Below, piece by piece: positions 1 through 64,000 of a stretch of DNA of 64,000 nucleotides. Under the pieces are notes generated by a model, which searched no databases, was not told the origin of the DNA, and saw only the letters and a list, made by a program, of their open reading frames with translations. The stretch covers positions 736,136-800,135 of the forward strand of contig JBJBDC010000001.1 in assembly GCA_047285535.1 (NCBI GenBank), given 5' to 3'. A program made the position numbers and the translations under genes. The DNA is from Synechococcus sp. GTDB taxonomy: Bacteria > Cyanobacteriota > Cyanobacteriia > PCC-6307 > Cyanobiaceae. The stretch's first letter is position 1; the number at the start of each line of letters is the position of its first letter.

Positions 1-1
1 G

Positions 2-298
2 GTGGGAGAGGCTGATCTGGCCGCCTCCCTGTTGATCCGGGCTCGACAGGACGCCTATGGAGACGGGGGTGATCCACTGGCGATCCTTGCTGACAAGGCG
101 ACGGCGCCGATGATGCTGGTGCGGGTCAAGCTGACGCCGGCAGACACTCCCTCAGGGCTTCGCTGGAGCGGCGGCCGAGGGCCCGATCTTCAATTTGACG
201 AGGGGCAACCAGCCCAGGCACGGGCTGGGGTGGAACGGCGCTCGCTGCTGAGTTACACCATTCCTTTTCTGCGCTGGCTCGCAGGCATCAACCGCTGA
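2..298 (+). CDS. NHLM/bacteriocin-type HlyD secretion adaptor, C-terminal part (5' truncated by window)
   Basis: C-terminus 'ADTPSGLRWSGGRGP...VERRSLLSYTIPFLR' resembles the conserved tail of NHLM bacteriocin-system secretion proteins. Confidence 0.7.
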   Translation: MGEADLAASLLIRARQDAYGDGGDPLAILADKATAPMMLVRVKLTPADTPSGLRWSGGRGPDLQFDEGQPAQARAGVERRSLLSYTIPFLRWLAGINR

Positions 299-303
299 CC
301 GAC

Positions 304-510
304 ATGGCCCGTTCTTCTCCCAACGCTTCCTGGCTGGCTGCCCTGCGACAGCCCGCCCCCTGGATTGCGCTTGTGCTGCTGGCGATCACGGTGTCCAGCA
401 CTGCACCCCGTCTTTGGTTCTGGCTTTCTCTTCTTGTGATCGTGCTTCTGGTGGGATGGGTGCAGGCGTTCAAGCGCCACCTACCACCTGGCTCTGACGA
501 TGGTGGCTGA
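304..510 (+). CDS. small two-TM hypothetical protein
   Basis: ATG start 6 nt after the upstream stop, two hydrophobic stretches, overlaps the next gene. Confidence 0.55.
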   Translation: MARSSPNASWLAALRQPAPWIALVLLAITVSSTAPRLWFWLSLLVIVLLVGWVQAFKRHLPPGSDDGG

Positions 511-1609
511 GACCCAGCGGCTGGAATTGCGAGCGGCAGTTGCGATTGGTCTGTCGGCAAGCCTGACCCGCTTGATTTGCCTCACCCTCGGCTTGGGGGA
601 CACTCCGGCGGCCTTCGGGGTGGTGGTGGCGGTCCTGGTGGTTCGACCGGATTTCTGCCGATGGCCATCCCTGCTGTATCCGGTGCTGTTAGTGCTCGCC
701 GGTCTGTCGATGGCCGTGGGCTTAGGCGTGCGCTCGATGTTTCCCGCCGGTCCGGAGGTGTGGTGGTTCGGCGTCGTTGGAGTGCTGATGCAGCTCTTCG
801 CTGTGGCTCTTCCAGCCAAATTGGCCCTGCTCAACAATGCTGTTGCTGCTGCTGGGGTCTTGCCCCTGCTGGGTCCATCAGCCAGCTGGTCCGGCTTGGG
901 TCAGCAACTGGAAGCCATTGCACTGGGTTTGGCGATCGGCACCGCCTTGCAATGGGGTCTGACGCCGGCGGGTTATGGACAACCTGCGCCGACGGGTGGT
1001 CCTGAGGGACCGGATCCCCCGCTGGCAGAGCGCTACCGGCTGGCGCTGAGCAGTGGGGTTTTCTGGCGCAAACTCGTGCTGGCCGCCCTCGCTCTGGCCA
1101 TCGGCAAAGGCCTGGCGACGGCAACTCCAAAATATCTCTATTTCGGAGTTGTACTGCTCCTCAACGACAGTATCGGCGCCACCCTGGCCCGCGTTCGCGA
1201 CCGGATGGTGGGAGTCAGCCTGGGGGTCTTAATGCCACTACTGGTGTTCAACACGATCGGCATCAATAGCGTGGGGCTCGCCCTTGCCATGGGCGGCACT
1301 GCCGCCCTGGTGTCTGTGCTCAATCAAGGGCCCTACTTGAGAACTGCATTGATTTCCACCGGCGTGGCCTTCGCTGGCTATGGCCCATTGATTGCCTGGT
1401 ACATCCCGAATCGTTGGATTGCTTACCTTCTGGGCAGCAGTGTGGCCCTCCTCTCCGGTTTGTTGTTGTTCCCCAATTCAGCGCTGAGCCGCTACAGAAC
1501 ATTGCTGGAGACCAGAGATCAGGCAGCTGATGAGCTGTTGCGCAAGCTCTACCCGGAAGCGCGAGAGGAAGCGGCATGGCTGGGGCAAAGATTGCCGGCT
1601 CCTGATTGA
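500..1609 (+). CDS. FUSC/aromatic acid exporter-like membrane protein
   Basis: Multi-TM protein with two repeated halves and the FUSC-like motif 'LLLNDSIGATLARVRDRMVGVSLG'. Confidence 0.65.
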   Translation: MVAETQRLELRAAVAIGLSASLTRLICLTLGLGDTPAAFGVVVAVLVVRPDFCRWPSLLYPVLLVLAGLSMAVGLGVRSMFPAGPEVWWFGVVGVLMQLFAVALPAKLALLNNAVAAAGVLPLLGPSASWSGLGQQLEAIALGLAIGTALQWGLTPAGYGQPAPTGGPEGPDPPLAERYRLALSSGVFWRKLVLAALALAIGKGLATATPKYLYFGVVLLLNDSIGATLARVRDRMVGVSLGVLMPLLVFNTIGINSVGLALAMGGTAALVSVLNQGPYLRTALISTGVAFAGYGPLIAWYIPNRWIAYLLGSSVALLSGLLLFPNSALSRYRTLLETRDQAADELLRKLYPEAREEAAWLGQRLPAPD

Positions 1610-2002
1610 TAGAGCCTCATTCATCCATTTTTAATCAAAAAAGGATTGAAGCGATTGGTTGGCTCCAATAGGAAAGATCAATCAGATTGTGCAGACAAGT
1701 CCAGCCTTGCTTTGAAGCACAGAACAGATGATCAAAAATGGAGCACAGGAAGCCATCGAGAGACCTTTTTCAAGCTTTATTGTGATTGAGAATTCATACC
1801 CTGCAATCACAACCAATCTTGACGATTTCCATCAGCAGAGAACAAACAATATCGGGAGCATTCAACGATTTCATCCGGCAATCGTGCATCCACCACGCGC
1901 AACAACGAGACCACGAAAGGGGGGTGTGATCCCCAGTGATCGGACTGCTGCAGTCCATGGTTCCGGCTTCCTAGCCTTGAAGAAGATCATCAGCCCTCAG
2001 CA

Positions 2003-2719
2003 ATGATTCTGGGTCAGGTCCCGATGCCACGGAATCGGCAACCCGAGGTGATGGATCAGCCTGGGTTAGACCCCATCGAGCATGACCATGCCCTGCGGGG
2101 GCTGCGCAGGATTAACCGAATCAGCCGCTGTGCTTCTGGCATCTTCCGGCATCTAGAGGCGCTTTCCCAGGACACACAACATGCCCCATTGAGTGTGCTG
2201 GAGCTCGCCTGTGGTGGAGCGGATACGGCCATCGAGCTGGAAGCGATGGCCCTTCGGCGTCAATTGAATCTGTCCATCCAGGCCTGCGACCTCAATCCTG
2301 AAGCAGTGCGTATCGCCCGTCGCAATGCGGCGCGCAATAACAGCAAGATTGATCTGTTTGTAGCGGATGCCCTGGCTTCTCCAGGACCTGAACGGGTTGA
2401 TGTGGTGTACTGCACCTTGTTCGTCCATCACCTGGACCCCCCGGATGTGGTGCGTCTGCTGACCGTGATGGCAGCCAGGGCTCGTCGCCTTGTTCTGGTC
2501 GATGATCTGATCCGAAGCCGCCTGGGCTATGCATTGGCCTGGACCGGAACCCGCCTGCTCAGTCGATCCTGGGTTGTGCACACCGATGGCCCCCTGTCCG
2601 TGCAGGCGGCGTTCACGTCTGCGGAGATTCTCGAGCTTGCCGCCAAAGCCGGCCTGCACAACCCTGCTTTAGAGCGCACCTGGCCTGAGCGTTACCGGCT
2701 CTGCTGGAGACCCCACTGA
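2003..2719 (+). CDS. class I SAM-dependent methyltransferase (type III PKS-associated); start may be 2024
   Basis: SAM motif 'VLELACGGAD', N-terminal 'R..E.MD.P' and 'HTDGPLSV..AFT..E' typical of T3PKS-linked MTases. Confidence 0.85.
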   Translation: MILGQVPMPRNRQPEVMDQPGLDPIEHDHALRGLRRINRISRCASGIFRHLEALSQDTQHAPLSVLELACGGADTAIELEAMALRRQLNLSIQACDLNPEAVRIARRNAARNNSKIDLFVADALASPGPERVDVVYCTLFVHHLDPPDVVRLLTVMAARARRLVLVDDLIRSRLGYALAWTGTRLLSRSWVVHTDGPLSVQAAFTSAEILELAAKAGLHNPALERTWPERYRLCWRPH

Positions 2720-2720
2720 G

Positions 2721-3878
2721 ATGCAGAACAGCTGGGATGTGATTGTGATTGGGGCAGGAGTTGCCGGTGGTCTGGCCGCTCTGGACTGCGCACGCCGCGG
2801 GTTACGGGTCCTGCTCCTTGAAAAACGCTCGTTTCCCCGCTGGAAAGTGTGTGGTTGTTGCTTCAATGCCAATGCCCTGACGGCATTAAAGGCTGTGGGG
2901 CTTCCAAACCTGATCAGCGATCAGGGTGGTGTGCCTCTCGATCTCCTGCGTCTGGGCTGGGGCGGCAGAACCCTCAATCTGGACTTGCCCAGGGGTTGGG
3001 CGCTCTCACGGGAGCGCTTTGATCAGGCTTTGGTGAATGCGGCGGAAGCGGCTGGTGCAACCCTGCGGTTTCAGACCGGCGCCGTCCTGGAGGAGATGGC
3101 CCCAGGGGGACGCATGGTGCGACTTCGTCCGAGCGGTGGAGCACCAGCTGAGCTGGTGCAAGCCCGCGTGGTTCTCGTCGCCGCCGGACTCCAGAACCAG
3201 GTCGTCTCGTCCTTGCACAAAGACGACATCCGGATCGCGCCGCAATCAAGGCTTGGGGCTGGGTGCGTCATCAACGATGACGATGCTCCCTATCAATCAG
3301 GGGCGATCCACATGGCCATTGGCCGTCATGGATACGTCGGACTGGTGCGACGTGAGGATGGTGCCCTCAACCTGGCTGCAGCCTTCGACCGCTCCGCACT
3401 CAAATCCGCAGGGGGTGTTCGTTTTGCTGCAGACCAAGTTCTGAAGCAGGCTGGCTTTGCCATGCCTGGCAGCCTGGAGTCGCAGCGCTGGCAATTAACC
3501 CCAGCGCTGACCCGACGGGCCAGACGGCTTGCCGGCGAACGCTTTCTGCTGCTCGGCGATGCCGCCGGATATGTGGAACCATTCACCGGAGAGGGGATGG
3601 CCTGGGCTCTCAGCGCTGGAGCAGCAGTGGCTCCTTTCGTGGAGGACGCTCAGGACGCATGGACTTCGGATCTCGAGCAACGCTGGGAGAGGAGGATGGA
3701 GGATCTAACGGTGAATCGTCAGCGTCTCTGCCGGCTGTTGTCGACAGTGTTGCGGCAACCGCTCGCCACGACCGCACTGTTCAGGTTGGGATGCCAATGG
3801 CCTGCAATACCGGAGCGGATGATCACCAGCCTCAACCAGCTCTCGCTCCATGACGCTGAACCTGATCCATGTCTCTGA
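2721..3878 (+). CDS. FAD-dependent oxidoreductase (geranylgeranyl reductase-like/aromatic hydroxylase family)
   Basis: 'DVIVIGAGVAG' Rossmann motif, 'FPRWKVCG', 'SRERFDQAL', 'LLGDAAGYVEPFTGEGM'. Confidence 0.9.
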   Translation: MQNSWDVIVIGAGVAGGLAALDCARRGLRVLLLEKRSFPRWKVCGCCFNANALTALKAVGLPNLISDQGGVPLDLLRLGWGGRTLNLDLPRGWALSRERFDQALVNAAEAAGATLRFQTGAVLEEMAPGGRMVRLRPSGGAPAELVQARVVLVAAGLQNQVVSSLHKDDIRIAPQSRLGAGCVINDDDAPYQSGAIHMAIGRHGYVGLVRREDGALNLAAAFDRSALKSAGGVRFAADQVLKQAGFAMPGSLESQRWQLTPALTRRARRLAGERFLLLGDAAGYVEPFTGEGMAWALSAGAAVAPFVEDAQDAWTSDLEQRWERRMEDLTVNRQRLCRLLSTVLRQPLATTALFRLGCQWPAIPERMITSLNQLSLHDAEPDPCL

Positions 3879-4966
3879 CACTCCATGGCCTGGGTACGGC
3901 AGTACCAACTGAGCGCTTGAGCCAGACGGAAGCTCTGGACATAGCGCATCGGATCAATGCCGAGACTCCCGAGCAAGCAAGGCTGATGGCACGGATCTAT
4001 CAAAAAACCAAGGTGCTCTCCCGCGGGAGTGTGCTGCTCGAGACCGATGAAGGGCACGGCACGATCCAGGAACGTCTTGGCTTCTATGGCCCCGAGAGTC
4101 CTAGTACCGCGGAACGGATGCAGGCCTACGACGATCATGCAGGCCCTCTTGCTTTAGAGGCTGCCCGTAAGGCGCTCCATGACTCGGCTCATTTGCCCGA
4201 GACGATCACTCATCTGGTCACCGTCAGCTGCACTGGTTTTCAGTCTCCTGGGGTTGATCTGTACCTCATGGAACAACTGGGACTGACAGCCAGTGTGCAA
4301 CGAACCCATGTGGGCTTCATGGGATGCCACGGCGCACTCAACGGATTGCGTGTCGCCCATGCCTTCGCCGCCATGGATTCCAATGCTGTGGTTCTGCTCT
4401 GCGCTGTGGAACTTTGCAGCCTCCATATGTCCTATGGCTGGCATCCCGAACAAGTTGTAGCCAATTCCTTGTTTGCTGATGGCGCAGCTGCCGTTGTCGC
4501 CTCCGCGAATCCGCCCTCTTCCGATCAATCGCTCGTCTTGCAACGCAGCGGCTCAATGGTGATCCCTGATAGCGCTGAGCTCATGCACTGGAACATTGGT
4601 GATCATGGATTCGCGATGGGATTGTCGGCGCTTGTCCCGGAAACAGTGGGATCTGCCCTGTTGCCCTGGTTGCAAGATTGGCTAGAGGATCAAGCCACCA
4701 ATCTTGCGGCGATGCGCAGCTGGGCCGTGCATCCAGGCGGACCCAGGATTCTCTCGACCTGTGCTGATGTGCTCTCACTGGACCCGAATCTTCTGGCTGA
4801 ATCCAGAACCGTTCTCAAAGATCACGGCAACATGTCGTCCGCCACCATCCTGTTTATTCTCGATCGGCTACGTCGGCGAGCTGTTGCAGGTCCATGCCTG
4901 GCACTGGCCTTTGGCCCTGGGCTCAGCGCCGAAGTTGCCCTGCTCGATCTCCAGTTCGATGCGTGA
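3869..4966 (+). CDS. type III polyketide synthase (chalcone/stilbene synthase family)
   Basis: Catalytic triad intact: 'FMGCHGA' (Cys), 'AVHPGG' (His), 'HGNMSS' (Asn); 'LFADGAAA'; 'AFGPGL'. Confidence 0.95.
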   Translation: MSLTLHGLGTAVPTERLSQTEALDIAHRINAETPEQARLMARIYQKTKVLSRGSVLLETDEGHGTIQERLGFYGPESPSTAERMQAYDDHAGPLALEAARKALHDSAHLPETITHLVTVSCTGFQSPGVDLYLMEQLGLTASVQRTHVGFMGCHGALNGLRVAHAFAAMDSNAVVLLCAVELCSLHMSYGWHPEQVVANSLFADGAAAVVASANPPSSDQSLVLQRSGSMVIPDSAELMHWNIGDHGFAMGLSALVPETVGSALLPWLQDWLEDQATNLAAMRSWAVHPGGPRILSTCADVLSLDPNLLAESRTVLKDHGNMSSATILFILDRLRRRAVAGPCLALAFGPGLSAEVALLDLQFDA

Positions 4967-5165
4967 TGGTGCTGTCGACTGGACCTACCCAAATGAACGA
5001 AGTCGACGCCATGAGATCGCTCTGTAGGGAATCGTTCCTCTGATCACAACGACAGCTGGATTCCAGAGAGAATGCTCTTGCCACCATCAGTCAATGCAAT
5101 GAGAATTTCAATCACCACCACTCGGTTGACGTAGACGCTTCGGTAAGCGATTGCCATTGTGTTAG

Positions 5166-5285
5166 AACCATGTCACCCAGCACCAACAAAGGCACCATTC
5201 CGCGCTGTTGCTTGATCGGGCATTGCAGTCGTTCATAGAGATCCAGATCGCTGCGAGATCCATTCAGCAAAGCGCAACATTCCTC
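5166..5285 (-). pseudogene. degenerate 5' fragment of the phosphoesterase-like gene at 6553-7275
   Basis: 'ALLNGSRSDLDLYERLQ..KQQRGMVPLLVLGDMV' aligns with 'ALVSGLRGDLDLYERIQ..KQHCGMAHLFVLGDMV'; DNA similar to 7156-7275. Confidence 0.8.
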
Positions 5286-5983
5286 CAGCACTTGTCCAGG
5301 TTGGTGACCGCAGTTCACTGATCTTGAAAAGATGTTCAGCCTGTTGCAGCTGCTATGGCCTGGGGCCTGTAGCTACAAGCCAGCGACGTTCGGCCATGAC
5401 GGTGTGGGCCGTTAAAGAGTGCTGAGATGTGATGCAACACAGCTGTCTCCAGCTGTGGTCCAACGCAGGCTTGTCCATGCGTGACCAGTCCTACACACCA
5501 ACTGGGGAAGCAGGGCCAATGTCCTTGACAGCAACGTGGTGATGGGTCAACACCTAGACCTGGGTTGCAGCAATCGCGAGAGCTCCGAAACAACAGATTT
5601 GGTGTTCACGACTACGACGGCTTTGGTGTCCAGGGATCAAGATCATCTCCAGGGAAGCAGGAACAACATTCACAGGGGCCTTCCTTATACAGAAGCAAGA
5701 CTGAACCACCTGTTTTTTTTGCAGAATCTCCAAAGCGTTCACAACCGAAAGCAATCAGACATGCTCCACCTGCTTTGATTGAGAGGCACAGGGGCATCCT
5801 TGGCTATGGCCATGCATTATCAATTCACAGTCTTTGTAGACATTTACCTGGCCAGCAAAGACATCAGGCCAATGAACCCCTTCAGGGTCCGATTAGGTGT
5901 CAATCGCTACGTCAGCTTTGGTTGATTTGGATAAAGTACTGAATGAGGGGTGGGAAGAGCATCCAAAAAATCTTCCCCTTATC

Positions 5984-6011
5984 AAAGCAGGATTGGAGCC
6001 CTGCTTTTTTT
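5984..6011 (+). terminator. Rho-independent terminator-like hairpin
   Basis: aaagcagg...cctgcttt stem followed by a T-run. Confidence 0.65.
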
Positions 6012-6145
6012 ATGCCATTCGTTTTTTTCAACCTTACAGTTGAAACGAATGGGTATCAACAGCCACCTCAAATCGTATCGATTTTGCTTAAGTTCATCAT
6101 GAGGAAATTTCCCAGCACCTTTCACTCAACGATTTCCTCATACTG

Positions 6146-6174
6146 AAGCAGGCCTGATCTAACCTGCTTTTTTT
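6146..6174 (+). terminator. Rho-independent terminator-like hairpin (paralog of 5984-6011)
   Basis: aagcagg...cctgctt stem followed by a T-run. Confidence 0.65.
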
Positions 6175-6552
6175 GTGCCTGAAGCTAAACACAGTTCACT
6201 CTGGCAACCGATGACTCATGGTGTCAGCACTGATTGCAGACAGCTGCTGCTCAGTTGTGAACTCTTGTTGAGAGAATATGATCCTGATCTGAAGCCTGAA
6301 CCTTTCGTTTGATCGGATACAACAACAGGCTCCTCAAAGGCGAAGCATAGAGATTCTACGATTCATTCTCTTGGGACTTCTTGTGATTGCTGGTTGTATA
6401 GCACTCGCTGCCGCAGTCTTTCTAAAGTTGCTCAACGACACAACCTAATGACAACTGTTTCATCGCAAACTTTGATGGGCAATCAACCGGGCCATGCTTG
6501 TCGATCATGCGTTTCTATTGATTGACTGACTGATTGACTGGCTGACTGATGC

Positions 6553-7275
6553 TCATCCTCTGAATGATCCAAAGCCACGGCGCAAAGTTTGGGAAGTCTT
6601 GGCAATGCAGAGGAACTCAATGTGATCACTTGCAGGGTCGTAGAGGGTGTAGTTCGTCCCGGAACCAATCCCAATCACGCTGCGTTTTGGAACCAACTGT
6701 TGATGCAATTGCTCATGGGCGTGATCCTTGACTTTCGACTGAATCTGGCCACCTGTGAGCTGCAGTCGGAATTGCCTGCCACTACGAGCTGTGAATAGCC
6801 GGTTCACATCCAGCCGTGTGAGGCGATCGAGCAGGATTAAGGGTGATGTTGTCTCAAGTAACTGGTCGCCAACATCAGCTGAGCTGCCATGGATCAGTCC
6901 ACAGTCCAGTTCGATCAGACCAAAATTGAGCGAAGCCAGCCAGTTGAGGTGTCCCTGATCCACGGCTTCACGCAATTGTTGAAGGGTCGATGCCTTGTGG
7001 TGATTCTGTAGAGCCTTCTTCTTCTCATCACCCCGGTAGCCGTAGTCAATGAGAAGCTGCTCTTCCCACCATCCGTAAATGCAGTGAGGAAATAGATCAC
7101 CACGCTTCGGTTGGCGTATCCGTTTCAACAAGCGATTGCAAGTGTGATTGGGGCCAACCATGTCACCCAGCACAAACAAGTGCGCCATTCCGCAGTGCTG
7201 CTTGAGGTCGGCTTGGATTCGTTCATAGAGATCCAGGTCTCCGCGAAGTCCACTCACCAGTGCCCAACGTTCCAT
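6553..7275 (-). CDS. metallophosphoesterase-fold protein with degenerate metal ligands
   Basis: 'FVLGDMVGP' and 'LIHGS' retained; first DxH motif appears as 'SGLRG' and GHTH as 'ARSG'; start overlaps the upstream stop. Confidence 0.75.
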   Translation of the reverse strand: MERWALVSGLRGDLDLYERIQADLKQHCGMAHLFVLGDMVGPNHTCNRLLKRIRQPKRGDLFPHCIYGWWEEQLLIDYGYRGDEKKKALQNHHKASTLQQLREAVDQGHLNWLASLNFGLIELDCGLIHGSSADVGDQLLETTSPLILLDRLTRLDVNRLFTARSGRQFRLQLTGGQIQSKVKDHAHEQLHQQLVPKRSVIGIGSGTNYTLYDPASDHIEFLCIAKTSQTLRRGFGSFRG

Positions 7276-8090
7276 CAGCGCTCACACACATGGCTGGCGT
7301 CTTCTGCACGCTCGGCATATTCGAATCCATGGCTTAATCGCCATGCAAATATCTCTGGCAATCCGGCCTCGACTATTGCCTGGCATGTTCTGCCAACGTC
7401 GTACTCCACTTCTCGAATGCTCACCTCCCCAGTGCTGTCTTCATGGATGACGTAAGTCGCCTTGGTATTGCCATGTCTCGGCTCACCAACAGAGCCGGCA
7501 TTGACGATACGGCGTATGGGCAGTGTCATCTCTTGTTCGCTGGCGGTTCGACTACCGCTCTGTTGCACGCTGACCCGGATGGAACCACAGCTGAGCTCAC
7601 GCACATAGGGTTGATGGGTGTGACCACAGAACAGGGTTTCCGCTCCTGCCGTCTCCACCCGCTCCAAAGCAGCAAAAGCATTCATGTCCGGCAGAAGATA
7701 TTCATGCTGGCTGTTAGGACTTCCATGCACGAACAGCAACTGGTCCTTGCGCAGGGTGAGTGGTAGCTCTGCGAGAAATGCTTTGTTCTCTTGCGTCAAG
7801 CGCTCGGCGGTCCAGTGGTGAGCTTGATGACCGCGCCGTTCCGCCAGCTGAGAGGGATAGCTGCATTCGCAGGCATTGAGGCCCTCGATGATGTCCTCAT
7901 CCCAGCATCCTTGGCAGGTCGGGATAGAGCGCTGCCGTATGAGTTCCACCACTTCATTGGGCTGGGGGCCATAGCCAACCAAGTCACCGAGGCAGGTGAT
8001 GGTTGTGATGCCTTGTTGGTCGATGTCGTCCAGAACGGCTTCGAAAGCCGCGAGATTGGCATGCAGACAGGAGATCACGGCGTGGGCCAT
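7275..8090 (-). CDS. metallophosphoesterase (calcineurin-like, YfcE/diadenosine tetraphosphatase-like)
   Basis: 'ISCLHANL', 'CLGDLVGYGP', 'FVHGSP', 'CGHTHQP', 'VNAGSVGEPR'. Confidence 0.9.
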   Translation of the reverse strand: MAHAVISCLHANLAAFEAVLDDIDQQGITTITCLGDLVGYGPQPNEVVELIRQRSIPTCQGCWDEDIIEGLNACECSYPSQLAERRGHQAHHWTAERLTQENKAFLAELPLTLRKDQLLFVHGSPNSQHEYLLPDMNAFAALERVETAGAETLFCGHTHQPYVRELSCGSIRVSVQQSGSRTASEQEMTLPIRRIVNAGSVGEPRHGNTKATYVIHEDSTGEVSIREVEYDVGRTCQAIVEAGLPEIFAWRLSHGFEYAERAEDASHVCER

Positions 8091-8092
8091 CG

Positions 8093-8875
8093 TTATCTGT
8101 TGGGTTGAAGGTCGTGTTGTCGGTCCCTCAGTTGGGCCTGATGCAGTTCGAGAACGTCGTCCCTAAGGAGGCAGTCATCAATCGTCGACTGGAGTCCAGA
8201 GCAATTCAGCGCCCGACCCTGCACCACCAGGTGGGATGTGCGCTCAGGCCTTCCCTTCGGGGGTTCCACCGAGTCCAGAGGGAGAAATTGTGATCCCTCT
8301 TGGCTAACCATCCAATTGCAGAAGAACGAACGGCCATCCGGCAGGTTCATGAGCCCCTTGGCCCGATAGACATCGCCATAGGCGCCATTGACCAATTCGA
8401 ACCAGAAACTGCTGAGGCTGTTCGGATCCCAGACGCAGCCCTGGAGATTCTGATCCCAGGCCTCAAGACGTTGGAAATCCAGGGTGTCATGGCTAGGCAG
8501 TTCCGGGTCCAAGCCGAAATGCAGCGTCCGATCCGGCCGGAGGTTGAGCTGCTCCAAGTGCTGCTTCACCTTCGGATCCAGCCCTTGCGACTCGCTCCGC
8601 TTTGGCTGCTGGAATTGCTGAACCTCGATCAGCACAAGTCCGTTCTTGGCGTGAAGGGCCCGCGATGGTTGCCTGGAAAGATCCTCAAGCTCAGGAATCT
8701 GGTCCCGGAGCCAGGCGCTGTCGATCCCGGCGATAGGCCCGTGATCCAGTCCTTCCATCCTGGAACTGTTGAGGCGGAGGTAAGCACAGGGGCCCTCATG
8801 CCTGAGCAATGCGTCGCGGATCCAATTGGATTTTCCACACCCCGGGGGACCAGTGATCAACCAGGTCTGATGCAT
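8093..8875 (-). CDS. CobW/COG0523-like (G3E) GTP-binding protein, short form
   Basis: Walker A 'GPPGCGKS'; CobW_C-like 'GDVYRAKGLM...LVVQG'; no CxCC motif seen. Confidence 0.7.
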   Translation of the reverse strand: MHQTWLITGPPGCGKSNWIRDALLRHEGPCAYLRLNSSRMEGLDHGPIAGIDSAWLRDQIPELEDLSRQPSRALHAKNGLVLIEVQQFQQPKRSESQGLDPKVKQHLEQLNLRPDRTLHFGLDPELPSHDTLDFQRLEAWDQNLQGCVWDPNSLSSFWFELVNGAYGDVYRAKGLMNLPDGRSFFCNWMVSQEGSQFLPLDSVEPPKGRPERTSHLVVQGRALNCSGLQSTIDDCLLRDDVLELHQAQLRDRQHDLQPNR

Positions 8876-8921
8876 AGTCAGAAATTTCAGATCGACTCAC
8901 CGCCAGATCCCACATCAAAAA

Positions 8922-8936
8922 TGGGAACCATTCTCA
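8922..8936 (-). promoter_or_regulatory. putative Zur/Fur-family 7-1-7 operator
   Basis: Minus-strand TGAGAAT-G-GTTCCCA, about 47 bp upstream of the COG0523-like start; resembles TGA(G/T)AATNATT(C/A)TCA. Confidence 0.55.
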
Positions 8937-9180
8937 GTATGGCCGATCAAATGATGCATGGCCACAGCTCAAGAGATCGGCACGGCGCACCGCTGGGATC
9001 AGGAATCAATATCAAGAAAAATCTTAGTGGGCTTTGGTGGCTCGAGATAGAGCTTGCCTGAATCGCGGCAGTCCTTTTGCATTGTTGATCTCAGGTCGCC
9101 GGGACCGCCTGGTCATTGGAGGTCGCCAACCAAGGTCGAGGAGATCAGACGCTTCCCTGCATTCCTCCGGTCCTGTCAAA

Positions 9181-9216
9181 CAATCTGTTCAATCAATCTG
9201 TTCAATCATCTGTCAA
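9181..9216. repeat. 13-bp tandem repeat (caatctgttcaat x2 plus a degenerate third copy)
   Basis: Read directly from the sequence. Confidence 0.8.
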
Positions 9217-9396
9217 AGACCACGACCGACGCTGTCCGTTCAGACCCCAGTGCCAATGGACAGCTGCTGATGACCGTCGATTGAAGAGGGGATTCCCTGA
9301 GTTGTCTTTCGAATGGAGTGCAAGGCACTCGATGGAATGCAACCGATCAGGCCTCTTGGATTGTTGCTCGCCATCCTTCAGTGATCGGCACCTCGG

Positions 9397-9452
9397 CTTG
9401 GTTCGCGAGTTTGTTTCGCGTGCTTGTTTCGCAAGCTTGTTTCGCGTGCTTG
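9397..9452. repeat. 13-bp tandem repeat, about 4.3 copies (consensus cttgtttcgcgtg)
   Basis: cttggttcgcgag/tttgtttcgcgtg/cttgtttcgcaag/cttgtttcgcgtg/cttg. Confidence 0.85.
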
Positions 9453-9513
9453 CTCCACAACCAATTCCTACCGATCATTGCTTATACAAGGCCTATACAA
9501 GCTTCCGGTGGTC

Positions 9514-10095
9514 ATGCGCGCGTTGATTCTTGGCTGTGCTCTTCTTTGTGGCGGGATGCAGGGTCTACTGGCTCCCACCGCGCTGGCTCACTCAGGTCAT
9601 GGGGACGAGTTTGTTGAGAACGGTGTGGTGGGGCAGGTGAAGTCCATGCCTGAGCAAGACCAGCTGCTGGGAATCTCCACAGCTCCACCCCAGGTGTCTG
9701 ACAATGGCGAGTTAACGGTGCCGAGTGTGGCCATCGTCGATGCCGAAGGACAGCCCCTTGTCTTCGTGCGCAGTGGCAGCACCTACGACCCCGTGTTCAT
9801 TCGAATGGGGCCTGCCCTTGGAGATCGCAGCGTTGTTCTCGACGGTGTAACCGCTGATGAACAGGTGGTCGTCTCAGGAGCTCTTTCGCTCTATGCCGAA
9901 TCACAGAAAAAGGATCGTGTTCCGGTTGCTCAGGCCAAACCAAATCCTCCAGCCCGTGAACAGGACCAAACGGCCCGTGCTCAGACCCTATCTCCCCCAT
10001 GGCTACTCCCCGGTGGAATCAGCGTTGTGGTGATTGTCGTGCTTGCAGCGGCTCTGGGGCTGCGTGGCCGGGGTGCGGGTCCAAAAGCCGATTAA
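9514..10095 (+). CDS. short RND-associated periplasmic adaptor-like protein (CzcB/NrsB-like C-terminal domain)
   Basis: Signal peptide ending 'ALAHSGHGDEF', 'LTVPSVAIVD..GQPLVFV...VLDGV...EQVVVSGA', C-terminal TM; directly precedes an HME-RND gene. Confidence 0.7.
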   Translation: MRALILGCALLCGGMQGLLAPTALAHSGHGDEFVENGVVGQVKSMPEQDQLLGISTAPPQVSDNGELTVPSVAIVDAEGQPLVFVRSGSTYDPVFIRMGPALGDRSVVLDGVTADEQVVVSGALSLYAESQKKDRVPVAQAKPNPPAREQDQTARAQTLSPPWLLPGGISVVVIVVLAAALGLRGRGAGPKAD

Positions 10096-10104
10096 CCAGA
10101 ACCT

Positions 10105-13100
10105 TTGATGTTGACCCAATTGCTCAACAGCATCCTGCGTGGCTCGATTGCTCGCCGGTGGTTCGTTGTTCTGTGTTCGCTGTTGATCAGCGCCTGGGGT
10201 GTGCTGAACCTTGTTCAGATGCCCCTGGATGTTTTTCCTCCGTTTGCTCCGCCCCAGGTGGAGATTCAAACGGCAGCCCCTGGCCTTGGACCGCAACAGG
10301 TGGAGCAGCAGATCAGTGAGCCGATCGAGGCGGCCATGAACGGGCTGGCCGGTGTGGATGTGGTGCGATCGGCATCCAAGCCTGGCCTCTCGATGGTGCA
10401 GGTGGTGTTCCGAGACGCATCCCACCTGGAGCGTTCTCGCCAATTGGTGTCCGAACGTCTGCAGCAGGTGAGGATTCAGTTGCCGAAGTCGGCGAGTCCA
10501 CCGTTGATTTCGCCTCCGCTCTCACCCCTCGGCACCATCCTGCAATACGCCTTCACGCTCCCCGAAAACGCTACGCAGGACCAGAAACTTCAGTTGCGTT
10601 CTCTGGTTCAAACCACCTATGAGAATGCGTTGCTCGCCATCCCCGGCATCGCTCAGATCACGATCTACGGCGGGGATCTCCAACAGACCCAGGTACAGGT
10701 GGATCTGACGGCGCTCGAACAAGGGAATATCGCTCTCTCTGAAGTTGTGGGGGCAGCCCATGAGGCACAGTTCGATGGACTCGGTGGCATTGAGATTGCC
10801 GGTGGTCAGGAACGTCTGATTCATCCCCCAGGCAACAACGCAGATCGCGACGATTTCGTACGTGCTGCCGTGGTTACGGCAAACGGGCAAATCACTGCCC
10901 TGGGGACGGTCGCTGCCGTTCGGCCCGGTGCAGCCATTCGGAGGGGAGAAGCCAGTTTCAACGCTCAGCCGGCGGTGGTGATGATGATCAACAAGCAACC
11001 GGATGTGGACACCCCACGCCTGACGAGGACTGTTGAGCAACGGGTTCGAGAACTCAGTGCCTCTCTGCCGAAGGATGTGGCGGTGACCCAGACATTCCGT
11101 CAAGTTCAGTTCATCGACACCGCCATTCGCAATGTGAGCGAATCCCTGCTTCTGGGCGTGGTGATTGTCGCCGGGGTGCTGCTGCTGTTCCTGATGAACT
11201 GGCGCACCGCTGTGATCACCCTCAGTGCCATTCCCCTGTCTCTGCTGTTGGGTCTGCTGTTGATGCGTGGGCTCGGTCTGCAGCTCAACACGATGACCCT
11301 GGGGGGCCTAGCAGTAGCCATTGGTTCGGTGGTTGACGATGCCATTGTCGACATGGAGAACTGCTATCGCGGGCTTCGCCGGAACAGGCAGTTGTCATCC
11401 CCACAGAACCCTCTGGACGTGGTGTTCCAAACGTCGGTGGAGATGCGTCAGCCGGTGTTGTTCTCAACCTTGATCATCGTGGTGGTTTTTGCACCGATCT
11501 TCACCCTCACCGGTGTTGAAGGCCGGATTTTCATGCCGATGGGCATCGCCTACGTTCTATCGATCCTGGCCTCCACCCTTGTTGCCTTAACACTCTCCCC
11601 GGCCCTCTGCGCCATTCTGCTCAGCCGCGCACCGCTGCCAAGCCATCGATCATGGATGGAACGGGGAGTCGATCGTTGGTATCGGCCATTACTCGAGACA
11701 GCTCTGCAATGCCCACGACGCATTCTTGCTCTGGCCCTGGCATCCTTTCTGGTTGCGGTCTTGATCCTGCCAAGCCTCGGCCGCGTCTTTCTACCCGAGT
11801 TTCGCGAGCAATCGCTGGTCAATTCAATGGTCCTGTATCCCGGTGTTTCTCTGGAGATGACCAGCCGAGCCGGAACGGTTCTTTCACAACGACTTCAATC
11901 CAGTGGCGATGTCAACTGGGTCCAGGTGAGAGCCGGCCGTGCCCCAGGGGATGCCGATGGTGCAGGCGTCAATATTGCCCACGTGGATCTTGAACTGAGT
12001 GCTCACGCCATGAAGGATCGCCCGGCTGCGATCGGACGAATTCGTGAGGCATTTCTCGCCTTGCCCGGGGTGGCACCAAACATCGGAGGGTTCATCTCCC
12101 ATCGAATGGATGAGGTGCTGTCAGGCGTGCGCAGCGCGATCGCGATCAAAATCTCAGGACCAGATCTCAACGAACTGCGCAATCTTGGGGAACAGGTGCG
12201 TGACGTGGTGGCTGAGATCCCCGGAGTGGTTGATCTTCAGCTCGAGCCCCAGCTTCCGGTCCCCCAGGTGCAGCTGAAGATTGATCATGAGCTGGCGCTG
12301 CAACAAGGTGTCAGCGTGGCAACGCTGGCCAAGGCCGCTGAAGTGGCATTGCACGGTGAGCTGCTCACTCCAGCTCAACCTGCGAGTGGTCGCCGTGCCG
12401 TGGTTGTCACCCTGCCGCCAGATCAACGAGGAGACCTGGAAGCATTGCGTCGCATTCCGATTCGCACAGCCACTGGTGCACTGAAACCGCTTGGCGATTT
12501 CGTCACAGCTGAGTCAACGCGTGGTCCGAACGAAATCAATCGTGAGGATGTTACCCGGCGGATCGTGGTTTCCGCCAACGTCGCCAAACGGCCTCTAGGT
12601 CCAGTGGTGAAGGACATTCGCCGCCATGTGAGCACAGCGTTGACGCTGCCTGCCGGCTACTCCATTCGTTATGGAGGTCAATTCGAATCGGAACAAAGAG
12701 CCACCCGCACGCTGGTGACCTACAGCCTGCTTGCGGCTGTGCTGATCGCAATTCTGATGCTGGTTGCCGTTCGTTCATGGACAGCCATGGTGGCGATTCT
12801 GCTCAACCTGCCCCTGGCGCTGGTTGGCGGTCTGATCGCAGTTCTGCTCAGCGGGGGTGTGCTCTCTGTGGCGTCACTGATCGGCTTCATCACTCTGTTC
12901 GGCGTCGCCGTGCGCAACGGGCTTCTGCTGGTGGACAACTTCAATCGTCGCCATCAAAGCGGTGAGCCGCAGTTGGACTTGATCCGCAACGGCAGCCTTG
13001 AGCGCCTCAACGCAATTTTGATGACGGCTCTCACTTCATCGCTGGGCATGTTGCCGCTTGCTCTGGCGTTCGGAGCAGGCAATGAAATCCTTCAGCCCCT

Positions 13101-13212
13101 GGCGATCGTTGTACTCGGAGGTCTCATCACCTCCACCCTGCTCACGCTGATGGTGATCCCGGCCCTGTATGCCCGTTACGGGCGCTGGCTGCTTCCTGCT
13201 TCAGGTCGTTGA
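10105..13212 (+). CDS. CzcA/CusA-family heavy-metal efflux RND permease
   Basis: 1035 aa; 'MPLDVFP.FAPPQVEIQT', 'LGGLAVAIGSVVDDAIVDMEN', 'ERLNAILMTAL', 'EILQPLAIVVLGGL'. Confidence 0.92.
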   Translation: MMLTQLLNSILRGSIARRWFVVLCSLLISAWGVLNLVQMPLDVFPPFAPPQVEIQTAAPGLGPQQVEQQISEPIEAAMNGLAGVDVVRSASKPGLSMVQVVFRDASHLERSRQLVSERLQQVRIQLPKSASPPLISPPLSPLGTILQYAFTLPENATQDQKLQLRSLVQTTYENALLAIPGIAQITIYGGDLQQTQVQVDLTALEQGNIALSEVVGAAHEAQFDGLGGIEIAGGQERLIHPPGNNADRDDFVRAAVVTANGQITALGTVAAVRPGAAIRRGEASFNAQPAVVMMINKQPDVDTPRLTRTVEQRVRELSASLPKDVAVTQTFRQVQFIDTAIRNVSESLLLGVVIVAGVLLLFLMNWRTAVITLSAIPLSLLLGLLLMRGLGLQLNTMTLGGLAVAIGSVVDDAIVDMENCYRGLRRNRQLSSPQNPLDVVFQTSVEMRQPVLFSTLIIVVVFAPIFTLTGVEGRIFMPMGIAYVLSILASTLVALTLSPALCAILLSRAPLPSHRSWMERGVDRWYRPLLETALQCPRRILALALASFLVAVLILPSLGRVFLPEFREQSLVNSMVLYPGVSLEMTSRAGTVLSQRLQSSGDVNWVQVRAGRAPGDADGAGVNIAHVDLELSAHAMKDRPAAIGRIREAFLALPGVAPNIGGFISHRMDEVLSGVRSAIAIKISGPDLNELRNLGEQVRDVVAEIPGVVDLQLEPQLPVPQVQLKIDHELALQQGVSVATLAKAAEVALHGELLTPAQPASGRRAVVVTLPPDQRGDLEALRRIPIRTATGALKPLGDFVTAESTRGPNEINREDVTRRIVVSANVAKRPLGPVVKDIRRHVSTALTLPAGYSIRYGGQFESEQRATRTLVTYSLLAAVLIAILMLVAVRSWTAMVAILLNLPLALVGGLIAVLLSGGVLSVASLIGFITLFGVAVRNGLLLVDNFNRRHQSGEPQLDLIRNGSLERLNAILMTALTSSLGMLPLALAFGAGNEILQPLAIVVLGGLITSTLLTLMVIPALYARYGRWLLPASGR

Positions 13213-13573
13213 GTCGTTGAGCCATGCGCTTCTGCTGAATCAATGCAGATCATGGCGATCTGTGGTGATTTGAACTGGCGTGAATTCTGTCGATTCAAGC
13301 AGACTCTGATGGCCAATTTTTTCACTTAAAAGACAAAATGTGCAGTGGATTTCAGTGCAGTGAAGTTGAGTTCCTCTGGTTTTTTGTGCCATCGAGGTCT
13401 GAAAATGTCAGCAGGTGCTGAGGGTCTTTAGCTACAAAATGTTCAACCGGATCAGAAAGCCTACGGATCAGTTCAAGAAGAGCATCCAATTCATATCAAC
13501 GAGGTGCTCTCAATAGTCTTGATTGCCAAATATTCTGGAGATCCTTAGTTTTGAGAAACAAACGATCAACAGG

Positions 13574-14752
13574 ATGATTCGGGAGCGACCCAGTCGATGC
13601 GGGGCGACCCTCGCGATTGCGTTTGTCTGCCTCGCCAATGTCTCCGTCGCTCAGCCCAATCAGGAGGACGCTCGCTTCGCCAAGCTGGGAGCGCAGATCG
13701 AGACCCTCCGGCAAAACGATGGGATTCCCGGTGCATCCGTCGCCGTCATTGACGCAGGAGCCATAGTCTGGGCCGAGGGTTTCGGTGTGGCGGACCTGGC
13801 CACTGGCCGTCCGGTCACTGCCAACACCTTGTTTCAAGCACAATCCATCACCAAGACGCTGACGGCCCTGGCAACGGTGAAGCTTCTCGCCAAGGAAGGG
13901 ATTGCGCTGGATGAGCCGGTGAATCGCTACCTGAAGGGATGGTCAATTCCTGAAAACAAGTTCACCGAAACAGTTCCGGTGACCTTTCGCATGCTGTTGA
14001 ACCACACCGCTGGCTTAAGCAATCCCTACCCGGACGGTTGCTGTGGTCCCAAGGAACAACTCCCCACTCTTCTACAGGTGTTGAACGGGCTGCCTCCGGC
14101 GACCAATCCACCCCTTACGGTCGAGCGAATCCCGGGGACTCGCTACGACTACTGCAACGGCTGTTACACAGTGCTGCAGCTCGCGCTGGAATCCATCAGC
14201 CAACAATCCTTTGAAACACTGATACAGGGGTTGGTACTCACACCAGCGGGGATGACGAGCAGCACATTCGACAACCGCTTCTTCCTTGACGATCCAAGCT
14301 CGATTGCAATTCCCTACGCCGTTGATGATCGGCCCCATACCCGGGCACCGATGCGGAATTCAATCCTCTCCACTGGGTTGATGTGGACCACGGCGAGCGA
14401 TCTGGCCCGATTCAACCTGGCCTTCACTCGGGCGCTTCAATCAGGAGACCAGCTGATTGAGAAGTCCTTGGCAGAACAGCTGATCATTCCCAGTTCAACG
14501 GCCACGCGCAGTCTTGGATTCTTTATCGGAAACCGCGATGCTCAACCTGAAGCGGGAGGACACTATCTATTCCATTCAGGGTCGGGAACGGGTTATCTAA
14601 GCCTTTCAATCATTGAAATCAATGGTGAAAAAGGAGCTGTGATTTTAATCAACAAAGGACCCAACCCATGGCTCACAACAGATATCCCTCAATACGATTT
14701 CATCGTAAGTACCTTGAAGTTAATCAATACGTCTCAGGACTGGCCTGAGTGA
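13574..14752 (+). CDS. secreted serine hydrolase, beta-lactamase class C/AmpC-like family
   Basis: SxxK 'QSITK', 'LLNHTAGL', YxN 'YCNG', 'HSG'; signal-peptide-like N-terminus (the ORF track starts at 13523). Confidence 0.88.
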   Translation: MIRERPSRCGATLAIAFVCLANVSVAQPNQEDARFAKLGAQIETLRQNDGIPGASVAVIDAGAIVWAEGFGVADLATGRPVTANTLFQAQSITKTLTALATVKLLAKEGIALDEPVNRYLKGWSIPENKFTETVPVTFRMLLNHTAGLSNPYPDGCCGPKEQLPTLLQVLNGLPPATNPPLTVERIPGTRYDYCNGCYTVLQLALESISQQSFETLIQGLVLTPAGMTSSTFDNRFFLDDPSSIAIPYAVDDRPHTRAPMRNSILSTGLMWTTASDLARFNLAFTRALQSGDQLIEKSLAEQLIIPSSTATRSLGFFIGNRDAQPEAGGHYLFHSGSGTGYLSLSIIEINGEKGAVILINKGPNPWLTTDIPQYDFIVSTLKLINTSQDWPE

Positions 14753-15587
14753 TGATCTTTTGTCAACTTACTGACCAGAACATGGCCACTATCTCGGCTG
14801 TATCCAGAGCAATCCTCCTGGAGAGAGTGTTGGAGAAGGCCCCAAGAAGACACTGAGCGTTCCCACTCTCAAGCCTTTCAAGCACGCGACGAAGCGTTAC
14901 CGCCCGGCGAAATGGTGAGGAGACTGAACTCCTAGCAGCAGGCGGCAGCCATGGTCAGCATGCATCAGACCCGGTGAGAGCGAATCTCGCTACTGCGTTG
15001 TCGTTCATTTTTTTGCCGACGATCCCTTGCCAAACCAATCGTTGAGACCATGGGCATGAGGGCTAGAAGGCAAGGGCTGCCTGGAGCACAAATCCAAAAC
15101 ACTCGCCATAGCCGGCATCACCGTGGACAAAGATCTGTGGTTGATCGCAGATCAGTGCATGACTGATCTCATGTCGAATCCCACCATGCTCCTGGGTTCT
15201 GTGCTGATGCAGCTCAGGCACAAGTGGCCAAGGATGGAGTCCTGCGAATTGGCGAACACCCAGTGCAGCGCTGAGTGATTGGCTTCTGTTGAGGAATGCT
15301 AGCGGTGCTCAATCACTGGAGCGATCCGCCCCCTTCTTCACCTCAAGCAACTGTTGGTATGGCGTAAAAAAATGTTCATGAGGACTTGATGAATTCTTCT
15401 TGTTCTGGATTTACTCTGGATGACCAGCCAAGGCTTATGCACAGAAAAAGCAATCACAGATGAATCTTTGTGCTCGCGGCCTATCACGATTCATCTCTTT
15501 ATTGCTGAAGAAAAACGATGGCATTTCAGTGCTTGTGTGGATCTCTTAGCCATCGCTATGGTTGTTTTGTTTGAGTTGGTTTTCACA

Positions 15588-15950
15588 ATGAAATCACCTG
15601 ACTCTGTATGCAGTTTGCAGCATCGAGCCTGTGCCTTATTTGAACTTTTGTTGGCGATTGCATCGGAGCAGGTTGGAACCTCGGCCATGAAGGCTTCGCA
15701 GGGATTTTCTATTTTTCTGCCAACACTCCTTGCGGTAGTTGGTTATCTCTCCTCTATTTTTTGGTTTGCACGAAGCATGAAGGTTTTGCCGATGAGCTTC
15801 GCTTATGCGCTCTGGGTTGGCTTGGGAATGATTGTCGCTTCCATGATTGGCTTTTTTTGGTTTGGTGAAGTCCTGAGTCGAGAGTCAGTGCTTGGTTTGC
15901 TTCTGATTGCAGGCGGTATTTTTGTCTTGAATTCTGGTCAGAGAGGTTGA
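15588..15950 (+). CDS. SMR/DMT family small multidrug transporter subunit (start uncertain)
   Basis: 'LAIASEQVGT..MKASQGF', 'LPMSFAYALWVGLG', 'FGE'. Confidence 0.85.
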   Translation: MKSPDSVCSLQHRACALFELLLAIASEQVGTSAMKASQGFSIFLPTLLAVVGYLSSIFWFARSMKVLPMSFAYALWVGLGMIVASMIGFFWFGEVLSRESVLGLLLIAGGIFVLNSGQRG

Positions 15951-16273
15951 TGGCGATGTACCACACTTATTTGATTCTTCTCCTGGCAATTTTTTCTGAA
16001 AATCTTGGTACCACCTTTTTAAAAGGTTCGAATGGTCTAAGACGGCCTGTCTATGTTGTTGGTGCTCTATCAGGATATGTCGTTAACTTTTTGATGATGG
16101 GTCAGGTCCTGGCGATCCTGCCGCTGGCGATTGCCTATGGATTGTGGTCGGGCTTTGGCATGGCGTTCGTCACGTTGCTTGGGGTTTTGATATACGGCGA
16201 AGTTTTTAATTGGCGTGTTGTGATAGGTCTCGCACTAATTATTTCTGGCGTTGTGATTTTGAATGCTGCGTAG
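15947..16273 (+). CDS. SMR/DMT family small multidrug transporter subunit (paired SMR)
   Basis: 'LAIFSENLGT.FLKGSNG', 'LPLAIAYGLWSGFG', 'YGE'; overlaps the upstream SMR stop. Confidence 0.88.
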   Translation: MMAMYHTYLILLLAIFSENLGTTFLKGSNGLRRPVYVVGALSGYVVNFLMMGQVLAILPLAIAYGLWSGFGMAFVTLLGVLIYGEVFNWRVVIGLALIISGVVILNAA

Positions 16274-16445
16274 TGCATGGTCGGATTGATTTCATTGATA
16301 CGCTCAATCTGTTTCGTCGTGAACTGAGGCATTAATTTGTGTAGCATGTCATGGTGCTCTCTGAGAGCTTTTTGCGAGTCGCCAAGTAGGCCTTGCTGCC
16401 AGTAGTTGAAAGCGACTGATCTCACAGCTGGCTCAGCGATGTCTC

Positions 16446-16718
16446 TTATCTGGAGGGTTTCAGAAGCATGGCAAGACCTGACACTGTGACAAAGATGGTG
16501 AGCACCCCCAGCAGCATCGGATAAACAGGTTGGAGATTGAGCCAGCCGAACTGGCCCGTATGGACCTTGAGGAGCCAAAAAGCATCAATTCCTTGTTCAA
16601 GAAGAAGGCTGTAAAGCGAACCTGTGCTGGCTGTGAGCAGAAGCGGTAGAGCAGCGACAGGCACCAACCACCTATGGATGCGTCGTGCTTTGCGCTGGGT
16701 CTGAACTCCCGGTTTCAT
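16446..16718 (-). CDS. small PepSY-associated TM protein
   Basis: 'RRIHRWL..PLLLTASTG' and 'LKVHTGQFG' PepSY_TM-like motifs. Confidence 0.7.
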   Translation of the reverse strand: MKPGVQTQRKARRIHRWLVPVAALPLLLTASTGSLYSLLLEQGIDAFWLLKVHTGQFGWLNLQPVYPMLLGVLTIFVTVSGLAMLLKPSR

Positions 16719-16936
16719 TGCTTGCGCAGGTGTTGGTGTAGTTCTCGTTCATCCGCACAAGGCATCCATTTCCCATTGTTTTGATGGACGGTTGTACAGC
16801 CAAGTTGATCGGCTCGCGTCTGAGCCTCAGCCTTTGTGGAGTAGAGGCCTTTGCCATGGGCCAGCACTGGGTTGCTGCCTAGCAAGACAGTTGCCAGTGC
16901 AATCGTGACCAGCACCCATCGATCGATGTTGATCAT
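16715..16936 (-). CDS. DUF3721-like small secreted protein
   Basis: Signal peptide followed by 'YSTKAEAQ.RA.QLGC..VHQ..GKWMPC', a picocyanobacterial family pattern. Confidence 0.7.
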   Translation of the reverse strand: MINIDRWVLVTIALATVLLGSNPVLAHGKGLYSTKAEAQTRADQLGCTTVHQNNGKWMPCADERELHQHLRKQ

Positions 16937-17252
16937 CGAATTCAGAAAGTTTCGCAGTGTTCCACGACCTTGAAGTCGTCCAATTTGCCTGAGATTGTTA
17001 CGCCCTTGGGGTTGATAGCCACAGGTTTAACAACCTACGAGCTGTTGCAGTCATTTTAGCGATGGATCTTGACGGCTTGTGGCATCAAAAGAATGACGAT
17101 CCTCAGCAATCTGTTAATAGAGGAAGGACCCTGCCTTGAGCCATGCCTCGGCAGAATCACTGCATCCATGGGGAGTGCGGTGGCCATGGCTGATGTCAGT
17201 CCTGGCGATCAACACTGGCGCTGGTGGCTGACACAACCTCCTTATTCTTTCC

Positions 17253-18089
17253 TTAGAGATCGTTCGGTATCCAGATCGCGGCGGTGTGATCCCCCAGGCC
17301 AACGGTTCGACCTTCGAGGTGTTCGATGCCGACCCAGGCGCAGATCAGGCCATCGAGCATGTCTTCCACCGGCTTGAGCGAAGCCAGGGTTGTCACCTCA
17401 GATGGCTCGGGGATGAACTCCGGGATGCCGCGGATGTGGGCGTCAAGTCCGGTTTTGATCTCCCGGAATTGATCGAGCAATCGTTCGATGCGCTCACTGC
17501 GCGAGAACTGCTCGGCTTTCCAGTACTGGCCTGAGCGGCTCACCTTGTAAGGCACGCGGTAATTGCGATTGAGCAAAGCCAGCAGGGCAACATGGGGATA
17601 GACCTCGATCAGGGCAGGGGTTGCCTGTTCGCTGCCGCTGGTGAGAAGCCTGTAGCCAAGGGCGGCGAAGTCGGCGCGCAACTGGTCGGCAATGGCGCCG
17701 GGCCGTTCGGCCGAGGGGCTGTGCACGGCGCATCCCCGTGGCCCGAAGCGGCTGGAGATGGCGGTATCGGCCCTGCGCCTGCTGGTGATCGGCGTCGTGG
17801 CCAGAGGCATGTCGACCGCCACGCAGCTGACTTCTTCCTCGGCCAGTTGCTTTGAGGCTCGCAGCAGTACCTGAGGATCGGGTCTGCTGCCGCTGGCCTT
17901 CTGCTGCGCATCCCAAACCTGGCCTGACGCCTGGGCAATGAAGGTTTCATAGCTGGGGGTTAGGGCCAGACAGTTCCAGCCGGCATTGGTGCGTTGCACC
18001 AGGGCGATCCCACTGGGCTGATGAGCCGTCCAGGCGGCGTCGATGCCGAGGATGCAAGGGCCGTTGATTGGATCAGGTTTGGCGACCAA
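17253..18089 (-). CDS. DUF429 family predicted nuclease (RNase H-like fold)
   Basis: 'ILGIDAAW', 'VAVDMP', 'RRADT', 'IEVYPH', 'EDMLDGLICA'. Confidence 0.82.
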   Translation of the reverse strand: MVAKPDPINGPCILGIDAAWTAHQPSGIALVQRTNAGWNCLALTPSYETFIAQASGQVWDAQQKASGSRPDPQVLLRASKQLAEEEVSCVAVDMPLATTPITSRRRADTAISSRFGPRGCAVHSPSAERPGAIADQLRADFAALGYRLLTSGSEQATPALIEVYPHVALLALLNRNYRVPYKVSRSGQYWKAEQFSRSERIERLLDQFREIKTGLDAHIRGIPEFIPEPSEVTTLASLKPVEDMLDGLICAWVGIEHLEGRTVGLGDHTAAIWIPNDL

Positions 18090-18270
18090 TTCGGGAGCAG
18101 CAATGAACCCAAATTGCAGTCTGAATCCCTAATCACAACCTCGCTTCGTTCAAGTGAGACGCTCAAGAGCAGGTGGCCTTCTTAGAAGATTCTCATTGAG
18201 GTCTTCCCTAAATGAGAGATGGAACAACCACAGCATTGGTGCAATCTGAATACACAAGTGCGGCTGCTTG

Positions 18271-19707
18271 ATGGCTCCCACCCTTCTGTTCATCACCGGC
18301 GTGCTCGCCGGCTTAATCGCTGGCTTCATTCTCAGCCGCATGTTTGGACGCAGCAGAAGCGGTGTTGGCTCCGGTGAGATCCGGCTTTTGGAAGAACGCC
18401 TTCTGAAAGCCGATCAGGGTCTGGCGCAATTCAGCCAGCAGCTGGAAGCGCAAAGCTCCGAGCTCCGCTCAGCGCAGCAGCAGGCCCAACAGGCCAGCGA
18501 ACAGGCTGCTGTGAGCCGCACGCAACTGGAGGGCGTGAGCCAGGAGCGCGATGCGCTTAAGGCTGGCCATGACAGTGCACTGGCCGCGATGGATCAACTG
18601 CGCCGTGAGAAAGAACAGCTCACGGCAACGATGGCGGAGGTGGCCGAGAAGCTGCGCAGCCAGGAGAGCCAAACCCAGTTCCTTGAGCAGGCCCGCACGG
18701 ATCTGCTTACCCAGTTCCGTTCGTTGAGCGGTCAGATGCTGGATGGCTCCCGTGACGCGTTGCTCAAGAGCACCAAGGAAACGGTAAGTGAGCCGTTCGC
18801 CAAGGAAGTGCTGCAGTTGCGCCAGCAGGTGGAGGCGTTGCAGAAGGATTCCAACGCCAAACTCACGGTGCTGGCGGAAACAACCCGCGATTTGCGCCAG
18901 CGCAGTGAAGACGTGCAGGGCGCAGCCCAGCAGCTCACCTCAGCCCTGCGCTCGCCAAATGTGAAGGGTCAGTGGGGAGAGGTGAACCTGCGCCGGATCC
19001 TGGAGTTTGTGGGCTTGATCGCCTACTGCGACTTCAATGAGCAGGTGCATGTGGGCACCGATGAGGGCGCCTACCGGCCGGACTGTGTGATCACGATTCC
19101 CGGCTCACGCCGCTTGATTGTGGATTCCAAGGCACCGATCGAGAGCTATCTCGATGCCCTGCAGGCCAACGATCAAGCCCAGCGGGACGCAGCACTCAAC
19201 GAGCACCTCAAAAAAGTGCGCAGCCACATCGATCTGCTGAGCAAGAAGGATTACGCCGGCAAGCTCAGTGCCCTGGGCCAGGTGGTGGATGGGGTGGTGC
19301 TGTTCATCCCGGTGGAAGGCGCTTTGTCTATGGCGTTGGAGCGGGATCCGCAGCTGCTGGAGTACGCCTTCAGCAAGAACATCATCCTTACCTTCCCCAC
19401 CAGCCTGCTGGCGATCCTCAAGGGATTGGCGATGACGATCCAGCAGGCGGAGATCGCCAAAAACATCGACGAGATTCAGGCTCAGGCGGTGGAGCTGCAC
19501 AAGCGCTTCTCCACCTTCATCGACAAATTCAACGACATCGGCAACAACATCACCCGTTTGAACAAGAGCTTCAATGCGGCAGTGGGTTCAGCGCAGAGTC
19601 GTTTGCTGCCTCAGGGCCGGCGTTTTGCAGAGCTGGCGGGGCAAAGCGGTGAGCTTGATTTGGGCGATCAGATCGATGAGGTGGTGCGTGAGATTCAGGC
19701 TGAATAA
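18271..19707 (+). CDS. rmuC: DNA recombination protein RmuC
   Basis: N-terminal TM, long coiled coil, 'KGQWGEVNL', 'RPDCVI.IPG...IVDSKAP', 'HI..LSKKDY', 'VLFIPVE'. Confidence 0.92.
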   Translation: MAPTLLFITGVLAGLIAGFILSRMFGRSRSGVGSGEIRLLEERLLKADQGLAQFSQQLEAQSSELRSAQQQAQQASEQAAVSRTQLEGVSQERDALKAGHDSALAAMDQLRREKEQLTATMAEVAEKLRSQESQTQFLEQARTDLLTQFRSLSGQMLDGSRDALLKSTKETVSEPFAKEVLQLRQQVEALQKDSNAKLTVLAETTRDLRQRSEDVQGAAQQLTSALRSPNVKGQWGEVNLRRILEFVGLIAYCDFNEQVHVGTDEGAYRPDCVITIPGSRRLIVDSKAPIESYLDALQANDQAQRDAALNEHLKKVRSHIDLLSKKDYAGKLSALGQVVDGVVLFIPVEGALSMALERDPQLLEYAFSKNIILTFPTSLLAILKGLAMTIQQAEIAKNIDEIQAQAVELHKRFSTFIDKFNDIGNNITRLNKSFNAAVGSAQSRLLPQGRRFAELAGQSGELDLGDQIDEVVREIQAE

Positions 19708-19720
19708 GATCAGAGGATTC

Positions 19721-22687
19721 TTAGTAGTACTTCTCGATATAGCTATACGCTTTCGCGAATAGTGCTTTGTCACTGTGGAGTTTGTAGTGAAATAGTGTTT
19801 TTCGAAGTGCTTTTCTGACTTCTCGCTCACCTGCATGGGTGGCTTGCCAGCCTTCAAATCGAACTTCTTTTACGATTCTGTCGATATCATTCACAATTTT
19901 TTCGACAATGATTGGAGTATGTTCGTTTTTGGCTTCTTCAAAAAGTTCGGTTAATGCAGCTTTGGCTTCGTCTGCAGTGTTGATTTTTGGAGTTGAGTTC
20001 TCCATTGCGACAAGGTCTTTCGCGAGGTCCAGTAGTTCTTTCAAAAAGGCAACGCTGATGAGCAATCCTTGTTGATGGCGGTTTCGTAGGTCTTCTAAAC
20101 GCTCGCCAAGAGCCTTGAAACGAGGATCGGAAAGATGATTGCGCAGCCGCCGAGCAATTTTAATTTCAACTTTTCTTCCTTCACCATCCGGGTCTGGTGA
20201 CCCCATGATTGCTTCAAGTAAATCGGCGTCGATGACAAGTGTGTCCAGATCATCGCGAATATTATTGACATTGACACCTGCATGAATAAGCTCGATTGTT
20301 TTAGAGCCAAGACGATGCCATAACAGGTTGCCAGTATTGTCGACTGGTTTAATCGATTCATAGACTTGAATCAACCAGCGATAATCGGATTGAAATTCTG
20401 AGAGAGTAGGGTCAGGTGATATGGCTTCCCATAAGCGCATTAAGTACGATGTGTCTGCTGCAAATTCATCTCTAATGCTGTTGCTTGGCAGACATTGCTG
20501 AGCAGCTTGCAATCCTTCGTATCCAGGAATACTCTTGTCGACGCCTTGAAAGTATGTAAGGCATTTTTGAATAGCTTCTGGAATCTTATTGATTAACTCT
20601 TCAATATTGGAAACAACCTTAGTGATTCCCTCTTCGTCAAACTGGAGGGCCTGTGCTACGTCATCAAAAACACCAAGATAATCAACGATTAATCCATGGC
20701 TTTTATTTTGGCCATATGGCCTGTTCGTGCGGCATATAGCCTGAAGGAGAGTGTGGTCTAGTAATGGCCGATCGAGATACATGGTTTGAAGGATCGGTGC
20801 ATCAAAACCAGTAAGGAGTTTTGATGTAACAATGATCAACTTCAGAGGGTCTGCTGGATCTCTGAATCGGTCAAGTAGCTTTTCTTCTGCATCGCGGTCG
20901 AGTTTGTATTCCATGTATTCAGCCTCTCCGCTATTAACGGACATCACGATCGCTGATGACTCTGCCGGCAGATGCCGATCAAGCTCTTTTTTATAGAGAA
21001 CGCAACTTTCTCGATCAAAGGTAACTACTTGGCCTGCAAAATTATTTGGTTGTACTTTTTCTTTGAAGTGCTTCGCAATGTCTTGGCAAACTGCTTCTAT
21101 CCTCTTGGGCGCTTTTAAAAGTACGGCCATCTTTGCTGCTGTCTTCGATAATTTATCGCGCTCTTCGTCGGTAAGATCTTTTGTTAATTCCTGATATTCT
21201 TCTGAGATTGAAATATTGTCAACGTGTAGTTCGAGCAATCGTGGTTCGAAATGAAGTTCTTTTGTTGCGCCATCTCGAATTGAGTCTTCAAAGCCATAGC
21301 GGCTCATATAGCCATACTCATCCTCGTCTGCACCAAAAGCATAAAATGTATTTTTATCTGACTTATTGATCGGTGTTCCTGTCAGCCCAAATAGAAATGC
21401 ATTAGGAAGCGCCTCTCTCATCCTTCTGCCTAGATCACCTTCTTGGGATCGGTGTGCCTCGTCTGCTAAGCAGATAATGTTTGAACGGCTATTCAATACG
21501 CCTTCGCTTTCGCCAAATTTATGAATCGTTGTGATGATGATTTTACGAGCATCCTTGTCTAATAGATTTTGAAGATCTTTGCGGCTTTCTGCTTTTACTA
21601 TGTTTGCGGCATTGTTTGCATAGAATGTACTGCTAATCTGGCTATCAAGGTCTACCCGATCGACAAGGATAATGAGTGTTGGGTTTTTGAGCGCTTGGTG
21701 AAGGCGAAGTTTTTGAGCGGCGAATAGCATTAATAGAGACTTCCCAGAGCCCTGGAAGTGCCAAATCAATCCCTTCTTGGGGTGCCCCTTGATGACTCGC
21801 TCAATCAGCTTATTGGTTCCTTCGTATTGCTGGTAGCGAGCGATAATTTTAATCCGTTGTTTGCCTTTATGAGTTGCGTAAGAGGTGAAATTCATCAGCA
21901 AGTCAAGTACTACATGTGGCTGTAGCATCGACCTGATTTGTCTACCTATCGCTTCAAGCGTTGGTAAGGAAGTTTCTTCTTCAATTCGCCAAGGGCCCCA
22001 GAATTCCACTGGCATGCGAATGGAGCCATAGCGAAGTTCTTTACCCTCTGTTGCGATTGAGAATGCATTCGGAACAAAGAGTTCGGGGATGTTCGGCTCG
22101 TATTGATCATGAATCTGTAGCGCACCGTCCAGCCAGCTTTCGCATGATCGGACCGGTGTCTTGGCTTCAATCAATACTAGAGGAATTCCATTAATCAGTA
22201 GGACAAGGTCAGCACGCTTTTCTTCTTTGCCTGCTCTAAACGTATATTGTTGAGTGACAACATATTGGTTCCTCTCGAGCTCATCAAAATCAATCAGCTT
22301 GATTGTGACGTGTTCACCATTCTCTCCGAAGGGCATTGACTTTTCACCAGTAAGCCATGAAGTAAATTCTTCATTGCTTTTGACTAGGCCATCACTGCGC
22401 ACTCCCATAATGATGGCTCTTAACCGATAAAGAATGTCTCCTGCTCGTTCAGGGTTGGAGGCGATCGAGGGGTTTAATCGAATAATCGCTTCGCGAAGAT
22501 GAGCCTCGATGAGTGCCTCCTGGGGCTGGCGAGGAAGGTCATGGTGGGAGAGGTAGTGCCAGCCGAGGCCGATAAGTTGTTCGTTATGGCGAGCGAGGCC
22601 TGGGGCGACAGTGGTGTTATCGGTGACTCCCCCGCAAAGCAAATCGCGGATGAATGCTTCGACGGTGTTGGCTTCGTTGAAGGTCAT
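19721..22687 (-). CDS. hsdR: type I restriction endonuclease subunit R
   Basis: 'RADLVLLINGIPLVLIEAK' nuclease motif, Walker A 'HFQGSGKS', 'DEAHR', 'TGTP', 'LLTGFDAP', 'QAICRTNR'. Confidence 0.95.
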   Translation of the reverse strand: MTFNEANTVEAFIRDLLCGGVTDNTTVAPGLARHNEQLIGLGWHYLSHHDLPRQPQEALIEAHLREAIIRLNPSIASNPERAGDILYRLRAIIMGVRSDGLVKSNEEFTSWLTGEKSMPFGENGEHVTIKLIDFDELERNQYVVTQQYTFRAGKEEKRADLVLLINGIPLVLIEAKTPVRSCESWLDGALQIHDQYEPNIPELFVPNAFSIATEGKELRYGSIRMPVEFWGPWRIEEETSLPTLEAIGRQIRSMLQPHVVLDLLMNFTSYATHKGKQRIKIIARYQQYEGTNKLIERVIKGHPKKGLIWHFQGSGKSLLMLFAAQKLRLHQALKNPTLIILVDRVDLDSQISSTFYANNAANIVKAESRKDLQNLLDKDARKIIITTIHKFGESEGVLNSRSNIICLADEAHRSQEGDLGRRMREALPNAFLFGLTGTPINKSDKNTFYAFGADEDEYGYMSRYGFEDSIRDGATKELHFEPRLLELHVDNISISEEYQELTKDLTDEERDKLSKTAAKMAVLLKAPKRIEAVCQDIAKHFKEKVQPNNFAGQVVTFDRESCVLYKKELDRHLPAESSAIVMSVNSGEAEYMEYKLDRDAEEKLLDRFRDPADPLKLIIVTSKLLTGFDAPILQTMYLDRPLLDHTLLQAICRTNRPYGQNKSHGLIVDYLGVFDDVAQALQFDEEGITKVVSNIEELINKIPEAIQKCLTYFQGVDKSIPGYEGLQAAQQCLPSNSIRDEFAADTSYLMRLWEAISPDPTLSEFQSDYRWLIQVYESIKPVDNTGNLLWHRLGSKTIELIHAGVNVNNIRDDLDTLVIDADLLEAIMGSPDPDGEGRKVEIKIARRLRNHLSDPRFKALGERLEDLRNRHQQGLLISVAFLKELLDLAKDLVAMENSTPKINTADEAKAALTELFEEAKNEHTPIIVEKIVNDIDRIVKEVRFEGWQATHAGEREVRKALRKTLFHYKLHSDKALFAKAYSYIEKYY

Positions 22688-23856
22688 TTCTTGAGAGCCT
22701 CCACCAATAGAAGTTGCGCCAAATGCTCCACTTGGTTAGCACGAGAGTTCAGTTGAACAACTTCGCGACTGAGTTCTGCGATACGTTCGCAAAATATTGT
22801 CCATGCTGAGCCGAGTTTTGGGATAGGCCCAGCGAGGAAGTTTGCCTGAGAAATGTTCTTAGCATCAGTGCCGTTGAGATTGTTCCGGATGTGTTTGCGG
22901 AATACGCGAGCTTTCGTCCAGGCAAGCACAGCGTGAGGCTCATATGCATGGTCATCGTGAAACCTCAGCCGCCATGTCTTGTCCGAGAGCATTAGGTTGC
23001 TGCGAGTATTCTTTACGATGCATGTTCTGCCTACCGAGGCCGGGGCGGCATTGGCACGTGTTACTAGGAAATCCCCAGTCTTGACTTCGAGATCAGCAAT
23101 GAATGCATCGTTGGCAATCGCCTTGTTTTCATTCTGGTTGTAATCCCAGTCTCCAACCGCGCTCACTTTAAGCACCCCTTTTTCGTCTTCCGCTGCTTCG
23201 TGGCCTGGGCTCGGAGGGCTCTTGCCAGCTTGGAGTCCGCTGGTGACCTCGCCGAGTGTCGTCATTTGACGGTCGAGGATCTGCGCTTCGAATGCGAATA
23301 TCAATGCCAGCCGAGTTTTAGCCGCTGAATCTGCGAGGCTGCGGTAGGTTTCGCATGACGCCTTTGCCGCCTGCAGCACCTCCGCAATTCGCCGCTGTTC
23401 CTCCATTAGTGGCAGGGCTAACTCATACTTTTCGAGCGCCTTCCAGTTCACACGAGGCGAAAGCCCGCCCTGCGACATTCTGATCACGTAGTCATAGAAG
23501 GGTTCGCTCTGGCAGATAAATGGCAGGAGCTCTGGTAGCAGTTGTTCACCCTTGGGTTCCAGAACATAGATGTCTCCTGAGCAGACTCCGCTGAAATCCG
23601 CAACAGCCACCTTTCGCTGATATGCGCGTCTTTTCCCGAACAACACCTGCCCGGGGCGAAAGACATTCGTAAACGTTACTCCTTCTGCGATATCACCCCA
23701 GCTTCGAACCTTGAGATCACTCGGTTCCAGGTGTTCAAGCCCGATGTATCGCTCGAACCCATCTGCTTCCGGGTCCTTCGAACGCTCCTTGCAGAGTTGC
23801 ACGACATCGCCAAAGGCAACCTTTGTCCCAGTGGTGAGTTTGGTGATGTCAGGCAT
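22684..23856 (-). CDS. hsdS: type I R-M specificity subunit S
   Basis: Two TRDs separated by 'LPLMEEQRRIAEVL'; lies between hsdM and hsdR; ATG at 23856 overlaps the hsdM stop. Confidence 0.92.
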   Translation of the reverse strand: MPDITKLTTGTKVAFGDVVQLCKERSKDPEADGFERYIGLEHLEPSDLKVRSWGDIAEGVTFTNVFRPGQVLFGKRRAYQRKVAVADFSGVCSGDIYVLEPKGEQLLPELLPFICQSEPFYDYVIRMSQGGLSPRVNWKALEKYELALPLMEEQRRIAEVLQAAKASCETYRSLADSAAKTRLALIFAFEAQILDRQMTTLGEVTSGLQAGKSPPSPGHEAAEDEKGVLKVSAVGDWDYNQNENKAIANDAFIADLEVKTGDFLVTRANAAPASVGRTCIVKNTRSNLMLSDKTWRLRFHDDHAYEPHAVLAWTKARVFRKHIRNNLNGTDAKNISQANFLAGPIPKLGSAWTIFCERIAELSREVVQLNSRANQVEHLAQLLLVEALKK

Positions 23857-25357
23857 GACCCGCCTCCTCTGCTGCAAGGCCATCGAGCATTTCTACGAGT
23901 GAGTCCATTCCCGACCAGAAAACCTGCTCGCTGTCTTCAAATGAGGTCCACGCGACGGAAAGGTTCCTGGAGTCACCAATACCCACTGCTTTCTTTACTT
24001 TCTCGACATACCGAGGAACGGAGAGGTTGCCACTTTGGGCGAGTGTGTCTTTGTTTGCCACGACCGCGGCGAAGCCAGGTTGATTGTTGAAGTTCTGATA
24101 TGCGTCGAGGATCCTCGCCTGGTGCTCCGGCTTGAGAAAACTTTGAGATCGCTCTCTGGCAACTTCGTTTACGGCATCAATAAAGAGGATCTTGCCCTTG
24201 CGATTTGATGGCTTCGCGGAGCGACAGATTAGGACGAAGGCCTCCATCGGAGAGTTGTAAAAAAGGTTGGGTCCTAGACCCAATACGCACTCAAGAAGGT
24301 CCATCTCGATGAGTTTTCGCCTCATCTCTGCTTCCTCGTTACGGCCGAGTACGCCCTGCGGAAACAGGATCGCGCATCGGCCTGTCTTCGGATCCATGCT
24401 CTTGAGGATGTGCTGGAAGAACGCGTAGTCGGCACGACTCTGTGGTGGGGTACCGAGAAAGTTCCGTTCCCATTGATCGCTTTGCCAAGCACTCCGCTTC
24501 CACTTCTTGATCGAGTACGGAGGGTTGGCGAGCACCACATCGAAGGTCTTCAATCGGTCTCTTTCGATTAAGGCTGGCTCGTGAAGCGTATTTCCGCTGC
24601 GGATGTCGAAGTCGGCTACGCCGTGCAAGACGAGATTCATGCGGGCGATAGCCGCGGTGATGTTGATTAGTTCCTGTCCATAGAGGCCGATGGTCCGGGC
24701 ATCTCCGCCGTTGCGCTTCACCTCGGCCAAGCATGAGATCAACATGCCGCCAGTGCCGCATGTTGGGTCGTAGATGGTCTCGCCTGACTTGGGTTCCAGC
24801 ATCTGCGCCATCAAGTGCACAAGTGTGCGGTTGGTAAAGAACTCCTGTGCGGTGTGGCCCGAGTCGTCGGCGAACTGCTTGATTAGGTACTCATAGCCGT
24901 TCCCAAGTTCGTCTTCGGGAACGTTGGCGAGGCTCAAGGTGTGCGTGGAGAAGTGCTCAATCAGGTTTTTGAGCGTCTCATCCGGCATTTGAGCTTTATC
25001 AGTCCAGGCTGCACTTCCGAAGACACCTTTGAGACGCTCCGGATTTGCCGCTTCGATGGCTTGGTAGGCGTTGAGGAGTGCTCGGCCCACATCAGCGGAG
25101 GTGATACGGACATCGTTCCAGTGCGCACCCTCGGGAATGGTGAAACGGTCATTGGCGGTTGCCATGGCGTAGCCCTCGTCCTTGGTATCTGCAAAGGCTT
25201 CGTTGTAATCCCCGTCCCAGACATCCGAGAGCCGCTTGAAAAAGAGCAGCGGGAAGATGTACTGCTTGTAGTCGCTGGCATCGATCAGCCCACGTAGCAG
25301 GGTGGCAGCCCCCCAAAGGTAAGACTCGAGTTGTAGCTGAGTGAGCTTTTCAGTCAT
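23849..25357 (-). CDS. hsdM: type I R-M methyltransferase subunit M2 (NPPY; predicted m4C)
   Basis: 'LESYLWGAATLLRG', 'YDPTCGTGGML', motif IV 'ANPPY'. Confidence 0.92.
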   Translation of the reverse strand: MTEKLTQLQLESYLWGAATLLRGLIDASDYKQYIFPLLFFKRLSDVWDGDYNEAFADTKDEGYAMATANDRFTIPEGAHWNDVRITSADVGRALLNAYQAIEAANPERLKGVFGSAAWTDKAQMPDETLKNLIEHFSTHTLSLANVPEDELGNGYEYLIKQFADDSGHTAQEFFTNRTLVHLMAQMLEPKSGETIYDPTCGTGGMLISCLAEVKRNGGDARTIGLYGQELINITAAIARMNLVLHGVADFDIRSGNTLHEPALIERDRLKTFDVVLANPPYSIKKWKRSAWQSDQWERNFLGTPPQSRADYAFFQHILKSMDPKTGRCAILFPQGVLGRNEEAEMRRKLIEMDLLECVLGLGPNLFYNSPMEAFVLICRSAKPSNRKGKILFIDAVNEVARERSQSFLKPEHQARILDAYQNFNNQPGFAAVVANKDTLAQSGNLSVPRYVEKVKKAVGIGDSRNLSVAWTSFEDSEQVFWSGMDSLVEMLDGLAAEEAGHA

Positions 25358-27086
25358 TGATCCAACCTCCTTCGATCAACACAGTTCGCAGGTGGTCTTC
25401 AGCTGCGCGTGCTTCGGTGAGTGCTTTTTTGAAAGCGGAGACCGCCTGGGGCAGGGGTGGAATGTCTTCGTCGATGGGCGGCAGTACGTAGCGGGAGATG
25501 TTGAGCGTCCACCCTTCGTCTTTGATCTCAGGGAGGCTGACGACCTTGGCTCGATATTCGATATCTTCAAAAGCTTGGAACCACTCGACGATTTGTTCCC
25601 CGTGTTCTGAATCGAGAAAGTTCTGCGCGCGGCCTTTTCGGAAAAGGTGCTGTGCATCGATGATGAGCACCTTGTTCTTTCGCTCGGCGGGCTTGTTGCG
25701 TCGAAGGACAACCACGCAGCCGGCGAGTTGGGTGCCGTAGAAGAGGTTTGGAGCTAGGCCGATCACTGCTTCGATTAAGTCTTCTTTGAGCAAGCCTTCG
25801 CGGATCTTGCCTTCGGCACTCTTTCGGAACAGAGCACCCTGTGGCAGCACTACGGCCATTCGGCTTGAATCTGCATCGGCCATTGACGCAATCATGTGCT
25901 GGACGAAGGCGTAGTCGCCGTAGCTATTGGGCGGCAGGCCGTATTTCTTACGCCCCCAGGGATCGTTTTCCCAAATCTCTTGCCCCCAGTCTTCAAGTGA
26001 AAAAGGTGGATTGGCAATCACGCAGTCAAACTTTGCTAGCCCTCCGGATTCTTCAGTGAATGCAGGCTGGCGCAGGGTATCTTCACGGACAATCTTGAAA
26101 TCCTCGATGCCGTGAAGGACGAGGTTCATGCGCGCGACTGAAGAGGTCGTGAGATTTTTCTCCTGGCCGTAGATCTTGCCGAAGAACGTGCGTGGGTCTC
26201 CTCCTTTTTCTTTCACGTGATCGATCGCAGCGAGCAACATTCCACCGGTTCCGCAGGCGGGGTCATAGATCGATTCACCCTCTTTTGGGTCAAGGATTTT
26301 GACCATCATCTGCACAACGCTTCTCGGTGTGTAGAATTCGCCGGCTTTGTTTCTGCGAGTCACATCAGCAAATTTCCCGACTAAGTATTCGTAAGCATCA
26401 CCAAGAACGTCAGTGGAAACAGCTTGGTTTCCCAACTTAATAGCGGAAAATCCTTCAATCAGATCCTTGATAAGTTCGTCTGGAAACTTCTCCTTGTTTC
26501 CCCAATCTCCCGAGCCAAAAACACGATTCAAGGTCTCTGGATTACTCAGTTCTATTGTTTGCATAGCATTTTTTAGAGTTGCTCCAACGTCCTTTGCGGC
26601 TGTTCTCACATCATCCCAGTGGCAATCCTCGGGTATTTGAAAACGATGCTCGTCTTTAAAGTCTTCTCCATATCCTTCAAGCATTCTCGAGTATTCTTCA
26701 TCCCACACATCGCAGATGCGTTTGTAGAATAGAATCGGCAAAATATATCCCTTCCAGTCAGTGCGATCGACGGCAGAACCTCTGAGGATATTGGCTGCTT
26801 CCCAAAGTGCTGATTTCAAATTTGACTCTTTTGCGAGGTTGTTATCCCTGTTGCTTGCAGGTTTCTTATCGTTAGTTACTGCACTAAGGCCACCATCGGG
26901 TCCACTTGCATTTTTTGCTGCCCCAAGTGCAACAGCCATGTTCTTTGCTTCGTGGAATTCTTCGTCGGAAATCTCATCGTTTAATTCATGGCTAAGTGCT
27001 GCCCTTAGATCTGCATTGCTAATCCGGCTGCCATCCTCGGGAATTAGTGCAATCAGAGTGTCGGTGAGTTCGGTTAGTGATGCCAT
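25350..27086 (-). CDS. hsdM: type I R-M methyltransferase subunit M1 (NPPF; predicted m6A) with about 85-aa N-terminal extension
   Basis: 'LKSALWEAANILRG', 'AGEFYTPRSVV', 'YDPACGTGGML', motif IV 'ANPPF'. Confidence 0.92.
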   Translation of the reverse strand: MASLTELTDTLIALIPEDGSRISNADLRAALSHELNDEISDEEFHEAKNMAVALGAAKNASGPDGGLSAVTNDKKPASNRDNNLAKESNLKSALWEAANILRGSAVDRTDWKGYILPILFYKRICDVWDEEYSRMLEGYGEDFKDEHRFQIPEDCHWDDVRTAAKDVGATLKNAMQTIELSNPETLNRVFGSGDWGNKEKFPDELIKDLIEGFSAIKLGNQAVSTDVLGDAYEYLVGKFADVTRRNKAGEFYTPRSVVQMMVKILDPKEGESIYDPACGTGGMLLAAIDHVKEKGGDPRTFFGKIYGQEKNLTTSSVARMNLVLHGIEDFKIVREDTLRQPAFTEESGGLAKFDCVIANPPFSLEDWGQEIWENDPWGRKKYGLPPNSYGDYAFVQHMIASMADADSSRMAVVLPQGALFRKSAEGKIREGLLKEDLIEAVIGLAPNLFYGTQLAGCVVVLRRNKPAERKNKVLIIDAQHLFRKGRAQNFLDSEHGEQIVEWFQAFEDIEYRAKVVSLPEIKDEGWTLNISRYVLPPIDEDIPPLPQAVSAFKKALTEARAAEDHLRTVLIEGGWIND

Positions 27087-27091
27087 TTGGA

Positions 27092-30000
27092 TTATTTAGT
27101 CTTTTGTTTGGGCAACAGTTCGCACAACCGATTGATTTGCTCGGCCTCTGCCACCGTGTTGGCAACACCGCTGGCCAGGCCGGGTGATCCCACCACGATC
27201 GAGAGGCATTGCGCCCGGCTGATCGCCACGTTCAAGCGGTTGGGTTCCAGCAGAAAGCTCAGACCCCGTGGTGCTTCATCACCACTGCTCGCGGTGAGCG
27301 AATGAATGGCAACCGGGGCCTCCTGGCCTTGGAATTTGTCCACCGTGCCCACCCGGGCTTTGCCGTGCAGCCGTTGCTGCAGCCGGTTCACCTGCACGTT
27401 GTAGGGCGCTGTCACCAGGATGGTGTTGGCATCAAGCACGCCTTCTTCTGTGCCGTTGCCGCGGGCGATGGCGTAACGGCTGCCCAGCAGTGCATCCACC
27501 AACTGCTCGATGCGACCAATCTCCTCTGGGGCATGCACGCTCCTGCCGCTGTGCTCCACCGCTTCAAACACCAGGCCTTGCACTGGGTATAGCGATCCAT
27601 CACTGCTTTGGCAGGGCTTGCTCCAAGTGATGCAGTTTGCGCAATTGCCTTGGTGGGCTTGCAGGCGGCTCTCGTAGAACAGCTCGCTCACCATCGCCGT
27701 GAGGCTCGGCTCCATCCGCCAGCTGGTGGGCAGGAACACGCCGCGATCGTCCGGCACCACGGCCTCCCCTTGCATCCAGAACTCCAGGCAGCTCTGGCCG
27801 GAGTCGCCCGGGTGATCGGCCTGGGACGGCTGCGCCAGTTGCTGTTGATCGCCCACCAGCAGGATCGAGCGGGCGCAGCGCGCCATCACCAGCAGATTGG
27901 CGAGCGACATCTGCCCGGCTTCATCCACCACCAGCCAATCGAATTGATCGGCGAGCTCTTCCTTGCAGAACATCCAGGTGGTGCCGCCCACCACCGCTGA
28001 GCTGGCATCCAGCTGGCCGGGTTTCAGCACAACAATGCCGGCCTCGGCCATCGCCTCTTCTTTGGAGTTGCTGCACTTCACCACCTGGCCGATCACCCCG
28101 GCGTCAGCGCAGGTGCTCTTGGCTTTCTTCAGCAGGTTGTTGATGGCGGCGTGGCTGTTGGAGCTGATCGCAATGCGTTGGCCCTGCTTGGCCAGCTGGG
28201 CAATCACCTGGCCGGTGACAGTGGATTTGCCCGTGCCCGGCGGCCCCTGCAAGGCCAGGGTGATGCCGCTGTTGCTGGCGAGAAAGTCCGTTAGCAGTGC
28301 ACTCACCCGGTTGGGATCACCCTTGAGTTCGCGGTTCAGTGCTTTGAGCGCGGGCAGTGGTTGGCGTTCCAGCAGTTGCTGGATCGCAGCCGGGAGCTTT
28401 TGGTTGCGATCGACCCAACCTTCAGCCTGCTCTTCCAGGCTTGCTCTGATCGATTTGCTGATGTCTGCCGGCACCTTGATCAGGCTGGTGGCGCCTTTGG
28501 GGATGCCTTCGCCGTCGCCATTGGCGATGCATTGATCGCGTTTGCTCCAGGGCAGCTTCAGGCTCACCTGCCCCTGCTCGGCATCAAGGGCATCCACATC
28601 CAGCTTCAGGCCTGTTTCGGACAGCTCCAGCTGCAGGCGCTTGTCGCCATCGCCGCCGTGCAGCTTCAGCGGTTGGCTGGGATCAAAGCGGAAGTGGTGG
28701 ATGTCGGCACCGGTGCGGGCGCTGGGGCGTTCCTCCATCCCCGTCCACTCAGCAGCGGCAATGGCTTCGCCGTCATCGATCAGTTCATCGGGGCTGAGCT
28801 GCGCTTTGTTACTGCGATCGAAGTAGGCCCACCAGCCCACCTTGGCTTCGCGGTGATGGAAGGGCAGCAACTGGGCCAGCAGTTGTTGGGCTCTCCAGCT
28901 CAAGCCCCTCGGGCCGTTCGCTTCGGGGTCCGTGAGTGGGTCGGGGAGTTCATCGAGCAGCCGTTGGCTGAGCCGTTCCAGTGGGTAGGGCTCCCGTGTT
29001 TCCTGTTCTTCGTCTGTGGTGAGCTTCAGCGGTTGCTCAGGCAGGCCTTGTTCACGCCTGAGCTTCAGAAGCCAGTCGTGCAGGAACACGGTGCTCTCGC
29101 AGTCTTCGTGGTTGTAGTCCTCAATCGCCTGCAGCTTTGGACTGGCCTGGGGCGCATCGCCTGGAATGGCGGGTTCACCGGAGGTTTGCCAGTGCAGGTA
29201 AGCCACCACGGAATCACCGGCGTTGGTCACCCCCGCCTGGCGGGCCTCCATATAAAGGTGCTCCACCTTCTTGATCGAATAGCTGGGTTCGCCCAGCACG
29301 ATTGAGCTGGTGACGATTGGCAACAGGTCCACCAATAGTTCGCTGCGCAGCCAGGAATCGATCTCGGCTTCACGGGTGGCGTGCTGTTGCGCCAGGTGCC
29401 GCATCGCCGTTTTCTCGTAGGCGGCGTAGTGGTAGATCCGCAGGCCCGGGAACTTGACCCGTCGTTCCTCCACCCAATCCACCCACGCCTCGAAGGCGCG
29501 TTTTTCCTCCGCTTCGCTGTGGGCCCAGAACGCCTTGAACAACGGCTTTCCCTCTGGGGTGTTTCGGTAACAGGCGCCAAACAGGTATTCGAGCTTGTTG
29601 CCGCTCACTGGGTCATGGATGCCTTCCATGTCGAACCAGATATCGCCGGCATCAGCAGCCGGCAGCGCTGCCAGGCCTTTGCCAGTTTCAATCGGCCTGA
29701 GGCGATAGGCCGGCCGGCCATCAGCATCCAGGGGCTGCAACTGCATTGCGGCCTGTTGGCGCAGCTCATGCAGGGCCTCTCCATTCAGCCCGGGGATAGC
29801 TGTGCCGTCAGGAACAGCAGCGAGCTCTTCAATCATGCTGATGCCGGCAGCGCGCAGTTTCTTGCGTTGGCTCTGGCGCATGCCCGCCACCAGCATCAGA
29901 TCGCGTGCCTCCTCGAGCCGTTGCTCGATGAACGTCGACCAGCCGCCGTGATCCCCCGGTGCATCCTCGGGAATCACCGCTGGATCGAAGCCCTCGCGGA

Positions 30001-30580
30001 ACTGGCGGTAGCGCTGCCTCAGTGATTGGTACCAAGCCCAGAACTGATCGGTGGCGTAGGGCTGGAACGTGCCGCCGCCCAGGTACAGCTCGAACTGATC
30101 GGGTCGATGCCCAAGCAGCGGGGTGAGCAGTTCGCAGTAGGCCGAGGCCTGCACCAGGAAGGTGGTTTTCGGTTTGCTGGCGAGCTTGCACTCGATCGGG
30201 ATGTAGCTCCACTCCCCAAGCAGCGAGGAGCGATCAATGCGCTTGAGCAGGTCGGCACTGCCGCGCATCTCGTCGTTGCAGAGCGAGGCCTGGTGGATGA
30301 ACTCCACGCCTTCCGCCATCGCTTCACGGGTGGCGGCGTAGTCGGCGTCGGTTTGTTTGCCGGGCAGCCGGGCCATGCTGTGGCCTGCCTTTTCCAGCTT
30401 GGTGAGCAGCACCTGCTCGTGCCGGAGGCCATCGGCAAAGAGCTGTTGATCCAGCTCACTCACCGCTGGCTTGCTGCCTTCAAACAGCTTCTGCGCCTGC
30501 AGCTCCTCCCACCAGGCGCCGATCACTGGGCTGATGCTGAACAGCGACAGCTGGCTGGGAGTGATCAGGCGGGTGGGCAT
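27092..30580 (-). CDS. TM0106-family RecB-like nuclease fused to RNase H-like and SF1 (DNA2/UPF1-like) helicase domains
   Basis: 'GSADLL...IECKLA' PD-(D/E)xK; 'WFDME', 'YHYAAYE', 'YSIKKVE', 'YN.EDC'; 'QGPPGTGKS', 'DEAGQ', 'VGDQQQL', 'TVDKFQGQE', 'RLNVAISRA'. Confidence 0.92.
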   Translation of the reverse strand: MPTRLITPSQLSLFSISPVIGAWWEELQAQKLFEGSKPAVSELDQQLFADGLRHEQVLLTKLEKAGHSMARLPGKQTDADYAATREAMAEGVEFIHQASLCNDEMRGSADLLKRIDRSSLLGEWSYIPIECKLASKPKTTFLVQASAYCELLTPLLGHRPDQFELYLGGGTFQPYATDQFWAWYQSLRQRYRQFREGFDPAVIPEDAPGDHGGWSTFIEQRLEEARDLMLVAGMRQSQRKKLRAAGISMIEELAAVPDGTAIPGLNGEALHELRQQAAMQLQPLDADGRPAYRLRPIETGKGLAALPAADAGDIWFDMEGIHDPVSGNKLEYLFGACYRNTPEGKPLFKAFWAHSEAEEKRAFEAWVDWVEERRVKFPGLRIYHYAAYEKTAMRHLAQQHATREAEIDSWLRSELLVDLLPIVTSSIVLGEPSYSIKKVEHLYMEARQAGVTNAGDSVVAYLHWQTSGEPAIPGDAPQASPKLQAIEDYNHEDCESTVFLHDWLLKLRREQGLPEQPLKLTTDEEQETREPYPLERLSQRLLDELPDPLTDPEANGPRGLSWRAQQLLAQLLPFHHREAKVGWWAYFDRSNKAQLSPDELIDDGEAIAAAEWTGMEERPSARTGADIHHFRFDPSQPLKLHGGDGDKRLQLELSETGLKLDVDALDAEQGQVSLKLPWSKRDQCIANGDGEGIPKGATSLIKVPADISKSIRASLEEQAEGWVDRNQKLPAAIQQLLERQPLPALKALNRELKGDPNRVSALLTDFLASNSGITLALQGPPGTGKSTVTGQVIAQLAKQGQRIAISSNSHAAINNLLKKAKSTCADAGVIGQVVKCSNSKEEAMAEAGIVVLKPGQLDASSAVVGGTTWMFCKEELADQFDWLVVDEAGQMSLANLLVMARCARSILLVGDQQQLAQPSQADHPGDSGQSCLEFWMQGEAVVPDDRGVFLPTSWRMEPSLTAMVSELFYESRLQAHQGNCANCITWSKPCQSSDGSLYPVQGLVFEAVEHSGRSVHAPEEIGRIEQLVDALLGSRYAIARGNGTEEGVLDANTILVTAPYNVQVNRLQQRLHGKARVGTVDKFQGQEAPVAIHSLTASSGDEAPRGLSFLLEPNRLNVAISRAQCLSIVVGSPGLASGVANTVAEAEQINRLCELLPKQKTK

Positions 30581-30836
30581 GGGATGGCTTGAACCTCCTT
30601 AAAATGACCTTGCACCGTGGGTTTGTGCATCCCCCACCTGAGTGAGTGAGACCCTTTAGTCCCCGGGAGCTTGCGGCGTGATCGCTTCACAGCGTTCAGT
30701 TTCAGTCGCCTGAGTGGCCTGCTTGACCTGTTGAAGCACGCAATCGATCACTGACAGCTCGAAATCACACCGCCTAAAGGGTTTTTTCTGTAATGTCACC
30801 CCATGCCAAAGGGCTTGAGGAGTAATAACTGGAGTC

Positions 30837-31715
30837 ATGGCTGCAGCAGATCAGACAGCCGCGGTTCATGAATCGAACTCGCTGATGCTGCCGGTGCGTT
30901 CCGGTCGCTGTCACGTTTGGGCTGGTCAACACCTGCCAGCCACCCATGCGGATGCACTGCCCCTGCTGGTGTGTCATGGAGGTCCAGGAGTCCCCAGCGA
31001 TTATCTGTTTCCCCTGGGCGAGCAACTGCAACGACCGGTGATCTTTTTCGACCAGTTGGGTTGTGGGCGCAGTGAGCGGCCCAGCCCCGATCTTGAGGAG
31101 TACTCAATCGCAGCTTCCGTTCAGGACCTTGTGGAGGTCATCGAAGCCTTGGTCGCCAACGCGCTGATACCGCTGCAGCAGAACCGCCCTGCTTATCACC
31201 TCTACGGCCAGTCCTTCGGCGGAATCCTGGCCTTTGAAGCCCTCACCTCAAACACTGGCCTGCCCAATCCCCGCTCGCTCTGCCTCTCCAATGTGCCGAG
31301 CTCAGTGCCCTTGCTGCTTGAAGAGGTGGAGGGATTGATGCAGGTTCTTGATGGAGACGCTGCCCGCTTTGATGCGACGCACATCTGCAGAGCCACGCCT
31401 CGTCCACCGGAATTGCTCGCTGCCTATGCAGAGGGTCATGCCGGCAGCCATTGGCGCGGCGTTGACGTCATTGCGGACTGGGCAGCGACGGAGCAAAGCC
31501 TGAGATCTCTCACCCTCCCGGTGTTACTGCTCGCTGGGGAACACGACTTCGTCACGCCCCGCTCGATAGAGGCATGGCAACAACTGGCCAACCAGCGTCT
31601 GATCATCATTCCCGGAGCAGCACACCACGCCCTGATGGAAGAGCCTGAAGTGTATGGAGCTTCCCTTGAGCGATTCCTGCGCGAGCATGACGATGCGAAG
31701 CACGCACCGTGCTGA
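30837..31715 (+). CDS. alpha/beta hydrolase, proline iminopeptidase-like
   Basis: 'HGGPG', 'FDQLGCGRS', nucleophile 'GQSFGG', 'GEHD', 'AAHH'. Confidence 0.85.
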   Translation: MAAADQTAAVHESNSLMLPVRSGRCHVWAGQHLPATHADALPLLVCHGGPGVPSDYLFPLGEQLQRPVIFFDQLGCGRSERPSPDLEEYSIAASVQDLVEVIEALVANALIPLQQNRPAYHLYGQSFGGILAFEALTSNTGLPNPRSLCLSNVPSSVPLLLEEVEGLMQVLDGDAARFDATHICRATPRPPELLAAYAEGHAGSHWRGVDVIADWAATEQSLRSLTLPVLLLAGEHDFVTPRSIEAWQQLANQRLIIIPGAAHHALMEEPEVYGASLERFLREHDDAKHAPC

Positions 31716-31730
31716 ACCAGCACACCATCC

Positions 31731-32024
31731 GTGCGTGGAGAACTTGACCAGCACGACATCCTGATCACCGCGCCCAACAACATGCAGGTGAACCGGCTCC
31801 AGAAGCGCATTGGCCACAAGGCCAGCATCGGCACGGTGGACCCATTCCAGGAGCGGGAGGCCCCTGTAGCGAACAGCCGTGCCCAGTGCCTCTCGATCGT
31901 GGTGCGCTCACCGCAGTTGGCCGCAGGGATCAGCAACAGCATTGAGAATGGGCAACGCCTCAGCCGTTTGTGCCGCTTGATGGATGCAGATTCAACCACC
32001 GATGGCCAGGAGGTTGGCGCGTGA
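31731..32024 (+). pseudogene. remnant of a TM0106-type helicase C-terminus
   Basis: 'ILITAPNNMQVNRLQ...GTVDPFQEREAPVA|NSRAQCLSIVV.SP.LAAG' matches the 27092-30580 C-terminus with an internal deletion; stop overlaps the next GTG start. Confidence 0.85.
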
Positions 32025-33202
32025 CCCGTTTCATCCACACCGCCGACTGGCAGATCGGCAAGCCCTACCGCCAGATCAGCGATGAGCAGAAGCGCTTCAA
32101 GCTGCAGCAGGAGCGCCTGAATGCCATCGGCCGCATACGCGATGCTGCCCGCATCCAAGCCGCTGCTTTCGTTGTGGTGGCCGGTGATCTCTTTGATTCG
32201 CCGACGCCTCCGGCGACGGCGGTGCTCGAGGTGCTGGAAGCCATCGGTGAGATGGAGATTCCCGTTCTGGTGATCCCGGGCAATCACGACCATGGGGCCC
32301 TGGGCACCGTGTGGCACCGCGAGGATTTCCAACGGCATCAGCGCCAGATGGCACCCAACTTTCAGTTGCTGCTAGAGCGCGAACCCGTGGAACTCGATCA
32401 GGTGGTGCTGCTGCCTTGCCCGCTGCTGCGCAATCAAGACAGCAGCGATCCAACGCTCTGGCTCCGTTCCCTTGATTGGGGGGGGCTGAATGCCAGCAAG
32501 CCTCGGGTCGTTCTGGCCCACGGCGGTGTGCATGGCTTTGGCGGCCGTGAGTACGGGGCAGATGACGAGGCACAGGCAGGGGCCAACAACCTGATCGATC
32601 TCGATGCCCTTCCGCAGCACGAGATCGACTACATCGCCGTGGGTGATTGGCACAACCTCAAACAGGTCTCTGAGTGCGCCTGGTATCCAGGCACTCCTGA
32701 GCCGGATCGCTTTGATCAGGGGGAAAACAACCAGCGCGGTCAGGTGCTCGCCGTGGACGTCAGCCGCGGCTCAGCTCCACAGGTCCAGACGATCCCCACG
32801 GGCCGCATCCGTTGGCACAACATCCGCTGTCGTTTCAACAGCGATGAGGATCTCGATCGTTTTGAACGGCAGGTGGAGGAGCTCACCGCTGGGCGGGTAT
32901 CGCGTGACTTGTTACGCGTTGAAGTGAGCGGCAGTCTCAGCCTCGCGGGCCATCGCCGTTACGACCAGATTGTTGGCGATCTGGAAAGCCGTCTGCTCCG
33001 GCTTCGCCTCAAGGGGGAGTGCCAACAAGCTCCGGAAGCATCGGAACTCGAGCAACTCACCGGCCGCATTGAAGACCCGTTGATCGCCCGGGTCGCCGAA
33101 CAGCTGCAGGGGCGGTTGCAACGAAACGATGACCCGGACTCCGCTCAAGCCGCCCTGGCTCGCACGGCCCTCTGCGAGCTGTTCCGCTTCACCACCCTCT
33201 GA
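32021..33202 (+). CDS. Mre11/SbcD-like (YhaO-like) DNA repair exonuclease
   Basis: 'FIHTADWQIG', 'AGDLFD', 'PGNHD', 'LAHGG', 'GDWH', 'YPGTPEP'; AGGAGG RBS before GTG 32021. Confidence 0.9.
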   Translation: MTRFIHTADWQIGKPYRQISDEQKRFKLQQERLNAIGRIRDAARIQAAAFVVVAGDLFDSPTPPATAVLEVLEAIGEMEIPVLVIPGNHDHGALGTVWHREDFQRHQRQMAPNFQLLLEREPVELDQVVLLPCPLLRNQDSSDPTLWLRSLDWGGLNASKPRVVLAHGGVHGFGGREYGADDEAQAGANNLIDLDALPQHEIDYIAVGDWHNLKQVSECAWYPGTPEPDRFDQGENNQRGQVLAVDVSRGSAPQVQTIPTGRIRWHNIRCRFNSDEDLDRFERQVEELTAGRVSRDLLRVEVSGSLSLAGHRRYDQIVGDLESRLLRLRLKGECQQAPEASELEQLTGRIEDPLIARVAEQLQGRLQRNDDPDSAQAALARTALCELFRFTTL

Positions 33203-33207
33203 TCAGC

Positions 33208-35925
33208 ATGCGTCTTCTCAACTGCCAGCTGCAGAACGTGAGGCTCCATGGCGACCTGAGCCTGGAGTTTTCGCCGCAGATCACCCTGATCGGTGGTGCC
33301 AATGAATCCGGCAAAAGCACGCTGGTGGAGGCATTGCACCGGGCCCTGTTTCTGAAGGCCAAAGCCACAGGTGCACCGGTTGCAGCCTTGCAGTCCAGGC
33401 TGCATATCGGCCAACCCACCATCAGTGTTGGCTTTGAAGCCAAAGGCGACACCTGGTCGTTGCGCAAACGCTTCAGCGGCAGTTCAGGGCAGGTGAGCCT
33501 CTCAGCCGACTCCGGTGCTCAGTCGCTGAATGGTGAGGTCGCCGAGGAAATGCTGGCTAAATTGCTGGGCGTGAAGGAAACGCTGGGCAGCCGTCAGGCC
33601 ACAACGGTGTTGCCCACCCGCTGGGCCCATCTCTGGGTGATGCAGGGGGCGGCAGGCGACAACCTTTTGGAAGCGGGCAAAGCCCACTACGACTTTGATG
33701 CGCTGCTGGAGCAACTGGAGCAGAGCGGTGGTGCGGTGGTGCAGCAATCAAGCCATGACCAACGGGTCGCTCAGCGGGTTGAAACGGCCTTGGATGAGAA
33801 CTTCACGACGCGGGGGATCAAGAAAAACTCGCCGCTGTGGCAGCGTCAGGAGGAGCTGGAGCAGGCTGAGTTGTCCCTGGAACGGGCTTTGGCAGGTCTG
33901 CGTGATTACAACGAGGCAGGAGCCGAACTCGCCGGTATTAGCGATCAACTTGAGACGTTGCAGAACCAGGAGCTCCCTGCCCTTGAACAGCGCCGCCAGT
34001 TAATCACCGAGGGAGCTGCAGCCTTGGCCAAGTTGGATGCGGCCATCGAGCTGGGCTCCAAAGGGCTGGAACCCCTGCGCCTGCGGCACGACGGCGCCAG
34101 CAAACAGTTGGCTGATGGCGATCAGTTGGCTGGCCAGCTCCAGGCAACCCATCAGCGTCTTGCGGACCTGCGGCAGAGCCAGGAGGGTGCTGAGGCCAGG
34201 GAGCAGGCGCTGGCGCACGCCGCTGAAACGAAACGGGAGGCGCGGCTGCGGCTCAATGCCCAGAAGCAACAGCTGGATCAACGCAATCAGCTCCTGCAAC
34301 TGCTGGTGGAACGTGCACGTCTGAGTGAAAGCCATGGTCGGCTGCACAAGGAGATCGAGCAGCTGCGCGCCAGCGCCGCGCAACGCAGCGCACTGGAACA
34401 GCAACTGGCGGCCGGCCCCGTGATCGGCCGCGCTGAACTCAGCCGGCTTCGGAAGTTGCAGCAGGCCTGGCGTGATGCGGCAACGCGGCAGCAGGCCATG
34501 GCGGCGGGTGTTCGTGTTCTGCGTGCGGATCAATTGATTCGTATCAACGGTGAAGCGCTTGCCAGTGGTGAGCAGCAGCAACTCAGCTCGGTGTTCGAGT
34601 TGCAGGTTGGTGAAGGCGTGGCCCTGGAGATCACCCCAGGCGGTGGGGAAGCCCTGGGCGACCTGGATGCGCAAACCACGGCTGCAGAAGCTGCTTTTCA
34701 GTCGGCCCTTGCCGGCCTGGGTGCCAGCTCCCTGGAGAACGCGGAGCAGATCGCCGAGCAACGCAGTGGGCTGGAGCAACAACTGCTTGCTCTTGGGAGA
34801 GCTCCCCAGCAGGATGTGGCGGTGCAGGAGCAAGCGCTGCAACGCATTCAGCAGCGCCTGGACGATCTCTCCAAGCAGTTATCCGCTTTCAGATCAGTTC
34901 AACAGGAGCTCGAGCAGGAGCAGCCCTTGCCATCGTCCTTGCCAGACCTTGAGGCCTCGCAGCAAGGCGTAGCGAGGACCCTCACACACACAGCAAAAGC
35001 CCTGGCCCAGGCGGAAAAGGATCTCGACGAAGCCAGCTCGGCACTGGAGAACTTCAAGGCCAGCACACTTAAAGGCGCCAGTCAGCTGCAGGTGGCGGAA
35101 GCCGAACGTCTGGATCGCCAGAGCCGGCTGGATGCGCTGATTCAGGCCTACGGCACCCGGGAAGCACTGCAAGCTCAGGTGGAGCAACTCGCGCAGCAGC
35201 GCCGACAGGCCGAGGGAGAGCTTGGCAAGCTGCAAGCGGAACGCGCTGCCTTGGGGAGTGGCGATCAGGAGCAGGAGCTGAAGGACCTCGATGGCCAGCT
35301 TGATGCTCTACAGCTCAGGATCGAAACCCTGCTGGATCGCCGTGGCGCTGCCAAACAACGCTGCGACAGCATCAGCAATGAGGACCCCTATGGAGCTGTT
35401 GAACAGGCCAGAGTCCAACAGGAAGCCGCCGAGCGCGACTACAGGAGCCTCAAGCGCGTCACCGATGCCCATCGCCTGCTTCAGCAGCTGTTCACGGAGG
35501 CCCAGGCCGTCCTGTCCAGCCGTTACAGCGAACCCCTGGCCCAATCCATCGGAACGTTCCTGAGGCCACTCATCCCCGATGGTCCCGTGGCTCAATTGGA
35601 GTACGACCAGTCCAGGGGTTTGGGGGGTCTGCAACTGCGACGTGGAAGCGAGTTCTATGACTTCCAGCAACTCAGTGGTGGGATGAAGGAACAGCTGGCC
35701 TCAGCGTTGCGGCTATCGATGGCCGATGTGCTCAAGGGCAACCACGACGGCTGCTTGCCCCTGGTGTTCGATGACGCTTTCACCAACTCGGACCCTGAGC
35801 GGGTGCAGATCGTGAAACAGATGCTGGGGACGGCTGTGGATCGGGGTCTGCAGGTGATTCTGCTCACCTGTGATCCAGGCCAGTACAGCGGCTTCACTGA
35901 CCAGATGATTGCACTGGACAGTTGA
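33208..35925 (+). CDS. Rad50/SbcC-like (YhaN-like) SMC-type ATPase
   Basis: Walker A 'GANESGKS', long coiled coil, signature 'LSGGMKEQ', Walker B 'LVFDDAF'. Confidence 0.9.
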   Translation: MRLLNCQLQNVRLHGDLSLEFSPQITLIGGANESGKSTLVEALHRALFLKAKATGAPVAALQSRLHIGQPTISVGFEAKGDTWSLRKRFSGSSGQVSLSADSGAQSLNGEVAEEMLAKLLGVKETLGSRQATTVLPTRWAHLWVMQGAAGDNLLEAGKAHYDFDALLEQLEQSGGAVVQQSSHDQRVAQRVETALDENFTTRGIKKNSPLWQRQEELEQAELSLERALAGLRDYNEAGAELAGISDQLETLQNQELPALEQRRQLITEGAAALAKLDAAIELGSKGLEPLRLRHDGASKQLADGDQLAGQLQATHQRLADLRQSQEGAEAREQALAHAAETKREARLRLNAQKQQLDQRNQLLQLLVERARLSESHGRLHKEIEQLRASAAQRSALEQQLAAGPVIGRAELSRLRKLQQAWRDAATRQQAMAAGVRVLRADQLIRINGEALASGEQQQLSSVFELQVGEGVALEITPGGGEALGDLDAQTTAAEAAFQSALAGLGASSLENAEQIAEQRSGLEQQLLALGRAPQQDVAVQEQALQRIQQRLDDLSKQLSAFRSVQQELEQEQPLPSSLPDLEASQQGVARTLTHTAKALAQAEKDLDEASSALENFKASTLKGASQLQVAEAERLDRQSRLDALIQAYGTREALQAQVEQLAQQRRQAEGELGKLQAERAALGSGDQEQELKDLDGQLDALQLRIETLLDRRGAAKQRCDSISNEDPYGAVEQARVQQEAAERDYRSLKRVTDAHRLLQQLFTEAQAVLSSRYSEPLAQSIGTFLRPLIPDGPVAQLEYDQSRGLGGLQLRRGSEFYDFQQLSGGMKEQLASALRLSMADVLKGNHDGCLPLVFDDAFTNSDPERVQIVKQMLGTAVDRGLQVILLTCDPGQYSGFTDQMIALDS

Positions 35926-36058
35926 GTTCATCGGACGCTGCCAAGAAACCGTTTTCTCTGGCACCTTTCAGCATCTCGATGGTTCAAGCAGAGCTGAGCA
36001 GCGCATTGTTCGAAGGAGGAACTCATGGAAAAGCTCGGTGGAGGCCGAGCGTGGTTTC

Positions 36059-36191
36059 GCAGCCGGCTTGCTGCCGTCTAACAGCTTTTGCGTCTGCAGC
36101 TCCTCCTACCGATCACCGATCACCGATCACCGATCACCGGGCTGATACTGAACAGCAACAGCTGGCTTAGCGTGGTCAGGCGAGAGGGCAT
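36059..36191 (-). pseudogene. 5' remnant of a TM0106 gene with an internal 7-bp repeat expansion
   Basis: Reverse strand reads 'MPSRLTTLSQLLLFSISPVIG..[repeat]..EELQTQKLLDGSKPA' versus intact 'MPTRLITPSQLSLFSISPVIGAWWEELQAQKLFEGSKPA'. Confidence 0.85.
36108..36139. repeat. heptamer tandem repeat (accgatc) x4.6
   Basis: Read directly from the sequence. Confidence 0.9.
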
Positions 36192-36406
36192 GAGCACATC
36201 AATTCCTGCTCACCTTGGCTGAACTCAGCCAATTTGCACTCCATAGCTGTTCGCTGTTCTCGGAAGTCCGATCCGATGTCGTGATGGTGTCTCAATGAAG
36301 GCGTAATCCGGTGAGTCGGGCTGCTCAAGATGGTTGAAACCAACCAGCTGCCAGCTTTTCGAGGGATTCATACGCTGTTCGTAGCCGGCGTTGTTCGAGA
36401 AAAGGC

Positions 36407-38002
36407 ATGGGTTGATTCGCATGGCGCAGTCTGATTGCCCTGGCCGTTCTGATCGGAGTATTAGCGCTTGCTCTGAAAACCGCTCGGAAGCGGCAGAAGG
36501 CCCACACGGAGCTCAGGCCATCACGGGCCCCAACGATTCCAGCAGCCAAGCCCCTGGCGCCGTCACCCACCAAGCTCGTTCCCCCCGAGCCCTTGGCACC
36601 ACCACCGGAAAAGAGCTCGTCGGTTGAGGTCTCCCGGGAACCTGCTGTCGAAGCCCACAGTTCGATCTCGCCGCAGGGAAAAATTTGCGCACTTGTTACT
36701 TACAAAACAGCCACTGGGTTTCGCTCTGAACGGGAGGTGGTGCTGTACAGCCGGGTAATGAAGCAAGGGTCCCTCCACGCCATCACCATTCGAGAGCCAG
36801 GAAATCAAATAACGAAAACCTTCGTTTCAGTGGTTTGGAGCGATTGCAGCTTCTTGATGCATCTCTGGAACGCATCCTGAGCTCCCCCACTGACATCAAG
36901 AGCTGGATTGAGATCAATCTTCCACTCAAGAGCCAGAGCCGTGTGTCAATAAAAGCCAAGCGCGCCGGCGTAGAGCAATCGGCTCAGTTGCGGAAGCGCA
37001 CCACCCCCTCCGCTGCGCCAAAACCAGCCACTGCAGCAGCTGTCAAACCGCTGCCAACGTTGTTGCCAGAGGGTGCCAAGGGCTTCGCTGTTTTTGATCT
37101 GGAAACCACTGGCCTGAACACATCAGCCTGCTCAATTGTTGAAATTGCACTGGTGTGTGTGGATCCCAGCGGCAGTATCACGGAGACCTGGGAAACATTG
37201 CTGAATCCAGGCTGCACGATTCCCAAAGCAGCCACTGGTGTGCACAACATTGCCAATCAGGATGTGGTTCAAGCCCCTGCCTTTGCCGATATTTCCGCTC
37301 TGTTAGCTGAAAAGATTGATCAGCATGTTCTGGTGGCCCATAACCTGAGCTACGACTTCCCCATTCTCGAACGCCACTTCAGGAATCATTCCGATCTGGA
37401 GTTGGATCTTGGTGATGGCATCTGCACCCTGCGTGGCTTTGGCGGCGATCCTGCGAATGCCTACAGCAAAAAACTGCAGCACCTTTGTTCATTCCACAGT
37501 GTTGAATTTGACCCTCAATTGGCGCACTCCGCCCTCGGTGATGTTCTTCACTTTGGCTCAGGCGCTGATCAAAGGGATGGCCCATCTGCAAGCCTCGACC
37601 GCAGCTGTAGCAACGAGGCGATTGCAGTCTCCTAAAGAGCCCATCAAGGTGTTCACCCGGGCCATGCTCGAGGCAAAGGAGAAATCATCCTGGAGACCAA
37701 CCAGCCTTTCTTTGGAGAGGAGAATGTGCTTCGTCAGCACCGGGCCGCGTTCAAGGCAATTGGACACACCGATTCATCGCGCATCTGCCCATGCGGAGAA
37801 CTTGGGCTTGAGGAAGTTGGAAAGGATCACCAAAAAAGCGCCCCCTGATTTTTTACTCGCAACCAGCCTCAAGCTTGAATCCACAAAAATGACGCAAGCC
37901 CGTGATCGTGGCATCCCCATTCTTTTGATTGAAAAGCTGAATCAGGTCAGGGCAGCAGAAGGTTGTCTTGAGGCCTGGCTTGCCGCTGATGACTGCGTTT
38001 GA
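36407..38002 (+). pseudogene. disrupted TM / WYL-like / DEDDh exonuclease / BRCT-like gene (paralog of 57697-59292)
   Basis: ATG 36407 then TGA at codon 3, TM 'LIALAVLIGVLALAL', frameshifts near 36830 and 37545; 'VFDLETTG', 'AHNLSYD', 'AHSALGD'; tail 'PPDFLLATSL..STKM.QARDRGIPIL'. Confidence 0.8.
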
Positions 38003-38019
38003 TGGGGTCTGCAATCCAG

Positions 38020-38538
38020 TCATGCGTTGGATTGCTCCTGCTGATCAGGGCTTGCTTGGAGTTTTGGATTGGTCTCAGCCAGCAGTGCCAACAACCATTC
38101 GATCCGTTGGAGACGTTGATCGAGTTTCATTTCAAGGCTGGTGAGCCGTTCTTCGAATTTCGTTTCACTGAGACCCTTGCTCCGGCTGCTGCTCGTGGTG
38201 GCTTTAACAGGCCAGGCACCGCTTTGACAGGTCTGAACAATCACCGCCCAGGTTGGTTTTTTAGGAGCGGGTCCGATCTGGTTTTCAATCCAAGCCTGTG
38301 CCTCCGCAACCTTGCCGAAGCGCTTTTTCAGCGCCGGCTGCTCGCATTCGTCGGCCGGTAAAAGACCTGCTGCTGCAAGGGCTTTACTGCCTGTTGCCCC
38401 CGGCTCCTCTGGAGGAATGAGGTCATCCACCATTTGCCGCACATGGCCGTTCTGTTCTCCGATGGTGCGATACAGATCAGCGTCACTCTTGGCCATTCGA
38501 GCCATGAGCTCAGCGAAGCGATTGCTGAGATCTCCCAT
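38020..38538 (-). CDS. hypothetical protein A (C-terminal coiled coil)
   Basis: 172-aa ORF adjacent to the upstream gene; diverged second copy at 56.7-57.0 kb. Confidence 0.75.
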   Translation of the reverse strand: MGDLSNRFAELMARMAKSDADLYRTIGEQNGHVRQMVDDLIPPEEPGATGSKALAAAGLLPADECEQPALKKRFGKVAEAQAWIENQIGPAPKKPTWAVIVQTCQSGAWPVKATTSSSRSKGLSETKFEERLTSLEMKLDQRLQRIEWLLALLAETNPKLQASPDQQEQSNA

Positions 38539-38539
38539 G

Positions 38540-39040
38540 CTATTTGGAACCGCGAAGCAGCAGTTTCATCTGCTCAATCAGTTTGTTGATCTGAAGAATC
38601 GACCAGAAACCAGGGTGCTCTTTGGCCTCTTCCAGATCATGGAGCAACTCGTCTAGAGCTTGTTGTTTGTACTCAAATCCCTCCAGTTCTTTGTGCATGT
38701 CTTGAGCGAGACGCATGGCCTCTGCCTTTTCCTCTCCAATCGCCACCAAACGCTCTTCGTAAGTTCTCAATGTGTTGATGAAGTTCAGGCGAGCTTCGCT
38801 GAACTCCCTTGATCGCCGTTTCAGCTGGCCTCGGGAGCGCATGAGCGAGGCGTGGCTATTGCGCATTGCTTTGTAATGGTGATCCGCTTGCTCCGCAGTG
38901 AGTCCGGACAAATCCTTTGGAAAATCACTGGTGGAGCGAATGCCTTTGCATTCGATCTGTGGCTGAATCGCATTGGTGCTCAATGTCGTAATGGAACGAT
39001 TGAGTTGATCAGAATTGGCTTGCTGCAGATCCCCTGCCAT
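38540..39040 (-). CDS. hypothetical coiled-coil protein B
   Basis: 166-aa heptad-rich ORF; partial second copy at about 57.0-57.13 kb. Confidence 0.75.
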   Translation of the reverse strand: MAGDLQQANSDQLNRSITTLSTNAIQPQIECKGIRSTSDFPKDLSGLTAEQADHHYKAMRNSHASLMRSRGQLKRRSREFSEARLNFINTLRTYEERLVAIGEEKAEAMRLAQDMHKELEGFEYKQQALDELLHDLEEAKEHPGFWSILQINKLIEQMKLLLRGSK

Positions 39041-39353
39041 TGCGCAATTTGTTGAACTTCAAGTCTTTTTTCTATAGAAGCCACCCCTGAATTTGCAATG
39101 CTTCTCAGCATGAACTCAGGGAACTTTGAGGAAACAGTTTTGGCAGCGGTTGTCCTCGACAGCGCAAATACCCAGACCCTGATTCAATCCGTTGGAACCT
39201 ATTGCCATAGCAAGCTACGCCGCTCACGATCCGGGCACGATCACCTCCCATTCGAGGATCGTGGCGCGATTGGTTTTTCAAGGCCCATCAATATTGAAAT
39301 CACGCCCAAAACTGATCGGTCGCATAGGGCCGTAACGTGCCACCGACTGCACA

Positions 39354-39520
39354 TAGCGACAGCTGGCTACAGGTGATCAGGCGAGAGGGCATGGGAGGGC
39401 TCAACCCTCCTTACGATGCCTCTGCCCCCCGGTTTTGCGCAGCCCCCACCTGAGGGAGTGAGTCCCTCTGGGACGTTGCTGTTTGCGGCGTGATGGCGTC
39501 ACAGCGATAGGTTTCAATCA
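39354..39520 (-). repeat. diverged copy of the TM0106 upstream region and first codons (homologous to 30542-30710)
   Basis: Shared blocks such as 'cccccacctgag.gagtgag.ccct', 'tgcggcgtgat..c.tcacagcg' and 'gtgatcaggcg.g.gggcatggga'. Confidence 0.8.
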
Positions 39521-39857
39521 CCCCACGGCGCTGGCGGAACTCGGGATGGTCCTGGTCCAACGCCCGCCACCACCAGCGACCATCGGTGTAGCTGGGCACA
39601 CCAGTGTTATTGGTGCGGGGCAGCTGCAACGTGAGGCCGCGCCAGTGAATCAGCAGCCCATCGCCAGGCACGGTGCCGGCCGTTGTATTGGGAATCGGCG
39701 CCGCCAGGGCCCCCATCGCCTCCTGCCCGAGATCAATAATTTCCAAGCTGAGAGGGTCGCCCTCGCAGATCCAGTCCGCCGCCGCCGGCAGCGGTATCGC
39801 CAGCATCCACTGAAGGGTGAGCACCAGCCCTAGCAGGGCACGACAACAGCGGTTCAT
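39411..39857 (-). CDS. secreted hypothetical protein
   Basis: Signal peptide, then 'DWICEGDPL...LQLPRTNN.G.PSYTDGRWWW...YRC'. Confidence 0.7.
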   Translation of the reverse strand: MNRCCRALLGLVLTLQWMLAIPLPAAADWICEGDPLSLEIIDLGQEAMGALAAPIPNTTAGTVPGDGLLIHWRGLTLQLPRTNNTGVPSYTDGRWWWRALDQDHPEFRQRRGVIETYRCDAITPQTATSQRDSLPQVGAAQNRGAEAS

Positions 39858-39908
39858 CGGAGGTTCATCGGAACGACATCCACAGCGGACTCCAACACGC
39901 GACAGATT

Positions 39909-40163
39909 GTGAGTCTGATTGTTCCAGCCATGCTTCCCTGCAATCCGTTCTGTCCGATCAGTGCGGCGAAGATCGCCGGCCTCAAGGCCACCGTGCTGTT
40001 ACTCATGATGCTGCTGTTCAAGTCGAAGCTGCTGCGCCTGAAGATGTCGCTGCTTGGCTCCCTGCTGGGTCTACTGATGCTGACGGGCTTTCTGATCAGC
40101 ACCGGTCTGCTCACCCTGGTGGCCGGCGGCGCGGTGGCCTACGCCGCAACGCGCAGCAAGTGA
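39909..40163 (+). CDS. small hydrophobic hypothetical protein
   Basis: Two TM segments, GC-rich codon usage; true start may be a downstream ATG. Confidence 0.5.
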   Translation: MSLIVPAMLPCNPFCPISAAKIAGLKATVLLLMMLLFKSKLLRLKMSLLGSLLGLLMLTGFLISTGLLTLVAGGAVAYAATRSK

Positions 40164-40227
40164 TCGAAACGCTGGAGCATCGCCGAGCCCCGAGCAGAGC
40201 CTGACCGCATCGGCCTGGGGAAACCGC

Positions 40228-40410
40228 TCAGGATTCGTTCCTGAAGATGCGCTCCAGTTCAGCGCGAAAATCCTGGCTTGAGAGCGGTGCAGAGAACCGT
40301 CGGCTGCGATTGCGGCGCAACAGCGCCGCAATCCACCAGATCTGCAGCCCGGCGCCACAGGCTCCGAACAGCAGCAGGCTGATGGTGGGCTTGTTGAACG
40401 CGATGTGCAT
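40228..40410 (-). CDS. small single-TM hypothetical protein
   Basis: TM followed by 'PLS...FRAELERIF'. Confidence 0.5.
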   Translation of the reverse strand: MHIAFNKPTISLLLFGACGAGLQIWWIAALLRRNRSRRFSAPLSSQDFRAELERIFRNES

Positions 40411-40622
40411 GGGCCGCTGCCCTCAAGGTGCCGATCAGACCTGAATCATCTCCATGAATGCTCCTGATCTGCGGCAGGAGCACAAAGACGAAAGTGGGGA
40501 TTGCATCCAGCGCGAGCTGAGAAGCTTTGTCTGGGTCCACAAAAAATATTGGGGCGCACTGCTGGAGCCTTCACCAGACTGAAGCTGATCTTGCCCCGGG
40601 GGTTTACGGTTTTGCACCTCCC

Positions 40623-41174
40623 TCAGATGGGTGGGATGGTGCCAGCGGGCGTTCCCACATCGAAAGAGGTGTTGGAACTTGCCGAAGCATTGTTCAGCAG
40701 GCGATTCAGATTGACCCCTGCCTCATAGGCGGCACGGTGCAGGTCCTGGCGTTGCTGATCGTCCAGGCCATCCCAGAAGGCATGGAGCAGATCAACCGAG
40801 GCCTTGCCCAGGCCCACGAACCCAACCAGGGCAAGGGGCACACCGAGCCAGGGGAAGACCAGCAGAACAACGCTGAGCACCAGGCTCACGACCGCACCAT
40901 GTTTGGCCGACTCCCAGACGCTGGAGGCGATCGCCTGCACCTGGGTTGGACGATCGATGGCTCCCCGCTTGCGCAGCGCTTCCGTTCGCAGGGCCGTGAG
41001 CAGGGCCTGATAGATCGCATAAACCGCCACGCCACCGAGGGTGGATTCACCGATGAACTCGCGGCCGCTCCAGGCACCGCCATTGCCGTTGAGATCAATG
41101 GAAGCCAGGCCCGCTGCTGGCGCGACTTCCCAACGGGCCTTGGGAATCCGGTAGGGATCAATCTCGCGGCTCAT
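40623..41174 (-). CDS. hypothetical membrane protein
   Basis: 183-aa ORF with hydrophobic segments and typical codon usage. Confidence 0.65.
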   Translation of the reverse strand: MSREIDPYRIPKARWEVAPAAGLASIDLNGNGGAWSGREFIGESTLGGVAVYAIYQALLTALRTEALRKRGAIDRPTQVQAIASSVWESAKHGAVVSLVLSVVLLVFPWLGVPLALVGFVGLGKASVDLLHAFWDGLDDQQRQDLHRAAYEAGVNLNRLLNNASASSNTSFDVGTPAGTIPPI

Positions 41175-41430
41175 GGTTGAACAAGAGAGGGGAGATCAAT
41201 ACCAGTCTGCTTTGAATGGGCTGTCTGTCGCCAGCCTGGTGGCCAAAACGACCTCTGAACTGATGACTGAATCTGACTGATCAGCCTCACGATTGGATCT
41301 CCATTTGATCTCAGCCGCCTCCATCCACTCCAGACCCCGATCGCGCTGGGTGCTGAAACTGAGATTCCAGGTTGTTGATGATGGTTCGGCGGGCCCGAAC
41401 GCGAGGCCGCATCCAATCAATAGCCAATCG

Positions 41431-41730
41431 ATGAATCCGATCAGCAATCAGAATCTGAAACTGGATCAGATCCCCGATCCGGATGGCAACTGGACTCACT
41501 GGGTCCGCTTCGCGCACACCATCAATGGCTATGAGATTCAGGGTGGATTTGAACCCTGCGCCGATCGAGCGAATTCCGGTTCGGCAGCAACGCTCACTGA
41601 GTTGCGCTCTGCTTTGTTTTTTGAAGCCCGTCGTGATCGTCACAGTGGTGGCATCTCCACCAATGAGCAGTTGATTCGAAAACTGCTACGAGCGATTCGG
41701 CAGAAGGTGAGTGCAGGCGCATTGGATTGA
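41431..41730 (+). CDS. hypothetical protein
   Basis: ATG 41431; 'W..FAHT.NGY...LTELRSALFFEARR.RH' looks like a conserved small domain. Confidence 0.55.
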   Translation: MNPISNQNLKLDQIPDPDGNWTHWVRFAHTINGYEIQGGFEPCADRANSGSAATLTELRSALFFEARRDRHSGGISTNEQLIRKLLRAIRQKVSAGALD

Positions 41731-41777
41731 GCTCCAGGACGAAATCCACCAGACTGAAGGCTCTGAAATCTCAACAA

Positions 41778-42734
41778 ATGACGGGGAATCGAAGCCAAAC
41801 AGCGGCTGGTACTCCCCTTCCCCGCGCCGTGTTCCTCGATGCCCTCAGCCTGGGGCCGGTGGATCTCACGCCGATGCAGCAATGGTGTGATCTGCAGGCC
41901 TGGCCCTCCACCGCCCTGGATGAGCGCCTGGAGCGCCTGCTCGATGCCGAGATCGCCATCACCAACAAGATTCCGATGGATGGCGCATTGTTGCGCCAGT
42001 TGCCCAGGCTGCGCCTGATTGGCGTGGCCGCTACCGGCACCGATCAGATCGACCATGCCGCCTGCGAAGAGCTTGGCATTCGCGTACGCAACGCAGGGCG
42101 CTACAGCCGTGCGTCGGTGGTGCAGATCACCTGGGCCCTGATCCTCGAGCTCTGCTGTGCCATGAATCAGCGACGCATGGATCTGCTCGCTGGGAGCTGG
42201 CAGTGCAGCCCGATGTTTTCCGTAATCGAGCCGGAGTTCGATGAACTGGAAGGGCAGACCCTGGTGGTGCTCGGTGCCGGTGATATCGGCCGTGGGGTGC
42301 TGGCCATCGGCGAGGCCTTCGGGATGAGGTGCCTCGCCCTCACCAGCCGCAGCAGCAGCGCTGAGGTGGAGAGGGCCCTGCGCCAGGCCGATGTGCTCAG
42401 CCTCCATGCCCCGCTGACGCCGCACACCCAGAACCTGATCAATGCTCAGCGGCTGGGTTGGATGAAACCCAGCGCCCGGCTGGTGAACATGGCCCGCGGC
42501 GGCCTGGTGAATCTCGAGGATCTCTGCGCAGCCCTGCGCCACGGTCAGCTCGCTGGCGCCGCCCTCGATGTGCTGCCGGAGGAACCCCCTGGTCCTGAGC
42601 TGAAGGTGTTGCTGAACACACCCAATCTGTTGATCAGTCCCCATATGGGCTGGAGTTCTCGCCAGTCCCGCAGCCGTTTGGTGCGCACCCTGGCCGGACA
42701 CCTGCAGTCCTACGTCTCTGCAGGCAACACCTGA
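41778..42734 (+). CDS. D-2-hydroxyacid dehydrogenase (glycerate dehydrogenase/hydroxypyruvate reductase-like)
   Basis: 'ATGTDQID', 'LGAGDIG', 'SLHAPLT', 'VNMARGGLV', 'ALDVL..EPP', 'SPHMGW'. Confidence 0.9.
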   Translation: MTGNRSQTAAGTPLPRAVFLDALSLGPVDLTPMQQWCDLQAWPSTALDERLERLLDAEIAITNKIPMDGALLRQLPRLRLIGVAATGTDQIDHAACEELGIRVRNAGRYSRASVVQITWALILELCCAMNQRRMDLLAGSWQCSPMFSVIEPEFDELEGQTLVVLGAGDIGRGVLAIGEAFGMRCLALTSRSSSAEVERALRQADVLSLHAPLTPHTQNLINAQRLGWMKPSARLVNMARGGLVNLEDLCAALRHGQLAGAALDVLPEEPPGPELKVLLNTPNLLISPHMGWSSRQSRSRLVRTLAGHLQSYVSAGNT

Positions 42735-42931
42735 CTCAACAGCGCGAACAACTCGTCATAGTCCGTGCAACTGAGGGCATCTCGCCAGACGAACAACCAT
42801 GGCCTGGTGGCCGCTGCTGCCTAGTGCAGCCCAGGATCAAGGACTCATTTCAGATGATTGCCCCTGAGCTGTGCCATTTAAAACTTACGCCACTGGTATC
42901 TGTGATGTGCAACTGAATGATTCCTCTCTTG

Positions 42932-42959
42932 GCGTAGCCGTCTCTCTTGATGGCTACGC
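42932..42959. terminator. hairpin between convergent genes
   Basis: gcgtagccgtc-loop-gatggctacgc, 11-bp stem with one G-T pair. Confidence 0.45.
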
Positions 42960-43069
42960 ATCAAGTCAAAGGAGTGTTTGCCGGGATCAATGGCAAGTCT
43001 GCGTTATGACCCACAAAACACCCCCAGAGGTCATCGATGATTCATGAGCTGAGGGCGTTCGTGAGCCCA

Positions 43070-44833
43070 TCAGTCAGACAGCGTTGGATTCGGGGTCATC
43101 GTCTTGTGCATGGTTTCAATCACCTCCTCCGCCAAAGGCTGGCTCTCTTCAGCAGGAATGAGCACTTCGAGGTAAGCCGCTCCTTGATGAGCACTGATTG
43201 CGGCCAATGCTTGCTCCAGTTCCGCAACGGTTGCAGCCCGGCCGCACCACCAACCCCTGCATCCAAGAACAGCGGGAATATCTGCGTAGCGCCAAGGGGG
43301 CAAATCGTTGTAGGCATGGCCCGTTTCACTGATCAACGCCTCTATCCCGTGCAGGCTATTGTTCAGAACGATCACCACAGGCTTGACCCCTGTGAAGCCC
43401 ATCACCCCGATCTCCTGCACCGTGAGCTGGTGGGCGCCATCACCGGTGACCAAAACGACCCGACGCTCGGGTTCAGCCAAAGCGCATCCCAGAGCGGCCG
43501 GTGTGCCCCATCCGATCGATCCCCAGAGGGTCTGACTTTCCATTGTCACGCCATCCGGTAATCGGATGGCGTTGAGTTTCAGAAGGCATGTGCCGGTATC
43601 CGACACCAAGAGGTCGTTGGGGCGAAGGAATTGCTGCAAGCGGGGGTAGAAGCTTGCTGAATCGGTGGGCTGATCTGGAGCTCCAAGAAGGGGCAGCATG
43701 GGAGCGGGCTGCACTGGTCGATGCTCTCCCCAATAGGAGAGGCGTTTCGACGCTGACTGAAAGCGTCTCGTCAGTCCTGCCAGGACATCACTGATGCTCA
43801 CACTCGTGAACACCTGATGACCGGCTTGGACCCAGTCGGCGTGCAAAGCAACGATCCGGTTGGGATCGAGTGACCCACTCCAAAGTCCTGTGTTGAGGTC
43901 CTCCAGCACCAACCCTCCAAGATCGATGAGCAGATCGGCCTCTTCCACCACGCTTTGGAGGGCAGCTGGGGTGGACCGACCACCGTTGTACATGCCAAGG
44001 AAAGCGGGGTGCTGCTCACTGAGCAGTGCCTTGTCCATGGGTGTCGTTGCATAGGCCAGGCCGGAGGCCTTGAGGAAATTCTCGAATGCATTCACCAGCC
44101 CGAAACGCTTCAGGGTGATGGTGGGGAGCACAACCGGAGATGATGCTGAGGCAATCCGTGCCTCCAGGAGATCAAGGACAGCCTCAAGTTCACCAGCAAC
44201 ACTGTCATGCTGGTCGATGACACCAAGAGGAGAGCCTTGGATGGGAGTCCCGGTGATCGGCATGAGAGCCAGATCCATCGGGAAGGTGAGGTAAGCAGGC
44301 CTGGATTCCTCCAGAGCTTTATCAATCACCCGCTCCAGTTCGATGACAGCGTTTTCAGGCGTGAGCCTGGCGCTGACACAGCTTGCAGAAGCGGAGATGG
44401 CCTCGAAGCGGTCATAGTTTCGATCGCCGAGGGTGTGATGACAGATGAGGCCTTGTCGCACGATCCGAAGACTGGGAGTGCCTACCAGATGAAACACGGG
44501 TAGACGTTCAGCCATGGCTCCCATCAGGCCATTGAGTGCACTCAGTTCGCCAACTCCATAAGTGGTGCAGACGATGGCAGCCCCTCGGCGGCGGGCATAG
44601 CCATCAGCCGCGAAAGCCGCATTCAGCTCATGAGCTGATGGCACCCAACTCAGCCTGGGATGCACCTCCACCGCATCGTTGATTGGAAAGGAATAATCGC
44701 CCGGTACACCAAACACGTGGCCAATTCCAAGATCAGCTAAGCGATCGAGGGCATAAGTCACCACAGAAGCAGTCATCAAGTCGGCGTTGAGGATCACTTG
44801 GCGAGTCTGATTGTGGTCATCCCAGGGAGCCAT
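43070..44833 (-). CDS. ThDP-dependent alpha-keto acid decarboxylase (indolepyruvate/pyruvate decarboxylase family)
   Basis: 'FGVPGDY', 'ELNAAFAADGYAR', 'TYGVGELSA', 'HHTLG', 'WGSIGW', ThDP motif 'GDGA...LNN'. Confidence 0.92.
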   Translation of the reverse strand: MAPWDDHNQTRQVILNADLMTASVVTYALDRLADLGIGHVFGVPGDYSFPINDAVEVHPRLSWVPSAHELNAAFAADGYARRRGAAIVCTTYGVGELSALNGLMGAMAERLPVFHLVGTPSLRIVRQGLICHHTLGDRNYDRFEAISASASCVSARLTPENAVIELERVIDKALEESRPAYLTFPMDLALMPITGTPIQGSPLGVIDQHDSVAGELEAVLDLLEARIASASSPVVLPTITLKRFGLVNAFENFLKASGLAYATTPMDKALLSEQHPAFLGMYNGGRSTPAALQSVVEEADLLIDLGGLVLEDLNTGLWSGSLDPNRIVALHADWVQAGHQVFTSVSISDVLAGLTRRFQSASKRLSYWGEHRPVQPAPMLPLLGAPDQPTDSASFYPRLQQFLRPNDLLVSDTGTCLLKLNAIRLPDGVTMESQTLWGSIGWGTPAALGCALAEPERRVVLVTGDGAHQLTVQEIGVMGFTGVKPVVIVLNNSLHGIEALISETGHAYNDLPPWRYADIPAVLGCRGWWCGRAATVAELEQALAAISAHQGAAYLEVLIPAEESQPLAEEVIETMHKTMTPNPTLSD

Positions 44834-45062
44834 GGGACACTCCGTGATGAGGTATTAAGAGTCACTTTTCAATGCGATGAGTTGTGGATTTTGCTTATGC
44901 ATGGGATTTGTGTTGTCTGCCCACAGACTTGCGGCGGGTTCAGCAAGAAACTGAGCACAGCTCGACTCCACTTCGGTGCAGAGTCGTGAGTAGAGAACCT
45001 GACCTGAGTGGCGGCACAGGGCATCCAATCGGTGGATCAGCACTGGCCCTGGCGGCCGCTGC

Positions 45063-45602
45063 TGCCAGTCAGCAGTCTTTGATTGCAATGGTTTTAATGG
45101 ACATGTCTCTGAGCTATCCCTGTTCTTTGAGCAACTGGGCAGGATGGCGTGCAACTCCCAGTGGTTCAACCAAGCTTTGAATCCTGCTTCACAAATGATG
45201 GACCTAGACAACTAGCGCGTACCTCTCGAACTCTGGGACTTCTCCCCGATGACTCTTGGCGCGGTCATCACACCACCGCCGCAGCGCCATGGCGTCGTCC
45301 AAGGCGTCATCCAGGTCCTCAAAGTCCACCCCCCCATCACTTCGGTACGGTTGAGTCGAGCATGGATGGACCTGTGGATCCGGCCAAAGCCGCTGAGATG
45401 TGTCAGTTGTCGGAGCCTTGATCTGAGACAGCTGCGGCCATCCGCCGAATTGTCGGATGATCGAAGCGAATGAGGAGCACCTGCTGTGGCATCGACCAAC
45501 CGCACCTTGCTGAAGCGCCTGGCCGTGGATCTGGCTGAGCTTTGCAGTGATCCGGAGAATCTCGACTATGCCTTCGACCTGCTCAATGCCACCTATGGGA
45601 CT
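45063..45602 (+). repeat. direct repeat copy 1 (at least 540 bp)
   Basis: Appears identical to 63461-64000; identical shadow ORFs appear in the ORF track at offset 18398. Confidence 0.95.
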
Positions 45603-46196
45603 GAGGTGGCGCAGGCGGCACGCGACCGCCTCAAGAACGACCCGGACATCCGTCCGCTGGTGCAGGAGCGCTACTGGGGGAACTGGCCGGCACTGCCTGA
45701 GCTGGTGGCATTGCCGGCAGGATCGCTGGGCCATGTCTACGGCCTGTTCATCACATCGCAAGGACTGAGTGAACTGCCCGCTCCCGTGTTGCCCTCAGGG
45801 GTCGGAGGCGACGACGCCTACTTGCAGATGCGCATCCGCTACACCCACGATCTCTGGCATGTGATCGCCGGACTCCCCGTTAACCTCGCCGGAGAGGCGG
45901 CCGCCACCGGTCTCACCACCGAACAGCTGCGCTGGCCAGGAAGTGCACTCCTGATCGCTGCTGACCTGATCCATCGCGTCAGCACCACTGAAGCCGATGC
46001 CGAAGGAGACGTCGATGTGGGTGTGGCCATCGCCTACGGCCTCAACCTTGGGGCCCAGGCCCGCCCCCTGCTGGCCCAGCGCTGGGAGGAGGGCTGGCAG
46101 ACCCCTCTAAAAACCTGGCGGGAAGCGTTGGGGATCCGCACGCTTCTACGCCACAGCCCCTTCCCGTTGCTCACAGGTGAGATGCCGCGAAGCTGA
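45486..46196 (+). CDS. Coq4-family protein
   Basis: 'L.ALPAGSLG..Y', 'R.RYTHDLWHVIAG...LAGE' (HDxxH...E metal motif), 'RWEE.W..PL..WRE.LGI'. Confidence 0.82.
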   Translation: MASTNRTLLKRLAVDLAELCSDPENLDYAFDLLNATYGTEVAQAARDRLKNDPDIRPLVQERYWGNWPALPELVALPAGSLGHVYGLFITSQGLSELPAPVLPSGVGGDDAYLQMRIRYTHDLWHVIAGLPVNLAGEAAATGLTTEQLRWPGSALLIAADLIHRVSTTEADAEGDVDVGVAIAYGLNLGAQARPLLAQRWEEGWQTPLKTWREALGIRTLLRHSPFPLLTGEMPRS

Positions 46197-46216
46197 CGCT
46201 GCCCAGCTCATCAGCG

Positions 46217-46774
46217 TCAGCAAGACAACGAACAGGCATGGAGCATGGTGCAGGCTGCGATGTCGGCAGGACTGCTGATCTTGAGCGGGTGGGTCACTGC
46301 GCTCACGCGCCCAAACAGCAGCGGATCACTTGGAAGCGGCAGCTGCTGGGCAAGCTCCTGCCTTAATTCAAAGGGATCTTGGCTGTAGAGCAGGCTCAGA
46401 TGCGGATCCAGCCGATAGCCAAGCTCAGCCGCTGAACGACGACGCAACTGGCTGAACCAGGGATGCAGTTTCGCCATCGCCTCGGCGTTGAAGCGCAGCA
46501 CAAGGCTCTGCGTGAACAACAGTCTCGCTTCAATGGCATTGGGCCTGAGCAGAACAGGCTGTCGACAAGCGGCAAGTTGCTCAAGTTGAGCGATGGCCTG
46601 CTCCTGACTGACGCCACGGTCTCCATCGAGATGCTCGCTGTAGAGCGTGATGTGCGGAGGCAATCTGCAAGCCACAAGCGCCTGGCTGGCCAGCGCCGAA
46701 AGTTGATCCAACACCGCCTGGGCCTCCGGAGCGGGGAGCAGCCAATAGGACACGGCTTGAGGAGACGTCATCAA
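46217..46774 (-). CDS. 2H phosphoesterase (cyclic phosphodiesterase-like)
   Basis: Two Hx(T/S) motifs, 'PHITLY' and 'PHLSLLY'; N-terminal 'SYWLLP'. Confidence 0.8.
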   Translation of the reverse strand: MMTSPQAVSYWLLPAPEAQAVLDQLSALASQALVACRLPPHITLYSEHLDGDRGVSQEQAIAQLEQLAACRQPVLLRPNAIEARLLFTQSLVLRFNAEAMAKLHPWFSQLRRRSAAELGYRLDPHLSLLYSQDPFELRQELAQQLPLPSDPLLFGRVSAVTHPLKISSPADIAACTMLHACSLSC

Positions 46775-46810
46775 GGCAGCTGAATCGACATCATGCTGAT
46801 GTCATCTCCC

Positions 46811-47041
46811 TCAGCGGTGTGATTCTCGTCTCAAACAGTCAGGCTTGAACGCAGCATCGCTAATGGGCACCCAAGTGAGGGAATGATCAATGGCCGTCAG
46901 GCATGACTCGGCGCTCTCCAGATCATCGGCGTCAAGGGCGGCGATGGCTGCCTGGCGATCGCGGTTGGCTTGCACCAGGGCGAACTGTTCGGCCACCAGT
47001 TGGTGAACAGCCATGTCGGAGAACTCCGCCATCGCCAACAC
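46811..47041 (-). CDS. small hypothetical protein
   Basis: Helical 76-aa ORF in a run of minus-strand genes. Confidence 0.45.
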   Translation of the reverse strand: MLAMAEFSDMAVHQLVAEQFALVQANRDRQAAIAALDADDLESAESCLTAIDHSLTWVPISDAAFKPDCLRRESHR

Positions 47042-47093
47042 GGCAAAAGTGATTCCCCTGGGTCCTTGCTGAGAGTTTTTCGATCAAGCGATT

Positions 47094-47309
47094 TTAGTGA
47101 TATTCCCCAGGGTGCTCCTGCTTCGAGACGGTCACTCGCCCCACCTTTTGGCCGGAGAAGCGCAGCAGCTCATCGCCTGAAAATTCAAAGCCCAGTCCAA
47201 AGGCGATGCGGGCCACATCATCGGCTGTGGAGGCTGCCAGCACCTGCTGCTTGAGGCTCTCCTCTTGCTGCATCTTTCGCAGGAATGCCTTGAGTTGATC
47301 GAGGGCCAC
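47094..47309 (-). CDS. Nif11-like domain protein
   Basis: 'QLKAFL.K...E.SLKQQV.AA...DDVA.IA...GFEFS.DEL'. Confidence 0.8.
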   Translation of the reverse strand: MALDQLKAFLRKMQQEESLKQQVLAASTADDVARIAFGLGFEFSGDELLRFSGQKVGRVTVSKQEHPGEYH

Positions 47310-47386
47310 GGGGTGCTCGGCAGTGGGAAGATCATCGCTGATGGCAGCGGTGCGCCAGCATCAGCCCATTGATCAATGGCGCATCG

Positions 47387-47611
47387 ATGGGTCTGCAGCT
47401 GCAATCCGCTGAGTTCATCCACGAGGACGGGATCACCTATTGCATCCGCCGCGAGACCCTCGAGCAGGACTTCACCATCTACGAAAAGCGTGGTGAGGAA
47501 TGGGTTGATTGCGGCCTGGATCAGGCCGTCAAAGACGTGAACTTCGCTGAGTTCAAGCGTCTGGGCCTGTTGATCAAAAAAATCATGGATGCCGATCAGT
47601 GGCTCGCCTGA
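47387..47611 (+). CDS. conserved small hypothetical protein
   Basis: Compact ORF with strong host-like codon usage. Confidence 0.6.
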   Translation: MGLQLQSAEFIHEDGITYCIRRETLEQDFTIYEKRGEEWVDCGLDQAVKDVNFAEFKRLGLLIKKIMDADQWLA

Positions 47612-47627
47612 CGCGCCGCGCTTGAAC

Positions 47628-47867
47628 TCATTTGTGGCACTTGGCGCGAAAGCGATTCGATGGGTTGCTGGCGCCGTGTTTGGTCTTGCGGCCGCTCACC
47701 CGCTTGCGCCACAGCTTGAACGAGGAGGCCTTCATCGATTGACGCATCACCGCGATCACCTCCTGCTCAGAGAGGCCGAACTGGTAGTCGATCGCTTCAA
47801 AGCTGGTGCGGTCTTCCCAGGCCATCTCAATGATGCGATCGAGCTCTTCCGGTTCAAAGCTGCGCAT
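47628..47867 (-). CDS. TIGR03643/DUF2805 family protein
   Basis: 'RIIEMAWEDRT.FEAI..QFGL.E.EVI..MR..MK.SSFKLWRKRV.GRKTKH'. Confidence 0.88.
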   Translation of the reverse strand: MRSFEPEELDRIIEMAWEDRTSFEAIDYQFGLSEQEVIAVMRQSMKASSFKLWRKRVSGRKTKHGASNPSNRFRAKCHK

Positions 47868-47871
47868 GGCT

Positions 47872-49131
47872 CTATCGGGCTGTTGCGGTCACCATCAGCC
47901 CGCTGCGCGGTGTGGGGCTCGGCAGCTGCTGCAGCGCTAGATCCTGTTCAGGGACCAGTTGCAGCTGCACCTTCTGCAGCAGGCCCACAGCCATCAGCCG
48001 GATCTCCAGTTCGGCCAATGCTTTGCCCAAACAGACGCGTTCGCCTGCTCCAAAGGGCAGCAGGGTTTGCTCAAACGAGCCATCGAGATGGCGTTGTGGG
48101 CGGAATTCGCTCAAATCCGTGCCGCTGGTGGCGGCTGTTGGCGTCAGCGCCACCTGGATCACGCTGTTTTCCGGCACCGCCACATCAGCCAGCTCAATGG
48201 CTTGCAAGCTGCGGCGGAAGAAGCCGGCCACTGGTGGTGTTTGCCGCATCACCTCCAAGACCGTGGCATCGAGCTTTTCGGATTGCGGTGATGTGGCCGC
48301 CGGCCACGGGGAAGCCATCACGTCGCTGCGGAGCCACTCCATCACCTCTGGATGCAAAAGCAAGGCGCGGAACAGGCAGCTCAGGGATGAGGCGGTGGTT
48401 TCGTAACCGGCAAACAGCAGCAGCAGCAGTTGCTCAGCCAGATCGGCATCATCGAGTGGAATGCCGGCTTCATCAAGGCCGCCGCTGATCAGATCCAGGC
48501 CGCCTTGGTTGCTCCCCTCTTTGAGCACCTCCTTGATGCGGTTCAGCAGCCGCTGGCGCGCGCCCATCGCTTTGGCAAAGGGGGTGCCAGGAATCGCCAG
48601 GGGAATCGAGAACAGGGCCTTGGTCCAGATCTCAAAATCTGCGAACAGCGCTTCCCTGCTTGCTGTATCGAGTCCCAGCACCGTGGTGGCGATCACGGCA
48701 AAGGCAAAGCGGCGCATGCGCCCGGCCAAGGGCACGGAGCCATCGGCACCGATCAGCTCATCAGCCAGCTCATCCACCAGGCCAATAATTGATGGGGTAT
48801 AGCGGGCGAGCGCTGCGCTGGAGAACAGCTGACCCACCACGCGCCGGCGGGCTTTATGGCCGGCTCCGCTGCGGTTGGCCAGGGAGCGGCTGCCCAGCAG
48901 TTTTTTGACGCTCTCAGGCCACCAGCCCTCTAACGACTCGCTTTGGCTGAACAGATCATTGATCGCCCGCTCACCGCGGATGAACACGATCGGCTGGGCC
49001 AGCAGCTTGGTGGCGAAGACATCGCCATAGGTTTCAAAGCGCCGTTGGGCAAAGCTCGGATCGCCAAAGAAATCGAGGGTTTCCTTCAGGCCGCTCACCG
49101 CACCGGTGTTGGGCAGAGGCTTGGCAGGCAT
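47872..49131 (-). CDS. cytochrome P450
   Basis: I-helix 'LLFAGYETT', ExxR 'EVMR', 'FRPQRH', heme motif 'PFGAGERVCLG'. Confidence 0.95.
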   Translation of the reverse strand: MPAKPLPNTGAVSGLKETLDFFGDPSFAQRRFETYGDVFATKLLAQPIVFIRGERAINDLFSQSESLEGWWPESVKKLLGSRSLANRSGAGHKARRRVVGQLFSSAALARYTPSIIGLVDELADELIGADGSVPLAGRMRRFAFAVIATTVLGLDTASREALFADFEIWTKALFSIPLAIPGTPFAKAMGARQRLLNRIKEVLKEGSNQGGLDLISGGLDEAGIPLDDADLAEQLLLLLFAGYETTASSLSCLFRALLLHPEVMEWLRSDVMASPWPAATSPQSEKLDATVLEVMRQTPPVAGFFRRSLQAIELADVAVPENSVIQVALTPTAATSGTDLSEFRPQRHLDGSFEQTLLPFGAGERVCLGKALAELEIRLMAVGLLQKVQLQLVPEQDLALQQLPSPTPRSGLMVTATAR

Positions 49132-49216
49132 GGACCCAAAGGCGCGCAGGCGATCAAGTTATCGATTCCGCTGGCCCTTCTGAGGCTGACATCAGATCCC
49201 TGGCTGGCTAGCTGTC

Positions 49217-49495
49217 GTGATGGAGATGGGCAGCCCCATGGAATTGAAGATGCTGGTGATGGTTGTGGTGGCTCATGTTGCCAGTGCCTTTTTCAGCAAA
49301 ACCATCGCTGGGCAGAAGGCCCGCAGCAGCAAGAACTGGTTCTGGGCTGGGTTGATCTTTGGTCCGCTGGGGTTGATCGCTGCGGTGGGGTTGGCCGACC
49401 GCCATCAGATCGTGTATCTGCGGCATCTGGCTGAAACCCAGGGCTATGAGCCGCGCCATCAGTGCGGCGGCAAAGCGAAGCAAGAGTTTGAGTAA
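49217..49495 (+). CDS. small membrane protein
   Basis: 'IA.QK.RS...WFWAGLIFGPLGLIA' membrane motif. Confidence 0.6.
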   Translation: MMEMGSPMELKMLVMVVVAHVASAFFSKTIAGQKARSSKNWFWAGLIFGPLGLIAAVGLADRHQIVYLRHLAETQGYEPRHQCGGKAKQEFE

Positions 49496-49709
49496 GCGAT
49501 CAAAGTTTCGGAGCGCTGATGGCTTCGGGTTGCCACAGCTGCGGCAGTGAAAACGCACGGTTGTCGATGCCGCGATTGGGCAAGACAACCTGGTCGTAGA
49601 CGATGAAACCATAAAGGACCAAGTTCAGGCAAAGCGTGGCTGAAAACCAGGTCTGCACGGGTTGTTAGCAGACCGTGCAGTCTGCTGTGATCGCCCCTGG
49701 CGCCAACGC

Positions 49710-50336
49710 CTAGGCCGATTCAGACACTCCTACGACTGCAGCAAAGGGGTCCCAATCAGCATCACAGTGCCAGTCGTATTCAGCGAAATTGGCGGCCTGC
49801 TCGGCGGCCTGGCGGCTGACCAGCTTGGCAATCACCGCCAGCGACATATCGATGCCAGCCGATACACCCGATGAGGTGAAGAACTTGCCATCTTCCACCC
49901 AGCGCGCTTGCAGTTGCCACTGCACGTTGGCGCTCTGAGAGGCCGCCCAGGCGAAGGCCAGCTTGTTGCTGGTGGCACGGACCCCATCGAGCACCCCCAC
50001 CTTGGCCAGCAGGGCGCTACCGGTGCAGACTGAGGCAACCAGTTCAGCCTGCTGCGAGCGCTCCTTCAACCAATCGAGCAGCACTGGATTATCGACTTCC
50101 CGTCTGGTGCCAATGCCGCCTGGAACCAGCAGCACGTCGATGGCAGGGGCGGTGGTGAATGAATCGTCGCTGACGCTTTTGGGGCCCTGGCGGCTGGCCA
50201 CCACGCCTCCGTTTTCGCAGATCAAGCGGATCTCGAAATGATCGGCCACCAAGCCGAACATCTCCAACGGTCCAAACACATCGAGCAGTTCAAAGCCCTC
50301 AAAGAGGACAACGCCAATGGTTCGTTTGCGCTTCAT
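49710..50336 (-). CDS. DJ-1/PfpI family protein (isonitrile hydratase-like)
   Basis: 'FELLDVFGP.E', 'LLVPGG.G', 'SVCTGS', 'RWVEDGK..TSSGVSAGIDM'. Confidence 0.9.
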   Translation of the reverse strand: MKRKRTIGVVLFEGFELLDVFGPLEMFGLVADHFEIRLICENGGVVASRQGPKSVSDDSFTTAPAIDVLLVPGGIGTRREVDNPVLLDWLKERSQQAELVASVCTGSALLAKVGVLDGVRATSNKLAFAWAASQSANVQWQLQARWVEDGKFFTSSGVSAGIDMSLAVIAKLVSRQAAEQAANFAEYDWHCDADWDPFAAVVGVSESA

Positions 50337-50376
50337 CAGCGGGTCCTTCTTGGTGACTTTCGTTGGCAGCGCTGCC

Positions 50377-52047
50377 TCAGCCCTGAGCCGGAAGCATCAG
50401 GATTTGAGAGGCATCGAGAATCTGGTTCAGCTCGCCTGAGTTGGGTGTAGTGAGCTCCAACACCGTCGACTTGTCTCCTCGCCAGACGATGCGAGCTGAA
50501 TTGAGCTTGATCCCGGCTTGCTGGCAGCGATGGGTGAGTGATCCAAGCGCACCAGCATGGTCGTCAATTTTCACCAGAGCTGAATCATTGCCAGCCTGGC
50601 TGAAATTCATCTGGCTGATCACAGAGGAGTCATGATCGCAGATCGCCACCCGCGCTGAGCCGTACTTGTTCTCATTGATCAGGAGATTGATTATCTCAAT
50701 CGCTCTGTCCCGTTCCTCCACAGTCAAGATCAGCAGGCAGCCCTCGTCGATCGAGGAGGACTTCATATCAAGGATTGAAATCCCGGCATTGCCCATGGCC
50801 GTTGCCACAGCATCAAGAAGATCAACACCGGAGCTGCCAATCAAGATGATCTCTTGCGAGGGCTGAGTTCGCTCGCCTGTCGAGCCAATCGGCACCAGGC
50901 GGCTTGATGATGGCTGACTTGCTGCTACGGGCTTGGCCTTGATGTCGGCCACCAAGCGATCCACCTGATCAGTGCTGACATTGGGCATGGTGATCAGATG
51001 CGATACAGGACCATGGGTTGCCAATTGCCAGGTCTCGACAACGGACTGCAATGGCCGGTCAAACACCACCGTGTTGGAGTAAGGGTGCCTCCAGGCATGT
51101 TGCCCAGCTTTGTTGAGTTCGCGAACGGCGTACTCAGCGCGCTCCAGGCACTGCTGAATGAGCTGGCAAAAGCCTGATTGACCAAACTTTTTGATCGCAT
51201 ACCAGAGAAATAGTGGGGCAATCCCGTTCCGTGATCCGGTCAAGGTGGTATCCATCGAGCCGATGTATTCCACGCTCTGCGCAATCCGCGTCATGTTGTC
51301 TTTTTTGGCCAAGACAACGCCGCATGGAATCGGTGAGCCGATCATCTTGTGGCCGCTAATGGAAAGGCTGTCGACGCCATGGGCAAAGTTCCAGGCTGGT
51401 GCATCGTTGACAAACGGCAGGATCATGCCGCTAAGCGCACAATCGGCATGCAGATATTTCCTGGGAATCGCCAGATCGTGAAAGATGGCGTTGATGCCAT
51501 CGATATCATCAACAGCGCCTTTCATCGTTGTGCCGACATTGGCACAAATGATCGGCGGGCTGGTGCGATTCAGTCGCAGGCTCTCGCGCAGATCATTGAG
51601 ATCCATTGTCCCGTCAGAGTTGGAGCGGATCATGATGCTTGGCAGGTTCAAGCAACGCAGAATTTTTCCAACGGAATAATGGGTTTCTTGTGAGTAGTAG
51701 ACGATGCCATCAGGCAGGATCTCCCGGGCCAGAAATAGGCCATAGTGGTTGCCTTCTGTGCCGCCATTGGTGACGTAACCCCAGGTTTTCCCAGCAGGAG
51801 CTTGGGTGAGCTCTTCAAAGAATTTCAGGACCTCAAGCTCAAAGCGATGGGTGTTGAGGTGATAGTTGCTGGGGACGTATGGGTCGCCAATGTTGTTAAT
51901 GGGATAGGTCAGAAACCGGTACAAGGCTTCGTAATTGAAGTCCCCATTGCAGGGATAGCCAATCAGCTTGTCTTTTTCGGCAATGAGATGGGCTTCAAAT
52001 TCGTTGAGTGTTGTCTGAATCGAATCAAGACCTTGATCAAAAGTCAT
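50377..52047 (-). CDS. PLP-dependent histidine decarboxylase-like (group II) enzyme with C-terminal tandem ACT-like domains
   Basis: 'GYP', 'NNIGDP', 'WGYVTNGGTEGN', 'THYSV.K', 'GTTMKGAVD', 'HADCAL.G', PLP Lys 'SGHKMIG'; about 170 extra C-terminal residues. Confidence 0.85.
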   Translation of the reverse strand: MTFDQGLDSIQTTLNEFEAHLIAEKDKLIGYPCNGDFNYEALYRFLTYPINNIGDPYVPSNYHLNTHRFELEVLKFFEELTQAPAGKTWGYVTNGGTEGNHYGLFLAREILPDGIVYYSQETHYSVGKILRCLNLPSIMIRSNSDGTMDLNDLRESLRLNRTSPPIICANVGTTMKGAVDDIDGINAIFHDLAIPRKYLHADCALSGMILPFVNDAPAWNFAHGVDSLSISGHKMIGSPIPCGVVLAKKDNMTRIAQSVEYIGSMDTTLTGSRNGIAPLFLWYAIKKFGQSGFCQLIQQCLERAEYAVRELNKAGQHAWRHPYSNTVVFDRPLQSVVETWQLATHGPVSHLITMPNVSTDQVDRLVADIKAKPVAASQPSSSRLVPIGSTGERTQPSQEIILIGSSGVDLLDAVATAMGNAGISILDMKSSSIDEGCLLILTVEERDRAIEIINLLINENKYGSARVAICDHDSSVISQMNFSQAGNDSALVKIDDHAGALGSLTHRCQQAGIKLNSARIVWRGDKSTVLELTTPNSGELNQILDASQILMLPAQG

Positions 52048-52215
52048 GGCAATCCAGCGGATGCATTCAGGTTGTCACCGCAGCTCAAGTAGGGAATTTT
52101 GAGTCGCCTGAGCCCAGGCTGAGAGTTTGCTGTGATGCCTCAGCCCGGCTTGTTGACAGCGACGAACGCCCAGATGGCTAGTCATTCAATGCTGTCTATT
52201 CAGGGCTGACCCTCC

Positions 52216-53889
52216 TTACGACGAACAGCTGTAGTGGGAGACACCACCAGCGTTGAAGAACTCGCGCGGCTTGAGCTGGTCGTAGCGAGCGAGCTCAGCA
52301 GGAGGGGCTTGGTAGGGCGTGCTGAACACCCGCTGCAGCTCCTTGATCAAGGTGGTGTCGCCCTCTCTGGCTTGCTCATAGGCCGGGGCTACCAGCCACT
52401 CGCGCCAGGTGATCGCTGGGTTGGCGCGTTTCATCACAGCTGAGGCACCATCCAGATCGCCTTGGCTCTCCAGTAGCGCACGCCAGCGCTGCAGCCAGCT
52501 GCTCCATTTGCCATCGAGCTCATCTGTGCTGCCCTCATAGAAGCTGGCTTTGAGCGGTTCGATCGTTTCGGGGATCTCGGAGAGCTGGCGGAAAAAGATC
52601 GTGTAATCCAGCTTCGAGGTCAACATCAGCCCCAGGAGTTCCTGCAACAGCTCAGGGGCTGGGGCGCTCATCAGGCCCAGCTTGCTGGCCCACATCGCAT
52701 TGATCGCGTCTGCCATCGCATCACCAAAGCCATCACGCACGGCATCGAGCTCGGCTTCTGCTGCGGTGTTGTCAGCCAGCAGCGGCCGAAGGGCCTTCCA
52801 GAACATCTGATAGTTGGCTTCTGCCGCCGATGGTTGGTTGAAGAAACAGAAGTGCTCGCCGCCGCCAGTCCAAGGCTGGAAGCGCAGATCAAACAGTTCG
52901 CAGAACCCAAAGGGGCCGTAGTCGAGCGTGAAGCCACCGGCGGCGCAGTTGTCGCTGTTGAAGTTGCCTTGGCAGTAGCCAACCCGTATCCAGTTGGCGA
53001 CCAGAGCTGTGAGCCGGCCGCGGAACAACCGCGCCAGCTCCACCACCTGATCAGCAAACGGCAGGTTTGGATCGATCTCCCCTTGGTAGTTCCGCTCGAT
53101 CAGGTGCTCCACGATCATCCGCAGCTCGTTCATCGCCTCGGGGTGGGCATTGCTGCGGGCGCGGCGGGCAAACAACTCGAGCTGACCTACGCGCAAAAAC
53201 GATGGGGCCACGCGGGTGCTGATCGCCGCTGGGTTGTCCACCAGGATGTCGGGATCAAAGGAGCGTGAGTTCTCCGAATACCAGGGCCGCCGCACGTTCT
53301 CAGCGCGCGACATATAGAGCGTCAAAGAGCGCGAGGTGGGCACGCCCAACGCATGCATCAGCTCTTGGGCCAGAAACTCCCTAACGCTGGAGCGCAGCAC
53401 AGCGCGACCATCAGCGCCGCGGCAATAGGGGGTGGGGCCGCCACCCTTGAGTTGCATCTCCCAGCGTTTGCCGTTGAAGACGCCTTCAAAAATCGAGATC
53501 GCCCGCCCATCGCCGTAGCCATTGCCCGTACCAAAGGGACATTGCTGGATGTATTCGGTGCCGTAGATCGAGAGGGCATAGCCCGTGGCCCAGCCATAGG
53601 GCCGCATGGGGGCAGTGGCCACACGGCTATCACCACTGAAGAGGCGTTGAAACTGCTCGTCTTGGGCTAGCCCATCGCTGAGGCCCAGCTCCTTAAAAAG
53701 CTCGCTGCTGTGGGCCAGGTATTCCGGTTCAGGAATCGCCGTTGGCGTCACCGGCACGTAGTGACCGGAGTACACCTGCCTGAGCACATGATCATCTCCA
53801 TCGCTGCTGGCCTCGGGGTCGGCCCGCAGCGATTGCATCAAGGAGTAGTCGGCCTGTTGGCTGAATTCCACGAAGCTGGATGTGGTCAT
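52216..53889 (-). CDS. selO: protein adenylyltransferase SelO (YdiU) family
   Basis: 'YGDGRA', '[30 protein letters not shown]', '[13 protein letters not shown]', 'LDYGPFG', C-terminal 'SCSS'. Confidence 0.9.
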
Positions 53890-53970
53890 GACACTGAGCT
53901 CTTCAAGACCATCATCAGCTTCATTGAGGAGTTCTGTGCCACTCCACCACGGTGATGGTTATCCCATGGG

Positions 53971-54315
53971 TTAGGCCGTATGTCGTTTGGGATATAAATG
54001 AGCCCAACTCTCAGCCGCCATGTTGTCCGTCACTACAAGCTGGTAGGCCTGGCTGGTCAAGATTTCTGCCACAGCTTCTGCAGGACGTTGTACTGATCGA
54101 CTTGCTGGAAGTTGTTGACTGAGGACTTGATGCATGCGCATCAAGTACCAGGCAGTGCTGTCTAAACCAGCATTGAACTTCGACCACATGTCTTGATTTC
54201 TGCGGGCATTCAGAATCATGTCTGCAGCGTTGTGAGCTTGATCAGCCGCTGTCACAAGCAAGGATTCGACAGGTTTGTGAGCTGGAGATTCAAGATGAAG
54301 AGTTTTTCTAAACAT
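53971..54315 (-). CDS. hypothetical protein
   Basis: 114-aa ATG ORF with a GGAG RBS-like sequence upstream. Confidence 0.5.
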   Translation of the reverse strand: MFRKTLHLESPAHKPVESLLVTAADQAHNAADMILNARRNQDMWSKFNAGLDSTAWYLMRMHQVLSQQLPASRSVQRPAEAVAEILTSQAYQLVVTDNMAAESWAHLYPKRHTA

Positions 54316-54462
54316 CCATGGCTCCTTCTCTCCGGATAGAACGTCCTACAAAGCCACTCTTTTGATTCGAGTTTTCCAGGTCAATTCTGATTTTCTATCC
54401 CCTATACGGGAGATGTCTAAGGGGCAAGTCAAGAAGAACCTGGCGACAGCAAAATTCTCTCA

Positions 54463-54750
54463 ATGGCTCCTGTTCTGCTTTTCATCACCGGCGTGCTCGC
54501 TGGGTTGATTGCCGGCTTCATCCTCAGCCGGATGTTTGGCCGAAGCAGAATCGGTGATGGCTCTAGTGAGATCCGGTTGTTGAAAGAACGCCTCCTGAAG
54601 GCCGATCAGGGCCTGACGCAATTCAGTCAAAAGCTGGAATCGCAAAGCTCGGAGCTCCGAGCAGCGCAACAGCAGGCCCAATCACCACGGTTCGCCACTG
54701 GTGCCAACTGGCGCGCAACGTCTCCGTTGAGCAACATACGGCGAGTCTGA
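54463..54750 (+). pseudogene. 5' fragment of rmuC (first about 73 codons) with an unrelated tail
   Basis: 'MAPVLLFITGVLAGLIAGFILSRMFGRSR...LLKADQGL.QFSQ.LE.QSSELR.AQQQAQ' is nearly identical to the 18271 N-terminus. Confidence 0.9.
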
Positions 54751-54761
54751 CCAGGCCGCTG

Positions 54762-56000
54762 ATGCGCTCAGGATTTCTCAAAGCCCTCGGACCGGGAATT
54801 GTTCTGTCGGCGGCATCGATCGGTGGTTCCCATCTGGTCGCCTCAACCCAGGCGGGAGCTCTCTACGGATTGGGTCTGTTGGGGTTGCTGCTTCTCGCCA
54901 ACCTTTTCAAATATCCCTTTCTGTTGATCGGCAGCCGTTTCACCGCAGTAACCGGCCGCAGTCTTTTGGAGGGCTATCAGCACCAGAGCCCATGGTTTCT
55001 ACCGCTCTACCTGCTGATCACCCTCAGCACGGGAGTTGCCAACATCGCAGCTGTCAGCTCCTTGGCTGGCAGCTTGGCGACTGCGTTGGTTCCAGGCTCC
55101 CCGCAGGCTCTGGGATTACTGGCACTGTCGATCTGCCTAGTGGTGTTGCTGCTGGGGCAATACCGCAGCCTGGATCGGCTCAGTAAGGCAGTCGTGGCTC
55201 TACTGGTTTTGTGCACCCTGGTGGCAGCTGTGGCGACCTTGATCCGTGGCCCAGCCGCTGGTTTTGCCGTGATGTTCACCCCCAGCCCCTGGACCTGGGG
55301 CTCCTTGCCGTTTCTGGTTGCTCTGTTGGGGTGGATGCCATGCCCGCTGGATCTGTCCGCCTGGACATCGCTTTGGATTTATGCCCGAGAACAGGATTCA
55401 GGCCATACAAGCAGCCGCTCTGAAGTGGAGGCTGATTTCAACATCGGTTATGCCGCGACGGTGCTGATGGCGGTGTTGTTTCTGGTGCTGGGAGCGTGGG
55501 TGATGCATGGCACCGGGACGGAGTTTTCCCAGGCTGGAGCAGCCTTCTCCCAGCAGCTCATCGAGCTTTACACCGTCAGCTTGGGAGCTTGGGCCTATCT
55601 CTTGATTGCACTGGCAGCGCTGTTGACGATGTTCAGCACGGTGCTCACCTGCCTTGATGGCTACCCGCGCTCGGCGTCTGCATCGGTTCGATTGCTGCAA
55701 GGTCATCGCGGCATGGCCGTGCTGAACAACAGCAACCAGCGGCTTTGGATGCTGCTGCATTTCGCCTTGGCCTCTGCTGTCCTTCTGTGGTGGTCTGGTT
55801 CGATGGGTGCGCTGGTCACCTTGGCGATGTGGGTGTCGTTTGTGACCACACCGGTTCTGGCATGGATGAATTGGCGGGTGATGCAGAGCCGTCAAGTTGC
55901 CCCTCAAGACCGATTTGGCCCGGCCATGAGCTGTTTGGCTGCGATCAGTCTCGGCGTGCTGAGCCTGTTTGTTGTTCTTTTCGGAATCAGCATTGTTTGA
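54762..56000 (+). CDS. NRAMP-like divalent metal transporter
   Basis: 'LGPGIV.SAASIGGSHLVASTQAGA.YG', 'NLFKYPF', 'LGWMP.P.D', 'MFST.LT..DGYPR'. Confidence 0.85.
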   Translation: MRSGFLKALGPGIVLSAASIGGSHLVASTQAGALYGLGLLGLLLLANLFKYPFLLIGSRFTAVTGRSLLEGYQHQSPWFLPLYLLITLSTGVANIAAVSSLAGSLATALVPGSPQALGLLALSICLVVLLLGQYRSLDRLSKAVVALLVLCTLVAAVATLIRGPAAGFAVMFTPSPWTWGSLPFLVALLGWMPCPLDLSAWTSLWIYAREQDSGHTSSRSEVEADFNIGYAATVLMAVLFLVLGAWVMHGTGTEFSQAGAAFSQQLIELYTVSLGAWAYLLIALAALLTMFSTVLTCLDGYPRSASASVRLLQGHRGMAVLNNSNQRLWMLLHFALASAVLLWWSGSMGALVTLAMWVSFVTTPVLAWMNWRVMQSRQVAPQDRFGPAMSCLAAISLGVLSLFVVLFGISIV

Positions 56001-56683
56001 GGTTCAGGAGTGCGCAGTTTTTCTTCCCAGCGCTTGTGTTCTGTGAACTGGATGGTTCTGCTTCAGTTCGCCAAACGGATATCCGGGCCACCACCTTTGC
56101 GGGAGGAAGGTGGGGTGAGGCGGCGGCCATTGATGGTGCCTATCGCCGACAGCAGTAACCAAATGAGTCGCGACAACATTGCGGCGTTGGAACCCGCCTG
56201 GGCGGCGAAGAATGGCCGGCTCCTGTCAGTTCTGTTGCAACCGCGACAGGCGGAAGGGCATGAGAACGGGAATGATCAGCACAGTTATTTTTTGACCGAT
56301 GGGATTCCTTGCTGTTGCTGGTTGCATGCTTTTGGCCACTGCCATGTCCACAGCTTTGACCAGCAAGCCTTCGAAAGCCTGAGGTTGGGAGGGGGCGAGC
56401 TTGTCGGCGGCCCCCAACAGATCAGGCCAGCTTCAAAACAAAGCGCTGAACAGACCTAGGTAAAACCTAGGTTTTTTTGTACTCCTGGGTACTAAGTATT
56501 AATGCCTGATTGCTTGTCGAATGGGTGTTCGTGCGTCGCGATCCAGGCATGCCACCGATGCGGCAACCGGCGTGGCCAGTGATGCTGTTTAGCGCCGGGG
56601 TGGGTGGTTTGGCCCTGGCCTGATCCATTCCTCTGCAGAATCAGTGCATTGATGGGGAGCTTGGTGGCTGGAGCTGGTGTGAA

Positions 56684-57352
56684 TCCTGCTGATCAGGGCT
56701 TGCTTGGTGTTTTGCATTGGTCTCAGACAGCATTGCCAACAACCATTCGATCCGTTGGAGACGTTGATCGAGCTTCGTTTCAAGGCTGGTGAGCCGTTCT
56801 TCGAATTTCGTTTCACTGAGAGCCTTGCTCCGGCTGCAACTCGTGGTGGCTTTAACAGGCCAGGTACCGCTTTGATAGGTCTGAACAATCACCGCCCAGG
56901 TCGGTTTTTTAGGAGCGGGTCCGATTTGGCTTTCAATCCAAGCCTTTGCCTCCGCAACCTTGCCGAAGCGCTTTTCTGCGCTTGCTGCGCAGTCAGTCCG
57001 GACAAATCCTTTGGAAATCACTGGTGTAGCGAATGCCTTTGCATTCGATCTGGGGCTGGATCGCATTGGTGCTCAATGTCGTTATTGAACGATCGAGTTG
57101 ATCAGGATTGGCTTGCTGGAGATCCCCTTCCATTGCGCACTTTGTTGAACTTCAAGCCTTTTTTCTACAGAAGCCAACAGGGAATTTGCACTGCTTCTCA
57201 GCATGAACTCAGTGAACTTTGAGGAAAGAGTCTTGGCATCTTTCGTCCTATTCATCGACACTACAGGAGCCTGATTCAATCCGTTGGTATTGATTGCCAT
57301 AGCTAGTAGCTACACCGCTCGCGATCCGAGCACCACAACCTCCCAGTTGAGA
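56684..57352 (-). pseudogene. degenerate copy of hypothetical genes A+B and their upstream region, with an internal deletion of about 550 bp
   Basis: 56684-56975 matches about 38036-38330; 56978-57352 matches about 38885-39260; frameshifted fusion ORF 56641-57066. Confidence 0.88.
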
Positions 57353-57568
57353 TGTATCGCTGGGTTGTCAGGCACAGATCCACTACATCGGTGCTAGAGA
57401 ATCCATCGACATCCATGGTGTTATCAAGATCCCAGTGGTCTCTTGCTGCCAAGCAGGCAACTTCCCATTTCAGGATCATGGCGTGATTGTTTTGAGGGTC
57501 TATTAATGTCGGAGTCTGGTCTTCTTACACAACAAAGCCCTGATATCCAGTTGGCCAATTGCCTTTGG

Positions 57569-57648
57569 CGTTGCTTGATGCACGTCGACCAACACCCGCG
57601 ATCACCAGGCGCATCCACTGGAATAACCGCTGGATCGAAGCCCTGCGG
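57569..57648 (-). pseudogene. internal fragment of a TM0106 gene
   Basis: 'GFDPAVIPVDAPGDRGCWSTCIKQR' versus intact 'GFDPAVIPEDAPGDHGGWSTFIEQR' (about 29919-29995). Confidence 0.82.
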
Positions 57649-57696
57649 CAGGACAGAGTCGATGACTGAGCTGCAGCAGTCGATGGGAGCGCTGGG

Positions 57697-59292
57697 ATGA
57701 ACAGCGCACTTGGCATCGTTGTGGCGTCGGTGGCTGCATTCACTGGTGGCATCCTCATCCACCGGTTACTTCAGCAGCAAAGACGCCAGAACAGCACTCA
57801 CACACCCACAAAAGGGCCGACTCAGCAGCAGGAAGCAGCCGCCAGGCCAGCAACCGGACTGGTGATGCCGTCGCAGCATGTGCCGCTTCCCGAAGCACCT
57901 GCCAGACCAGCAGCAGCAATGACTTCCTCGGCAGCGGTGCCGCCTGCGCCGGAGCGTGGCCCGCTGGTCGTTCGGCTGCACTACCGCAGGAGCGGAGGAG
58001 ACATCGGTGAATACAAGGGGACCATGCTGAGCCGCAGGCCCGATGACGCCGGGATGCGGCTCGTCAACCTGAGGCTGGACGGCGAGAGATTCGTGAAGCC
58101 ATTCCTGATGGAGCGCATGCTTCGCCTTGAACTGGTCGAGCACAACCGGATCATCGAAGGTGCCGAGTCCATCCAGAACGAACTGCTGCGGCGACTGGAG
58201 ATCGGTCGTCGACGCCGGAAAGCGGATCCCCGCCCGAAGACCACATCATCCTCGGCATCCACTGCATCTTCAGCTACTGCATCATCAGCTGCGGTTGCAC
58301 CTGCCCCTGAACAACAACTCAGTGAGCTGCTGCCTGAGGGCGCACGCGGCTTCGCGGTGTTTGACCTGGAAACAACCGCTCTCAGCATCCACAGCGCACG
58401 GATCGTGGAGATCGCCCTGGTGCTTGTCGATCCTGATGGTTCGGTGACGGATGAATGGGTCAGCCTGATCAATCCAGAGGAATCGATCGGTAACAGCAGC
58501 ATTCACGGAATCAGCGATGCCATGGTGCGTTCAGCCCCTGTTTTCGCAGCGCTGGCACAGACAATCGCCAACCATCTGCATGGCCGCGTGCCGGTTGCCC
58601 ACAACCTGAACAGCTACGACCTGCCGATCCTGAAACGGCATTTCGCAGAGGTGCCCGGTCTGACAATTGAGCTCGGTGACGGCATCGACACGATGCCTCA
58701 CCCTCGCCGCAAACTCAGCACCCTGTGCAGACAACACGGCATCGAGCTGAAGGATGACGATGCCCATACAGCGCTTGGCGACACCAGGGCACTAGCCGCT
58801 CTGCTGTGCAGCAAACCTGGTCATCTAAGGCCTGCAAGCGTTGCCGCATCAACCGCTGGCGCCTTCCCTCCCCTTGGAGACAGCGCAGCACTGACGCGCT
58901 CGGATTCGAACAGAGCACAGGATCAGCAGCCGCAGCCGGCACAGCCGAAAACCAGAACAGGTGAATGGGTCATCCATTCGCTGGATCTCAAGCCAGGTCT
59001 GGAATTCATGGCAACAGGGCCCAAATCAAAGGGTGTCGACACGGAAATCCGCCGGGGCGAGGCCCACGGAGAACAACTTGGTCTGCACTACAAAAAACGG
59101 AACAACATCCCTAAACGGACCCCGCCCGCTTTCCTGCTCAGCACAAGCCTCAGGCTTGCGACCTGCAAGATGCGCGAAGCCCGCGAGCAGGGTCTAGCGG
59201 TTGTGACGGTGGCTGATCTGATGCGTTGCGCATGCGGCGATTCAGTGCGTGCCCATCGCTGGTGCGCCGATGGAAGCCCAGGCGATGGCTGA
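57697..59292 (+). CDS. membrane-anchored DEDDh 3'-5' exonuclease (DnaQ-like) with WYL-like and BRCT-like domains
   Basis: N-terminal TM; ExoI 'VFDLETT', ExoII 'AHN...YD', ExoIII 'AHTALGD'; C-terminal 'FMATG...FLL...CKMREAREQGLAVVT' BRCT-like. Confidence 0.8.
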   Translation: MNSALGIVVASVAAFTGGILIHRLLQQQRRQNSTHTPTKGPTQQQEAAARPATGLVMPSQHVPLPEAPARPAAAMTSSAAVPPAPERGPLVVRLHYRRSGGDIGEYKGTMLSRRPDDAGMRLVNLRLDGERFVKPFLMERMLRLELVEHNRIIEGAESIQNELLRRLEIGRRRRKADPRPKTTSSSASTASSATASSAAVAPAPEQQLSELLPEGARGFAVFDLETTALSIHSARIVEIALVLVDPDGSVTDEWVSLINPEESIGNSSIHGISDAMVRSAPVFAALAQTIANHLHGRVPVAHNLNSYDLPILKRHFAEVPGLTIELGDGIDTMPHPRRKLSTLCRQHGIELKDDDAHTALGDTRALAALLCSKPGHLRPASVAASTAGAFPPLGDSAALTRSDSNRAQDQQPQPAQPKTRTGEWVIHSLDLKPGLEFMATGPKSKGVDTEIRRGEAHGEQLGLHYKKRNNIPKRTPPAFLLSTSLRLATCKMREAREQGLAVVTVADLMRCACGDSVRAHRWCADGSPGDG

Positions 59293-60112
59293 GAACAGCC
59301 GCAAAAAATGGATTGTGCTCGGAATACTGATCTGCCTCCCTGTGCTTCTGGCACTCTGGCCACTGACGCTGACCGCCGGGCTGATCGCCTTTGGCGTGAA
59401 AAGCCTGAGGCACCATCGCGAACTGATGCTGCAGGAAAACGTGGCGGCCTGGTTGGCCAGGCGAAAAGGTTCTTACTGCCGATACGGTAACCGCCACGGT
59501 CTGATTGAGGCGTTGACGCTGCGCGGACCCGTTAGCAGCAGGGAGCTGGTGCTGAATCTGAAACTGCTGGAAGCCGATGGGAGTGGCGCCAGCTTTACCC
59601 CCCTTGAGCTACCTCTGCCCGGCGCAGCCTTCCCTCACCAGGCCTGGGCTGTGGCCTTGAACAGACAGCTGCGTTCGCTGGACGTGGAGCTGGTTAACGA
59701 CATGGCGGTGGAACACGAGGCAATGCAAACCGCAGAGGCCTGGTTTAAGGAGCTGATCTGGACCCGTGAAGCCCTCGGCACGTTGGAGCAAATGGAGACC
59801 GACCTGCGGCAGACACTGAAACTGGCTCCCGGCAATGATCTGCTGGAACCTGGAATACCTCAGCTGAAGGAAGCAGAGCAGCGGTTGATCGGCGAACGTC
59901 AGCAGCTGACGGCAGCACTCAATGAATCCCTTAAAGTGCTGAGGCAGCTCGTGGATTTCCTGTCCGTTCCGAAGAGTGTGCGCAGCTTGCTCAACTTCGA
60001 TCCCCACCGACTGCATGATCCCGGGCGACTCAGAGAGCTGCGCCGCTCCTTCAATGACCTGGTGATGCTGAACGACGTGTTCCGAGAGCTTTCATCGCAG
60101 AAACTGATCTGA
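59285..60112 (+). CDS. hypothetical protein, N-terminal TM and C-terminal coiled coil; coupled to the exonuclease
   Basis: ATG 59285 overlaps the exonuclease 3' end by 8 nt; hydrophobic N-terminus. Confidence 0.75.
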   Translation: MAENSRKKWIVLGILICLPVLLALWPLTLTAGLIAFGVKSLRHHRELMLQENVAAWLARRKGSYCRYGNRHGLIEALTLRGPVSSRELVLNLKLLEADGSGASFTPLELPLPGAAFPHQAWAVALNRQLRSLDVELVNDMAVEHEAMQTAEAWFKELIWTREALGTLEQMETDLRQTLKLAPGNDLLEPGIPQLKEAEQRLIGERQQLTAALNESLKVLRQLVDFLSVPKSVRSLLNFDPHRLHDPGRLRELRRSFNDLVMLNDVFRELSSQKLI

Positions 60113-60299
60113 GCCTGAAGTGGCTCTGGGTAGAGGAGAACTCCTCCAACGTTTAAACGCTCCATCTAACAAAGCAACTTCAGGCCACGAAGCCACGTAA
60201 TTTGCCCCAGAGGAACTTTGCTAATTCAGCAGGGATTCCTCAACTTTCTCGCGGATTGCTCCCAAAAGACCTCTAATCGACTTTCAGTCGGTGGAGAGT

Positions 60300-60940
60300 C
60301 CTCAGCTCCAGCGATCATTGCGGATCTGTAAGAGGTTTGAGAGCGCTCCCAAAGGCCCAGGATGATGCGGTGTATTTCTGCGGGGTCGACCGGTTATCCC
60401 TGCACTGCTGCTGGTTCCTTGTAAGCGTTTTCTTGACCCGGATTCAGTCTTTTCCCATCCGTTGCGCTATCCACAAGAGGCATGCCGCAGAGATGGAATC
60501 GCGCCGGCTTCTGGCTTCTCCTGGCCAATGTTGGATCCATTTCATTAGGTTTTCACAGCTGGTGGCTCGACCGTTCTGATCGCTGAGCCATTGCACGCAG
60601 GATTTCACCCTTCGTGCAGCATGTTTCTCGGAATTTGCCGAGGCTTCGATTCGGTTCAGTCCTTTCCGCTGATAGACGCCCAATGAACTTCGTACTGGAC
60701 CGCCTGCGTTGCGCCTGATGTCTTTGTCGAAGTTCGCCAGTGCCTGGTCGACTGCTCTTGAGATCGCAACATCGGGATCTTCGGAGGTGGAGGTCAGCTT
60801 CAGCCACTTCTGATCGCCCGATCCGTGAGCTCGGGTGTTGAAGGAGAGGTCGATCAGGTCTTCCCCTGACGGCCTGGTTTTTCGTCGTAACGAGAGGCCG
60901 TATCGATCAGAGTGAATGGGACGGAGATACTTGGAGAGTC
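60300..60940 (-). pseudogene. possible degraded phage-integrase N-terminal region
   Basis: Start-less open frame of about 165 codons ending 'LMKWIQHWPGEARSRRDSISAACLLW', then a shifted 'AYKEP...PVDPAEIHRII'; only a loose resemblance to cyanobacterial tyrosine-integrase N-termini. Confidence 0.3.
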
Positions 60941-61298
60941 ACTTCAGCCTTGCGTTGTTACGGCGTTGCCCAGTCGTCTCTGTCATCTAGGAACAACGCT
61001 GTACATCCGCCAATTTTTTCCCTGAATTGTCCCTAAAACCACTTGCACAAGGTTTTGCCCACATGCACAAAAAGAGTCCATGGACACAGCTGATTTGAGT
61101 GATGGCAGGCAATCTGAGTGAAACTGAGGGCATCTCCCGAGACGATCAGGGCTGGCCCTGGCTGATCGACATCAAATCGTCTACCTCAGTCACCTAGCGG
61201 AAAGCCAGGGCTATGTCCGGCGCCGAAGCTGCGGTGGCAAAGATGCCCAAGACAACTCACAGAAGCAAAGCGGAGACGATCACTGAGGCATAGAGGGA

Positions 61299-61880
61299 TC
61301 AACCATCAACCAGACCGTGCAATTTGGCGAAAGTCGCAACCTGATCTGCCAGCTCGGGGCTGACCCATTGGGCAATCACCGCCAAGGACATGTCGATCCC
61401 TGCCGAGACTCCCGTCGAGCTGAAGAATTTTCCATCTTCCACCCAACGCGCTTGTTTCTCCCACTGCACCAAGGAGCTCTGGAACGTCACCCAATCGAAG
61501 GCCATCTTGTTGGTGGTGGCACGTACCCCATCCAGCACAGCGGCTTTGGCAAGTAGGGCACTGCCGGTGCAGACGGAGGTCACGAGAGTGGCGCGCTGCG
61601 ACTGATCCCTCAACCAATCCAACAGCAGCTGATTGCCAACCTCCTGCCGTGTGCCTGGTCCGCCCGGAACCAGCAGCAGCTCGAAGCCAAGAACATCACG
61701 GAAGGAACAATCCGTGATGTTCTTGGGCCCCTGGCGGCTGGCGATCACGCCGCCAGGCTCACAGACCAGGCGGATGTCGAAATGGTCTGCTGCCATTCCA
61801 TACATTTCCAGTGGACCAAGGACATCAAGAAGTTCAAAACCTTCAAAGCGAAGAACTCCGATGCTTCGTTTGTTGGACAT
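61299..61880 (-). CDS. DJ-1/PfpI family protein, paralog of 49710-50336 with a replaced C-terminus
   Basis: Same motifs ('SVCTGS', 'RWVEDGK'); lacks the 'YDWH..DWDPFA' tail. Confidence 0.8.
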   Translation of the reverse strand: MSNKRSIGVLRFEGFELLDVLGPLEMYGMAADHFDIRLVCEPGGVIASRQGPKNITDCSFRDVLGFELLLVPGGPGTRQEVGNQLLLDWLRDQSQRATLVTSVCTGSALLAKAAVLDGVRATTNKMAFDWVTFQSSLVQWEKQARWVEDGKFFSSTGVSAGIDMSLAVIAQWVSPELADQVATFAKLHGLVDG

Positions 61881-61954
61881 TGGCTAGTCCTCACGAGTGG
61901 ATGACGCCTTACAGCTGGTGCAAGCGGCCGTTGCCAAGGCTGCTGGCCTGGAGA

Positions 61955-62665
61955 TCAGAGCCGAGTACCGCTGCGGTTAGCACTGGCGGGTTCGCTGATC
62001 GGCACTCCTGGCCTCCAATGCTGCACAGAGAACGTTTGATTTGGGGCCGGGATGCCGCTTGCTGGTGGCTTGATCTGACTGCGCCAGCCGCTGGTCCACT
62101 TGATCATCACGCTGCCATTGTCCCGGAGCGACCAGGAGCCATCAGCCACTTGATCGATGTTGTTGAAAGCCATTCCCGAGGAGGTGAGCACCGCGAGATA
62201 AGGGGGTTTCTCGGGCTGGCTTGGCTGCAGTTTGTACGCTCCCACCCAAGCCGAGATCGGACGAGTGAGTTGCACCGCCTTGCCGTGATTACTGGGGCCT
62301 CCATTCAGTGAGGCACCAGGTTTCCACGACCACTGGACCAGACCGGCCGGGCCGAGTTGAATCGTGTCGGTCCAACCGTCTCGATAGGTCGAGCGGATGC
62401 CGTTACCCCAGGCCTGCCAGCTGCCGGTCTCCAACAGCTGATTACGCGTCATGCGTTGCGGCTCTCCAAGATCGGGATGACGTTTGCCGATCACTGTGAG
62501 CGAAGAGCCATCGGCTCGCAGGATCAGATTGAACGGCACATTGTCATTGTCGGTAAGCACCCAGGTACCCAGCATGCGTTTGGCATCGGGCTGAGGAAAA
62601 CCAGCCCCGAGAAGTGCGCCACACAGCAAGAGTGCAGCAGGGGCTTTTACCCAGAAGAGGCCCAT
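61955..62665 (-). CDS. secreted hypothetical protein with two internal repeats
   Basis: Signal-like N-terminus; two 'G.W/Y.L...PF/Y...L...G...G.W...G...I.W/Y..GW' units. Confidence 0.7.
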   Translation of the reverse strand: MGLFWVKAPAALLLCGALLGAGFPQPDAKRMLGTWVLTDNDNVPFNLILRADGSSLTVIGKRHPDLGEPQRMTRNQLLETGSWQAWGNGIRSTYRDGWTDTIQLGPAGLVQWSWKPGASLNGGPSNHGKAVQLTRPISAWVGAYKLQPSQPEKPPYLAVLTSSGMAFNNIDQVADGSWSLRDNGSVMIKWTSGWRSQIKPPASGIPAPNQTFSVQHWRPGVPISEPASANRSGTRL

Positions 62666-62888
62666 GTCAGTTCGGTTGATTCCCTTGGTTTAGCAGCAGT
62701 GCACACAAGCCACCGCAGGCTCAGGAAACACAGGCAAGTGGGTGGTTCTACTCAAGTGCTTCAAATGGTTATCAACAGCACGATCAGACTTGAACAGCGA
62801 AGAGCACATTGAGAGTGCTGGGGCATCAATCGGTGATCATCACCATGTTGACGCCGGCCTTGAAAACAGACACCGAAATGCTGCTGTT

Positions 62889-63320
62889 ATGGACTCGCTG
62901 ACTGCTTTTGCTGCCATTGGATTGACAGCTGTGGCTTGGGATGGCTCGCTCACTCCAGCGGGGGGACGGGCCTTCCGCCATGCGCTCGATTACCGCGAGC
63001 CCTACTGCAACATGCGTGAGCAATCCATGGTTGATCTCATCGATTGCCTCCTGACACGTCGCCGTGAAATCGGTAACAACGCGCTCATGCTTGAAGCGGC
63101 TCAGGCGCTGAACAGCAGCCAATCACTCACCGCTTACGCCATGGCATCAGAGTTGATGCGATCTGACGGACCTTACGAGCCCGAGGAACGCCAACATCTG
63201 GATCATCTGGCTCTGGTTCTCTCGATTGCCAAACCGGAATCCGATCGTATCGATTCGGTGTTTGATGTCTTGCACAATCAACTGAAGCTCTGGTCTGAGC
63301 TGCAAACACAACCAGCCTGA
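62889..63320 (+). CDS. TerB/tellurite-resistance-like protein
   Basis: 'AI.L.AVAWDG.L...' and 'AYAMA.ELMRSDG....EERQ.LD.LA..L.I' TerB-like DG/EE pattern. Confidence 0.78.
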   Translation: MDSLTAFAAIGLTAVAWDGSLTPAGGRAFRHALDYREPYCNMREQSMVDLIDCLLTRRREIGNNALMLEAAQALNSSQSLTAYAMASELMRSDGPYEPEERQHLDHLALVLSIAKPESDRIDSVFDVLHNQLKLWSELQTQPA

Positions 63321-63338
63321 AGATCCTGAATCTTCAGG
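63316..63338. terminator. hairpin at the terB-like stop
   Basis: cctgaagat-cctga-atcttcagg, perfect 9-bp stem. Confidence 0.45.
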
Positions 63339-63460
63339 ACGATGACGTCAACGACAGCGCCTTGATTAAGGGTGCAAGAGGTGATATCGGCGGAACTGAA
63401 GATCAAGCATGGGTGCAGATAGCGATCCAGCTGATCAACGCTGGGCCTGGTGACCTCTGA

Positions 63461-64000
63461 TGCCAGTCAGCAGTCTTTGATTGCAATGGTTTTAATGGAC
63501 ATGTCTCTGAGCTATCCCTGTTCTTTGAGCAACTGGGCAGGATGGCGTGCAACTCCCAGTGGTTCAACCAAGCTTTGAATCCTGCTTCACAAATGATGGA
63601 CCTAGACAACTAGCGCGTACCTCTCGAACTCTGGGACTTCTCCCCGATGACTCTTGGCGCGGTCATCACACCACCGCCGCAGCGCCATGGCGTCGTCCAA
63701 GGCGTCATCCAGGTCCTCAAAGTCCACCCCCCCATCACTTCGGTACGGTTGAGTCGAGCATGGATGGACCTGTGGATCCGGCCAAAGCCGCTGAGATGTG
63801 TCAGTTGTCGGAGCCTTGATCTGAGACAGCTGCGGCCATCCGCCGAATTGTCGGATGATCGAAGCGAATGAGGAGCACCTGCTGTGGCATCGACCAACCG
63901 CACCTTGCTGAAGCGCCTGGCCGTGGATCTGGCTGAGCTTTGCAGTGATCCGGAGAATCTCGACTATGCCTTCGACCTGCTCAATGCCACCTATGGGACT
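63461..64000 (+). repeat. direct repeat copy 2 (continues beyond the window), includes the 5' end of the Coq4-like gene from 63884
   Basis: Appears identical to 45063-45602. Confidence 0.95.

Follow-up and report, generated by a model that had tools for sequence, protein, structure and literature searches.

Does an exonuclease held at the membrane of a picocyanobacterium guard the cell against incoming DNA, or does it serve the chromosome? The question is raised by two overlapping genes of Synechococcus sp. (GCA_047285535.1), a freshwater-type picocyanobacterium, within a 64,000-nt stretch of contig JBJBDC010000001.1 (positions 736,136-800,135) that was analysed as a whole and is referred to here as the window. 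Picocyanobacteria, which rank among the major primary producers, are under strong pressure from phages, and to our knowledge tests cover few of their defence genes. An initial annotation proposed that the two genes form a new defence system, in which a nuclease with a WYL-like domain is anchored in the membrane and coupled to a partner protein. A defence role of the pair is plausible, and the domain content, genomic setting and relatives of the two genes bear on it in different ways.

Domain architecture of the exonuclease

The first gene (gene 1; 57697..59292, + strand) is a 531-aa ORF with an ATG start and has 121 homologues in a homologue search. The domain order initially proposed for its product stands, with a helix, a linker, a small domain, a second linker, a DEDDh exonuclease and a BRCT-like tail all present. 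The membrane helix (residues 3-21; 57703..57759, +) has a mean Kyte-Doolittle hydropathy of 2.12, extends over residues 3-32 in the AlphaFold model of the product and is predicted to lie N-out/C-in. In the 15 residues to either side of it, 26 family members carry 1 Lys or Arg on the N side versus 95 on the C side, and the N-terminus of gene 1 lacks a positively charged n-region of the signal-peptide kind. The product is predicted to be a single-pass membrane protein with its bulk in the cytoplasm, where the proposed defence role needs the nuclease to be. The helix is followed by a basic juxtamembrane stretch (57760..57804, +) with an 'HT' motif, the His35 of which is invariant in 26 of 26 sequences, and by a Q/P/A-rich disordered linker (57805..57957, +; pLDDT below 50 at residues 32-81 of the AlphaFold model) that varies in length in the family alignment. 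A second linker, basic and then Ser/Ala-rich (58207..58341, +; pLDDT below 50 at residues 173-198), separates the small domain from the nuclease.

The exonuclease domain (58342..58812, +) is of the DnaQ/epsilon-like 3'-5' type. Its match to Pfam RNase_T (PF00929) spans residues 221-370 and scores 61.1 bits (cut-off 24). The full set of DEDDh motifs that the initial annotation had read in it extends across the family, the five catalytic residues D223, E225, D308, H357 and D362 being invariant in all 26 aligned sequences. In PADLOC, the domain matches the candidate class PDC-S48 (E 9.6e-48) and the DEDDh model (E 2.9e-28), with 161 bits for PDC-S48 versus 61-97 bits for generic models. The best NCBIfam match, NF004719/PRK06063 ('DEDDh family exonuclease'), scores 95.3 bits against a cut-off of 389 and involves the exonuclease part alone; the Pfam Rv2179c-like exoribonuclease model gives a weak match below threshold (E 0.0039). 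A Foldseek search of the PDB with the full-length model returns 201 matches with E <= 1e-3, all of them exonuclease matches, headed by the exonuclease domain of S. aureus DinG (7.8e-8) and by Pol III epsilon (1j53, TMt 0.69), with the PolC exonuclease, RNase T (E about 6e-6) and TREX1 also represented. The domain is predicted to be catalytically intact and to adopt an RNase H-like fold.

The C-terminal domain (58954..59271, +) appears BRCT-like by profile-profile comparison, in agreement with the initial reading. Residues ~420-525 align with the BRCT domains of DEDDh-BRCT relatives, with an hhalign probability of 92.6% (E 4.4e-7, 75 columns) against a profile of seven regions, two of which pass Pfam BRCT at E about 1e-6 while the others are weaker; a control comparison with the N-domain gives 0.2%. 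In the AlphaFold model, residues 436-509 form a beta-alpha-beta-alpha-beta-alpha arrangement that fits the BRCT order minus the short second strand, which receives no DSSP call, and this core is flanked by extra strands at 422-430 and 516-524. Single-profile searches are silent on the domain: Pfam BRCT (PF00533) matches none of nine cyanobacterial C-domains at E <= 5, a PDB sequence-profile search yields nothing significant (best E 0.052, MurC), and the C-terminal 160 residues alone have no PADLOC match at E <= 10.

The small domain between the linkers (57958..58206, +) comprises 85 aa (residues ~88-170), with R126 and K134 invariant in the family alignment, and folds as an SH3-like beta-barrel followed by one helix when modelled alone (pLDDT 93.1). 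The initial annotation had called it WYL-like. WYL proteins such as BrxR, CapW and PafBC (PF13280) also contain a small SH3/Sm-like barrel, but the two differ in HMM and profile matches and in domain context, the N-domain of gene 1 having neither a wHTH nor a WCX domain beside it. Pfam gives no match at E <= 5 in five of five N-domains, and the PADLOC WYL model finds none in that of gene 1 at E <= 10, although the same model recovers the WYL domains of neighbour genes at about 1e-15. Alignment with true WYL domains by hhalign gives a probability of 0.5% over 10 columns, a weak test with a WYL profile of four sequences. A profile search of 1.84 billion representatives with the N-domain yields 29 matches, with no WYL domain among the 17 of these that were scanned, and a PDB sequence-profile search has no significant match, the best being a designed SH3 barrel at E 0.35. 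By structure, Foldseek finds no match with E <= 1e-3 in the PDB or among the viral structures of BFVD. YaeO ranks best (6jie, TMq 0.59, E 0.025), and the BrxR WYL domain (7qfz_D, TMq 0.57, E 0.15), which superposes with a TM-score of 0.57 and an rmsd of 2.5 A over 59 columns, scores about as well as chromo and Tudor barrels. WYL clusters are closest (0.82) in a language-model feature search, which is a lead only. The barrel is SH3-like and resembles WYL in fold alone, no search making it a member of that family, and the WYL assignment is not supported. As far as these searches reach, the barrel appears to occur only in this exonuclease family.

The partner gene and its genomic setting

The second gene (gene 2; 59285..60112, +) is a 275-aa ORF whose ATG (59285-59287) lies upstream of the gene 1 TGA (59290-59292), so that the two genes share 8 nt (junction ATGGCTGA). 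The overlap of stop and start codons had been noted initially; it is kept in a Synechococcus MAG (locus L001), and through it the partner is translationally coupled to gene 1. The values of dN/dS between the window and this MAG, 0.21 for gene 1 and 0.22 for the partner, indicate that the pair is under purifying selection. An ORF at 57443-57700 has a stop that overlaps the gene 1 start (ATGA); this candidate third gene was rejected because similarity to L001 begins only at 57638. Promoter and terminator scans around the pair give results at chance level.

The partner is predicted to be an orphan membrane protein. Its residues 9-38 form a hydrophobic stretch of 30 residues, its C-terminal part is conserved and falls in no known family, and it has six homologues at 44-100% identity. 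There is no Pfam match above threshold, none in NCBIfam, no usable match in an Atlas search and no PADLOC family at E <= 1; the coiled-coil signal amounts to one sub-threshold Pfam coiled-coil match (E 0.049). A set of 7,999 scored candidates contains no fused or longer forms, a result of little weight, and a complex prediction for the exonuclease protein with its partner (score 0.00, mark 0.32) speaks neither for binding nor against it. The partner is present in just two of ten long-form loci (the window and nine others) and missing from the other eight, and is therefore dispensable for the basic function of the family.

The pair moves as a 2.6-kb cassette (57638..60281, +), common only to the window and to L001, with 83.7% nucleotide identity by blastn between flanks that cannot be aligned. 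The cassette lies in a rearranged, variable region of the chromosome. A degenerate copy of two small genes with an internal deletion (56684..57351, -) lies upstream; the originals, at 38.0-39.3 kb, flank a paralogue, and self-blastn pairs 38036-38341 with 56684-56988 at 94% and 38885-39256 with 56979-57351 at 86%. The paralogue itself (36407..37990, +) is full-length, with helix, barrel, exonuclease and BRCT-like domain, but frameshifts near 36826 and 37550 divide its reading over three frames, as seen both by tblastn, in which the L006 protein matches as three pieces (frames 3/2/3, 46-71% identity), and in stop-to-stop ORFs. It is probably a pseudogene or an assembly error, and it comes directly after SbcCD. 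Scans for Rfam families, tRNAs and repeats around the cassette reveal neither an RNA gene nor a tRNA integration site nor convincing terminal repeats, and no integrase is found near it.

The initial annotation had placed the pair in an island with restriction-modification (R-M) and RmuC genes, and this does not hold. The R-M, RmuC, helicase and SbcCD genes at 17-36 kb are 22-40 kb from the pair, the R-M/RmuC cluster being ~27 kb off, and none of 17 nearer genes (nine at 40-56 kb, two at 60.3-61.9 kb and six neighbours) matches PADLOC. The locus is syntenic with L006, with an HD_4 gene, the small genes c22/c23, the exonuclease gene, c24 and c25 in this order in both. The exonuclease proteins of the two loci are 36.5% identical, whereas the flanking genes reach 59-76%, and gene 1 looks like a replacement at this conserved site.

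Distribution of the family and candidate functions

The family is confined to picocyanobacteria. Set beside shorter relatives, the pair represents an elaboration, specific to this lineage, of the soluble DEDDh-BRCT exonucleases, a group that includes PDC-S48 and cyanobacterial short forms of ~320 aa. The latter, annotated '3'-5' exonuclease' (~320-330 aa; L007, L010, L012-L016 and L018), share the exonuclease and C-terminal domain at 39-42% identity over residues ~200-522 of the long form and have no membrane helix, neither of the linkers, no beta-barrel and no partner. In some cases, the neighbour genes are common to a long and a short form. A gene for an AAA_33 (PSTK/Pnkp-kinase-like)-WYL-WCX protein is nearby in 7 of 17 loci examined (4/9 long-form, 3/8 short-form), in three of the seven directly upstream, co-oriented and at a gap of ~110 nt, and a LysR-like gene flanks six of the eight short forms; synteny with these two genes and HD_4 spans Cyanobium, Vulcanococcus and Synechococcus. 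This conserved neighbourhood suggests vertical inheritance, perhaps with a role in nucleic-acid end repair. Defence-type neighbours occur in three of the eight loci of long-form relatives that were examined: the DISARM gene DrmD adjoins the exonuclease gene in L005 (E 0), L006 contains an Mrr-like PDC-S02 gene, and L001 has a McrB homologue 2.5 kb downstream (E 7e-67). Locus L003 carries toxin-antitoxin genes. The kinase-WYL, LysR-like and HD setting, conserved in many relatives, is as compatible with chromosomal DNA-end processing as with defence. By tblastn, none of 71 phage or 201 plasmid records covers at least 80% of the query, the matches being to the exonuclease domain only, and the partner has no match in the phage collection.

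Tentatively, and somewhat short of an even chance, the gene pair may be an accessory membrane DNA-surveillance module of the defence type. This reading draws on the cassette behaviour, the replacement at a conserved site and the gain and loss evident in a frameshifted second copy, and also on the defence-type neighbours, the PDC-S48 score and the precedent of Mpr, a membrane-anchored exonuclease of Mycolicibacterium smegmatis. It is weakened because nothing outside the exonuclease domain matches PADLOC, the partner included, because the nearby genes are equally devoid of PADLOC matches and no phage or plasmid copy of the architecture is found, because most long-form loci lack the partner, and because a kinase-WYL/LysR-like neighbourhood recurs among the relatives. 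A more specific form of it, in which the pair would be an undescribed two-gene system against phages or foreign DNA, its tethered DEDDh exonuclease recruited or switched on by the family-specific barrel and the orphan partner and degrading incoming DNA from the 3' end, is unlikely in such detail. On the broader surveillance reading, the anchor would hold the enzyme to the inner side of the cell or thylakoid membrane; DNA entering from phages, by transformation or by conjugation would expose its free 3' ends first at the cell membrane; binding of the nucleic acid, of its end or of a protein partner would fall to the barrel, the BRCT-like domain or both, after which the nuclease would degrade from the 3' end; and the partner would gate or localise the enzyme. 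The pair would act like Mpr, which is probably not homologous to it. The exonuclease might instead belong to chromosomal DNA repair or replication, as a picocyanobacterial counterpart of the actinobacterial DnaQ-type DEDDh-BRCT enzymes that trims 3' ends in repair or proofreading, perhaps together with its kinase-like WYL neighbour; the anchor would merely localise the enzyme, for example to membrane-attached nucleoids, and the pair studied here would be a paralogue that has diverged. We regard this as on the unlikely side, with several points in its favour: PRK06063 is the best NCBIfam match, homology to DEDDh-BRCT proteins is supported at the level of the BRCT domain, the synteny with AAA_33-WYL-WCX, LysR-like and HD_4 genes is conserved, the frameshifted paralogue adjoins SbcCD, and mycobacterial DnaQ, according to the part of its report that is available, is a clamp-bound proofreader that lowers the mutation rate (10.1101/2023.10.24.563508). 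The PRK06063 match is nevertheless far below its cut-off and no clamp motif is seen, while divergence beyond that of the L006 flanks, a frameshifted copy and a cassette are unusual for a housekeeping enzyme, and a tether through two disordered linkers is unexpected in a replisome component.

DEDDh enzymes also include RNase T, oligoribonuclease and ISG20-like RNases, and the Foldseek match to RNase T and the sub-threshold Rv2179c-like match would suit a membrane-associated RNA exonuclease that trims RNA 3' ends in turnover or against RNA phages. Such a role is improbable, since the closest matches in sequence and structure are DNA enzymes (DinG, Pol III epsilon, PolC, PRK06063) and BRCT domains usually accompany DNA transactions. 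A precedent for it is found in bacterial ISG20-like DEDDh exonucleases, which restrict RNA phages in the available part of one report (PMC13344964). The gene fragments and segmental duplicates of the region, with the frameshifted paralogue, might also mark the pair as a decaying or selfish mobile-element remnant lacking any host function; this is very improbable, because both genes are intact, have dN/dS of about 0.21-0.22 and are conserved in several metagenomic relatives, and the vicinity lacks an integrase, a tRNA gene and terminal repeats. Were the pair to act in defence, it would give a function to the PADLOC candidate class PDC-S48; were it a repair enzyme, it would be an example of a DnaQ/BRCT-type exonuclease tethered to the membrane and associated with a kinase-WYL sensor. 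On either reading, neither the family of the 85-residue barrel nor that of the partner carries any annotation.

Relation to known systems

The initial annotation recognised no described system in this architecture. As a whole it has no match in Pfam, NCBIfam or PADLOC, and a literature search of titles and abstract openings found no paper describing it; the DEDDh-BRCT core, however, is already the PADLOC candidate PDC-S48, and the architecture is therefore not wholly unrecognised. PDC-S48 proteins (~411 aa; for example L029, L030, L032 and L043) are soluble and consist of a DEDDh domain, a TerB-like middle and a BRCT domain. Their exonuclease domain is closely related to that of gene 1 and their BRCT domain is homologous to its tail by profile-profile comparison, but gene 1 matches just positions 4-164 of the 411 in the model, where true members match 1-407. 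PDC-S48 proteins have no membrane helix, beta-barrel or partner gene; gene 1 has no TerB-like middle, and its N-terminal part alone matches neither PDC-S48 nor anything else in PADLOC at E <= 10. No paper found in the literature search names PDC-S48. The match was rejected as proof of defence because the same model also strongly matches the actinobacterial DEDDh-BRCT proteins L026 and L033 (329 and 357 aa) at E about 1e-95. No component of the membrane-linked defence systems that PADLOC covers, such as Kiwa and Zorya, gives a match, gene 1 being matched by PDC-S48 and DEDDh only.

Mycobacterial DnaQ, for which PRK06063 is the corresponding NCBIfam model, resembles gene 1 in placing a BRCT-type domain after a DEDDh exonuclease. 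It is described, in the available part of its report, as a soluble protein that binds the beta clamp through a C-terminal Q[Y/L]ALF motif (10.1101/2023.10.24.563508), whereas gene 1 encodes a putatively membrane-anchored protein far below the PRK06063 cut-off; by eye, no such motif is present in the C-terminal 60 residues of its product. Mpr shares the anchoring: the available part of the report describes an N-terminally membrane-anchored, metal-requiring 3'-5' exonuclease of DNA, the nuclease activity of which is required for phage defence and for which injected linear DNA is the proposed target (PMC12596739). By the same description, Mpr is set apart by a DUF4352 domain in place of a DEDDh-BRCT core and by a nuclease region reported as unlike known nucleases (PMC12596739). 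Should the Synechococcus pair prove to defend its host, the strategy of anchoring an exonuclease in the membrane, seen in mycobacterial Mpr, would have been invented independently a second time, here on a proofreading-type DEDDh fold.

Architecture, membrane topology, and partner gene

The molecular anatomy of the focal protein, the 531-aa product of the ORF at 57697..59292 (+), is well supported. An AlphaFold model built on an alignment of 26 homologues (mean pLDDT 80.8) contains a helix at residues 3-32, disordered stretches at residues 32-81 and 173-198, a six-stranded barrel with one helix at residues 90-166, an exonuclease fold at residues 218-371, and a C-terminal alpha/beta domain at residues 422-524. 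RNase_T (residues 221-370, 61 bits) is the sole Pfam family recognised in the protein, and Foldseek matches the exonuclease fold to the exonuclease domains of S. aureus DinG, Pol III epsilon, PolC, RNase T, and TREX1. D223, E225, D308, H357, and D362 are kept in all 26 aligned sequences. The ORF, the model, the Pfam match, and these invariant catalytic residues together bear out the domain architecture read from the sequence in the initial annotation.

A word-indexed search yields 121 homologues of the exonuclease. Those with a named source come from picocyanobacteria (Synechococcus, Cyanobium, Synechococcaceae, Cyanobacteriota), except for two weak actinobacterial matches; fetched genomic loci (numbered L001 onward) add Vulcanococcus and Prochlorococcaceae MAGs. 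The long form, about 500-540 aa, comprises helix, barrel, exonuclease, and BRCT-like domain, and the short form, about 320-330 aa, only the last two. Farther relatives, the soluble DEDDh-BRCT proteins of Actinomycetota and Planctomycetota, have only the exonuclease domain in common with the family. A long-form gene also occurs on a 2.7-kb contig binned as Verrucomicrobiota (L008); its first 40 residues and barrel residues are nearly identical to those of a Vulcanococcus locus (L009), and the contig is probably mis-binned. Within residues 22-36 (57760-57804), after the basic juxtamembrane stretch, His35 is invariant in 26/26 long-form proteins, mostly inside the motif 'AHTE'.

Across 26 family members, Lys/Arg total one in the 15 residues preceding the helix and 95 in the 15 that follow it, and a positively charged n-region of the signal-peptide type is found in none of the 26. 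By the positive-inside rule, the helix is predicted to be an N-out/C-in anchor of either the plasma membrane or the thylakoid membrane, which would therefore place the nuclease on the cytoplasmic side; as far as prediction goes, it is not periplasmic, the placement that the initial annotation had regarded as fatal to its defence proposal.

The ATG of the partner gene (59285) lies 8 nt ahead of the end of the exonuclease TGA (59290-59292), the junction reading ATGGCTGA. This overlap is identical in L001, a Synechococcus MAG locus and the sole genomic relative with both genes; among 10 long-form genomic loci (the window and nine fetched), the partner is present only in these two, and the others carry an unrelated, mostly convergent gene 3' of the exonuclease gene. 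Only six partner homologues were found (44-100% identity), with no fused longer versions, no Pfam match above threshold, and none in NCBIfam, PADLOC, or Atlas. Because its columns are conserved and its dN/dS between the window and L001 (0.22) equals that of the exonuclease gene (0.21), the partner is a real gene co-evolving with the exonuclease gene. Its hydrophobic stretch of 29-40 residues has Lys/Arg on both flanks (15 vs 13 over seven sequences), a pattern that would suit either a hairpin or one long span.

The N-terminal barrel and the C-terminal domain

The barrel domain (N-domain), modelled alone with 10 genomic sequences, is very confidently predicted (pLDDT 93.1), and Foldseek returns no PDB match to it at E <= 1e-3. 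The nearest structure is YaeO (6jie; TMq 0.59, E 0.025); the BrxR WYL domain (7qfz_D) superimposes with TMq 0.57 and an rmsd of 2.5 A across 59 columns (E 0.15), and many chromo, Tudor, Spindlin, and ribosomal SH3-like barrels are also near. Viral models give nothing significant, a phage WYL protein appearing only at rank 13. WYL clusters are closest in a language-model search (0.82), a result that the tool itself rates as a mere lead. A Pfam WYL match at E <= 5 is absent from five of five N-domains, and the PADLOC WYL model is silent on the N-domain, yet detects the true WYL domains of neighbouring genes at about 1e-15; hhalign against those domains, with a shallow reference profile, gives 0.5%. 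A profile search of 1.84 billion representatives produces 29 matches in all. The 17 scanned include no WYL domain: eight carry the same exonuclease, seven have no Pfam family (mostly short proteins), and two are Ig-repeat proteins that look spurious. Because the sequence tests are all negative, the N-domain is assigned as a family-specific SH3-like barrel, WYL-like in fold class only, and the 'WYL' label originally given to it is not established by Pfam, PADLOC, hhalign, profile, or structural searches. Its R126 and K134 are invariant, a pattern that we infer to be compatible with phosphate or nucleic-acid binding.

The BRCT label fares better. No direct Pfam BRCT match occurs in nine C-terminal domains, and a PDB sequence search finds nothing significant; a profile of 18 sequences nevertheless aligns with the BRCT regions of seven actinobacterial and planctomycete DEDDh-BRCT proteins over 75 columns (probability 92.6%, E 4.4e-7), vs 0.2% for the N-domain as a control. 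The model additionally shows beta-alpha-beta-alpha-beta-alpha at residues 436-509, flanked by two extra strands and with a short second strand uncalled, a predicted order consistent with the BRCT core. The domain is accepted as 'BRCT-like'.

Genomic surroundings in the window and in relatives

The stretch from 17.2 to 30.6 kb carries the recognised defence genes of the window: DUF429/PDC-S44, RmuC, a type I R-M locus, and a large helicase with partial MkoA-like matches. The R-M locus, at 23849-27086 (-), has single HsdS and HsdR genes and a pair of neighbouring HsdM-like methylase genes (502 and 578 aa). SbcCD follows at 32.0-35.9 kb, and metabolic and transport genes (TPP enzyme, Coq4-like, P450, DJ-1, decarboxylase, SelO, Nramp) occupy 40-56 kb. 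PADLOC matches none of nine genes tested at 40-56 kb, neither of two at 60.3-61.9 kb, and none of six other neighbours. The defence-island context in which the pair was first placed was overstated.

The region around the focal gene is scrambled. A full-length paralogue (helix, 'HT' motif, barrel, exonuclease, BRCT-like domain) lies directly after SbcCD at 36407-37990 (+), split over three reading frames that change near 36826 and 37550. Its protein identity to the intact product of L006, another Synechococcus MAG locus, is 46-71%. At the nucleotide level it is the closer relative of the intact L006 gene (73% nt identity), and a pseudogene or an assembly error is the probable explanation. Segments 38036-38341 and 38885-39256 recur with an internal deletion at 56684-57351, where they immediately precede the focal gene. 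The paralogue is flanked at 38020-39040 (-) by two small genes (172 and 166 aa) that belong to no known family, and a degenerate copy of these lies at 56641-57351 (-), a short way 5' of the focal gene. L006 and L011 carry intact homologues in divergent orientation ahead of their exonuclease genes, and the two small genes may be functionally linked to the exonuclease family. The 5' end of rmuC (first 219 nt, 18271-18489) is duplicated at 54463-54681 (84% identity), where it forms a 95-aa ORF that encodes a membrane helix and immediately precedes the Nramp-like gene, and only a fragment of an HD_4 gene is left (53971-54315). A 568-bp direct repeat (98.8% identity) occupies 45035-45602 and 63433-64000; the second copy reaches the window end, and the repeat may be longer. 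An 81-bp stretch just 5' of the focal start (57569-57648), 84% identical to 29919-29999 inside the helicase gene (27092-30580), is a further sign of patchwork recombination.

The focal locus and L006 share a gene order of HD_4 gene, small genes c22/c23, exonuclease gene, c24, and c25. Flanking proteins are 59-76% identical and the exonuclease at the same position only 36.5%, as if one exonuclease variant had been swapped for another at a conserved site. Alignment to L001 is confined to the block 57638-60281 (83.7% nt identity). Of the helicase gene that is intact in the window, L006 has just the two ends (27122-27253 and 30220-30655, at L006:3160-3654), apparently a deletion remnant, which marks everything from 27 to 63 kb as a variable island when compared with L006.

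Near the exonuclease gene, seven of 17 fetched loci carry a gene of about 750 aa that joins an AAA_33 kinase-like domain, with weak PSTK/Pnkp-kinase similarity, to true WYL and WCX domains. It occurs in 4/9 long-form loci (L002, L004, L009, L011) and 3/8 short-form loci (L007, L013, L018). In L002 (1081-3372), L004 (104-2191), and L013 (1612-4032) it immediately precedes the exonuclease gene in the same orientation, 106-113 nt away, and the recurrent pairing may form an operon; the window has no homologue. A LysR-like gene adjoins six of eight short forms, HD_4 genes occur in L001, L006, and L009, and secreted SNase-type nucleases in L002, L009, and L011. Defence-type neighbours are present in three of eight examined long-form relatives' loci: DISARM DrmD adjoins the gene in L005, a Mrr-like PDC-S02 gene is found in L006, and a McrB homologue lies 2.5 kb downstream in L001. 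L003 carries toxin genes for PIN and YoeB. The context in relatives is mixed, a partly conserved chromosomal neighbourhood with defence genes in a minority of loci.

Candidate roles and relation to known systems

We tentatively favour an accessory DNA-surveillance module as the role of the pair. Replacement of variants at a conserved site is common for conflict genes and is not proof of such a role. The main rival, a chromosomal repair or proofreading-type enzyme, is somewhat unlikely; the partly conserved neighbourhood gives a hint of damage sensing or of the processing of nucleic-acid ends, and mycobacterial DnaQ, a characterised DEDDh-BRCT protein, is described as a clamp-bound alternative proofreader (10.1101/2023.10.24.563508). 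A role directed at RNA is improbable, and a decaying remnant slightly more so.

The DEDDh-BRCT exonuclease core itself is of a familiar type and is already a PADLOC candidate, PDC-S48. Models of that family cover actinobacterial and planctomycete DEDDh-BRCT proteins end to end (E 1e-113 to 1e-154) and two smaller proteins, L026 and L033, in two stretches (about 1e-95); in the focal protein, only model positions 4-164 of 411 are matched. PDC stands for 'phage defence candidate', described as an untested class (PMC11514479), and PDC-S48 is named in no paper found by literature search. Because the characterised DEDDh-BRCT architecture is that of a proofreader, the PDC-S48 match is no evidence of defence. 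The membrane anchor, family-specific barrel, and orphan partner are new over this core and make the focal exonuclease a new variant of it. The surveillance module would work like Mpr of M. smegmatis, a non-homologous, membrane-anchored 3'-5' exonuclease (an activity predicted for the focal protein) whose phage defence is reported to require nuclease activity (PMC12596739).
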